Assembly (NCBI GenBank): GCA_017556885.1
Contig: JAFYLV010000157.1
Location: forward strand, 1 to 36,568
Length of the DNA stretch: 36,568 bases
Direction of reading: 5' to 3'
Source: Clostridia bacterium
Lineage (GTDB): Bacteria; Bacillota; Clostridia; Oscillospirales; QAMX01
This document shows, piece after piece, positions 1-36,568 of this stretch. The translations under genes were made by a program, and so were the position numbers. The notes under the pieces were generated by a model. The model was given only the letters and a program-made list of their open reading frames with translations, was not told the DNA's origin and made no database searches. Every line of letters begins with the position of its first letter. Within the stretch, counting starts at the first letter, position 1.

Positions 1-870
<870 letters not shown>

Positions 871-887
871 TTACCTCCAGTGTAAAA

Positions 888-1239
<352 letters not shown>

Positions 1240-1247
1240 CGCAGTAT

Positions 1248-1276
1248 ATGATACCCCCAAATCCTTCCAAATACAA
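1248..1276 (-). promoter_or_regulatory. Candidate sigma-A promoter of groES-groEL
   Basis: The minus strand reads TTGTAT-17 nt-TATCAT a few bases upstream of CIRCE, the classical promoter/CIRCE arrangement. The hexamers are imperfect. Confidence 0.5.
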
Positions 1277-1340
1277 TCCCCGTCTCCGGCAGTCTCACGG
1301 GGTTGCTTTTTGAATTTGGGGAATTTTCATTTTGTTTCTT

Positions 1341-2495
1341 TTATTTGCTCTTGTTTTCTCTCGTTATCTCCCGTTTTCTCATATTTCGGTTCTCATCGAA
1401 ATACATGTACAGGCAACTTTTTATCATTCCGTTGTAGATCTTGCGTCTTTTTGTCGCTTTGCGGCCGAAATTGCGCTCAAATTCTTCGTCGCAGGTGACC
1501 ACATACCGGTCAAGATCCGGACAGTTTTCCGTCCGGCGGCCGAGGGTACGGCAAAGCTCCGCCGCCGTATCGGCATCGAGCAGGCGCTCGCCGTAGGGCG
1601 GGTTGGTGATGAGCACGCCGGGGTCGGGGGTGAAATCGTGCACGTCGATCCGGCGGACGGACACGCCCTTTACCCGGGCAAGACGGGCATTTTCCTCGGT
1701 GCGCAGCACCATTTTCGGGTCAATATCGCTGCCGTAAAGCTCCAGCGGTATATCGAGGATCCGCGCAGCAGCGGCCTCGCGGGCCTCTTTCCAAAGGGCA
1801 GGAGGCAGGAAGGCATAGCGCTCGCCGGCAAAGGAACGGTAAAGGCCGGGCGCGCGGTGGGTGGCGCGGAAGGCCGCCTCGATGAGCAGCGTTCCCGAGC
1901 CGCAAAAAGGATCGTACAGGGGGCGGGAGCCGTCAAAGTGGGAAAAATCCGCAATGGCTGCCGCCAGGGTCTCGCTGATGGGGGCATCACCCGCCACGGC
2001 GCGGTATCCCCGCTTGTGCAGGCCGTCGCCGGTGGTGTCGAGATAGATGGAAGCCTCATCCTTTAAAAGATGGAAGCGCAGGGTGTAGCGCGCGCCGGTC
2101 TCGGGCATCCAGGAGGTATGATAGGCCTCTTTGAGACGATCCGCCACCGCCTTTTTGATGATGGACTGGCAGCTGCGCTCGGAGAAGAGCTTGGAGGACA
2201 CGGTGTGTCCCACCACGATAAAGGCCGCATCGCGGGGCAGAAAATCCTCCCAGCGGACGGCGCGCACGCCGTCAAAGAGTTCCGTGAAGGTCTCCGCCTT
2301 AAAACGGGCGGCAAGGATCATGACGCGCTCGGCGCAGGCAAGGCCGACGTTTGCCTTGGCGATACCCGCAGGGTCGCCATCAAAAAGCACGCGGCCGTTC
2401 TCTCCCGTTACGTTCTCAAAGCCCATCCGGCGAAGCTCTGCCCCGACGGGGCCTTCCAGACCGAAATGGCAGGGCGCGCAAAGTCGCAGTTTCAT
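1341..2495 (-). CDS. THUMP-domain class I SAM-dependent RNA methyltransferase (UPF0020/COG0116, RlmL/YpsC-like)
   Basis: The 384-aa product has an N-terminal THUMP-like region, then the SAM-binding motif DPFCGSGTLLIEAA and the catalytic NPPYGERL motif. AAGGAGAAG RBS lies upstream of the ATG at 2495. Confidence 0.85.
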   Translation of the reverse strand: MKLRLCAPCHFGLEGPVGAELRRMGFENVTGENGRVLFDGDPAGIAKANVGLACAERVMILAARFKAETFTELFDGVRAVRWEDFLPRDAAFIVVGHTVSSKLFSERSCQSIIKKAVADRLKEAYHTSWMPETGARYTLRFHLLKDEASIYLDTTGDGLHKRGYRAVAGDAPISETLAAAIADFSHFDGSRPLYDPFCGSGTLLIEAAFRATHRAPGLYRSFAGERYAFLPPALWKEAREAAAARILDIPLELYGSDIDPKMVLRTEENARLARVKGVSVRRIDVHDFTPDPGVLITNPPYGERLLDADTAAELCRTLGRRTENCPDLDRYVVTCDEEFERNFGRKATKRRKIYNGMIKSCLYMYFDENRNMRKREITRENKSK

Positions 2496-2532
2496 GGATA
2501 TCTCTTCTCCTTACAGTTTACGGTAGCTTGGG

Positions 2533-2569
2533 GCAAAAGCCCGGGTCTGCCGGCACTGGGCAGACCCGG
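2533..2569 (-). terminator. Intrinsic terminator after the glycoside-hydrolase-like gene pair
   Basis: The minus strand reads CCGGGTCTGCC-cagtgcc-GGCAGACCCGG followed by GCTTTTG. This is a perfect 11-bp GC-rich stem plus a U-tract, located 12 nt after the TAA at 2582. Confidence 0.7.
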
Positions 2570-2581
2570 AACTTGGGGTTC

Positions 2582-3862
2582 TTATTTTTCCTCCAGGCGG
2601 AAAAGCTCGCCCTGGCCGGGAGCCAGCCACAGCTCCAGCGTGACGGCACCCGTTTCGGGATCGATCTTCTCCTCGGTGGGAACTTCGGCGCCGTCCAGAC
2701 GGTAGGACCAGGTTTTTTGCGCCTTTTCATACCAGATCTGCAGCAGCACGGAATCCCGCACGGAGGTGTTGACAAAGAAGACGTGGGTCTCTCCCGTGTC
2801 CTTATGGGTAAAGGTACTGACCAGCACGTGAGGATCCTCCGGTCCTTTGAGCACCGTGAGGGCACGGATGTGCTCATCATGCTCAAACGCAGGCTCCTCT
2901 TCATGCGGCGGTGCGGGGAAATGGGTGACCTTTTCGCAATCCAGACGCAGGAAGCGGCTGCCCCAGCGGCCCAGAAGCTCGCGGTTGACATCCCGGATAA
3001 ATCCGTACATGGGGGTGCGCTCACCCCACCAGTTGATGGGGCCGAGGCGGTAGTTGCTCTCTCCTCCGCCGCCGAGACGGGGGGTGTCCAGCGTAAAGTA
3101 AGAAATGGCCTTGGCACCGTAGGCAAGAGATGCATTGACCTGGAAGCGGATATCGTTATAGGTCTCCGGGCAGTAGGTGAAGTGGGGCACGGAGCAGACG
3201 ATGGTCCACATATCGATGCCCGTTGCCTTCGCGGCCTCCATATTGCTGCGGATGGTGTACCAGTAGTTGGGGTTGCACCATTTGCCGTCGGACACGGCGC
3301 CGTAGTGGTCAAAGGTCAGAAAACCGACACCGCTCTCCTTTGCAAACTGTTCCAGGTATTCACGGTAGGTATCAAAGCGCAGCTTCTTCTCCACACCGAT
3401 GTAATGGGGTTTCTGATTGATAAAAGGCTCCTTGCCCGTCTCCTCCCGGACGATACGGGCGCTGTCGATACAGGGCTCATAAGCCTGCCAGCCGGGCTCG
3501 TCAAGAATGCCAAAGGCATAGACCGCAGGATGGTCGGCATAGTCCCGGGCCGCGGCACGGACATTTTCCCTGTATTCCGGCGGCAGATGACCGCCCTCGG
3601 GCGGCTGGTCCTTGCTCAGCCCGTAGGAGTAGAGCATGACGCGGGGGTCCTCGAGGATAACATCAATATCATTCTCATAGCACCAGTCCAGCAGCTCCCG
3701 GGTCTTTTTGACACCCTCGGGGGTGGGAGCATCGGCACCCAGCAGCAGACGGGTAAAATATGCATCCTTCCAGTCGGCCTTTTCCCGGTCGCCGGCAATG
3801 GCGGCATGGGCGCGGCCGCACCAGAAGTAGATGGGGAAGGTCGTTCTGTTGTATTCAGCCAT
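2582..3862 (-). CDS. Uncharacterised cytoplasmic TIM-barrel glycoside-hydrolase-like protein (GH-A clan/GH42-like architecture). Paralog of 3868..5157.
   Basis: The ORF track gives 2582..3919. I place the start at the ATG at 3862 (MAEYNRTTFPIYFW...), which has GAGGTAG-aaaaa spacing and aligns with the N-terminus of the upstream paralog. The two share motifs ILDEPG/VGDEPG, ASLAYGAKAISYFT/MALAYGAKEISFFT, NWWGE.TP.Y, VTHFP and the C-terminal PGQGEL. No signal peptide is present. The family assignment is tentative. Confidence 0.6.
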   Translation of the reverse strand: MAEYNRTTFPIYFWCGRAHAAIAGDREKADWKDAYFTRLLLGADAPTPEGVKKTRELLDWCYENDIDVILEDPRVMLYSYGLSKDQPPEGGHLPPEYRENVRAAARDYADHPAVYAFGILDEPGWQAYEPCIDSARIVREETGKEPFINQKPHYIGVEKKLRFDTYREYLEQFAKESGVGFLTFDHYGAVSDGKWCNPNYWYTIRSNMEAAKATGIDMWTIVCSVPHFTYCPETYNDIRFQVNASLAYGAKAISYFTLDTPRLGGGGESNYRLGPINWWGERTPMYGFIRDVNRELLGRWGSRFLRLDCEKVTHFPAPPHEEEPAFEHDEHIRALTVLKGPEDPHVLVSTFTHKDTGETHVFFVNTSVRDSVLLQIWYEKAQKTWSYRLDGAEVPTEEKIDPETGAVTLELWLAPGQGELFRLEEK

Positions 3863-3867
3863 TTTTT

Positions 3868-5157
3868 CTACCTCACGATCCGATGAAGTTCTCCCTGACC
3901 GGGGGAAAGCCAGAAGCAACTGTTCTTCAGGCGGGCGGGCTTGCCGTCCTCCGAGGCAACAACGGTGTATTCCCGTCCGAGGGAATCGTAGCGGTGCACC
4001 TCACGGGCATTTTCAAAAGTGACGGAAAGGGCAATGGACGCCTTGGGGTTTGCGTTGGCGATAAAGACATAGCTTTCGCCCGTGGCGATCTCCCGGAACT
4101 CGGAAACAACCACATGCTGACGGGGCAGTCCGCGCACCACAGAGATCGCATAAACATTCTCGTTCGGGGTAAAGGGTTTGACATTCATGCGGGGCAACGG
4201 ACGCTGATATGTGTAAGGAACAATGGGGAAATGGGTGACGCGCACCGGCTCAAAGCCCATAAACTTGTCCCCAAAGCGGGTATGCAGCTCCCGGCAGGCG
4301 GTGGAAAGCGCATCGTAAACGGGGGTCTTTTCTCCCCACCAGTTCAAAGGCGCCTCCGAATAGTTTGTCTCCTTGGTGTTGCAGTTCGACGGTGACTGCA
4401 GGGTAAAGAAGGATATCTCCTTTGCACCGTAGGCAAGGGCCATGGAGATCTGGAAGCGGAAATCCCCCAGCTCAAGGACGCGGCGGTCAAAATGCTTGCT
4501 TGCGAGGACAGTGTGCCATATCTCTGCGCCGCACGCCTTTGCCACGTCGTACTGGCACTGCAGAACGTGCCAGTAATCCTCGTGGACGCGGTCGCCCTCG
4601 AGGCACTGGGCATAGAAATCCTGCGAGAGGATGCCGGATTTGGAATCCTCCAGGAACTTTTTCAGGTAAACATCGTAATCCCGCACGCCGGTATTGGCAA
4701 GGAACCGGGGATAGTAGGGCAGCAGATTGATGTAGCCCTCTTTTCCGGTCTCCTCCTTTGTAATGCGGGACGCGGCGCACATGGCATCATAGTCACCTTT
4801 TCCGGGTTCATCGCCTACGTAATAGCAGCAAACCGCCGGCAGATGCCCGTAATCGGCATGGCTTGCGCGGACGGCGGCACGGTAGGCCTCCTCGTCCAGC
4901 ACGGCAACACCTTCGGCATCGCGGGTAAGGCAACTGCCGTGCATAACGCGGCCGTCGTTGAGCATGACGGCAAGACCGCGTGCCTCACAGGCGGCAAAAA
5001 AGGCGAGGGCCGCCTCTTTCTCCTCCGCAGCACCGGTCAGACAGGGGGACGGGACGAGGTTGATGCCCGCCTCCGCCACGGTATCCAGATATTCCTGCGT
5101 GTGAGCCGCAAGGGGCGGCGGACACCAGTAGGATACGGGATAACGGCTGTGTTCCAT
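3868..5157 (-). CDS. Uncharacterised cytoplasmic TIM-barrel glycoside-hydrolase-like protein. Paralog of 2582..3862.
   Basis: The 429-aa product is collinear with the downstream paralog and shares the same motif set. It ends with TAG at 3868..3870, 5 nt before the next start, which suggests translational coupling. GGGAGGAAAAGGA RBS lies upstream of the ATG at 5157. Confidence 0.6.
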   Translation of the reverse strand: MEHSRYPVSYWCPPPLAAHTQEYLDTVAEAGINLVPSPCLTGAAEEKEAALAFFAACEARGLAVMLNDGRVMHGSCLTRDAEGVAVLDEEAYRAAVRASHADYGHLPAVCCYYVGDEPGKGDYDAMCAASRITKEETGKEGYINLLPYYPRFLANTGVRDYDVYLKKFLEDSKSGILSQDFYAQCLEGDRVHEDYWHVLQCQYDVAKACGAEIWHTVLASKHFDRRVLELGDFRFQISMALAYGAKEISFFTLQSPSNCNTKETNYSEAPLNWWGEKTPVYDALSTACRELHTRFGDKFMGFEPVRVTHFPIVPYTYQRPLPRMNVKPFTPNENVYAISVVRGLPRQHVVVSEFREIATGESYVFIANANPKASIALSVTFENAREVHRYDSLGREYTVVASEDGKPARLKNSCFWLSPGQGELHRIVR

Positions 5158-5224
5158 ATTCCTTTTCCTCCCTTGGGGAAGTATACGTTTTCCGGAAGGG
5201 GGCGCGCGCCCCTCTCCCGGGCCT

Positions 5225-5254
5225 ATTATACCTTATGGGTGCGGCAGATGTAAA
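5225..5254 (-). promoter_or_regulatory. Candidate promoter of the glycoside-hydrolase-like gene pair
   Basis: The minus strand reads TTTACA-18 nt-TATAAT about 70 nt upstream of the ATG at 5157. A GC-rich palindrome (5199..5212) lies in the predicted leader. Confidence 0.45.
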
Positions 5255-5369
5255 GGCGGGAGGCATACTTTGTGCACTGAAATTATGTACGGATATGCTT
5301 CCGGAGTAGCCATTTTTCTTCTCCCGTGCTATACTTATGCTGTATCATTGTGTATGGGGAAGGATTTGT

Positions 5370-6104
5370 ATGGCGATATTCTTTCAAAGCTTCGCGCGGC
5401 ACTTCTCTCTGTACAATCTGATGGCTGCCCTGGGGCTTTGCACCGCCCTCATTTTCGCCCTCCGCCGTCTTACCGAAGGCGGCTTTGACGGTGCATCTTC
5501 CCGCCGCATCACCGTCGCGGCGACGGTTGCTTTTCTTGCGGGCGCTGCGGCTTCCAACGTCTTCAACTGGTTTGCGTATCCGGAACTTCTGTCCCTCCCG
5601 CTTTTCACCCGCATCCGCGCCGCGGGGATGACCTTTTATCCCGGCATGATCTGCGCGATCGCCCTTTTCGCCCTTCTTCTGCGGCTGCTTTCGCAACCCG
5701 TCCGCCGGGTGTTTTTTCTCACCGTCCCTGCCTTTCCCCTTTTTCACGGCATTGCGCGCATCGGCTGTCTTTTTGCCGGATGCTGCTACGGTCGGGAGCT
5801 GACGGCCGGCGCATTTTCCTTCCGTTTTCCCTACCCGGCGCTGGAATCGGTCTTTCTCTTTGCCCTTGTTTTTCTTCTCATCCGCCGGCGTCCGGCGCGC
5901 CCGCTCCTTGTTTACTGCACTGCATACCCCATCTTCCGCTTTTTCGCGGAATTTCTCCGGGGGGATGACCGGGGCGTACTCCTTCCCGGAATCCCTCTGA
6001 GCGTTTCCCAGCAGATCTCTCTTGCGATCCTCGCGGGAGTTCTTGTATACACGGCCATCTCTTATATCCAAGCCCATCTTCACTGTCACAGGAAAGGACG
6101 GTAA
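5370..6104 (+). CDS. lgt: Prolipoprotein diacylglyceryl transferase (Lgt) family protein, divergent GCCYG subgroup
   Basis: The protein is polytopic, with about 7 hydrophobic segments. The motif HGIARIGCLFAGCCYGRE corresponds to the Lgt signature G-R-x-G-N-F-x-N-G-E. I moved the start to the ATG at 5370 (MAIFFQSF), which is preceded by GGGGAAGGA. Confidence 0.75.
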   Translation: MAIFFQSFARHFSLYNLMAALGLCTALIFALRRLTEGGFDGASSRRITVAATVAFLAGAAASNVFNWFAYPELLSLPLFTRIRAAGMTFYPGMICAIALFALLLRLLSQPVRRVFFLTVPAFPLFHGIARIGCLFAGCCYGRELTAGAFSFRFPYPALESVFLFALVFLLIRRRPARPLLVYCTAYPIFRFFAEFLRGDDRGVLLPGIPLSVSQQISLAILAGVLVYTAISYIQAHLHCHRKGR

Positions 6105-6110
6105 CCTATT

Positions 6111-7589
6111 ATGACCCGTAAACACATTCTCACCCTCTGTCTTTCCATTCTCCTGCTGGTCGCGGTGCTTCCCACAGCGCTGCTCGCCGCCGGTGATGCT
6201 CTCGGTTTTACCGGCACCGCTGACGGCACCGGCTGCGGCGCAGGCTCCCTCTCCCTTACCCTGCCCGAATACGTCTTTGCGGGAGATACCATCAGCGCCG
6301 CCATCTCCAACACCGGCGAGCTGGAGGGCGAGGTGACCTTCACTCCCGCCGGCAATCTTTCCCCCCTGCCGGATTACAGCATGATCTTCCTTGCCACCGG
6401 CGCGGGCAGCGGTACCGTTACCGCCGGCGGTTCTGTCAAGGGTTGTGCAAAGTCTGAAATACTCTCCGTCTCCGCCGCCACCACCGTCCTCGATACGGTC
6501 ATCCAGCTTGAGACCTCCGTCACCACCTTGAAGGTCGGTGAGAGCCTTAAGCCCGTCTTCAGCTACAGCCGCACCGCGGAAAGCGATGCCGTACCCAACG
6601 TGGATGCCCTGTGGGCCTCTGCCCTGCAGAAGCTCGTCACCTACGAGCCCGTGCTGACGGTGACCGGTACCTCTGTTTCCGCATCCGGCGGCTCTCTTGC
6701 CGCGCTGGAGGCCGGCGTTTCCGTCGTTACCGCCACCGTTCCCGGCACGAACATTTCCACCTCCTTCTCCGTCAATGTCGTGGAGACCTCCGATGCCGTG
6801 CCCGTCACCACCCTTGCCGTGCAGTCTGCCGCCTCCATGAAGGTTGGCGACACCCTGACCATCACCCCCGTCTATGCTCCCGCAAATGCCACCAATGCCG
6901 GCGGTACCTGGACCCTCTCCAAACAGAACGTCGTCTCCGTTTCCGGCAACACCTTCACCGCCCTTTCTGCTGGTAAGGTCACCGCAACCTATATCCTTGC
7001 CGACAGCACCAAGTCCGCCTCCTGCGTCATCACCGTTGTCGCCGGCGGCCCCATCGCCGTCTCCGGCGTGAGCCTGCCCAACGAAAAGCACATCAAGGTC
7101 GGCGATAAACTCACCCTTACCCCCTCCTTTGTTCCCTCCAATGCCTCCAACCAGAACGGCATGTGGCTTCTTTCCGCCGAAGGCATCGTCTCCCGCTACG
7201 GCAACGAGTTTACCGGCCTGAAGGCGGGTACCGTTAACGCCATTTTCCAGACGGAGGACGGCAACAAGGTCGCCACCTGCAAGATCGTCGTCTCCGGAAG
7301 CAACCAGATCACCCCCAGCATCACCGGCATCACGGCGGTTCGCATCGACAAATCGGACATCAGCTGGATCGGCGAGGAGCTTTCCCTGAAGGTGGATTCT
7401 ACCTATGATGTCAGCTTCTCCGTCACACCTGCGGATGCCGACCGTTCCGCCCTCTCCTGGGCCAGCACCGCCCCTGAGGTTGCCACCGTGTACAACGGCA
7501 CTCTCACCGCCATGGGCCCCGGCACCACAAAGATCACCGTATCCTTCAACGGCAAGGCGCTCGCCTCCTTTGACGTGACGGTGGAATAA
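6111..7589 (+). CDS. Secreted protein with repeated bacterial Ig-like (Big_2) domains
   Basis: The N-terminal signal peptide is [28 protein letters not shown]. At least three Big_2-like modules of about 80 aa follow (e.g. [19 protein letters not shown]...[32 protein letters not shown]...[30 protein letters not shown]...[13 protein letters not shown]). GGAAAGGACGG RBS lies upstream. Confidence 0.8.
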
Positions 7590-7614
7590 TTTTTCCCCAC
7601 GGAGCAAAAAATAC

Positions 7615-8688
7615 ATGCTTGAAAAACTGGAGAGCCTCCGCGCCCGGTATGAAGACCTGCGCCGGGAGGCCGACGATCCCGAACTGTATAACGATCCCGT
7701 CCGCAGCCGCACCGTGCTTAAGGAGCAGAAGAGCCTGCGCCCCATCATGGAGATCTACGAGGCCTATCTGAAGGCCGAGGAGGACCGCAAGGGTGCAGAG
7801 GAGCTGCTTGCCTCGCGCCCGGATCCGGAGCTTCGCGAGCTCTGCGAAGAGGAGCTTGCCGCCGCGGAGGCGGAGCTTGCCCGTCTTTCCGATGCCCTGC
7901 GGCTGCAGCTTCTGCCCAGGGATGAAAACGACGACAAAAACGTCATTCTTGAGATCCGCGCCGGTGCCGGCGGCGAAGAAGCCGCCCTGTTTGCCGCTGT
8001 GCTTTTCCGCATGTACGGCATGTATGCCGATATGCAGGGTTGGACCTTCGAGCGCCTTGGCGCGGCAGAGACCGAGCTTGGCGGCTTCAAGGAAGTCAGC
8101 GTCCGCATCGAGGCCGACGGCGCCTATTCCCGCCTGAAGTACGAAAGCGGCGTTCATCGCGTGCAGCGCGTGCCCGAGACCGAGTCCTCCGGCCGCATCC
8201 AGACCTCCACCGTCACGGTCGCCGTGCTTCCGGAGGTGGATGAGGTGGACGTGGAGATCAACCCCTCCGACCTGCAGATCGACACCTACCGCGCCAGCGG
8301 CGCCGGCGGACAGCACGTTAACAAAACGGAGTCCGCCATCCGCATCACCCACCTGCCCACCGGCACAGTGGTGGAATGTCAGGACGAGCGCAGCCAGTTC
8401 AAGAACCGTGAGCGCGCCATGAAGATCCTCCGCGCCCGTCTCTATGAGGCCGAGCAGGAGCGTCAGAATGCCGCCCGTGCCAGCGAGCGCAAGTCCCAGG
8501 TGGGCACCGGAGACCGCAGCGAGCGCATCCGCACCTACAACTATCCCCAGGGCCGCGTCTCCGATCACCGTATCGGCCTGACCCTCCACAAGCTGGACAA
8601 CATTCTCAACGGCCACATGGAAGAAGTGATTGACGCCCTCATCGCCGCCGATCAGGCAGCAAAGCTTGCCGCCTTCAGCGAACAATAA
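7615..8688 (+). CDS. prfA: Peptide chain release factor 1
   Basis: The 357-aa product carries the RF1-type tripeptide anticodon motif P-E-T ([17 protein letters not shown]) and the GGQ motif ([23 protein letters not shown]). Confidence 0.95.
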
Positions 8689-8702
8689 TTGCAAAAAGAG
8701 GC

Positions 8703-9755
8703 TTGACCGCATTGAAAACCACCGTTTTTTCCGCAAAGGATACCGATAAGCTCGCCGCCGCGGGAGCACTGCTCCGTGCGGGCGGTCTTGTTGCCATTCC
8801 CACGGAAACGGTCTATGGGCTTGCCTGCTCCGCCTTCCGTCCGGAGGCCGTGGCCCGGGTTTTTGCAGCAAAGGGCCGCCCCTCCGACAATCCCCTGATC
8901 GTGCATATCTCCGACCTGTCCCAGCTCTCTCTGCTTTGGGATGAGATCCCTCCGGAGGCGCTGCGCCTGGCAGAGGCCTTCTGGCCGGGACCGCTGACCA
9001 TGATCGCCCGCAAGCGCCCCGACGTACCCGCCGAGGTCACCGGCGGACTGGATACCGTGGCGGTGCGCTTCCCTGCCCATCCCGCCGCACAGGCGGTCAT
9101 CAACGCCGCAGGTGTACCGCTTGCCGCTCCTTCCGCCAATCTTTCCGGATCTCCGAGCCCCACCTGTGCCGAGCATGTGCGCAGCGACCTTGACGGCCGT
9201 ATTGAGATGATCCTCGACGGCGGTGCATGTGATTTCGGCGTGGAATCCACCGTGCTTGACCTCACCCGCCGCCCCTTTGCGGTGCTCCGCCCCGGCTCCG
9301 TCACACCGGAGATGCTGCGCGGCGTGCTTTCCGACGTCATTACCGATCCTGCGGTGCTCCGTCCCCTCGACCGCGGCGAAACTGCCCGTTCCCCCGGCAT
9401 GAAATACCGCCACTACGCCCCGCAAAGCCCCGTCACCGCCGTCAGCGGACCGGGCTGCGGCTCGGCCGCCTATATCCGCACCCATCTGCCCGAGGGCGGC
9501 GCGGTGCTCTGCTTTGATGCGTTTCTTCGGGATTTCGCCCGCATTCCCAGCATCGCCTACGGCGCGGAGGACGATGCCGCCTCCCTCGCCCGCGGATTGT
9601 ATGCCTCCCTGCGGTTGCTGGATCGGGAGGTGCACACCCACATTTTTGCCCAGTGTCCCCCTCTGTCGGAGGAATATCTCGCCGTCACCAACCGGTTGTG
9701 CCGCTCGGCGGGCTTCCGCATCATCCATGTGGACGAAAAGGGGGCAGAAATATGA
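8703..9755 (+). CDS. tsaC: L-threonylcarbamoyladenylate synthase, long Sua5 type (YrdC domain plus Sua5 C-terminal domain)
   Basis: Motifs AIPTETVYGLA, AKGRPSDNPLIVHI, APSAN.SG and a C-terminal domain of about 130 aa. The ORF-track start at 8703 is TTG and sits very close to AGAGG. The in-frame TTG at 8712 is an alternative start. Confidence 0.88.
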   Translation: MTALKTTVFSAKDTDKLAAAGALLRAGGLVAIPTETVYGLACSAFRPEAVARVFAAKGRPSDNPLIVHISDLSQLSLLWDEIPPEALRLAEAFWPGPLTMIARKRPDVPAEVTGGLDTVAVRFPAHPAAQAVINAAGVPLAAPSANLSGSPSPTCAEHVRSDLDGRIEMILDGGACDFGVESTVLDLTRRPFAVLRPGSVTPEMLRGVLSDVITDPAVLRPLDRGETARSPGMKYRHYAPQSPVTAVSGPGCGSAAYIRTHLPEGGAVLCFDAFLRDFARIPSIAYGAEDDAASLARGLYASLRLLDREVHTHIFAQCPPLSEEYLAVTNRLCRSAGFRIIHVDEKGAEI

Positions 9756-10357
9756 CCGTCATCGGGATCACCGGCGGCAGCGGCAGCGGAAAAAGTACCC
9801 TCTCCGCCCTGCTTTCCGAAGAACTTGATGCCCTTGCCCTCGACGCCGATAAAATCTACCACGAGCTTCTCGAAACCTCCGCCGATATGCGGGATGCTCT
9901 CGTTTCCGCCTTCGGTCCCGGCATTCTTTTTGAGGGAAAGATCTGCCGCAAGGCGCTTGCCGCCGTGGTTTTTGCCGACGAAGGCGCCCTCGCACAGCTC
10001 AATGCCATCACCCATCCCCGGGTGACCGACGAGATCGTGCGCCGCATGAAAGAAACAGACAAAGCCGTCTGCTCCATCGATGCTTTCGGTCTTATCCAAA
10101 GCGGCATGCACCGCATCTGCGACCATACGGTGGGCGTTCTTGCCGACCGGGATGTTCGCATCCGGCGCATCATGGCCCGCGACGGGCTGGATGAGGCCCG
10201 CGCCGCCGCCCGTATCGATGCCCAGGCACCGGAGGAATTTTACCGCACCCATTGCAACACCCTGCTTGTAAACAACGGCAGCGCGGAGCAGTTCCGTGAG
10301 GATTGCCGCCGTTTCTGCCGAAAACTTCTTGGAAAGGATACCATTGACCATGAGTGA
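9752..10357 (+). CDS. coaE: Dephospho-CoA kinase
   Basis: MTVIGITGGSGSGKST P-loop followed by LDADKIYHELL, about 200 aa. The start at ATG 9752 overlaps the tsaC stop (ATGA). The N-terminal extension in the ORF track (from 9653) was rejected. Confidence 0.9.
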   Translation: MTVIGITGGSGSGKSTLSALLSEELDALALDADKIYHELLETSADMRDALVSAFGPGILFEGKICRKALAAVVFADEGALAQLNAITHPRVTDEIVRRMKETDKAVCSIDAFGLIQSGMHRICDHTVGVLADRDVRIRRIMARDGLDEARAAARIDAQAPEEFYRTHCNTLLVNNGSAEQFREDCRRFCRKLLGKDTIDHE

Positions 10358-11741
10358 GACCACTTCCCTGCGGGATACCCTGCTGTACCAGAAGAAAAAC
10401 GGCTATGACGCTCTCTCCCCCGCCGAGATCGTCACCATGAACGACTACTGTGAGGACTACAAGGCATATCTCGATGCCGGCAAGACCGAGCGCGAGGCCT
10501 GCCGTGAGGCTGTCCGCCTTGCTGAAGCGGCCGGCTTCGTGGCCTATACCGGTCAGGAGCTCAAGCCCGGTGACCGCGTTTATGCCGTCAACAACGACCG
10601 CTACTGCATCCTGATGATCGCCGGTGCCGCCCCCCTTTCCGAGGGCTTCCGCCTCTCCGTCGCCCACATCGACAGCCCCCGTCTCGACCTTAAGAGTGTC
10701 CCCGTTTACGAGGATTCCGACCTTTGCATGCTTAAGACCCACTACTACGGCGGTATCCGCAAGTACCAGTGGGTGGCAACTCCTCTTGCCATGCACGGCA
10801 CCGTCACCCTGCGCGACGGCTCCAGCGTGGAGATCTGCATCGGTGAGGAGGAGGGCGATCCCGTCTTCACCATCACCGATCTTCTGCCCCATCTCGCCCA
10901 GGAGCAGGGCCGCAAACCCCTCTCCGATGCCTATACCGGCGAAAATCTCAACGTGCTCGCAGGTTCTCTGCCCTATGCCGACGAGGACAGCGACCGCATC
11001 CGCATGACCTTCCTCTCCCTGCTGCACTCCACCTACGGCATCACCGAGCGGGATCTCATCACCGCCGAGATCTCCCTTGTGCCCGCCGGCCGCGCCCGCG
11101 ACGTGGGCCTTGACCGCAGCCTCATCGGTGCCTACGGCCAGGATGACCGCGTCTGCGGCTATGCTGCCCTGCGCGCCCTGCTTGAGCAGAGCGGAACCCC
11201 CGAAAACAACCTTATCTGCATCCTCGCCGACAAGGAAGAGATCGGCAGCGAGGGCATTTCCGGCATGCAGAGCCAGTTCTTTGATGCCTTTGTGCGCCGC
11301 GTCTGCCACGCAGCCGGTGTTTGCGCCGACGGCTGCATCGCAAAGTCCCTCTGTCTTTCCGCCGACGTGGCCGCCGCCTACGACCCCAACTTCCCCGAGG
11401 CCTTTGAGAAGCGCAATTCCGCCCTTGCCAACTGCGGTGTCGCCCTGGTGAAGTTCACCGGTGCCCGCGGCAAGTCCGGCTCCAGCGATGCCTCCTCCGA
11501 GCTCTTCGCCCGCATTGCCGCCATCATGGACGAGGCCGGTGTCATCTGGCAGTCCGGCGAGCTGGGCCGCGTGGATCTCGGCGGCGGCGGAACGGTGGCA
11601 AAGTTCGTTGCCAACCGCAACATCCCCACCATCGACGTTGGTACCCCCGTGCTCTCCATGCACGCTCCCTTCGAGGTCACCGGCAAGCTCGACTGCTACA
11701 TGACCTTCAAGGCCTTCGATGCCTTCAACCGCGCCAAATAA
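10350..11741 (+). CDS. M18-family aminopeptidase (aminopeptidase 1 / aspartyl aminopeptidase-like)
   Basis: The 463-aa product contains VAHIDSPRLDLK, DKEEIGSEG and GGGGT, characteristic of peptidase M18. The start at ATG 10350 overlaps the coaE 3' end by 8 nt. Confidence 0.85.
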   Translation: MSETTSLRDTLLYQKKNGYDALSPAEIVTMNDYCEDYKAYLDAGKTEREACREAVRLAEAAGFVAYTGQELKPGDRVYAVNNDRYCILMIAGAAPLSEGFRLSVAHIDSPRLDLKSVPVYEDSDLCMLKTHYYGGIRKYQWVATPLAMHGTVTLRDGSSVEICIGEEEGDPVFTITDLLPHLAQEQGRKPLSDAYTGENLNVLAGSLPYADEDSDRIRMTFLSLLHSTYGITERDLITAEISLVPAGRARDVGLDRSLIGAYGQDDRVCGYAALRALLEQSGTPENNLICILADKEEIGSEGISGMQSQFFDAFVRRVCHAAGVCADGCIAKSLCLSADVAAAYDPNFPEAFEKRNSALANCGVALVKFTGARGKSGSSDASSELFARIAAIMDEAGVIWQSGELGRVDLGGGGTVAKFVANRNIPTIDVGTPVLSMHAPFEVTGKLDCYMTFKAFDAFNRAK

Positions 11742-12497
11742 ATGCAGAAGCTTCTCTCCCGCGTCCGCCGCTGTGCGGAGGACTACCGGATGATCGAGGC
11801 CGGCGACCGCATTGCCGTGGGGGTCTCCGGAGGCAAGGACAGCCTGTGCACCCTGCTTGCACTGCACGAAATGTCCAAGTTTTTCCCCGCTCCCTACACG
11901 GTGACTGCCATCACCGTCACCGGCTTCCCGGGGATGGATTTTTCCCCTGTGGCCAAGCTTTGCGAGGAGCGGGACATCCCCTACATCACCACCGATGCCG
12001 CCATCTACGACATCGTCTTTACCGAGCGGCAGGAGAAAAACCCCTGCAGCCTTTGCGCAAAGCTGCGGCGCGGGGCGCTCAACACCGCCGCGAAGGAGGC
12101 CGGCTGCAACAAGGTCGCCCTCGGCCACCATCTGGACGATGCCGTGGAGACCTATCTGCTTTCCCTCCTCCGCGAGGGCCGCATCTCCTGCTTCTCGCCC
12201 GTCACCTACCTTGACCGGACGGATATCACCGTCATCCGTCCCATGCTTTATCTCTATGAGAAGGACGTACGCGCCGCCGCCCGGCGAAACGACCTGCCCG
12301 TGGTGCACAACACCTGTCCGCGGGACGGAGAGAGCGACCGCGAAGAGGTCAAGGAGCTTTTGCGCACCCTATCCGGCACGGAAAAAGCCGTAAAGGAGCG
12401 TATTTTCGGCGCAATGCAGCGCTATCCGCTGCCCGGTTGGGCACCGGAACATCCGCCGCGTTCGCGGAAGGGCTCCATCCTTCCGCTGGAAGAATAA
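11742..12497 (+). CDS. ttcA: PP-loop ATPase, tRNA 2-thiocytidine biosynthesis TtcA family
   Basis: PP-loop GVSGGKDSL, CSLCAKLRRG and a later Cys (HNTCPRDGE), about 250 aa. The ATG immediately follows the TAA of the aminopeptidase gene. Confidence 0.8.
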   Translation: MQKLLSRVRRCAEDYRMIEAGDRIAVGVSGGKDSLCTLLALHEMSKFFPAPYTVTAITVTGFPGMDFSPVAKLCEERDIPYITTDAAIYDIVFTERQEKNPCSLCAKLRRGALNTAAKEAGCNKVALGHHLDDAVETYLLSLLREGRISCFSPVTYLDRTDITVIRPMLYLYEKDVRAAARRNDLPVVHNTCPRDGESDREEVKELLRTLSGTEKAVKERIFGAMQRYPLPGWAPEHPPRSRKGSILPLEE

Positions 12498-12529
12498 CAA
12501 AACATACTTTTTTTGAGGAGGATCCCATC

Positions 12530-13603
12530 ATGTGCAAGAAAGTCCGTGTCGCCATTATCGGCTGCGGCACCATCTCAAACTCCCATATCCGCGGCTACAA
12601 GGCCATCGAGGATAAGGTCGAGATCGCTTACCTCATCGACATCATCCCCGAGCGCACCGCACAGAAGGCAGAGAAATTCGAGCTGCCGAACGTCACCCAT
12701 CTCACCGACTACCGCGAGATGCTCAAGGATCAGACTGTGGACTGCGTCTCCGTCTGCCTTCCCAACCACCTGCACGCCTCCGTCTCCATCGACTGCCTCC
12801 GCGCCGGCAAGCACGTTCTCTGTGAGAAGCCCGCTGCCATGAACTATGCCGAGGCTATGGAGATGAAGAAGGCCGCCGACGAGACCGGCAAGATCCTCAA
12901 CATCGGCGTCGTCAACCGTTTCAACGCCGGCGTTGAAAACCTGCGCGAGCTGGTTCAGTCCGGTGAGCTTGGTGAGATCTATCAGATCTACTGCTCCTTC
13001 CGCAATTACCGTTCCATCCCCGGCATGGGCGGCTGGTTCACCACCAAGGCCCTCTCCGGCGGTGGCGCCCTCATCGACTGGGGCGTTCATTTCCTCGATC
13101 TCATCAACTATATCATTGATGCCCCCGCCATCAAGACCGTTTCCGCTGTCTGCCACTCCAAGCTTGCCAACCCCATGGAGAGCTACGTCTACCGCAACAT
13201 GCACGCCGGTCCTCCCGATTATTCCGGCACCTATGACGTCGAGGAGTTTGTCACCGGTCTGGTCCGCACCGAAGGTCCCACCCTTACCCTGAACGGCGCC
13301 TGGGCGCAGAACATCGACGAGGCTGCCATGTTCGTTGAGTTCATGGGCACCAAGGGCGGCGCAAAGCTGAAGTATTGCGACCATTATACCGTCTACACCA
13401 CCCGCGACGGCGAGTTGGTCTCCGAGACTCCTGATTTTGAGATCCCCGACATGTTCCACAAGGAGATCGCCTGCTTTGTCGACAGCGCTATGAAGGGCGA
13501 GCATATCCGCTCCAACATCGACGAGATCCTCACCACCGTTCAGCTCATGGATGCCATCTACGCCTCCGCCGAGTCCGGCCGTGAGGTCGTCGTTACCGAG
13601 TAA
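12530..13603 (+). CDS. Gfo/Idh/MocA family NAD(P)-dependent oxidoreductase
   Basis: N-terminal Rossmann motif VAIIGCGTISNSH and the EKP motif (HVLCEKPAA). GAGGAGG RBS lies 8 nt upstream of the ATG at 12530. The substrate is unknown. Confidence 0.85.
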   Translation: MCKKVRVAIIGCGTISNSHIRGYKAIEDKVEIAYLIDIIPERTAQKAEKFELPNVTHLTDYREMLKDQTVDCVSVCLPNHLHASVSIDCLRAGKHVLCEKPAAMNYAEAMEMKKAADETGKILNIGVVNRFNAGVENLRELVQSGELGEIYQIYCSFRNYRSIPGMGGWFTTKALSGGGALIDWGVHFLDLINYIIDAPAIKTVSAVCHSKLANPMESYVYRNMHAGPPDYSGTYDVEEFVTGLVRTEGPTLTLNGAWAQNIDEAAMFVEFMGTKGGAKLKYCDHYTVYTTRDGELVSETPDFEIPDMFHKEIACFVDSAMKGEHIRSNIDEILTTVQLMDAIYASAESGREVVVTE

Positions 13604-13611
13604 GCGCAGCC

Positions 13612-14154
13612 ATGAAGCTTCTTTTTGCATCCGATATCCACGGCGACGCCAAGGCTTGCGCGGCAGTGCTTGCCCGGGCGGAGGTCGAAGGCGCCGAGCG
13701 CATCATTCTGCTCGGTGATCTGCTCTACCACGGTCCCCGCAATCCGCTCCCGCCCGGCTTTGGCCCCAAGGAGACCGCGGCTCTTCTCAACGAGAATGCC
13801 GAAAAGCTTCTCTGCGTGCGGGGCAACTGCGACGCCGAGGTGGATCAGATAGTGCTTTCCTTCCCCGTGCTTGCCACCTATGCATGGCTATCCGTAGACG
13901 GACACACCGTCTATGCCACCCACGGTCACCACAACGGTCACGACGATCCCCCGCCGCTGTGCCGCGGCGAGATCCTGCTGCACGGTCACACCCACCTGCC
14001 CGCACTGGAGCGGCGGGAGGGCTACGTGTACTTAAATCCCGGCTCCGTTTCCCTGCCCAAGGGCGGAAATCCCCCCACGGATATGGTGTGGGAGGATGGT
14101 ACCGTCTCCCTTTGCGGCATGGACGGCACCCGGATCGAGACCCTCGTTCTGTAA
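13612..14154 (+). CDS. yfcE: YfcE/MJ0936-type metallophosphoesterase (phosphodiesterase)
   Basis: The 180-aa product carries the motifs SDIHGD, LLGDLLYHGPRN, VRGNCD, THGHH and LHGHTHLP. Confidence 0.85.
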   Translation: MKLLFASDIHGDAKACAAVLARAEVEGAERIILLGDLLYHGPRNPLPPGFGPKETAALLNENAEKLLCVRGNCDAEVDQIVLSFPVLATYAWLSVDGHTVYATHGHHNGHDDPPPLCRGEILLHGHTHLPALERREGYVYLNPGSVSLPKGGNPPTDMVWEDGTVSLCGMDGTRIETLVL

Positions 14155-14170
14155 TTATTTTCCCATAACA

Positions 14171-14204
14171 AAAAAGAACGGCAGAAATTCTGCCGTTCTT
14201 TTTT
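14171..14204. terminator. Bidirectional intrinsic terminator between yfcE (+) and mgtC (-)
   Basis: The sequence is AAAAA-GAACGGCAGA-aat-TCTGCCGTTC-TTTTTT, a perfect 10-bp stem flanked by an A-tract and a T-tract. It sits between convergent genes. Confidence 0.8.
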
Positions 14205-14225
14205 GTCTTATCTTTCAAATCTTAT

Positions 14226-14924
14226 TTAGAGAGAAATAGCCTGAATGTCCTCATTTTCCTGCAGGATCGCCACGACCTTCTCCAAACCTGCGGGATCATG
14301 CATCCGCACGTTCATGGCAAGATTCAGATATGTATCCGCATCCGTGTTGATCTTGGTGGAAACGATGTCGATCCGGAGCTCGGCAAGCTGCCGGCGAAGC
14401 TGGGCGACCGCCTCCGGGCTGTTCTTGATGCGCACGAGCAGCTCCGCAGTGTTGTCATTTGCGAGCACCTTGTCATAGCCGATGAGGAAGGTGTGGAAGA
14501 CGATCTGCACCACGATGACGAGGATCGTGGCGAGTACGCCCGTCAGGTACATGCCGCAGCCAACGGCCATACCCACCGCAGAGGTGACCCAGATGCCCGC
14601 CGCCGTGGTGAGGCCTTTGATGGTGGAACCCTTGACGATCATACCTGCGCAGAGGAAGGAAATACCGGTAACGATATTGGATGCGATACGGCCGGCGTCG
14701 CTGGTGATGCCGTTGCCAACCACATCGGCAAATCCGTATTTGGAGATGACCATCATCAACGCTGCACCCAGCGCAACGATCACGTGGGTACGGAAACCGG
14801 CATCCTTCTGCCGCAGCGTACGTTCAATTCCAATGGCACCGCCGCACAGGCATGCAACCACCAGCCGCAGGATCAACGCACCCTGATTTTGGGTCGCCGC
14901 TAGAATCATTTCCCACAAATTCAT
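14226..14924 (-). CDS. mgtC: MgtC/SapB family membrane protein
   Basis: The N-terminal membrane domain contains CGGAIGIERTLRQKDAGFRTH (the MgtC signature G-x-E-R...AG-x-R-T), followed by a soluble ACT-like C-terminal domain. Confidence 0.85.
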   Translation of the reverse strand: MNLWEMILAATQNQGALILRLVVACLCGGAIGIERTLRQKDAGFRTHVIVALGAALMMVISKYGFADVVGNGITSDAGRIASNIVTGISFLCAGMIVKGSTIKGLTTAAGIWVTSAVGMAVGCGMYLTGVLATILVIVVQIVFHTFLIGYDKVLANDNTAELLVRIKNSPEAVAQLRRQLAELRIDIVSTKINTDADTYLNLAMNVRMHDPAGLEKVVAILQENEDIQAISL

Positions 14925-15014
14925 ATTATTTCGCCTTTCTTTGGGTAAATTTTGTATGTACTATCATAAAACTATGCGTCTAAAAAACGTTTTAGTCCCG
15001 TTCCCGGAACATTC

Positions 15015-15716
15015 TTAAATATTCAGCCGGTTCAAATTCTGCAGAGGCAGCCGGTCGGCATACAGATGGCCGTTGTCGGACAGGCAGATGCACTTGGGGG
15101 CGCAGATCTCCTCACCCTCATAATTGATGATGGTGACACCGGTATGGTTGATGCCGAAAGCACGCCAGAAAAACTGCGGCGGCTGCCAGAGCAGGTGGGA
15201 AAGCCATGCGCAGCCAAAACCCGCATGGCAGAAGCAGGCTACCCGTCCCGCATCCGGTCCGATGCGTCTGTAGACGCCGCCCTCCCGCTCCAGACCGAGT
15301 CTGCGGAAGAAATCGTCCGATTCCGCCACCATGGCATCGTACCCTTCCTTGACCGGGAGTCCGGCAAAAACCGGCGCTTCGTACCACCGGGCACGGGGCA
15401 AATCATTTTCTTCCCGGTACAGTTCCTCCCGCAGGGCATCCTTGATCCAGTAGCGCTTGCCGTCCGGCATATCGATCCCAAACCGCTTCATGGCAAGATC
15501 TTCATCCATAAACGGCTCTATTTGGGCGTCGATCCCCATCAGATCGCAGGTGGGCTGCGCCGTCATACGGGCGCGTCCGCGGGGAGAGGTGAATATCCGA
15601 TCCAATCCGTGAACGGAGAGCCGCTTCGCCACCGCCTCCGCCTGCAAGCGTCCCTTTTGGGTCAAAGAATCGGGATTATACACAGGATCTCCGTGTCGAA
15701 TAATATAAAGAAGCAT
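15015..15716 (-). CDS. Histidine phosphatase (phosphoglycerate mutase-like) family protein, paralog 1
   Basis: The 233-aa product has the N-terminal RHG motif (MLLYIIRHGDPVY) and a second conserved His in FCHAGFG. AAGAGGATGA RBS lies upstream. It is clearly paralogous to 16721..17425. Confidence 0.85.
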   Translation of the reverse strand: MLLYIIRHGDPVYNPDSLTQKGRLQAEAVAKRLSVHGLDRIFTSPRGRARMTAQPTCDLMGIDAQIEPFMDEDLAMKRFGIDMPDGKRYWIKDALREELYREENDLPRARWYEAPVFAGLPVKEGYDAMVAESDDFFRRLGLEREGGVYRRIGPDAGRVACFCHAGFGCAWLSHLLWQPPQFFWRAFGINHTGVTIINYEGEEICAPKCICLSDNGHLYADRLPLQNLNRLNI

Positions 15717-15748
15717 AACGGATCATCCTCTTTTCTTTATTTCTTTTT

Positions 15749-15777
15749 ATTTTACCATATTTTCTCCGTTTTCACAA
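15749..15777 (-). promoter_or_regulatory. Candidate promoter of histidine phosphatase paralog 1
   Basis: The minus strand reads TTGTGA-17 nt-TAAAAT (preceded by TGg), about 30 nt upstream of the RBS. Confidence 0.45.
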
Positions 15778-15780
15778 GTG

Positions 15781-15816
15781 AAAAGACCGCGGATCCTCTG
15801 CAGATCCGCGGTCTTT
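15781..15816 (-). terminator. Intrinsic terminator after the ThiT-like gene
   Basis: The sequence is AAAGACCGCGGATC-ctctgca-GATCCGCGGTCTTT, a perfect 14-bp stem. T-runs follow on both strands. It lies 14 nt after the TGA at 15830. Confidence 0.75.
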
Positions 15817-15829
15817 GTTTCTCAATCTT

Positions 15830-16465
15830 TCAGTTCTTGGCAAGTATCTGGTTTCGCAGCGGTGCAATTCCCATAACAACGGCCGCACCGATGGCCGTCA
15901 AAATGATCTCCGGCACCATATACAGGCCGTTATAGACCGCAGAATAGATGACCGCAAGCCCTGTGCCGGAAAAGCTCTGGAGGATAGATGCACCGAAGGA
16001 GTTGTTCATCACATCGGTAAAGAACCATTCGGCATAGCCGCTCCAGAGAATAACACCGGAGGCGAAATGGCACACGAACCGGAGCAGCGCCGCAAAGGCT
16101 GCGCCGACCGCCACGGCCGCGCCGTGCTTACCGATACGGCCGCGGAAGATGCCCGCAAGACCCAGCACCGCCAAGGCGACGAGATAATCCAGCAGCGCCA
16201 TCAGCACGGTGCTCAACGGGTCCAGTCCGGCAAAGGCCTGGCTTCCCACCGCGCCGAACACGCCCTGAAGCACGCCGTAGACGGCGCCGCAGCAAAGTCC
16301 CCACCGGGTGCCGTACATATAGGCGATGATGGCGACGGGCACCATGCTGAAGGCCGTGACGGCACCGCCGTAGAGAAACTGCGGGGAGATTTTGACAAAG
16401 GACAGGACAACTGCGAGGGCCACCAGCATTCCGCTGGTGACAAGACGTTTGGTGGATGCGTTCAT
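15830..16465 (-). CDS. thiT: ECF-transporter substrate-specific (S) component, ThiT-like thiamine or thiamine-precursor transporter
   Basis: The 211-aa protein has about 6 TM segments and is rich in G, A and aromatic residues, as S components typically are. It lies directly downstream of a TPP riboswitch. AAAAGGAGAG RBS is present. No ecfA/ecfT genes are adjacent, so it would use a shared module. Substrate specificity (thiamine versus HMP or thiazole) is inferred from the riboswitch only. Confidence 0.75.
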   Translation of the reverse strand: MNASTKRLVTSGMLVALAVVLSFVKISPQFLYGGAVTAFSMVPVAIIAYMYGTRWGLCCGAVYGVLQGVFGAVGSQAFAGLDPLSTVLMALLDYLVALAVLGLAGIFRGRIGKHGAAVAVGAAFAALLRFVCHFASGVILWSGYAEWFFTDVMNNSFGASILQSFSGTGLAVIYSAVYNGLYMVPEIILTAIGAAVVMGIAPLRNQILAKN

Positions 16466-16508
16466 TGGTTTTGACTCTCCTTTTTTGTTTTTCGGAATAA
16501 GTCATACC

Positions 16509-16544
16509 AAAAAAGCACCGCGGGGATATCCCTCGCGGTGCTTT
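16509..16544 (-). terminator. Riboswitch expression-platform terminator (transcription attenuation)
   Basis: The minus strand reads AAAGCACCGCG-a-GGG-atat-CCC-CGCGGTGC followed by TTTTTT. It lies between the TPP aptamer and the thiT RBS. Confidence 0.75.
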
Positions 16545-16565
16545 GATTCAAAAGGCATCGAATTT

Positions 16566-16664
16566 CGTGCTCCCTACGCTGGCATTATCCATATCAGGTT
16601 AAGGGTTCGGTCCCACGTTCCGGGACCATCTCAGCCGGCAGCTTTGCGCCAGCACCCCTGACTT
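16566..16664 (-). promoter_or_regulatory. TPP (THI-box) riboswitch aptamer
   Basis: The minus-strand RNA reads ...CAGGGGUGCUGGCGCAAAGCUGCCGGCUGAGAUGGUCCCGGAACGUGGGACCGAACCCUUAACCUGAUAUGGAUAAUGCCAGCGUAGGGAGCAC.... It contains the invariant THI-element blocks GGGGUGC, CUGAGA, ACCCUU-AACCUGAU-UGGAUAAUGCCAGCG and AGGGA. Confidence 0.9.
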
Positions 16665-16681
16665 ATTCACTTGACGGGCTG

Positions 16682-16710
16682 ATTATAGCAAACTCTACCT
16701 GCCTTGTCAA
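16682..16710 (-). promoter_or_regulatory. Consensus sigma-A promoter driving the TPP riboswitch and thiT
   Basis: The minus strand reads TTGACA-17 nt (aggcaggtagagtttgc)-TATAAT, with both hexamers matching consensus exactly. It lies about 20 nt upstream of the aptamer. Confidence 0.75.
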
Positions 16711-16720
16711 CCACTTTTTT

Positions 16721-17425
16721 TTACAGATCCACCCGATTGTTGTGCTGCAGGGGCAGCCGGTCGGCATAGAGGTGCGAATTGTCCGAAAGGGAAAGACACA
16801 TGGGCGCGCAAAGCTCATCCCCTTCGAAATTCAGCACGGTAACGGAGGAATGGTTGATATCAAAGCTGCGCCAGAAAAGCTGGGGCGGCTGATAAAGCAG
16901 GTGGGAAAGCCACGAGCAGCCAAAGCCCGCATGGCAGAAGCAGGCAACTCGGCCGGGATCGGGACCGATGCGGCGGTAAAGGCCGCCCTCACGGGCAAAC
17001 CCAAGACGGCGCATGAAATCGTCCGACTCCTCAACAAGAGCATCGTAGCCCGGCTTGACCAGCGGCCGGTCGGCAAAGACAGGCGCTTCAAACCAGCGGT
17101 CCCGGGGCAGCTCGTTTTCCGGCTTGAACATCTCCATCCGGCGGGCTCCCATGATCCAGGTGCGTCCGCCGCCCGGCGTCGGCACGTTGAAGCGATCCAT
17201 CGCCCGGCTCTCATCCATGAATATTTCAATTTCCGGCTGGATGCCCAAAAGGTCACAGGTGGGCTGTGCCGTCATACGCGCACGTCCCTTGGGCGAGACG
17301 AAAATGCGGTCCAATCCGTGAACGGAAAGACGCTTCGCCACCGCCTCCGCCTGCAGGCGTCCCTTCTGCGTCAGCGAATCGGGGGTGTAGACAGGGTCCC
17401 CGTGCCGGATGATAAACAGAATCAT
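16721..17425 (-). CDS. Histidine phosphatase (phosphoglycerate mutase-like) family protein, paralog 2
   Basis: The 234-aa product starts MILFIIRHGDPVYTPDSLTQKGRLQAEAVAKRLSVHGLDRIF.... It is collinear with paralog 1 and nearly identical over the first 60 aa or so. GGAAAAGGAAG RBS lies upstream. Confidence 0.85.
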   Translation of the reverse strand: MILFIIRHGDPVYTPDSLTQKGRLQAEAVAKRLSVHGLDRIFVSPKGRARMTAQPTCDLLGIQPEIEIFMDESRAMDRFNVPTPGGGRTWIMGARRMEMFKPENELPRDRWFEAPVFADRPLVKPGYDALVEESDDFMRRLGFAREGGLYRRIGPDPGRVACFCHAGFGCSWLSHLLYQPPQLFWRSFDINHSSVTVLNFEGDELCAPMCLSLSDNSHLYADRLPLQHNNRVDL

Positions 17426-17480
17426 TTTTCAGCTTCCTTTTCCTCGTTTCCCGCAGACACCAAGCCCCGGGTCAAGCCCT

Positions 17481-17509
17481 ATTTTACCACAGTTTTCGTC
17501 CGTACGCAA
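17481..17509 (-). promoter_or_regulatory. Candidate promoter of histidine phosphatase paralog 2
   Basis: The minus strand reads TTGCGT-17 nt-TAAAAT with TGg immediately upstream, the same extended -10 context as paralog 1. Confidence 0.45.
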
Positions 17510-17618
17510 GTGTGCATATTTCGCAAATTATATGCATATTATACATCCTCGTATACAGCCATCGGGCTGCGGGAATTGTTTTTGTTCAATTCGCCTAAAG
17601 AACTATATATGTATCCCC

Positions 17619-17648
17619 TTGACAAACCTCCGGGGCATGGCGTATAAT
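17619..17648 (+). promoter_or_regulatory. Candidate sigma-A promoter of the arginine operon
   Basis: TTGACA-18 nt-TATAAT, with both hexamers matching consensus, lies about 55 nt upstream of the argG ATG. Confidence 0.6.
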
Positions 17649-17660
17649 TTAGGCACACTT

Positions 17661-17674
17661 TGAATATTTATTCA
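17661..17674. promoter_or_regulatory. ARG box (ArgR/AhrC operator) overlapping the predicted transcription start
   Basis: TGAATA-TT-TATTCA is a perfect palindrome matching the core of the ARG-box consensus TNTGAATWWWWATTCANW. It begins 12 nt downstream of the -10 hexamer, in front of an arginine biosynthesis operon. Confidence 0.6.
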
Positions 17675-17701
17675 GCCGCTTTTGCGGCAAAGGAGTAAGA
17701 T

Positions 17702-18928
<1,227 letters not shown>

Positions 18929-18987
18929 TTTCCAAACATCACGCGGCTGCCTCCGCCTTTTGGGGACAGCCGCGTCGGAGTACACAT

Positions 18988-19914
18988 ATGACAAAGATTT
19001 TTATTGACGGAAAGGAAGGCACCACCGGCCTTCGCATCTTTGAGCGCATTGGAAACCGTTCCGGCATCGAACTTCTTACCCTTCCGGAGGAGAAGCGCAA
19101 GGACACCGAAAGCCGCCGGGAGATGCTCAACCTCTGCGACATTGCTTTCCTGTGCCTGCCCGATGCCGCCGCCCGCGAGGCCGTCAGCCTCATCGAAAAC
19201 CCCGCGGTCCGCGTTATCGACACCTCCACCGCCCACCGCACCGCCGCAGGCTGGGCCTACGGCTTCCCCGAGCTGACGCCCGACGGCGCCGCAAAGGTGG
19301 CCTCTGCCGCCCGTGTTGCCGTTCCCGGCTGCCATGCCAGCGGTTTCCTCGCGGTGACGGCGCCCCTCATTTCTGCCGGCATTCTGAATCCCAAAACCGC
19401 CCTCACCGCCGTTTCCATCACCGGCTACAGCGGTGGCGGCAAGAAGATGATCGCCGCCTATGAGGCAGAAGACCGCCCTGCCCTTTACGGCGCACCTCGC
19501 CTTTACGGCCTCTCCCAGGAGCACAAGCACCTGCCGGAGATGGTGGCCCGTTCCGGCCTTGCACAGGTGCCCTTCTTCCTGCCCTATGTGGCAGACTTCT
19601 ACAGCGGCATGCACGTTTCCGTTCCTCTGCCTGCCGAAAGCCTCTCCGGCAGCATTGACGATGTCCGCGCCTGCCTTGCGGCAGCCTACAAGGGACCCAT
19701 CGTCTCCTTTGCGGAGAATGCCGGCGAGGACGGCTTTGTCAGCGCCCTCGGCATGTCCGGCAAGGACTCCATGGAGGTCTTTGTTTCCGGCAACTCCGAC
19801 CGTATCGTTGTCGGTGCCCGTTATGACAATCTCGGCAAGGGTGCCTCCGGCGCCGCCATCCAGTGTCTCAATCTTATGCTCGGTCTTGATCCGACCGAGG
19901 GACTCGAACTGTAA
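18988..19914 (+). CDS. argC: N-acetyl-gamma-glutamyl-phosphate reductase (short, type-2 ArgC)
   Basis: MTKIFIDGKEGTTGLRI..., the catalytic Cys context VAVPGCHASG, and DNLGKGASGAAIQ near the C-terminus. The start is ATG 18988 with GGAG 7 nt upstream. The upstream extension in the ORF track was rejected. Confidence 0.9.
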   Translation: MTKIFIDGKEGTTGLRIFERIGNRSGIELLTLPEEKRKDTESRREMLNLCDIAFLCLPDAAAREAVSLIENPAVRVIDTSTAHRTAAGWAYGFPELTPDGAAKVASAARVAVPGCHASGFLAVTAPLISAGILNPKTALTAVSITGYSGGGKKMIAAYEAEDRPALYGAPRLYGLSQEHKHLPEMVARSGLAQVPFFLPYVADFYSGMHVSVPLPAESLSGSIDDVRACLAAAYKGPIVSFAENAGEDGFVSALGMSGKDSMEVFVSGNSDRIVVGARYDNLGKGASGAAIQCLNLMLGLDPTEGLEL

Positions 19915-19929
19915 GGAATTTAAAACGCT

Positions 19930-21156
19930 ATGATTACTCAGATCCCCGGCGGTGTCACTGCCGCCACCGGCTTTCAGGCCTCCGGCATCCATTGCGGCAT
20001 CCGCAAGAACCGTACCAAGCGCGATATCGCCCTCATCCTGAGCGATGTTCCTGCCTCTGCCGCAGCCGTCTACACCCAGAACCTCGTCAAGGGTGCTCCC
20101 ATCGCCGTCACCCGCCGTCACATTGCCGACGGTATCGCCCGTGCTGTCATCTGCAACTCCGGCAATGCCAACACCTGCAACGCAAACGGCGAAGAGGTCG
20201 CAGAGGAAATGTGCCGTATGACCGGCGAGATCCTCGGCATCGATGCCGGTGACGTTATCGTCGCCTCCACCGGTGTTATCGGCCAGCCCCTCAATCTGGA
20301 GCCCATCCAAAACGGTCTGCCTGCCCTCGCAGAGGCCCTCGGCTACGATGCCGAGAGCGGAACCAATGCCGCAGAGGCCATCATGACCACCGATACCGTC
20401 CGCAAGGAGATCGCCGTGGAGTTCACCCTCGGCGGAAAGACCTGCCGCATGGGCGGCATCGCCAAGGGCAGCGGTATGATCCATCCCAACATGGCCACCA
20501 TGCTGGTCTTTGTGACCACCGATGCCGCCATCGCCCCCGCTCTGCTGCAGAAGGCCCTCTCCTCCGACGTTGTGGATTCCTTCAACATGGTCAGCGTGGA
20601 CGGAGACACCTCCACCAACGATATGCTCTCCATCATGGCCAACGGCATGGCCGGAAATGAGACCGTTACGGATGAGAACAGCGCAGATTACGCCACCTTC
20701 CGTGAGGCGCTCGCCCACGTTACCCATTATCTCTGCCGCATGATCGCCGGCGACGGCGAGGGTGCCACAAAGCTGCTGGTCTGCACCGCCTCCGGCGCCA
20801 AGGATAAGCAGACTGCCCGTACCGTGGCAAAATCCGTCATCTGCTCCAGTCTCCTGAAGGCTGCCATGTTCGGCGCAGATGCCAACTGGGGCCGTGTGCT
20901 TTGCGCCATCGGCTATAGCGGTGCGGACGTGGATGTCATGCGCGTGGATGTGGACTTCCGTTCCGCCGCAGGCACCGTTTCCGTCTGCCGCAACGGCGCA
21001 GGCATCCCCTTCTCCGAGGAGATCGCCAAGACCGTCCTCTCCGAAAAGGAGATCGACATTCTGATCGGTCTCAACTCCGGCGATGCCGAAGCCACCGCCT
21101 GGGGCTGCGATCTGACCTACGATTACGTTAAGATCAACGGCGACTACCGCACCTGA
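19930..21156 (+). CDS. argJ: Bifunctional glutamate N-acetyltransferase / amino-acid acetyltransferase
   Basis: The 408-aa product contains the autoprocessing site context GSGMIHPNMATMLVFVTTDA and the C-terminal CDLTYDYVKINGDYRT. Confidence 0.95.
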   Translation: MITQIPGGVTAATGFQASGIHCGIRKNRTKRDIALILSDVPASAAAVYTQNLVKGAPIAVTRRHIADGIARAVICNSGNANTCNANGEEVAEEMCRMTGEILGIDAGDVIVASTGVIGQPLNLEPIQNGLPALAEALGYDAESGTNAAEAIMTTDTVRKEIAVEFTLGGKTCRMGGIAKGSGMIHPNMATMLVFVTTDAAIAPALLQKALSSDVVDSFNMVSVDGDTSTNDMLSIMANGMAGNETVTDENSADYATFREALAHVTHYLCRMIAGDGEGATKLLVCTASGAKDKQTARTVAKSVICSSLLKAAMFGADANWGRVLCAIGYSGADVDVMRVDVDFRSAAGTVSVCRNGAGIPFSEEIAKTVLSEKEIDILIGLNSGDAEATAWGCDLTYDYVKINGDYRT

Positions 21157-21185
21157 TTTTTCAAACAAAAGGACTGATATTTCCC

Positions 21186-22037
21186 ATGGATATGAACATT
21201 GAGCTTCGGGCGGAGATCCTCAGCCGCGCCCTGCCCTACATTCAGAAATACAACGGTAAGATCCTTGTGATCAAATACGGCGGCAACGCCATGATCAATG
21301 AGGATCTGAAGCAGCAGGTCATGGAGGATCTGGTACTGCTGCATCTGGTGGGTGTCAAAGTGGTTCTGGTCCACGGCTGCGGCCCGGAGATCACCGACAT
21401 GCTCAAGCGTGTCGGCAAGGAGACCCTCTTTGTGGACGGCCTGCGTGTCACCGATGCCGAAACGGCAGAGATCGTGCAGATGGTCCTCGCCGGCAAGATC
21501 AACAAGAATCTTGTCAACCTCATCCAGAACACCGGCGGCCGCGCCATCGGTCTCTGCGGTGCCGACGGACATCTCATCGAGGCTGAGATGCGGGATGCGC
21601 GCCTCGGCTTCGTGGGCGAGATCACAAACATCAACACCCAGCCCATTCTGGATGTGCTGGAAAAGGGTTACATCCCCGTCGTTTCCACCGTGGGTGTGGA
21701 CGGCGAGGGCAACGTCTACAATATCAATGCCGATACCGCCGCCGCCCGTATCGCCGGCGAGCTCAAGGCGGAGGCTCTCATCTCCATGACCGACATCCGC
21801 GGCCTTCTCCGGGACAAGGACGATCCCGACAGCCTCATCCCCACCGTGCGCGTCAGCGACGCTCCCGCCCTGGTGGCCGACGGCATCATCTCCGGCGGCA
21901 TGATCCCCAAGGTAGACTGCTGCATCGAGGCCATCCGCCGCGGCGTCAACCGTGTCTTCATCATCGACGGCCGCGTACCCCACGCCATCCTCATCGAAAC
22001 GCTGACGGATGAGGGTATCGGCACCATGTTTTATTGA
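21186..22037 (+). CDS. argB: Acetylglutamate kinase
   Basis: The 283-aa product carries LVIKYGGNAM, VLVHGCGP and NINADTAA motifs of the amino-acid kinase family. Confidence 0.95.
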   Translation: MDMNIELRAEILSRALPYIQKYNGKILVIKYGGNAMINEDLKQQVMEDLVLLHLVGVKVVLVHGCGPEITDMLKRVGKETLFVDGLRVTDAETAEIVQMVLAGKINKNLVNLIQNTGGRAIGLCGADGHLIEAEMRDARLGFVGEITNINTQPILDVLEKGYIPVVSTVGVDGEGNVYNINADTAAARIAGELKAEALISMTDIRGLLRDKDDPDSLIPTVRVSDAPALVADGIISGGMIPKVDCCIEAIRRGVNRVFIIDGRVPHAILIETLTDEGIGTMFY

Positions 22038-22064
22038 TTTTACCGGCAAAAGAAGGGAAATCCA

Positions 22065-23231
22065 ATGACCACCAAGCAACTGGATGCACAGTACATCATG
22101 CCCACCTACGCCCGCTTTGACCTGGAGATCGTCCGGGGCAGCGGCGCGGAGCTTTACGATAACGAGGGCAAGCGTTACATCGATCTCGGCAGCGGCATCG
22201 CCGTCAACACCTTTGGTGCTGCGGACCCCGATTGGGTCTCCGCCGTCACCGAGCAGGCCGGCAAGCTTGCTCACATCTCCAACCTCTACTACACCGGCCC
22301 CTGCGCGGAGCTTGCCGCCGCCCTCTGCGAGCGCACCGGCATGAAGAAGGTCTTCTTCTCCAACTCCGGCGCCGAATCCAACGAGTGCATGATCAAGGGT
22401 GCCCGCCGCCACGCGCTTCTCCACCGCGGCGAAGGCCACTCCACCATCATCACCCTCCGCCAGTCCTTCCACGGCCGCACGGTGACCACCCTGGCCGCCA
22501 CCGGACAGGATCACTTCCACACCGAGTTCGGCCCCTTCACCGAAGGCTTTGTTTACGCCACCGCCGGTGACCTCGACGAAATGAAGGCCCTGGTCGCGGA
22601 ACACGAGCCCGCCGGCATCATGATCGAGCTGGTACAGGGCGAAGGCGGCGTCATCGCGCTGGATCCCGATTACGTCTGCGCCCTCCGCAAGCTATGTGAT
22701 GAGACGGGCACGCTGCTTCTCATCGACGAGGTGCAGACGGGCAACGGCCGCACCGGCTCTCTGTATGCCTGGCAGTCCTACGGCATCACCCCGGACATCT
22801 TCTCCACCGCAAAGGGTCTCGCCGGAGGTCTTCCTTTGGGCGCCACCCTCTTCTCCGAGAAGACCGAGGACGCCCTCATCGCCGGCACCCACGGCTCCAC
22901 CTTCGGCGGCAACCCCATCTGCTGCGCCGGTGCCCTCTCGGTCATCCGGCGGCTGGATGACGAATTCCTCGCCGGGGTCCGCGCCCGGGCGGAATACATC
23001 CGGCAGGAGCTTTCCGGCGCAAAGGGCGTTGCGGATATCTCCGGTCTCGGCCTGATGATCGGCATCGAACCCGAGGGCAAGACCGCGAAGGAGATCATCG
23101 CCGCCTGCATGGAAAAGGGCGTGCTGGTGCTCTCCGCCAAATCCCGCGTACGACTGCTGCCCCCCCTGAATATTGACGAAAAGCTGCTGGCTGAGGCCAT
23201 CGGCATCCTGAAGGAGGTCCTTGCACAATGA
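22065..23231 (+). CDS. argD: Acetylornithine aminotransferase (class III PLP aminotransferase)
   Basis: The 388-aa product has SNSGAESNE, LIDEVQTG.GRTG and the PLP-lysine context DIFSTAKGLAGGLPLGA. Confidence 0.9.
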   Translation: MTTKQLDAQYIMPTYARFDLEIVRGSGAELYDNEGKRYIDLGSGIAVNTFGAADPDWVSAVTEQAGKLAHISNLYYTGPCAELAAALCERTGMKKVFFSNSGAESNECMIKGARRHALLHRGEGHSTIITLRQSFHGRTVTTLAATGQDHFHTEFGPFTEGFVYATAGDLDEMKALVAEHEPAGIMIELVQGEGGVIALDPDYVCALRKLCDETGTLLLIDEVQTGNGRTGSLYAWQSYGITPDIFSTAKGLAGGLPLGATLFSEKTEDALIAGTHGSTFGGNPICCAGALSVIRRLDDEFLAGVRARAEYIRQELSGAKGVADISGLGLMIGIEPEGKTAKEIIAACMEKGVLVLSAKSRVRLLPPLNIDEKLLAEAIGILKEVLAQ

Positions 23232-24136
23232 AACATCTTCTGAAGCTCGGCGATCTCACCCCGGAAGAGATCCTTGAGATCCTCAATCTCGCCGATCAGC
23301 TCAAATATGAGAAAAAGCACGGCATTGCCCATCATCATCTCGCGGGCCAGACTCTGGGTATGATCTTCCAGAAGTCCTCCACCCGTACCCGTGTTTCCTT
23401 TGAGGTCGGTATGTATGACCTCGGCGGCTCTGCCCTTTTCCTTTCCTCCCATGATCTGCAGATCGGCCGCGGCGAGCCCGTGCAGGACACTGCCCGCGTT
23501 CTTTCCCGTTACTTAAACGGTATCATGATCCGCACCTTTGCCCAGCAGGAGGTTGAGGATCTTGCCCGTTACGGTTCCATTCCCGTCATCAACGGTCTGA
23601 CCGACTACTGTCATCCCTGCCAGGTCCTTGCAGACCTTCTGACCATCCGCGAGCATAAGAAAGTTCTCGCCGGCAACAAGCTTTGCTTTGTCGGTGATGG
23701 CAACAATATGGCAAACTCCCTCATCGTTGGCGGTATCAAGGCCGGCATGGAAGTGTCCGTTGCCTGTCCCAAGGGTTATGAGCCCGATGCGGACATCATG
23801 TCCTGGGCTTCCGCCACCGGACGCTTCACCTGCACCGACGATGTTCTCGCCGCTGCCAGCGGTGCCGACGTTCTTTATACCGACGTTTGGGCATCCATGG
23901 GCCAGGAGGACGAGGCTGCACACCGCCAGAAGATCTTCGCAGGCTATCAGATCAACGATGCCGTTATGGCCGCCGCAAATCCCGGCGCCATGGTCCAGCA
24001 TTGCCTGCCCGCCCATCGCGGTGAGGAGATCACCAACGAGGTCTTTGAGGCCCATGCCGATGAGATCTTTGACGAAGCTGAAAACCGCCTGCATGTGCAG
24101 AAGGCCGTCATGGTTCTCTGCATGGGTAAAAAATAA
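23228..24136 (+). CDS. argF: Ornithine carbamoyltransferase
   Basis: The 302-aa product has the carbamoyl-phosphate motif SSTRTRVSFE, the ornithine motifs DVWASMG and HCLPAHRGEE. Its ATG overlaps the argD stop (ATGA). Confidence 0.9.
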   Translation: MKHLLKLGDLTPEEILEILNLADQLKYEKKHGIAHHHLAGQTLGMIFQKSSTRTRVSFEVGMYDLGGSALFLSSHDLQIGRGEPVQDTARVLSRYLNGIMIRTFAQQEVEDLARYGSIPVINGLTDYCHPCQVLADLLTIREHKKVLAGNKLCFVGDGNNMANSLIVGGIKAGMEVSVACPKGYEPDADIMSWASATGRFTCTDDVLAAASGADVLYTDVWASMGQEDEAAHRQKIFAGYQINDAVMAAANPGAMVQHCLPAHRGEEITNEVFEAHADEIFDEAENRLHVQKAVMVLCMGKK

Positions 24137-24205
24137 AATATTTCGCCTATCGCCCCGCACGAAACCGTGTGGGGCGGCGGCATATCTTACTATAACGGAG
24201 GCAAT

Positions 24206-25264
24206 ATGAAAAAAGGTTACTTAGTACTGGCAGACGGCACCGTTTACGAAGGCATCCGCTTCGGTGCGGACGCTTCCGCCGCGGGCGAGCTGGTCTTCAC
24301 CACTGCCGTTGTCGGTTACGGTGAAACCCTCACTGATCCCGCGTATTTTGGCCAGATCGTTCTGCAAACCTATCCCATGATCGGAAACTACGGCATCATT
24401 GAGGAGGATCTCACCGCAAAGCCCGCTCTTTCCGCGTACATCGTCCGGGAATACTGCGAAACCCCTTCCAACTTCCGCTGCGATATCACCATTGACGAAT
24501 ATCTCCGCCGCGAAGGTATCCCCGGTCTCGCCGGCATCGATACCCGCGCCGTTACCCGTCACATCCGCGAAGCCGGTGTTATGAACGCCATGCTCTGCGA
24601 TGAAGTTCCTGCCGATCTCTCTTCTCTCGCCGCGAAGGATTACGCCGCCGGCGGAGTGGAGAAGCTCACCTGCAAGGCAGCTTCCGAGATCCCTGCAGAG
24701 GGTGAGGAGATCGCCCACGCCGCGGTCCTCGATCTCGGCGCGGCGGATGCCGTCATCGCTCAGCTCACCGCCAAGGGCGTGCGCGTCACCCGCTTCCCCG
24801 CCTTCTCCTCTGCCGAGGAGATCCTCGCGGCAAAGCCCGACGGTCTGGTGCTCTCCGCCGGCCCGGGTGATCCCGCCGCGCTGGAGCTTCCCGCCCTGAA
24901 GGATCTCATCTACCGGCTGCCCATCTTCGGCGTGGGGCTTGGCCATCAGGTGCTTGCCATCGCCTTCGGCGGCAAGACCTTTAAGCTCAAGTACGGTCAC
25001 CGCGGCGGAAACCAGCCCGTGACCGAGGTGGGCGGCAACACCCACATCACCGCCCAGAATCACGGCTACGCTGTGGATGCCGAAAGCCTTTCCGGCATCG
25101 CCAACGTGATCTTTACCAACGCAAACGACGGCACCTGCGAGGGTCTGGAATATCCCAACCACCGCGCCTTCTCCCTGCAGTTTGCACCGGAGACCTGCCG
25201 CGTTCCCCGCGATCTCACAAATCTTTACGACCGCTTTATCAACGAAATGAAGGGAGTCCGCTAA
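24206..25264 (+). CDS. carA: Carbamoyl-phosphate synthase small subunit homolog with a degenerate glutaminase catalytic triad
   Basis: The 352-aa product starts MKKGYLVLADGTVYEG... with the N-terminal CPSase small-chain domain, followed by a class I GATase-like domain (SAGPGDP, GLGHQ, GGNQPV, AQNHGYAV). The nucleophile Cys position reads Gly (FGVGLGHQ) and the catalytic His position reads Ala (LQFAPE). The start is ATG 24206, after ACGGAGG. Confidence 0.9.
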   Translation: MKKGYLVLADGTVYEGIRFGADASAAGELVFTTAVVGYGETLTDPAYFGQIVLQTYPMIGNYGIIEEDLTAKPALSAYIVREYCETPSNFRCDITIDEYLRREGIPGLAGIDTRAVTRHIREAGVMNAMLCDEVPADLSSLAAKDYAAGGVEKLTCKAASEIPAEGEEIAHAAVLDLGAADAVIAQLTAKGVRVTRFPAFSSAEEILAAKPDGLVLSAGPGDPAALELPALKDLIYRLPIFGVGLGHQVLAIAFGGKTFKLKYGHRGGNQPVTEVGGNTHITAQNHGYAVDAESLSGIANVIFTNANDGTCEGLEYPNHRAFSLQFAPETCRVPRDLTNLYDRFINEMKGVR

Positions 25265-28200
25265 TGCCTCTGCAGAAAAACATCCGTAAAGTCCTCGTCA
25301 TCGGTTCCGGCCCCATCGTCATCGGCCAGGCTGCAGAGTTTGACTATGCCGGCACCCAGGCCTGCGCCATTCTGAAAAAAGAAGGCCTCAACGTCGTTCT
25401 CGTCAACTCCACCCCCGCCACCATCATGACCGACTCGGCCTGTGCCTACGAGATCTATCTCGAGCCCCTCACCGAGACCACCCTCAAGCGTATTATCGAA
25501 AAAGAAAAACCCGACAGCATCCTTGCCGGCCTCGGCGGTCAGACCGGTCTGACCCTCGCCATGAAGCTGGACAAGGAGGGCTATCTGGACCGCATGGGCG
25601 TCAAGCTTCTCGGCACCAACGCCGAGGCTATTGACCGTGCCGAGGACCGCCAGCTCTTTAAGGACACCATGGAGTCCATCGACCAGCCCTGCATCCCCTC
25701 CGATATTGCCAACGATCTGCCCACCGCGCTGGAGATCGCCGCCCGCATCGGCTACCCCGTCATCGTCCGTCCCGCCTTCACCCTCGGCGGCTCCGGCGGC
25801 GGTGTTGCCTATAGCGAGGAAGAGATGCGTGTCATCGCCCAGACGGGTCTTGACCGCTCCCCCATCACTCAGATCCTTGTCGAGAAGTACATTTTCGGCT
25901 GGAAAGAGGTCGAGTTTGAGACCATGCGCGACAGCGCGGGCAATGCCATCGCCGTCTGCAGCATGGAGAACGTGGATGCCGTCGGCGTTCACACCGGCGA
26001 CAGCGTCGTCGTCGCCCCGGCGCTCACCCTCTCCCCCAAGGAGTACGAGATGCTCCGCGCCGCCTCTCTGAAGATCATTGATGCCCTCGGCATCGTCGGC
26101 GGCTGCAACTGCCAGTTCGCCCTCAATCCCGAGAGCTTTGAGTATGCCGTCATCGAGGTCAACCCCCGCGTTTCCCGCTCCTCCGCCCTGGCAAGTAAGG
26201 CCACCGGCTACCCCATTGCGAAGATCACCACCAAGGTCGCTCTCGGCTACACCCTGCCCGAGATCAAGAACGATATCACCGGTGTCACCTGTGCCTGCTT
26301 TGAGCCCAGCGTTGACTACGTGGTCGTCAAGTTCCCCAAGTGGCCCTTTGACAAGTTTGCCGGCGCAAGCCGTAACCTCGGCACCCAGATGAAGGCCACC
26401 GGTGAGGTCATGTCCATCGCCTCCACCTTCGAGGCTGCTCTCATGAAGGCCGTGCGCGGCTGTGAGATCTCTCTGGACACCCTCAATGCCGCCCCCCTCT
26501 CGGACAAGCCCCTTACCGAGCGCCTTGCCGAGCTCAACGACCGCCGTCTCTTCACCGTCTTTGAGGCGCTGAAGGCCGGTATGTCCATCGACGAGATCCA
26601 CCGCATTACCGCCATCGACGAGTGGTTCCTCTGCAAGATGAAGAACCTCGCCGATTTCGAGGCTCGCATCGCCGGCGGTCTTTCCGACGAGGATTACAAG
26701 CTCGGAAAGAAGCTCGGCTATCCCGATGCCGCCCTTTCCCGCATCTCCGGCCGCAAGGATCTGCCCCATATCCCCTGCGTGTACAAGATGGTCGACACCT
26801 GCGCTGCGGAATTTGATGCCCAGACCCCCTATTTCTACGCCACCTACGATGAGGAATGTGAGGCCGAGCGTTTTGCCGCCTCTCCCAAGCCCCGTATCCT
26901 GGTGCTTGGCTCCGGCCCCATCCGTATCGGACAGGGTATCGAGTTTGACTACTCCTCCGTCCACTGCGTTTGGGCGCTGAAGAAGCTCGGCTATGACGTT
27001 GTTATCGTCAACAACAACCCCGAGACCGTTTCAACCGACTATGACACCTCCGACCGCCTCTACTTCGAGCCGCTGACCAGCGAGGATGTCATGAACATCA
27101 TCGAAAAAGAGCATCCCGAGGGCGTTGTTGTGGCCTTTGGCGGCCAGACCGCCATCAAGCTCACCCAGTTCCTCGACCGCAGCGGCATCCGCATCTTCGG
27201 CACCTCCGCCGAAAGCATCGACGTTGCCGAGGACCGCGAGCGCTTTGATGCGCTGCTGGAGCAGTTCAACATCCGCCGTCCTCAGGGCTGCGGCGTTCTC
27301 ACTATGGACGAGGCCCTCGCCGCGGCCAACCGCCTCGGCTATCCCGTGCTGCTCCGTCCCTCCTACGTCATCGGCGGTCAGAACATGACCATCGCCCGCT
27401 CCGATGAGGATGTGCGCGTCTATATGACCCGTATCCTCGCCGGAAAGATCGAGAACCCCGTGCTGGTCGACAAGTACATGATGGGCACCGAGCTGGAGGT
27501 GGACGTCATCTCCGACGGAAAGGACGTTCTCATCCCCGGTGTCATGGAGCACGTGGAGCGCGCCGGCGTCCACAGCGGTGACTCCATCGCCGTCTATCCT
27601 CCCTACAACATCAACGATAAGATGCTGGAAAAGGTAGTGGATTACTCCACCCGCCTCGCCCTCGCCATGGGCACCCGCGGCCTGGTCAACATCCAGTACC
27701 TCATCTATCACAACGAGCTCTACGTCATCGAGGTCAACCCCCGCGCCTCCCGTACCGTGCCTTACATCAGCAAGGTCACCGGCATCCCCATGGTCGACCT
27801 CGCCGCCCGCGTCATGGTCGGTCAGACCCTCGCAGAGCAGGGCTACGGCACCGGCCTGTACCGCACGCCGCCCTACTACACCGTTAAGGTCCCCGTCTTC
27901 TCCTTTGAGAAGCTGCTGGATGCCAACTCCCGCCTCGGCCCGGAGATGAAGTCCACCGGTGAGGTGCTCGGTATCGGTAAGAACCTCAACGAGGCTCTCT
28001 TCAAGGGTCTCACCGCCGCCGGCAATATCGTTACCACCGCCCAGGCCGCCGACTGCGGCGTCTTCATCTGCGTTGACACCCACGACAGCTACGAGATCGT
28101 CGGCATCGCAAAGAAGTTCTCCGACCTCGGCATGACCCTTTACGTCACTCCCGAGACCAACCGCGCCATCGAAGGCCTCGGCATCGAGACTACCGTCGTT

Positions 28201-29292
28201 CCTGCCCCGCAGGACGATCCCACCGTCTACAATCTCATCGACGAGGGTAAGATCAGCTACATCATCTACACCGGTGCCATCCATGATACCGGCGCGGACG
28301 ACTACATTGAGCTGCACCGCCGCGCGATGCTGCACTCCATCGTCTGCCTGACCTCCCTTGACACTGCAAACGCCCTGGCCGACATCGTCGCAAGCCGCTT
28401 CAACGAGCTCAACACCGAGCTTGTGGACATCAACCACCTGCGCCGTTCCCGTCAGACCCTCGCCTTCTCCAAGATGCAGGGCTCCGGTGACGACTACATC
28501 TTCATCGACAACCGCGACCAGCGCATCACCTGCCCGGAATCCCTCTGCGTCAACCTCTGCCGTCCCCACACCGGTGTCGGTGCCGACGGTATCGCCCTCA
28601 TCGAGAATTCCGACGTGGCCGACTGCCGCATGCGCATCTTCAACACCGACGGCAGCGAGGGCCGCATGGCGGGCAACTGCATCCGCTGCGTGGGCAAGTA
28701 TGTCTACGATAAGGGCATCGTCCGCAAGGAGACCATCACCGTTGAGACCGCGAGCGGCGTGCGTGAGCTGAAGCTCTATACCCGCAACGGTAAGGTCAAC
28801 TACGTTACCGTCTGCATGGGCAAGGCCGATCTCTCCGCCGCAAGCCTGCCCACCACCCTGCCCGGTGACAAGCTCATCGATACCCCCGTCACCGTCGGCG
28901 GCAAGGAATACCGCATCACCTGCGTCTCCGTTGGCAATCCCCACTGCGTCATCTTCTGTGACAACGTGGACCGCGCGGACGTTGCCGGTGTCGGCCCCCT
29001 CTTTGAGAGCGCGCCCTTCTTCCCCGAGCGCATCAACACCGAGTTTATCCGCGTCGTCAACCCGCGCACCATCAAGATGCGCGTCTACGAGCGCGGCAAC
29101 GGCGAAACCCCTGCCTGCGGCACCGGCGCTTGTGCCGCGGTCGTCGCCGCCGTGGAAAACGGCTTCTGCAAGAAGGGCGAGGATATCACCGTCAAGCTGA
29201 CCGGCGGCGACCTGCTGGTCAACTACTCCGACGAGGGCGTCTTCCTCTCCGGCAATGCAAAGCTCGTCTTCGAGGGCTATACCGAGTATTGA
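25264..29292 (+). CDS. carB: Carbamoyl-phosphate synthase large subunit fused in frame to a C-terminal diaminopimelate-epimerase (DapF)-like domain
   Basis: This is a single 1342-aa ORF. Residues 1 to about 1065 form a complete CarB: two ATP-grasp halves (GSGPIVIGQAAEFDYAG and GSGPIRIGQGIEFDYSS), an oligomerisation domain and an MGS-like allosteric domain. Residues from about 1066 to 1342 form a complete DapF fold (FSKMQGSGDDYIFID, FNTDGSE, VSVGNPHCV, INTEF, YERGNGETPACGTGACA). The ATG overlaps the carA stop (TAATG). Confidence 0.9.
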   Translation: MPLQKNIRKVLVIGSGPIVIGQAAEFDYAGTQACAILKKEGLNVVLVNSTPATIMTDSACAYEIYLEPLTETTLKRIIEKEKPDSILAGLGGQTGLTLAMKLDKEGYLDRMGVKLLGTNAEAIDRAEDRQLFKDTMESIDQPCIPSDIANDLPTALEIAARIGYPVIVRPAFTLGGSGGGVAYSEEEMRVIAQTGLDRSPITQILVEKYIFGWKEVEFETMRDSAGNAIAVCSMENVDAVGVHTGDSVVVAPALTLSPKEYEMLRAASLKIIDALGIVGGCNCQFALNPESFEYAVIEVNPRVSRSSALASKATGYPIAKITTKVALGYTLPEIKNDITGVTCACFEPSVDYVVVKFPKWPFDKFAGASRNLGTQMKATGEVMSIASTFEAALMKAVRGCEISLDTLNAAPLSDKPLTERLAELNDRRLFTVFEALKAGMSIDEIHRITAIDEWFLCKMKNLADFEARIAGGLSDEDYKLGKKLGYPDAALSRISGRKDLPHIPCVYKMVDTCAAEFDAQTPYFYATYDEECEAERFAASPKPRILVLGSGPIRIGQGIEFDYSSVHCVWALKKLGYDVVIVNNNPETVSTDYDTSDRLYFEPLTSEDVMNIIEKEHPEGVVVAFGGQTAIKLTQFLDRSGIRIFGTSAESIDVAEDRERFDALLEQFNIRRPQGCGVLTMDEALAAANRLGYPVLLRPSYVIGGQNMTIARSDEDVRVYMTRILAGKIENPVLVDKYMMGTELEVDVISDGKDVLIPGVMEHVERAGVHSGDSIAVYPPYNINDKMLEKVVDYSTRLALAMGTRGLVNIQYLIYHNELYVIEVNPRASRTVPYISKVTGIPMVDLAARVMVGQTLAEQGYGTGLYRTPPYYTVKVPVFSFEKLLDANSRLGPEMKSTGEVLGIGKNLNEALFKGLTAAGNIVTTAQAADCGVFICVDTHDSYEIVGIAKKFSDLGMTLYVTPETNRAIEGLGIETTVVPAPQDDPTVYNLIDEGKISYIIYTGAIHDTGADDYIELHRRAMLHSIVCLTSLDTANALADIVASRFNELNTELVDINHLRRSRQTLAFSKMQGSGDDYIFIDNRDQRITCPESLCVNLCRPHTGVGADGIALIENSDVADCRMRIFNTDGSEGRMAGNCIRCVGKYVYDKGIVRKETITVETASGVRELKLYTRNGKVNYVTVCMGKADLSAASLPTTLPGDKLIDTPVTVGGKEYRITCVSVGNPHCVIFCDNVDRADVAGVGPLFESAPFFPERINTEFIRVVNPRTIKMRVYERGNGETPACGTGACAAVVAAVENGFCKKGEDITVKLTGGDLLVNYSDEGVFLSGNAKLVFEGYTEY

Positions 29293-29310
29293 TCCGAAGG
29301 AAAATCATCC

Positions 29311-29344
29311 AAAAAGCCGGTGAAGTGATTCACCGGCTTTTTTG
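29311..29344 (+). terminator. Intrinsic terminator of the arginine/CPS operon
   Basis: The sequence is AGCCGGTGAA-gtga-TTCACCGGCT followed by TTTTTTG, located 20 nt after the carB-dapF stop. Confidence 0.85.
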
Positions 29345-29455
29345 TGTACTTATTTGTATAGTTTGCTATGTACAAACGGGAACTTTTCTGCTAAAATTAA
29401 TATGGTGTTCTATGTATATAATAATTTGATAGATTTTTGAAAGGCGGACAGGAAC

Positions 29456-30853
29456 ATGCAGAAATTTATGGATGCAGATTTTCTTCTCACCACCGATGAG
29501 GCCCGCAGCCTCTATCATGATTTTGCAGAAAAGCTTCCTATCATTGATTACCACTGCCATCTTAACCCCCGCGAGATCGCGGAGGATCACCGCTTCCGCT
29601 CCATCACCGAAGCATGGCTCGGCGGCGACCACTACAAGTGGCGCATGATGCGCATCAACGGCGTTGACGAGCGTTATATCACCGGCGATGCCGACGATTA
29701 CGAAAAGTTCCTCGCCTGGGCGGACACCCTGTCCCGCTCCATCGGCAACCCCCTCTACCACTGGACGCATCTGGAGCTGCAGCGCTTCTTCGGCATCGAC
29801 ACCCCCCTCACCCCGGAGACCGCGCCGGAGATCTATGAAAAGTGCAACGAGCTCCTTGCCCGCCCTGATATGAGCGCCCGCGGCCTGATGCTGCGTTCCG
29901 GCGTTGAGCTGGTGTGCACCACCGACGATCCCGCCGACGACCTGCGCTGGCACAAGGCCATCGCCGAGAGCGGCTTTGCCGTCAAGGTCCTGCCCACCTA
30001 CCGCCCCGACCGCGCCATGGATCTCTCCCGCGACGATTTCAAGGACTATCTCAAGGAGCTGGGCCGCGCCGCCGGTGTTCGCATCACCTCTCTCGCCGCC
30101 CTGCTGAAGGCGCTGGAGAAGCGCATGGACTACTTTGCCGAGTGCGGCTGCCGCCTCTCCGACCATGCCTTTGAAAAGTGCCCCGCCATCACCTATTCCG
30201 CCTTCCGCGCCGCCGACGTCTTCGATCGCTGCCTCGCCGGCGAGTCCATCTCCGCAGAGGATATGGAAGGCTATCAGGGCTACATGATCCGCGCCCTCGG
30301 CGCCATGATCGCCGCCCGCGACTGGACCATGCAGCTGCATTTCGGTGCCCTGCGCAACAACAACACCCGTATGTTCGAGGCTCTCGGCCGCGACACCGGT
30401 TACGACGTTATGGCCGATCATCCCCTCGCCTGCGCCCTTGCACGCCTGCTGGATGATCTATCCTCCAACGGCGCCCTGCCCCGCACCATCGTCTACACCC
30501 TCAACCCCAAGGACAACTATCCCATCGGCGCCCTTACCGGCACCTTTGCCGACGGCTCCGCAGCCGGCAAGGTCCAGTTTGGTTCTGCCTGGTGGTTTGC
30601 CGATCATCTGGACGGTATGCGCCGTCAGATGACCGATCTTGCGAGCCTCGGTATGCTCTCCCGCTTCGTCGGCATGCTCACCGACTCCCGCTCCTTCCTC
30701 TCCTATCCCCGTCATGAGTATTTCCGCCGCATCGTCTGCGAGTTGGTTGGCGGTTACGTCGCCCGCGGCGAGTATCCCAACGACCGCAAGATGCTGGAAA
30801 CCATCGTCTGCGGCATCTGCCACGACAACGCAGCTTCCTACTTCAAGTTCTGA
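29456..30853 (+). CDS. uxaC: Glucuronate isomerase (uronate isomerase)
   Basis: The 465-aa product begins FLLTTDEARSLYHDFAEKLPIIDYHCHLNPREIAED...GDHYKWRMMR, a typical UxaC N-terminus and metal-binding HxH motif. Confidence 0.93.
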   Translation: MQKFMDADFLLTTDEARSLYHDFAEKLPIIDYHCHLNPREIAEDHRFRSITEAWLGGDHYKWRMMRINGVDERYITGDADDYEKFLAWADTLSRSIGNPLYHWTHLELQRFFGIDTPLTPETAPEIYEKCNELLARPDMSARGLMLRSGVELVCTTDDPADDLRWHKAIAESGFAVKVLPTYRPDRAMDLSRDDFKDYLKELGRAAGVRITSLAALLKALEKRMDYFAECGCRLSDHAFEKCPAITYSAFRAADVFDRCLAGESISAEDMEGYQGYMIRALGAMIAARDWTMQLHFGALRNNNTRMFEALGRDTGYDVMADHPLACALARLLDDLSSNGALPRTIVYTLNPKDNYPIGALTGTFADGSAAGKVQFGSAWWFADHLDGMRRQMTDLASLGMLSRFVGMLTDSRSFLSYPRHEYFRRIVCELVGGYVARGEYPNDRKMLETIVCGICHDNAASYFKF

Positions 30854-30898
30854 TCATTTTCCGCCCGAATCCCGGGCTTTTAAGGAGAATTCTGACCC

Positions 30899-32860
30899 AT
30901 GTCTGACATTGAAAAGACCCCCGACACCGCCCCGGAGGAACTTCTGAACTCTATCCGATCCATTGCGGATGAGACCACTGCCGAGGCTATCCACGAGGCC
31001 ATTGCGGAATCCCCCGAGCAGGTGGAAGCCCCTCCCGCCATTGCTGTTTCCGCCGAAAGCACCCCGGAGCCCGTGTCCGCTGAAGAAACAGCAGAGGAAG
31101 CACCGACGGATCCCTCCGTTCCCACAGATAAGCCGGCACGTTCCCGCAAACCGCTGTGGATCACCCTTGCGGCGATCTGCGGCGCGGTTGTGCTGCTTTT
31201 CTGTGCACTTCTTTGGCTTGTTTACGTCAAAAAGAGCGTTTATCCCGGCGTCAGTGTCATGGGAAACAGTTTCTCCGGCCTTAACGCCGCAGAGATCCGC
31301 GTGCGTTTAAATGAGCTTAACGATGTCACATTCAAGGACAAGAGCATCACCGTATCCTTCCGCGGCGAGACCCTTTCCGTCTCCACCGAGGAACTCGGCA
31401 TGCACTATGATACAACGGATGTGACCGATAAGCTTCTCGCCTACGGCCGCGAAGGCTCCTTCTTTGCCCGCATCAAGGCCATTTTCTCCGCCTGGTGCAA
31501 CGGCTATAACGTGGATCTCTCCTCTGCCTACGCAACAGAGCTTCTTTCCGCCCGTCTCGGCGGTTTTGCAGATCAGGTCTACGTTCCCGTCCGCGAGTTT
31601 TCCCACACTGTCTCCGGAGACAGCGTGACCGTCCTTGCGGGCATACCCGGCTATGCGCTGGATGTGGATGCCGCTCTTGCCGAAATTAGCCGCCGCATCA
31701 ACGCCGGCGATTTCTCTCCGCTGGAGCTGCAGCCCGTGGTCACAGAGCCTGCCGCAATCAATGTGGAGACCCTCTATACCGCCGTGTATGTTGCCCCTGT
31801 CAACGCCCGCGTCAACGCCACCTCTCCCACTGCCTATACCGTTGTCGCACACAAAAACGGCCGCGATTTTGACAAGGCTGCCGCGGAGAAGGCCCTTGCC
31901 GGACTCGGCTACGGTGAGCATCTTGCCCTTCCCCTGCGGGTAATGGAGGCTAAGGTCAAATATGAGGATCTCGCCGGCCGCGAGTTCTTCACCGATATTC
32001 TCGGCACCACCTCCTCCACCTTCAATGTCCGTGAGGTCAACCGCACTGTAAACGTCACCCTTGCCGCGAAACACTGCAACGGCATCGTGCTTATGCCCGG
32101 TGACGAATTCTCCTTCAACGGCTCCGTCGGTCCCCGTACCGCCGCCCGCGGTTTCAAATCTGCCGCTATTTTTGCCGGCGGCGAGGTTGTGGACGGCCTC
32201 GGCGGCGGTATCTGTCAGGTGTCTTCCATGATCTATATGTCCGTCCTGAAGGCGGAGCTTGCCATCGTCAACCGCCGTCCTCACCGCTTTATCGTGGATT
32301 ATACTCCCATCGGCCAGGACGCCACGGTGGTTTACGGCTCCATTGACTTCAAGTTCAAAAACTCCAATTCCAATCCCGTTTATCTCTCCGCCACCATTTC
32401 CGGCAGCACGCTGACCGTCACCCTGTACGGCACCTCCGCATATACCGGAGAAGGTGAGCGCACCGTGACCCTGGAGACCAAGATCAACTCCACCACCGCC
32501 TACACCACCAAATATACCACCGATAATTCCCTTGCTCCCGGTGCCAGCAAGGTCACCCAGAAGGGAAAGAACGGTTACACCTGTGAGGTCTGGCGCGTAG
32601 TCCGTATTGACGGTGCCGAGGTTTCCCGCGAGAAGGTCAACAATTCCTCCTATTCTCCCTGTACCAAGCAGGTCAAGCAGGGCCCCACTCCCACAGCGGC
32701 TCCGGAAGCCCCCGGTCTGACTGTCATACCGCATCCTACGGCCACCCCGACCCCCACCGCGACCGCAGCACCCACGCAGACGCCCGTTCCCTCGCCCACG
32801 ACGGAGCCGATGCCGACGCCCGAGCCCACCCCTGAGGTGACCGCCGCCCCTGCTGCCTGA
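30899..32860 (+). CDS. VanW-family membrane-anchored protein with a G5 domain and a Pro/Thr-rich tail
   Basis: The product has an acidic N-terminal region, a single TM helix (LWITLAAICGAVVLLFCALLWLVYV), a VanW core (GGGICQVSSMIYMSVL), a G5-like module (KVTQKGKNGYTCEVWRVVRIDG...REKVNNSSYSP) and a C-terminal PTATPTPTATAAPTQTPVPSPTTEPMPTPEPTPE tail. AAGGAG RBS lies upstream. Confidence 0.8.
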   Translation: MSDIEKTPDTAPEELLNSIRSIADETTAEAIHEAIAESPEQVEAPPAIAVSAESTPEPVSAEETAEEAPTDPSVPTDKPARSRKPLWITLAAICGAVVLLFCALLWLVYVKKSVYPGVSVMGNSFSGLNAAEIRVRLNELNDVTFKDKSITVSFRGETLSVSTEELGMHYDTTDVTDKLLAYGREGSFFARIKAIFSAWCNGYNVDLSSAYATELLSARLGGFADQVYVPVREFSHTVSGDSVTVLAGIPGYALDVDAALAEISRRINAGDFSPLELQPVVTEPAAINVETLYTAVYVAPVNARVNATSPTAYTVVAHKNGRDFDKAAAEKALAGLGYGEHLALPLRVMEAKVKYEDLAGREFFTDILGTTSSTFNVREVNRTVNVTLAAKHCNGIVLMPGDEFSFNGSVGPRTAARGFKSAAIFAGGEVVDGLGGGICQVSSMIYMSVLKAELAIVNRRPHRFIVDYTPIGQDATVVYGSIDFKFKNSNSNPVYLSATISGSTLTVTLYGTSAYTGEGERTVTLETKINSTTAYTTKYTTDNSLAPGASKVTQKGKNGYTCEVWRVVRIDGAEVSREKVNNSSYSPCTKQVKQGPTPTAAPEAPGLTVIPHPTATPTPTATAAPTQTPVPSPTTEPMPTPEPTPEVTAAPAA

Positions 32861-32894
32861 TGCCCCTCGCGCACTCTGAAAGGAGCCTGTATCT

Positions 32895-33794
32895 ATGCAA
32901 ACGCCCCGTGTCGGCATGCGCCGACGCAGACTGATCATCAAACAACGGGCCAAGACCATCTCCGCCCTTTTCTATTTCCGGCTGCTGGTGCTCTTTGCCC
33001 TGTATTTCTTCCCCTTTACGCTGGCGGCAGATCTATTCGGCCGCATCAGCTTCGGAGGGCCGGAATTCCAGCTTTTCGGTATCACCGTGAATGTAACACG
33101 GGAGCTTCTGCTGCTCGGAACGCTGGTGCTGGAATCCCCCATTTTCCTCGGTGTGTGCGATTACATGCTCGCCCTCGACCGGGAGACGCCTAAGCCCCTC
33201 GTTTCCGTCTTCTCCTGGTACAGCGAAGGCCCCCGTGTCAAAGAAGGGCTGCGCTATTCACTTTTTAACATCGTACTTCACGTGATCCTCTTTCCCCTGC
33301 AGCGGCTTCCGATGCTTTGGGCTGCAGGTCATATGGAGGAATACTCCAATGCCGCCGCTGCGGTCATGGAGGCAGCCCGGACAGGTACCGAGGCGGATAT
33401 GTCCGTTGTAGACACCGTCACCCGCCTCTCCGGGCAGATCACCGCCTGCGAGGGCATCGTTCTGCTCGCCACGGTCATCACGATGTGGTTCGCACCGCTT
33501 CCCTACCTGCTGGCAGAGGATCCCGGCAACGGCAGTTTCTTCCGCAAGGTCCTTGCATCGATGACGGTCATGCGCGGCCATCTCATCGAATACTGCATCT
33601 TCTGTGTGAGCTTTGCCGGCTGGTATCTGCTTGCAAGCCTCTTCGGGCAGTACATGTGCGTCCTCTTCTACCCCTATATCCACATTGCACAGGCCATTTT
33701 CCTCAACCGGCTGATCCTCGCCCGGCGGCGTATGGATGCCCCGCCTCCCGAAACCCCTGACGAGGGAAAGCCCGAGAATCCGGAAAATCAATAA
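32895..33794 (+). CDS. Integral membrane protein of unknown function (possibly DUF975-like)
   Basis: The 299-aa product has a basic N-terminus (MRRRRLIIKQRAK) and about 6 hydrophobic segments. AGGAG RBS lies 9 nt upstream. The family call is tentative. Confidence 0.6.
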   Translation: MQTPRVGMRRRRLIIKQRAKTISALFYFRLLVLFALYFFPFTLAADLFGRISFGGPEFQLFGITVNVTRELLLLGTLVLESPIFLGVCDYMLALDRETPKPLVSVFSWYSEGPRVKEGLRYSLFNIVLHVILFPLQRLPMLWAAGHMEEYSNAAAAVMEAARTGTEADMSVVDTVTRLSGQITACEGIVLLATVITMWFAPLPYLLAEDPGNGSFFRKVLASMTVMRGHLIEYCIFCVSFAGWYLLASLFGQYMCVLFYPYIHIAQAIFLNRLILARRRMDAPPPETPDEGKPENPENQ

Positions 33795-33826
33795 TTCAAA
33801 TACAATCGGCAAGGAGTGTTTTTCAT

Positions 33827-35251
33827 ATGTCCCTTTCCATTTACAATACCCTCTCCCGCACTAAGGAGGAATTTGTTCCTCTGCAGGGCAAAAATGTCGG
33901 CATGTATGTCTGCGGCCCCACGGTCTACGGCATGCCCCATGTCGGCCACGCCAAGAGCTACGTCAGCTTTGATATCATCCACCGCTATCTGACCTATCTT
34001 GGCTACAACGTCAAGTACGTGCAGAATATCACCGATGTCGGTCACCTTGTCGGTGACTCCGATGAGGGCGAGGACAAGATTCAGAAGCAGGCCCGCCTTG
34101 AGGCGCTGGATCCCGTTGCCATTGCCTACCGCTATGAAACCCTTTATTTTGATTGCATGGATGCCCTCGGTGTCCGCAAGCCCACCATCTCCTGCCGCGC
34201 CACCGGCCACATCATCGAGATCATCGCCATGGTGCAGGAGCTGCTGGACAAGGGTTATGCCTATGTCACCGATGCAGGCAACGTTTATTACCGTGTTTCT
34301 TCCTTCAAGGATTACGGCAAACTCTCCCACCGCGAGATCGACGAGACCGTCTCCGGCTCCCGTATCTCCGTGGCAGATGATAAGGAGCAGCCCGAGGATT
34401 TCGCCCTCTGGAAGCGTGCCGACGGCGGCCATCTCATGAAGTGGCCCTCTCCCTGGGGCGAAGGCTACCCCGGCTGGCACATTGAGTGCTCCGTCATGAG
34501 CCGCAAGTATCTCGGCGAGACCTTTGACATCCACGGCGGCGGCATTGACAATATGTTCCCCCATCACGACTGCGAGATCGCCCAGTCCGAGGCGGCCAAC
34601 GGCTGCCCCTTCGTTAAATACTTTGTTCATAACAACCTCGTCACCGTCAACGGTCAGAAGATGGGCAAGTCCCTCGGCAACTTCATCACCCTGCCCGATC
34701 TCTTTGCGGAATTTGATCCCATGCTCATCCGCTTCTATATCCTGCAGGCACACTACCGCAAGCCCACCGACTTCGACCGCACCAAGATCGCCGAGGTAGG
34801 CGACATCTACGATAAGCTCTGCGCCTCCATCGCCTCTGCCCGCCGCCGCGCGGGAGATGCCGCCCCCATTGAGGATGCCGATGCAGCCCGTCTGCAGGCG
34901 GATTTCGAGGCCGCGATGAACGACGATTTCAACACCGCCCTCGCCATTTCCACCGTCTACGAGCTCTCCAAGACCCTCAACACCGAGTGTGCCAAGGGCG
35001 CTCCCGATGCAGGTCGTCTCGCGGCTCTGCTTCGTGTCGTTGACGAGTGCTTTGTGCCCGTTCTCGGCCTCACATTTGCGGCCAAGGGCGGCGATGACAG
35101 TGGAAAGTACATCGAGTATATCCTCCAGCTTCGTGCCGATATGCGCAAGGAAAAGCGCTTTGACGTGGCCGATCGCATTCGCGATGACCTCGCCGCCATG
35201 GGCGTCGAAGTTCTGGACGGCAAGGCCGGGTCCGGCTGGCGGCTGAAGTGA
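33827..35251 (+). CDS. cysS: Cysteine--tRNA ligase
   Basis: The 474-aa product has the HIGH-type motif ([17 protein letters not shown]), the KMSKS-type motif (KMGKSLGN) and the Zn-binding context WHIECS. AAGGAG RBS lies upstream. Confidence 0.95.
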
Positions 35252-36063
35252 CCGCCGCCGATCTGAAGGTTTTGTCTGCAGCCGTAGAGATCGGGCTTCC
35301 CGAACCTCTGCGGCTGCTTCACATAACCGATACTCATGTCAACCTTCCCGGCCCGGGAAATCCCACCGAGGAGGCCTACACCGAAAATTTCGCCGCCGCC
35401 ATCGAATACGCCAAGGCACAGGATCTCTTCGTGGTCCATACGGGCGATCTGACGGTTTACAACACGCCGGAGAATTACGCCTTTGCAAAACGCATGCTCT
35501 CCGAAGTGGATCACATTTGCATCATCGGCAATCACGATCTCACCCTGCCCGGCAAAGTCGGCCACAATGACCCCGTGATGGGCGCAAAGGTGCTTCCCGA
35601 GGTGCAGGCCTATTTTGAGCATGATCTTACCTTCTCCTCCCGCATCGTCGGCGGCGTAAATTTCGTCAGCCTCAACAATATCCACTATCGGATCAAGCCC
35701 TGGCAGGTGGAGCGTCTGCAGGCTGAAGCAAAGCGCGGCTATCCCATCATTCTGCTGCTCCACATTCCGCTCTTTGATTCCGAAGAGGCTAAGATCATGG
35801 CAGATAAAGGCCGCAAATGCCCCCACATGCTTACACCGCCGGAGCAATACCGTGCCGTTTACGGTGAACACACCTGGGCACGGCAGTGCGCCGATGCGGA
35901 TACCCTCGACGCCGTGCGGTACATCGGCAGTGAGCCCGCAATCCGTGCGATCTTTGCCGGACATCTGCACGAACGGCATGACGGTATCTGCGACTGCGGC
36001 AAGCGCCAAATCATCACAAACGGCGTTTTTCAAGGCTACGTCCGTGAAATCATGGTATATTAA
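35248..36063 (+). CDS. Calcineurin-like metallophosphoesterase
   Basis: Motifs LHITDTHV, HTGDL, IGNHD, LLLHIP and AGHLHERH. The proposed GTG start at 35248 overlaps the cysS stop (GTGA). The exact start is uncertain. Confidence 0.72.
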   Translation: MTAADLKVLSAAVEIGLPEPLRLLHITDTHVNLPGPGNPTEEAYTENFAAAIEYAKAQDLFVVHTGDLTVYNTPENYAFAKRMLSEVDHICIIGNHDLTLPGKVGHNDPVMGAKVLPEVQAYFEHDLTFSSRIVGGVNFVSLNNIHYRIKPWQVERLQAEAKRGYPIILLLHIPLFDSEEAKIMADKGRKCPHMLTPPEQYRAVYGEHTWARQCADADTLDAVRYIGSEPAIRAIFAGHLHERHDGICDCGKRQIITNGVFQGYVREIMVY

Positions 36064-36071
36064 GAATAGAC

Positions 36072-36108
36072 ACCACCCCCTCTGCGATATGCGCGCAGAG
36101 GGGGTGGT
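36072..36108 (+). terminator. Strong GC-rich hairpin after the metallophosphoesterase gene (terminator candidate, weak U-tract)
   Basis: The sequence is ACCACCCCCTCTGCG-atatgcg-CGCAGAGGGGGTGGT, a perfect 15-bp stem. Only TTT occurs shortly downstream. Confidence 0.45.
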
Positions 36109-36181
36109 AGCATTTAGCGGAACGTAATATTGCTGCCGGGAAGAAAAGGCACCTAAGAAAAAAATTTTATAATTCGCCCGT

Positions 36182-36216
36182 TAAAAAGCGCCCTCCGGAA
36201 AAACCGGAGGGCGCTT
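36182..36216 (-). terminator. Intrinsic terminator of gap
   Basis: The sequence is AGCGCCCTCCGG-aaaaa-CCGGAGGGCGCT. The minus strand follows it with TTTTT. It lies about 20 nt after the gap TAA at 36239. Confidence 0.75.
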
Positions 36217-36238
36217 TCTGTTAACTTTTCGGAGAGAC

Positions 36239-36568
36239 TTAGATCTCGGCGAAGTACTTGATGGTGCGGACCATCTGAGAAACGTAGGAGTTCTCGTTGT
36301 CGTACCAGGACACGACCTGAACCTGGGTCTTGCCGTCGGGCAGCTTAGCAACCATGGTCTGGGTAGCATCGAACAGGGAGCCGAAGGTCATACCGATGAT
36401 GTCGGAGGAGACGATCTCGTCCTCGGTGTAGCCGTAGGACTCGGTAGCAGCAGCCTTCATGGCAGCGTTGATCTCAGCGACAGTGACTTCCTTGGCAACA
36501 ACAGCATTCTGGATGGTGGTGGAGCCGGTGGGAGTGAGGATACGCTGGGCAGCGCCGATCAGCTTGCC
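36239..36568 (-). CDS. gap: Glyceraldehyde-3-phosphate dehydrogenase, C-terminal 109 codons (5' end lies outside the window)
   Basis: The frame is open to the window edge. It reads ...GKLIGAAQRILTPTGSTT...VTVAEINAAMKAAATESYGYTEDEIVSSDIIG...VSWYDNENSYVSQMVRTIKYFAEI, a typical GAPDH C-terminus with the WYDNE motif. Confidence 0.9.
   Translation of the reverse strand, partial: GKLIGAAQRILTPTGSTTIQNAVVAKEVTVAEINAAMKAAATESYGYTEDEIVSSDIIGMTFGSLFDATQTMVAKLPDGKTQVQVVSWYDNENSYVSQMVRTIKYFAEI

Follow-up and report, generated by a model that had tools for sequence, protein, structure and literature searches.

A carbamoyl-phosphate synthase large subunit fused to a DapF-like domain lacking a catalytic cysteine in the arginine operon of Oscillospirales

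A 36,568 nt stretch of DNA from a gut-dwelling Clostridia bacterium (GCA_017556885.1, JAFYLV010000157.1; hereafter the window) carries a gene for the large subunit of carbamoyl-phosphate synthase (CPS), CarB, that runs on into a domain resembling diaminopimelate (DAP) epimerase, DapF. Is this a natural fusion and, if so, what might the appended domain do on a CPS encoded among arginine genes?

The fused gene and its operon

The fused ORF (25264..29292; this and all other genes and residues described are on the + strand) has 1342 codons, an ATG start and no stop or frameshift, bearing out an earlier note on this DNA that had described CarB fused in frame to a DapF-like domain. The product (1342 aa) is identical to NCBI MBR6556995.1, titled 'MAG: carbamoyl-phosphate synthase large subunit [Clostridia bacterium]', i.e., from a metagenome-assembled genome. 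Residues 1–1044 (25264..28395) are the CarB portion, with two ATP-grasp halves, the oligomerisation domain and the MGS-like allosteric domain, as assigned by Pfam and NCBIfam and by alignment to residues 773–1046 of E. coli CarB. This portion matches the CarB equivalog NF003671 at 1402.7 bits (cut-off 599; profile positions 1–1048 of 1058) and TIGR01369 at 1371 bits (cut-off 1027), a full-length match to known CarB (E. coli 1BXR/1JDB), from which the window protein differs by ~285 extra C-terminal residues. The CarB C-terminal tail and a short linker follow (residues 1045–1066; 28396..28461), with a constant length across all fused proteins, and then the DapF-like domain (residues 1067–1342; 28462..29289), an intact two-lobed DapF fold recognised by TIGR00652, an AF2 model and Foldseek. 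The match to the DapF equivalog TIGR00652 scores 275.7–280.2 bits (cut-off 114.65) over residues 1067–1339 and profile positions 2–267 of 270. The Pfam domains that the earlier note had expected (two CPSase_L_D2, MGS, two DAP_epimerase) were all found, together with two CPSase_L_D1 and CPSase_L_D3; MGS spans residues 944–1030 and the DAP_epimerase pair reaches residue 1334. With a complete CarB domain set beside an adjacent carA, and a DapF profile match above cut-off over the full model in a two-lobed fold, the gene is a real fusion of a complete CarB and a full-length DapF fold.

The junction reads '...NTELVDINHLRRSRQTLAFSKMQGSGDDY', and the join falls exactly at the native start of DapF, the free-standing relatives of which begin 'MKLxFTKMHG'. 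Alignment of 62 fused sequences showed zero indels at this point. Independent translation of the DapF part had been judged unlikely, and this was upheld: the sequence upstream of the internal ATG at 28474, CCCTCGCCTTCTCCAAG, contains no Shine-Dalgarno-like run, and the Met at this position is the conserved residue of the DapF motif 'KM(H/Q)G'. In the AF2 model (pLDDT 87.8) the linker is of moderate confidence only (pLDDT ~62–74) and the DapF-like domain is mostly above 90. Foldseek gave the same two-lobed fold as solved DapFs (EC 5.1.1.7; TIGR00652, PF01678; 1BWZ/2GKE, 2OTN, 9MRO, 3EJX), with a TM of 0.83–0.91 to 2OTN, 9MRO and 3EJX, an RMSD of 1.8 Å at TM 0.91 to the ligand-bound DapF 9MRO, and 35–41% identity in the structural alignments. 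The matches also included the one-base enzymes PhzF and trans-3-hydroxy-L-proline (T3LHyp) dehydratase (6R76, 4K7G), at 12–17% identity.

The surrounding genes point to an arginine operon of which the fusion is the terminal cistron, in the predicted order promoter - argG-argC-argJ-argB-argD-argF-carA-carB::dapF - terminator. A sigma-70-type sequence upstream of argG (TTGACA-18-TATAAT, 17619..17648, + strand), a 12/12 match to the consensus and identified by this match only, is by its position the likely operon promoter. It is followed by argG (argininosuccinate synthase, 17702..18928; NF001770, 587 bits, cut-off 334), argC (N-acetyl-gamma-glutamyl-phosphate reductase, 18904..19914, start codon uncertain; assigned by Semialdhyde_dh and Semialdhyde_dhC_1 domains and by the position of argC in related loci), argJ (19930..21156; NF003802, 469 bits), argB (21186..22037; TIGR00761, 253 bits), argD (22065..23231; TIGR00707, 418 bits), argF (23228..24136; NF001986, 440 bits) and carA (CPS small subunit, 24167..25264; NF009475, 364 bits), the stop codon of which shares 1 nt with the carB start (TAATG). 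A 14 bp hairpin with flanking A- and T-runs (AAAAAGCCGGTGAA-TCAC-TTCACCGGCTTTTT, 29311..29342), 19 nt past the stop codon of the fused gene, resembles a bidirectional terminator. The window CPS genes resemble arginine-specific CPS genes of Firmicutes (Bacillus carAB) and lie directly after argF, which encodes the carbamoyl phosphate consumer ornithine carbamoyltransferase; this neighbourhood is consistent with carbamoyl-phosphate synthesis by the CarB part. No lysine-pathway genes were found in the window. Unlike E. coli CarB, the window protein has Y, A, Y and G at the equivalents of K954, K993, N1015 and T1017, positions that bind UMP/IMP in the E. coli enzyme.

Spread of the fusion and its two groups

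The fusion was uninterrupted in 62/62 reference-genome loci with a long enough contig; the remaining 18 run off contig ends, and no junction break was seen in any locus examined. At least 262 species-level Oscillospirales genomes contain a junction-spanning relative of the query, the fusion occurs in hundreds of protein clusters, and the best 120 full-length database matches are all fused (1339–1347 aa). No lineage with an intact carB and a truncated or deleted DapF-like domain was seen among the loci examined. The origin of the window in a metagenome-assembled genome is the one point in favour of an assembly or sequencing artefact that joined separate carB and dapF genes, and this explanation is refuted, with a negligible residual chance, because the fusion is conserved across loci and assemblies: the same indel-free junction recurs in assemblies made independently in many studies and from many hosts, and cultured isolates of group 1 (see below) are fused too (Ruminococcoides intestinale CLA-JM-H38, Eubacterium sp. 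OM08-24 and Ruminococcaceae bacterium AB4001). The earlier note had not recognised the architecture, and no description of CarB::DapF was found in the searchable literature, but it is far from rare: it is common in Oscillospirales and is held in public databases as CarB, NCBI naming the fusions only "carbamoyl-phosphate synthase large subunit".

Two groups can be distinguished among the fusions, alike in architecture, junction position and linker length. Group 1 (Ruminococcus, Ruminococcoides intestinale, Saccharofermentans, Eubacterium sp. OM08-24, Ruminococcaceae AB4001) carries a DapF domain of the canonical type, both catalytic cysteines included, and is 53–57% identical to the window over the MGS-tail and DapF region. 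Group 2 contains the window and closes the argC-J-B-D-F-carA operon, and its Cys73 (DapF numbering) is always replaced by Ala or Gly. Group-1 proteins keep Asn11, Cys73 and Cys217. The CarB allosteric domain differs too: a lysine corresponds to K993 in 19/19 group-1 proteins, against a variable residue in group 2, and the position matching N1015 holds Ser in group 1 but Tyr in group 2. Group-1 genes adjoin dapL (15/20 loci; identity confirmed by TIGR03542, 513 bits, cut-off 365) and lie outside the arg operon (arg genes in 0/20), with pyrG adjoining in 4/20. Group-2 loci carry argF (42/65) and argC, argJ, argB and argD (29–34/65), and dapL was found within 10 kb in 0/65; the group-2 domain shows no association with DAP- or lysine-pathway genes.

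The nearest free-standing DapFs are encoded in the orders ANTAR-RR - dapF - pyrG and ANTAR - purF - carA - guaA - PCC - dapF - pyrG - aminotransferase. As dapF in related Oscillospirales clusters with carA, pyrG and dapL, headed by an ANTAR response regulator gene, loss of the carB stop codon beside an adjoining dapF would fuse neighbouring genes, and the best reading of the gene orders is this mundane joining of operon neighbours. Groups 1 and 2 are not sisters in an NJ tree, so that fusion first and cysteine loss later is a likely, rather than proven, order, and there may have been two independent fusions. In group 2 the gene has become part of the arginine operon, with the linkage to dapL gone, Cys73 lost and Asn11 usually changed to Asp.

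A DapF pocket with one catalytic cysteine

The appended domain had been described as a complete epimerase, which holds for the fold, full-length as seen above, but fails for the catalytic set. HMMER aligned 'rmAGNCirc' of the window to 'ksCGNGlrc' of B. anthracis DapF, and two further structures agreed (2OTN, 9MRO and 3EJX in all), so that Ala1136 (GCG, 28669..28671) stands in for catalytic Cys73, the lesion that defines the domain. Position 73 is A110/G8/S1/R1 among 120 homologues and A60/G5 in the 65 group-2 loci, with no Cys in either set, and is Cys in 129/139 representatives without CarB sequence upstream. The second catalytic cysteine, Cys217 (Cys1285, 29116..29118), is kept in 120/120 homologues and 85/85 loci. 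Asp1076 (28489..28491) occupies the Asn11 position, which is Asn in all group-1 proteins and 99% of free-standing DapFs, and in group 2 is Asp in 59/65 loci and Asn in 6/65 (Asn in 44/120 homologues). The change to Asp co-varies with the cysteine loss. Cys1139 (28678..28680), at DapF position 76, lies three residues past the lost cysteine at helix position N3 and could be near the would-be site of the Cys73 thiol, as a possible substitute. It is not conserved: position 76 is S58/C25/N16/A12/G4/V3 in the 120 homologues, and Gly or Ala in canonical enzymes.

The substrate contacts of DapF are Asn11, Asn64, Gly74, Asn75, Asn157, Asn190, Glu208, Arg209, Gly218 and Ser/Thr219, Asn11 touching the reactive alpha-amine (PMC8225329, citing Pillai 2006). 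Only Asn11 is altered in the window domain, which keeps N64, G74, N75, N157, N190, E208, R209, G218 and T219 along with Cys217. Among the 120 homologues and the group-2 loci, N64, G74, H159, N190, E208, R209, C217 and G218 are invariant and N75, N157 and S/T219 nearly so. The DAP pocket therefore looks competent for binding, with a changed contact to the reactive amine. Conserved changes specific to group 2 (N11D, C73A, and S211N in 'ERGxGET') lie in or near active-site loops, and no new conserved catalytic residue was found in the group-2 pocket. A racemase of the O-ureido-serine type (DcsC), considered in view of an earlier suggestion of a ureido amino acid substrate, was rejected: the match to 7VDY (1e-36) is poorer than that to DapF 2OTN (1e-70), and the distal residues N64, N157, N190 and R209 of DapF are retained.

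Codon comparisons indicate that the domain is under purifying selection. Compared with its two closest relatives, the window gene has dN/dS values of 0.072 and 0.112 over the DapF codons, and the DapF part has diverged 1.34 times as far as CarB within group 2 and 1.26 times as far within group 1. Across >60 species the DapF-like domain differs by ~37%, yet its DAP-contact residues are invariant or nearly so.

Possible roles of the appended domain

What the sequences show is the architecture and how it is conserved, the lost cysteine, a retained pocket, selective constraint and an arginine-operon setting; the loss of epimerase activity, the ligand and any regulatory role are inferred. With one of the two catalytic cysteines missing, the appended domain probably serves in ligand binding or regulation and does not work as an epimerase. 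In the fuller proposal, for which we see the chances as evenly balanced, the group-2 domain has ceased to be a two-thiol epimerase and was retained on an arginine-pathway CPS as a module that binds a DAP-type ligand, regulates or has a structural part. The two-thiol deprotonation and reprotonation that define DAP epimerase would have been lost, and the domain would still fold and bind DAP or a very close analogue, with Cys217 and the residues holding diaminopimelate at either end retained. A module of this kind, non-epimerising and covalently attached where the CPS allosteric domain ends, might serve as a ligand-sensing clamp that modulates carbamoyl-phosphate synthesis, or as an obligatory structural or oligomerisation partner. 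The clamp is plausible because DapF closes over its substrate. Of three roles suggested previously, a regulatory or oligomerisation module fits best, and coupling of lysine and cell-wall to arginine metabolism through a working epimerase fits group 2 worst. E. coli DapF activates RppH by binding to it, a precedent for a DapF that regulates another protein non-catalytically (6D13; PMC6061791), although there the partners are non-covalently joined, DapF is catalytically intact and the target is an RNA pyrophosphohydrolase and not a CPS. Counting against a regulatory or structural module, it is hard to see physiologically why DAP should control an arginine-pathway CPS, the two modules may not be rigidly coupled, given the moderate AF2 confidence of the linker, and the 100% conservation of Cys217, not obviously needed by a pure binding module, hints at residual or different chemistry.

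In a truly bifunctional enzyme, the domain would still epimerise LL-DAP to meso-DAP through a replacement acid/base (candidates are Cys or Ser at position 76, such as Cys1139, Asp at position 11, or water in the Cys-to-Ala cavity), and the fusion would merely give co-expression with the arginine enzymes. The TIGR00652 score far above cut-off, the retention of Cys217 and the checked DAP contacts, the strong purifying selection and the covariation of Asn11-to-Asp would all suit such an enzyme, as would position 76 (a polar residue, be it Ser, Cys or Asn, in 83% of group-2 proteins; canonically Gly or Ala), the lack of a second DapF in any flank of the loci examined, and the group-1 fusions, which by their residues look like working DapFs. 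None of the substitutes is conserved, however: ~16% of the proteins have A, G or V at position 76 and 13% have Asn there, position 11 remains Asn in 6/65 loci and 44/120 proteins, and position 73 varies between Ala and Gly. The C73A/C217A mutant of E. coli DapF, reported as a double mutant only, has no detectable epimerase activity (PMC6061791). Linkage to dapL is wholly lost (0/65 versus 15/20). The single C73A mutant of H. influenzae DapF reportedly lacks epimerase activity as well, in work of Koo et al. from 2000. Continued epimerisation is thus unlikely in our judgement, unless group-2 genomes prove to have neither a separate canonical DapF nor a meso-DAP dehydrogenase, in which case the domain must supply meso-DAP.

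The cysteine loss, the Ala/Gly drift and the lost dapL linkage would suit a functionless passenger or structural relic, in which CarB folding or assembly came to need the domain and catalysis decayed once another route to meso-DAP existed, leaving no ligand-dependent role; nonsense or frameshift mutations in the carB part of some lineages show that the locus can decay. A structural role alone does not predict (nearly) invariant DAP-contacting polar residues over >60 species, and a dN/dS of 0.07–0.11 and the failure to see any lineage that dropped the domain and kept carB also speak against a relic, which we rate slightly less probable than a bifunctional enzyme. A little lower still we place a neofunctionalised enzyme, in which Cys217 would perform one-base chemistry on a DAP-like substrate (elimination or dehydration, stereospecific proton exchange) or form a thiol adduct, an S-carbamoyl intermediate for example. 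In its favour are the invariance of Cys217 despite its lost partner and the clustering of N11D, C73A and S211N in or near active-site loops, and the appended domain sits, judging from E. coli CPS structures, on the half that releases carbamoyl phosphate. The fold class of PLP-independent racemases includes the one-base enzymes PhzF and T3LHyp dehydratase, and in the proline-racemase superfamily replacement of one Cys turned an epimerase into trans-3-hydroxy-L-proline dehydratase; one-cysteine relatives, in which one residue of the catalytic pair is gone, have changed in function and have not disappeared as proteins. But the case is entirely one of analogy: these relatives have other substrates and a conserved functional replacement residue where the window domain has Ala/Gly at position 73, the unchanged N64, N157, N190 and R209 require a DAP-shaped substrate, on which we know of no reaction in arginine metabolism, and the pocket has gained no conserved catalytic residue.

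A bolder pair of proposals, a diaminopimelate-sensing clamp on the CPS allosteric domain or new chemistry by the single Cys217 on a DAP-like substrate beside the carbamoyl-phosphate exit, is conceivable but doubtful. If the clamp is true, it would be a previously unknown regulation of CPS, by which a retired cell-wall and lysine enzyme reports precursor status to arginine synthesis in Oscillospirales that are abundant in gut and rumen; should the domain prove a ligand sensor, an allosteric enzyme that has been studied very thoroughly would gain a new input to its regulation. The fusion touches no long-standing open question, and its consequences for annotation are more immediate. Thousands of Oscillospirales proteins are named only 'carbamoyl-phosphate synthase large subunit', or 'diaminopimelate epimerase, partial' when fragments. 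When metabolism is reconstructed from gut and rumen MAGs, the sole DapF of group-1 organisms will be overlooked, and group-2 organisms will be wrongly assigned a DapF in which one catalytic cysteine is missing; each error affects predictions of lysine and meso-DAP prototrophy. The series from free-standing enzyme to fused active enzyme to fused domain without a catalytic residue, its pocket intact, makes the CarB::DapF family a good natural system for following how pseudoenzyme or sensor domains emerge.

The fused gene and its distribution

The fused frame (25264..29292, plus strand) is uninterrupted over its 1342 codons. Pfam searches recovered the complete CarB set (CPSase_L_D1 and CPSase_L_D2 twice each, CPSase_L_D3, and MGS at aa 944-1030), followed by two DAP_epimerase matches extending to aa 1334. 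Among the NCBIfam equivalogs, the CarB model NF003671 scored 1402.7 bits across aa 1-1044, and the DapF model TIGR00652 scored 275.7 bits (cut-off 114.65) across aa 1067-1339 and positions 2-267 of the 270-position profile. The in-frame fusion described in the earlier note, and the sequence observations made there, were thus accurate, and every domain it had expected (CPSase_L_D2 twice, MGS, DAP_epimerase twice) is present. As it had also remarked, no Shine-Dalgarno-like run lies upstream of the internal ATG at 28474, a codon that specifies the conserved Met of the DapF 'KM(H/Q)G' motif. AlphaFold2 modelling of aa 901-1342 (mean pLDDT 87.8, pTM 0.74; DapF part mostly >90) predicts an intact DapF fold, and the model matches the ligand-bound cyanobacterial DapF 9MRO with a TM score of 0.91 and an RMSD of 1.8 Å.

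The identical protein is in NCBI as MBR6556995.1 ('MAG: carbamoyl-phosphate synthase large subunit [Clostridia bacterium]'). Among species-level reference genomes, the goat-caecum MAG RGIG1911 comes closest (98% identity). With a junction-spanning query (aa 901-1342), all 120 matches listed cross the junction and bear both MGS and DAP_epimerase. The full-length query listed 120 clusters of 1339-1347 aa (72-99% identity), all with PF01678; where NCBI or JGI name them, it is only as 'carbamoyl-phosphate synthase large subunit'. When one genome per GTDB species was scanned, at least 262 contained a relative of the query. Carriers are labelled in their records as Acutalibacteraceae, Oscillospiraceae, Ruminococcaceae, Faecousia, Saccharofermentans and Ruminococcus. 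Full-text literature searches turned up no description of a CarB::DapF fusion or of a cysteine-less DapF.

This conservation makes an assembly artefact very unlikely. The chance that assembly or sequencing errors created the fusion is negligible, given that 62 of 80 fetched loci have an open frame of more than 1300 codons, the other 18 reach a contig end, none is broken at the junction, and the carriers include the cultured isolates Ruminococcoides intestinale CLA-JM-H38, Eubacterium sp. OM08-24 and Ruminococcaceae bacterium AB4001. A shorter architecture, suggested by the first homologue search (matches of 400-770 aa, with recurring lengths of 449, 501, 560 and 636 aa), was rejected: these matches are gene calls that start from conserved internal Met residues, run up against contig ends or come from broken genes, and the full-length query gave only proteins of about 1343 aa.

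Some relatives may be decayed or rearranged. The group 2 gene (groups are defined below) on locus L001 (ENA ERZ27247188 k141_60464) can be aligned with the window's protein over the whole length (71% identity) and has two in-frame TAG codons, at 6612-6614 and 7989-7991, in place of the window's Ser306 and Glu765 codons, both within conserved CarB motifs. Its DapF-like part is open despite these, and the same C-terminal product occurs on locus L002; L001 may be a pseudogene or a case of amber suppression. Loci L003 (~7900-7925) and L005 (~6630-6665; ENA ERZ1049800 and ERZ1045721) share a frameshift plus the loss of about five codons near window aa 672-680, splitting carB in this species into products of ~706 and 639 aa, the latter ending with an intact cysteine-less DapF domain; the 639-aa product (cluster P0036) recurs unchanged on 17 contigs drawn from several metagenome assemblies. 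The CarB alignment of locus L004 lacks the window's aa 408-679. Protein cluster P0081 (722 aa, 10 member sequences) passes from the N-terminal ~240 residues of CarA straight into the CarB C-terminal region ('GVPMVELATKVM...'), and continues with the allosteric and DapF-like domains, representing either a large in-frame deletion or a chimeric assembly.

Two groups of fusion and their origin

The fusions fall into two groups. Group 1 (20 loci; Ruminococcus spp., R. intestinale, Eubacterium sp. OM08-24, Saccharofermentans and AB4001) has Asn at position 11 and Cys at positions 73 and 217 (H. influenzae-type DapF numbering). Group 2 (65 loci plus the window; Acutalibacteraceae, Oscillospiraceae, Faecousia and others) retains Cys217, and has Asp at position 11 in 59 of 65 loci and Ala (60) or Gly (5) at position 73. 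It also carries a conserved, group-specific S211N substitution in the 'ERGxGET' loop, and 92% of its proteins have a new Cys at position 25 ('TCPES'), where group 1 and free-standing DapFs have Asn or Asp. This Cys, which could be an interface or redox site, is Cys1090 of the window (28531-28533, motif ITCPES). Two more Cys lie near it in the window's protein, giving C-x4-C-x3-C.

Gene neighbourhoods differ as well. A dapL gene (TIGR03542, 513 bits against a cut-off of 365) lies within 10 kb in 15 of 20 group 1 loci and in none of 65 in group 2, and arg genes are nearby in 0/20 and, for group 2, in 42/65 (argF) and 29-34/65 (argC/J/B/D), loci without the expected neighbours lying mostly on short contigs. 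Four group 1 loci have pyrG downstream of the fusion. In the window, a putative sigma-70 promoter matching the consensus at 12/12 positions (17619-17648) stands upstream of argG, and argG-argC-argJ-argB-argD-argF-carA-carB::dapF follow in series with short or overlapping junctions, up to a 14-bp bidirectional hairpin (29311-29342) after the stop codon of the fused gene. The window's CPS is therefore an arginine-operon enzyme.

The allosteric domain of the window's CarB (28090-28275, aa 943-1004) was aligned to E. coli CarB. At the equivalents of K954, K993, N1015 and T1017, which we take to be the UMP/IMP contacts of the E. coli enzyme, the window has Y, A, Y and G. The last three are K, S and S in 19/19 group 1 proteins, and in group 2 variable, Y and G. 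These residues suggest that CPS regulation also changed between the groups, and that the nucleotide-effector site was altered when the fused CPS joined the arginine operon.

The gene order in R. intestinale is ANTAR response regulator - carA - carB::dapF - pyrG - dapL. The nearest free-standing, Cys-bearing DapF (protein cluster P0251, 53% identical) is found in the order ANTAR response regulator - dapF - pyrG - nadE, and an abundant gut species (loci L088-L097, e.g., L088 1-8657) has ANTAR - purF - carA - guaA - PCC - dapF - pyrG - class-I/II aminotransferase. From these orders, dapF belongs to an ANTAR-headed glutamine-amidotransferase gene cluster, in which it was once beside carB. The cluster of L088-L097 suggests a nitrogen-dependent regulon under ANTAR control, with dapF and a dapL-like aminotransferase among its members; the carA of this cluster is an orphan, with no carB inside 5 kb.

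Free-standing relatives begin 'MKLxFTKMHG', and the corresponding stretch of the fused proteins is '...NTELVDINHMRxxxxx-LxFxKMQG'; the fusion joint therefore corresponds to the native start of DapF. No junction indels occur among 62 aligned full-length fused proteins, and simple loss of the carB stop codon beside dapF would give a junction of this kind. The architecture, which the earlier note had not recognised from any known protein, turns out to be common in one bacterial order and of simple origin. An NJ tree of DapF domains shows group 2 as monophyletic and places group 1 with pyrG-linked free-standing DapFs; its deep nodes are very short, and it is compatible with one or two fusion events.

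A tblastn search of all flanks for a second, canonical dapF in group 2 genomes found none, save a 41-aa fragment in locus L045 (11540-11662). This piece, 61% identical to the C-terminal end of the DapF-like domain, sits some 500 bp past an intact fused gene and is a small duplicated remnant. The nearest free-standing DapFs, when traced to their contigs, bear record names that differ from those of every group 2 genome, and tetranucleotide correlations gave no link between the abundant species with a free-standing dapF and group 2 loci (≤0.83, against ~0.95 inside one genome).

Other features of the window were also inspected. On the minus strand, a TPP riboswitch (RF00059, 16553-16669; 61 bits, gathering score 54.3) stands between a promoter-like site matching the consensus at 12/12 positions (16710-16682) and a thiT-like ORF (Thia_YuaJ/ECF-S thiamine transporter, 15830-16465), an ordinary arrangement. 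In the region 2300-7600, the long minus-strand ORFs (2582-3919, 3868-5157 and 5283-7748) had no Pfam match; the region is probably encoded on the plus strand instead, by the ORFs 2351-3886, 3760-4395, 4492-5253, 5337-6104 and 6111-7589. A 653-aa protein downstream of uxaC (30899-32860, plus strand) has a VanW-like domain (aa 379-505; 68 bits, under the family cut-off) and is unrelated to the fusion.

Active site of the DapF-like domain

Catalysis by DapF uses a thiolate-thiol pair, Cys73 and Cys217. Activity of the C73A/C217A double mutant is reported to be undetectable (PMC6061791). HMMER alignment to the solved DapFs 2OTN, 9MRO and 3EJX sets the window's 'RMAGNCIRC' opposite '(K/E)(S/M)CGNG(L/I/V)RC', and the first catalytic Cys is therefore replaced by Ala1136 (28669-28671, codon GCG). 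Among the 120 junction-spanning homologues, position 73 is occupied by Ala (110), Gly (8), Ser (1) or Arg (1) and never by Cys, and Cys217 is kept in all. A HMMER search covering 1.84 billion representatives gave 139 matches without upstream CarB sequence, of which 129 have Cys at position 73. The earlier note had called the epimerase complete, a description that fails for the window's lineage at this residue.

Residues gripping the reactive-centre carboxylate and distal end of DAP are listed in PMC8225329 (citing Pillai et al. 2006), where Asn11 touches the reactive alpha-amine. Across the 120 homologues the gripping residues are kept: Asn64, Gly74, His159, Asn190, Glu208, Arg209 and Gly218 are invariant, and Asn75, Asn157 and Ser/Thr219 nearly so. 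Position 11 is Asp in 76. A DcsC-like ureido-amino-acid racemase was considered and rejected, with 7VDY matching at 1e-36 against 1e-70 for the DapF 2OTN, and the distal residues N64, N157, N190 and R209 kept.

Possible roles of the domain

That the domain still works as an epimerase, using some unconventional second base, is unlikely. The window does have Cys1139 at position 76, one helical turn past the lost Cys73, and this thiol could lie near the former place of Cys73. However, no conserved substitute for the lost thiol occurs among the homologues: position 73 shifts between Ala and Gly, position 76 varies (S58/C25/N16/A12/G4/V3), and position 11 is Asp or Asn. A new chemistry that uses one cysteine is more doubtful still.

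A structural relic is also improbable, ranking between these two. The ratio of amino-acid divergence in the DapF part to that in the CarB part is 1.34 in group 2 and 1.26 in group 1. Comparison with the two closest relatives gives dN/dS values of 0.072 and 0.112 for DapF codons and 0.013 and 0.070 for CarB codons. These values show purifying selection on the domain, and the polar pocket residues stay invariant or nearly so while species differ by ~37% across it. Together, they speak against a decaying relic and argue for ligand binding having been retained by the cysteine-less domain.

The earlier note had proposed that the fusion couples cell-wall or lysine metabolism to that of arginine, acts on a different diamino or ureido amino acid, or provides a regulatory or oligomerisation module, and the regulatory module is the best supported of the three. 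E. coli DapF, which activates RppH, is a precedent for a DapF fold regulating another protein (PMC6061791), like the role proposed for the group 2 domain. We give about even weight to the reading that, in this clade, the domain would no longer epimerise DAP, would still bind DAP or a close analogue, and would serve as a regulatory or structural module of CPS.

Follow-up and report, generated by a model that had tools for sequence, protein, structure and literature searches.

A CarA subunit without its catalytic Cys and His in an arginine operon of an uncultured Clostridia bacterium: a probable ammonia-dependent carbamoyl phosphate synthetase

Introduction

All eubacterial carbamoyl phosphate synthetases (CPSs) studied so far are glutamine-dependent, and the orphan large subunit CarB2 (BT3866) of Bacteroides thetaiotaomicron, proposed to make carbamoyl phosphate from ammonium when it is plentiful, is treated as the first exception (PMC8121099). 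A 36,568-nucleotide contig from a metagenome-assembled genome (MAG) of an uncultured Clostridia bacterium (hereafter, the window) raises the question of whether a bacterial CPS could also give up glutamine and keep its small subunit. The initial annotation of the window had noted a CarA that lacks the nucleophile Cys and the catalytic His, and had proposed that the CPS of this arginine operon uses ammonia. Here we ask whether the glutaminase site is really lost, whether the gene is maintained, and where the nitrogen would come from. The reading that we favor, with a probability of about 0.7, is a bacterial CPS that depends on ammonia and retains CarA as a pseudo-enzyme, in analogy to CPS I of vertebrates.

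Results

The carA gene and the predicted fold of its product

The gene and its immediate surroundings comprise the following features.

24197..24201, plus strand: ribosome-binding site GGAGG of carA, read in the sequence
24206..25264, plus strand: carA, CPS small subunit with a putatively dead glutaminase site, 352 aa, from domain and profile matches, alignment and model
25264..29292, plus strand: carB::dapF, an in-frame fusion of CarB (aa 1-1044) and DapF (aa about 1067-1339), from NF003671 and TIGR00652

The GGAGG motif is located 6 nt upstream of the carA ATG. The open reading frame is intact and its stop codon overlaps the start codon of carB in the sequence TAATG (25262-25266), as initially annotated; carA adjoins carB and, on the basis of this overlap, is taken to be co-expressed with it. 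The product contains both CarA domains, the CPSase_sm_chain domain at the N-terminus (PF00988, 158.9 bits) and the class I glutamine amidotransferase (GATase) domain at the C-terminus (PF00117, 120 bits). In addition, it passes the thresholds of the CarA profiles NF009475 (364.7 bits, cut-off 221) and TIGR01368 (350 bits, cut-off 307.35). The protein is identical to MBR6556994.1, from an NCBI MAG labelled 'Clostridia bacterium', and is annotated there as a plain carbamoyl phosphate synthase small subunit.

The AlphaFold2 model of the window CarA, calculated from a 123-sequence alignment, has a pLDDT of 96.5 and a pTM of 0.93; an earlier model from a shallow 36-sequence alignment (pLDDT 65) was set aside. 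When superimposed, the model matches E. coli CarA with TM scores of 0.90-0.92 and the N-terminal moiety of human CPS1 with TM scores of 0.86-0.89. The whole CarA fold is therefore predicted to be kept in the window protein.

Residues of the glutaminase site are replaced

Alignment columns were assigned by phmmer against all PDB chains, in which E. coli CarA is matched at an E-value of about 1e-69. Both active-site motifs align to E. coli CarA without gaps, 'pifgvGlghq' in the Cys269 region and 'slqfApet' against 'sfqgHpea' in the His353 region. Conservation was surveyed in an alignment of 233 homologues and E. coli CarA, in which 125 sequences with an intact triad (a set defined by the presence of the triad itself) are compared with 101 sequences without the Cys. 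The key positions of the window CarA are listed below with their E. coli equivalents.

24341..24343, plus strand: Ala46 (GCG), at Ser47, which is Ser in 125/125 intact homologues
24743..24745, plus strand: Ala180 (GCG), at Lys202, which is Lys in 125/125 intact homologues
24857..24859, plus strand: Ala218 (GCC), at Asn240, which is Asn in 120/125 intact homologues
24935..24937, plus strand: Gly244 (GGG), in place of the nucleophile Cys269, from the phmmer alignment and the codon
25184..25186, plus strand: Ala327 (GCA), in place of the catalytic His353, from the phmmer alignment and the codon
25190..25192, plus strand: Glu329 (GAG), the triad residue Glu355, kept, from the phmmer alignment
25202..25204, plus strand: Val333 (GTT), at Gly359 of the ammonia-tunnel wall, which is Gly in 125/125 intact homologues

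The Cys-His-Glu triad is thus represented by Gly244, Ala327 and Glu329, the assignment that had been made by eye. The codons GGG and GCA are each at least two bases away from any Cys or His codon, and independent assemblies carry the same substitutions, in accordance with the earlier statement that neither is a single-base error. All sequence statements of the initial annotation are correct, and the site is destroyed at more positions than it listed. Beyond Ser47, Lys202, Asn240 and Gly359, the residues Glu71 and Phe367, invariant or near-invariant in the intact set, are replaced by Thr70 and Tyr341 (Asn240 and Phe367 being near-invariant columns, with H < 0.5 bit in the 125 intact homologues). 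Ser47 and Lys202 belong to the CarA glutamine site, and several more of the columns without variation among the intact sequences are presumably glutamine-site residues as well. Among the glutamine-site and tunnel positions Ser47, Lys202, Asn240, Gln273 and Gly359, the only residue kept is Gln273 (as Gln248).

The same positions are lost across the family. The columns that are conserved in the 125 intact sequences and scrambled in the 101 Cys-less ones are H353, K202, E355, P360, S47, E71, I205, G359, N240, F367, Y48, T283, D244, D362, Q273 and E41, which include the triad His and Glu and the Gly359 tunnel site. In the window CarA, Asn311, His312 and Pro360 are kept along with Gln273 and Glu355, as is the GPGDP loop. 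His312 and Gly241 are invariant even throughout the dead set.

In E. coli, the C269S protein is without glutaminase activity, and engineered Cys269 and Gly359 mutants lose the use of glutamine and keep the use of ammonia. The αP360/αH361/βR265 mutant of the E. coli enzyme, from the work of Raushel and Holden, we take to be a further tunnel-wall mutant. The combined replacements in the window CarA are best explained by a protein that can no longer hydrolyse glutamine. The window protein is a CarA homologue that lacks the catalytic features by which a glutamine-hydrolysing small subunit is defined.

It is very unlikely that amide nitrogen, from glutamine or another source, is still used through a separate glutaminase or a different CarA nucleophile. 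Ser does occupy the Cys position in three other dead lineages (L055, L078 and L085; L numbers denote loci of related genomes), but the His is lost there too and the E. coli C269S protein is inactive as a glutaminase. In the window CarA, the nucleophile position is Gly. Comparison with its relatives shows that no Cys, Ser or His has been gained around the site, and there is no compensating Cys or His. Cys131, Cys311 and Cys331 of the window clade are likewise invariant in catalytically intact relatives. We found no support for this route in the window, and the operon contains no extra amidotransferase gene.

The gene is maintained by purifying selection

The window derives from a MAG, and a sequencing, assembly or binning artefact could in principle mimic such a site. 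The probability of an artefact is practically negligible, because the same substitutions are found in the 24 members of the 90% cluster of the window CarA (NCBI, JGI, ENA and Logan) and in further clusters, from different samples. The eight key positions read AAGQNHAE identically in independent NCBI, JGI and ENA assemblies at 82-94% identity. All substitutions are common to the relatives at 94, 89 and 82% identity, and the Cys and His of the triad are likewise Gly and Ala in P0007, a relative at 60% identity. In the relative at 89% identity (locus L001), both the gene order and the 1342-aa carB open reading frame are the same as in the window.

Selection was estimated from pairwise Nei-Gojobori dN/dS (w). 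For carA, the value is 0.139 between the window and L001 (0.080 in the N-domain, 0.172 in the GATase domain) and 0.156 between the window and L006, a relative at 82% identity. For CarB, the corresponding values are 0.024 and 0.032, the latter over the first 407 codons only, and the arg genes give 0.03-0.11 against L001. The dead pair L043/L048 gives 0.066 for carA (0.028 in the GATase domain) and 0.024 for CarB. Ten control pairs with intact CarA range from 0.08 to 0.26 for carA and from 0.04 to 0.145 for CarB. The values of the dead CarAs lie inside the range of the intact pairs, indicating that they are as constrained today as active CarAs. Acceleration is seen only on a branch that includes the loss (L031 vs L083, GATase-domain w 0.30).

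That carA is a degenerating remnant that will in time disappear, with CarB working alone as proposed for Bacteroides CarB2, is highly improbable. The window and L001 are 89.5% identical in CarA and 98.8% in CarB, a divergence ratio of 8.45 that exceeds the maximum of 5.6 among intact pairs (median, 1.71). However, none of the relatives at 60-94% identity has a broken open reading frame, dN/dS values of 0.14-0.16 are far below 1 and typical of intact CarAs, the strong ribosome-binding site and the translational coupling are kept, and carA stands beside carB in every dead locus with downstream sequence at hand. Ongoing relaxed constraint on the dead carA was also considered and was dropped, as dN/dS is ordinary relative to the ten intact pairs despite the ratio of 8.45. 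The gene is neither decaying nor an error. The initial proposal that CarA is retained, not discarded, agrees with the purifying selection, the predicted fold and the conserved CarB.

The constraint on the dead GATase domain (w 0.17 in the window, 0.028 in L043/L048), which resembles that on active domains, raises the possibility that CarA has been recruited to bind a ligand or to regulate without catalysis. It might, for instance, sense glutamine or another metabolite and modulate CarB instead of being a passive scaffold, with the CPS still working on free ammonia. Such strong constraint within a clade could reflect a new function rather than scaffolding, and the retained Gln273, Asn311, His312 and GPGDP loop, together with the invariance of His312 and Gly241 in the dead set, speak in its favor. 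On the other hand, Ser47, Lys202 and Asn240, the first two being glutamine-site residues, are all replaced by Ala, and the diverse residues at these positions in the dead lineages argue against a shared new pocket. We consider this new role unlikely and retain the reading of CarA as a pseudo-enzyme subunit of an ammonia-dependent CPS.

The CarB::DapF partner keeps its catalytic machinery and co-varies with CarA

The carB::dapF product scores 1402.7 bits with NF003671 and 275.7 bits with TIGR00652. Full-text searches of the literature gave no report of a CarB-DapF fusion. The window CarB is canonical, aligns with E. coli CarB without gaps through residue 276 and keeps its full catalytic machinery. 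Glu217, Glu219, Cys232, Ala251 and Arg265 are kept in all dead lineages except that Arg265 is Ala in L055. Arg265 is presumably one of the residues that line the tunnel where the two subunits meet. Cys232 and Ala251 match the conserved ammonia-tunnel gate that is named in the structure paper on CPS1 (PMC4655335).

One CarB position changes along with the loss of the glutaminase.

26047..26049, plus strand: CarB Glu262 (GAG), where each of the 61 partners of intact CarA has Gln, from the CarB alignment

Gln262, three residues from Arg265, is invariant in the CarBs that accompany an intact CarA (61/61) and is replaced in eight of nine dead lineages. The pattern was noticed in four lineages and was borne out in four of the five lineages added afterwards. 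We read the loss of Gln262, from its distribution, as the loss of a residue that may be needed only for coupling to a working glutaminase. Gln262 was rejected as a general marker of ammonia-dependent CPSs, as human CPS1 keeps the equivalent Gln. Other CarB changes also recur with dead CarA, namely A31T (six of nine dead lineages, the window included), A400C (the window, L043/L048, L083 and L086), C283V, C343x and A230x.

The genes form a predicted arginine-controlled operon

Upstream and downstream of carA, the following features are found.

17619..17648, plus strand: consensus sigma-70 promoter TTGACA-18-TATAAT before argG, 12/12 hexamer matches
17659..17676, no strand assigned: putative ARG box, an ArgR operator-like palindrome TTTGAATATTTATTCAGC, one mismatch to TNTGAATWWWWATTCANW
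17702-18928, plus strand: argG
18988-19914, plus strand: argC
19930-21156, plus strand: argJ
21186-22037, plus strand: argB
22065-23231, plus strand: argD
23228-24136, plus strand: argF (all six arg genes are open reading frames with Pfam labels from the syntenic L001)
24151..24176, plus strand: GC-rich hairpin without a T run between argF and carA, read in the sequence
29311..29342, no strand assigned: terminator-like hairpin 3' of carB::dapF, reported by the scan on the minus strand; on the plus strand, a stem with A and T runs

The core of the ARG box, TGAATATTTATTCA, is identical in L001, and similar ARG boxes are found before argG, argC, argF or carA in many intact relatives. The consensus promoter and the ARG box at the operon make arginine control plausible. 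We predict that argGCJBDF-carA-carB::dapF is a single ArgR-controlled operon and that the window CPS is probably repressed by arginine, in line with the placement in an arginine operon proposed at the outset. Rfam identifies no PyrR element or other known RNA element before carA, the only hit being a TPP riboswitch elsewhere in the window, and there are no pyr genes within the 36.6 kb. No assembly is listed twice among the best 80 of 219 profile matches, which is weak evidence against a second, canonical carA in the same genome.

The glutaminase has been lost repeatedly

The survey covered 80 loci from GTDB species representatives (the best 80 of 219 profile matches), and 85 related loci were compared. 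The canonical pattern SNCQNHHE, with an intact triad, is found in 71 of the 85. Degenerate sites are found, among the loci listed, in L006, L043, L048, L083, L055, L078, L085 and L071, and in L029 the His alone is lost. L006 is from sheep rectum and is the only close species among the matches listed; L043 and L048 are Oscillibacter and Dysosmobacter MAGs. The Cys is missing from about 90 of the 150 best representatives of 50%-identity clusters. The state of the query and the divergence of the sequences both inflate this share, although the set is still clearly large. The Cys is replaced mostly by Gly and sometimes by Asp, Ser, Asn or Ala, and nearly any residue is found at the His position.

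The pair L043/L048 has a positional orthologue with an intact carA in the Oscillibacter locus L022. Identity between them is 91% for the neighbour gene and 84% for CarB::DapF, but only 70% for CarA. The flanking genes are shared, indicating that the glutaminase was lost in place. On a neighbour-joining tree of CarB with 72 taxa, Fitch parsimony requires at least seven changes of state, and the nearest neighbour of most dead lineages is intact. A neighbour-joining tree of CarA itself was not used for this count, as it lumps many of the dead sequences together, probably by long-branch attraction.

Dead CarAs are not confined to arginine operons. The dead carA lies in an arg operon in the window, L088 and L091, adjoins pyrF in L090, and is in neither an arg nor a pyr context in L086, L089, L043 and L083. 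The identifiable relatives were sampled from ruminant gut, which fits the ammonia-rich niche that the initial annotation had considered plausible. It is possible, though we regard it as somewhat doubtful, that CarAB has become obligately ammonia-dependent at least seven times among Clostridia of the gut and rumen that are of the Oscillospiraceae/Christensenellales type, each time with CarA kept as a pseudo-glutaminase, that this is the sole CPS in several lineages, feeding both pyrimidine and arginine synthesis, and that Gln262 marks the dispensable coupling.

Discussion

The account that we propose starts from the observed loss of catalytic residues, the conservation of the sequence and predicted fold, the recurrence of the loss and the co-variation of CarB. 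The glutaminase would be dead, the nucleophile, the general base, other invariant positions and the tunnel-wall glycine having been replaced. Since CarB keeps its full catalytic machinery, it would most likely make carbamoyl phosphate from free NH3, bicarbonate and two ATP. CarA, no longer catalytic itself, would serve to stabilise or shape CarB. Direct use of NH3 would save the ATP of glutamine synthesis, which may pay off in the ammonia-rich ruminant gut. A point against this account is that the Km of E. coli CPS for NH3 is high; we assume that the window CPS has an adapted affinity, yet its CarB shows no obvious change in the active site. That ammonia is used we infer from the Cys269 and tunnel mutants of E. 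coli and from CPS I, and a structural part for CarA and a selective benefit are proposed in addition; the initial reading of an ammonia-dependent CPS with a pseudo-enzyme CarA is supported wherever it can be computed. In E. coli, carbamoyl phosphate is still formed from NH3 by CarB on its own and by a CPS in which Cys269 is mutated or the tunnel is blocked (cited in PMC8121099).

If this reading is correct, CarAB with a dead glutaminase is a second, independent route to ammonium-dependent carbamoyl phosphate synthesis, one with many origins among gut Clostridia and a convergent counterpart in the CPS I of vertebrates. If the CPS has indeed been converted repeatedly, the view that all bacterial CPSs depend on glutamine would not hold for a large part of the gut anaerobes. 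The metabolism reconstructed for gut and rumen microbes would change, as such genes are annotated as a plain small subunit and pass TIGR01368, a model whose name contains 'glutamine-hydrolyzing', and arginine and pyrimidine synthesis would hinge on the availability of ammonia in the gut. The dead CarAs would also provide a natural series of pseudo-enzymes for the roles of the CPS small subunit besides glutamine hydrolysis, with a specific co-varying CarB residue that can be tested. Full-text searches of the literature turned up no bacterial CarA described as lacking the triad.

Vertebrate CPS I (human CPS1, PDB 5DOT/5DOU) resembles the window in that a glutaminase-like domain is kept but its nucleophile is replaced. 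In human CPS1, Ser294 replaces the nucleophile Cys, and external ammonia is used through a separate entry path (PMC4655335). CPS1 is a single fused chain of 1500 residues, whereas the window has separate carA and carB open reading frames. CPS1 also keeps the triad His and Glu and needs N-acetylglutamate, whereas the window CarA has lost both Cys (to Gly) and His (to Ala), and the equivalent of Gln262 is kept in CPS1 but lost in the window CarB. The two are of independent origin, and the window enzyme is not a member of the CPS I family.

E. coli CarAB (PDB 1JDB) shares with the window the two-domain CarA fold, the carA-carB order and the CarB domains, but its CarB is not fused to DapF. The small-subunit mutants C269S (PDB 1C30) and G359F (PDB 1M6V) each resemble as single mutants the natural state of the window, in which changes at the nucleophile, His353, Ser47, Lys202, Asn240 and Gly359 are combined. 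CarB2 of Bacteroides, likewise a gut bacterium, lacks a small subunit altogether and occurs alongside a canonical CarAB; in the window, carA is present and conserved, and CarB is not a large subunit without a partner.

The arginine-specific CarAB of the Bacillus type is alike in that carAB lies inside the arg operon with an ArgR/AhrC-type operator at the promoter, represented in the window by the consensus promoter and the putative ARG box. Bacillus CarA keeps the Cys-His-Glu triad. The window operon differs from the Bacillus type in that argF precedes carA, argG is included and CarB carries DapF.

The CarB–DapF fusion

In the window, carB continues in frame into dapF.
25264..29292, plus strand, in-frame carB::dapF fusion, with the DapF part at about 28462..29292 (TIGR00652 match)
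The DapF part is a complete diaminopimelate epimerase, with a TIGR00652 score of 275.7 bits and both catalytic Cys motifs present. The same in-frame fusion is found in L001 (89%-identity relative), L022 (intact Oscillibacter locus), and the dead-CarA loci L043, L083, L086, and L088–L091. Direct inspection of about ten loci confirmed a single ORF of about 1342–1352 aa, which accompanies intact CarA (Cys-His-Glu triad kept) and dead CarA (triad Cys lost) alike. The carA-carB-dapF adjacency extends to nearly all of 80 related GTDB loci among the matches listed, and a second dapF-like gene lies close by in some loci (L064, L069, and L071). A literature search found no published account of the CarB–DapF fusion.

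DapF is an enzyme of cell wall and lysine synthesis, and it is odd to find its gene in an operon for which an ArgR operator is predicted. The operator region precedes argG.
17619..17676, perfect consensus promoter followed by a near-perfect ARG box, upstream of argG
The box directly follows the promoter, and its core is identical in L001. Many relatives have similar ARG boxes upstream of arg or car genes.

The 69-bp argF-carA spacer contains a GC-rich hairpin. It may have a role in mRNA processing or stability, or serve as an attenuator.
24151..24176, GC-rich hairpin CGCCCCGCAC-gaaacc-GTGTGGGGCG, without a T run

CarB residues changed in dead-CarA lineages

Three CarB positions stand out in dead-CarA lineages.
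25354..25356, codon of CarB Thr31
26047..26049, codon of CarB residue 262
26461..26463, codon of CarB Cys400
All 61 CarB partners of intact CarA carry Gln262, but the residue is replaced in eight of nine dead-CarA lineages; human CPS1 retains the equivalent Gln. A31T and A400C each recur across several independent dead-CarA lineages. In addition, CarB residues 201–300 (25864..26163) score 163 bits against human CPS1 versus 127 bits against E. coli CarB.

Genomic context of other dead-CarA loci

In L090, from another dead-CarA lineage, the OMP decarboxylase gene (pyrF, 15197..16117) lies directly 3' of carA-carB::dapF, which hints that a glutaminase-dead CPS is able to serve pyrimidine synthesis. 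In L004 (1..1828, one JGI contig), the same dead CarA as in the window (P0002) is preceded by a minus-strand gene in place of argF. Therefore, the operon is rearranged in some strains.

TPP riboswitch

Elsewhere in the window, a TPP riboswitch lies upstream of a transporter gene.
16710..16682, consensus promoter
16553..16669, minus strand, TPP riboswitch (RF00059, 61 bits)
15830..16465, minus strand, ECF/ThiT-type transporter gene
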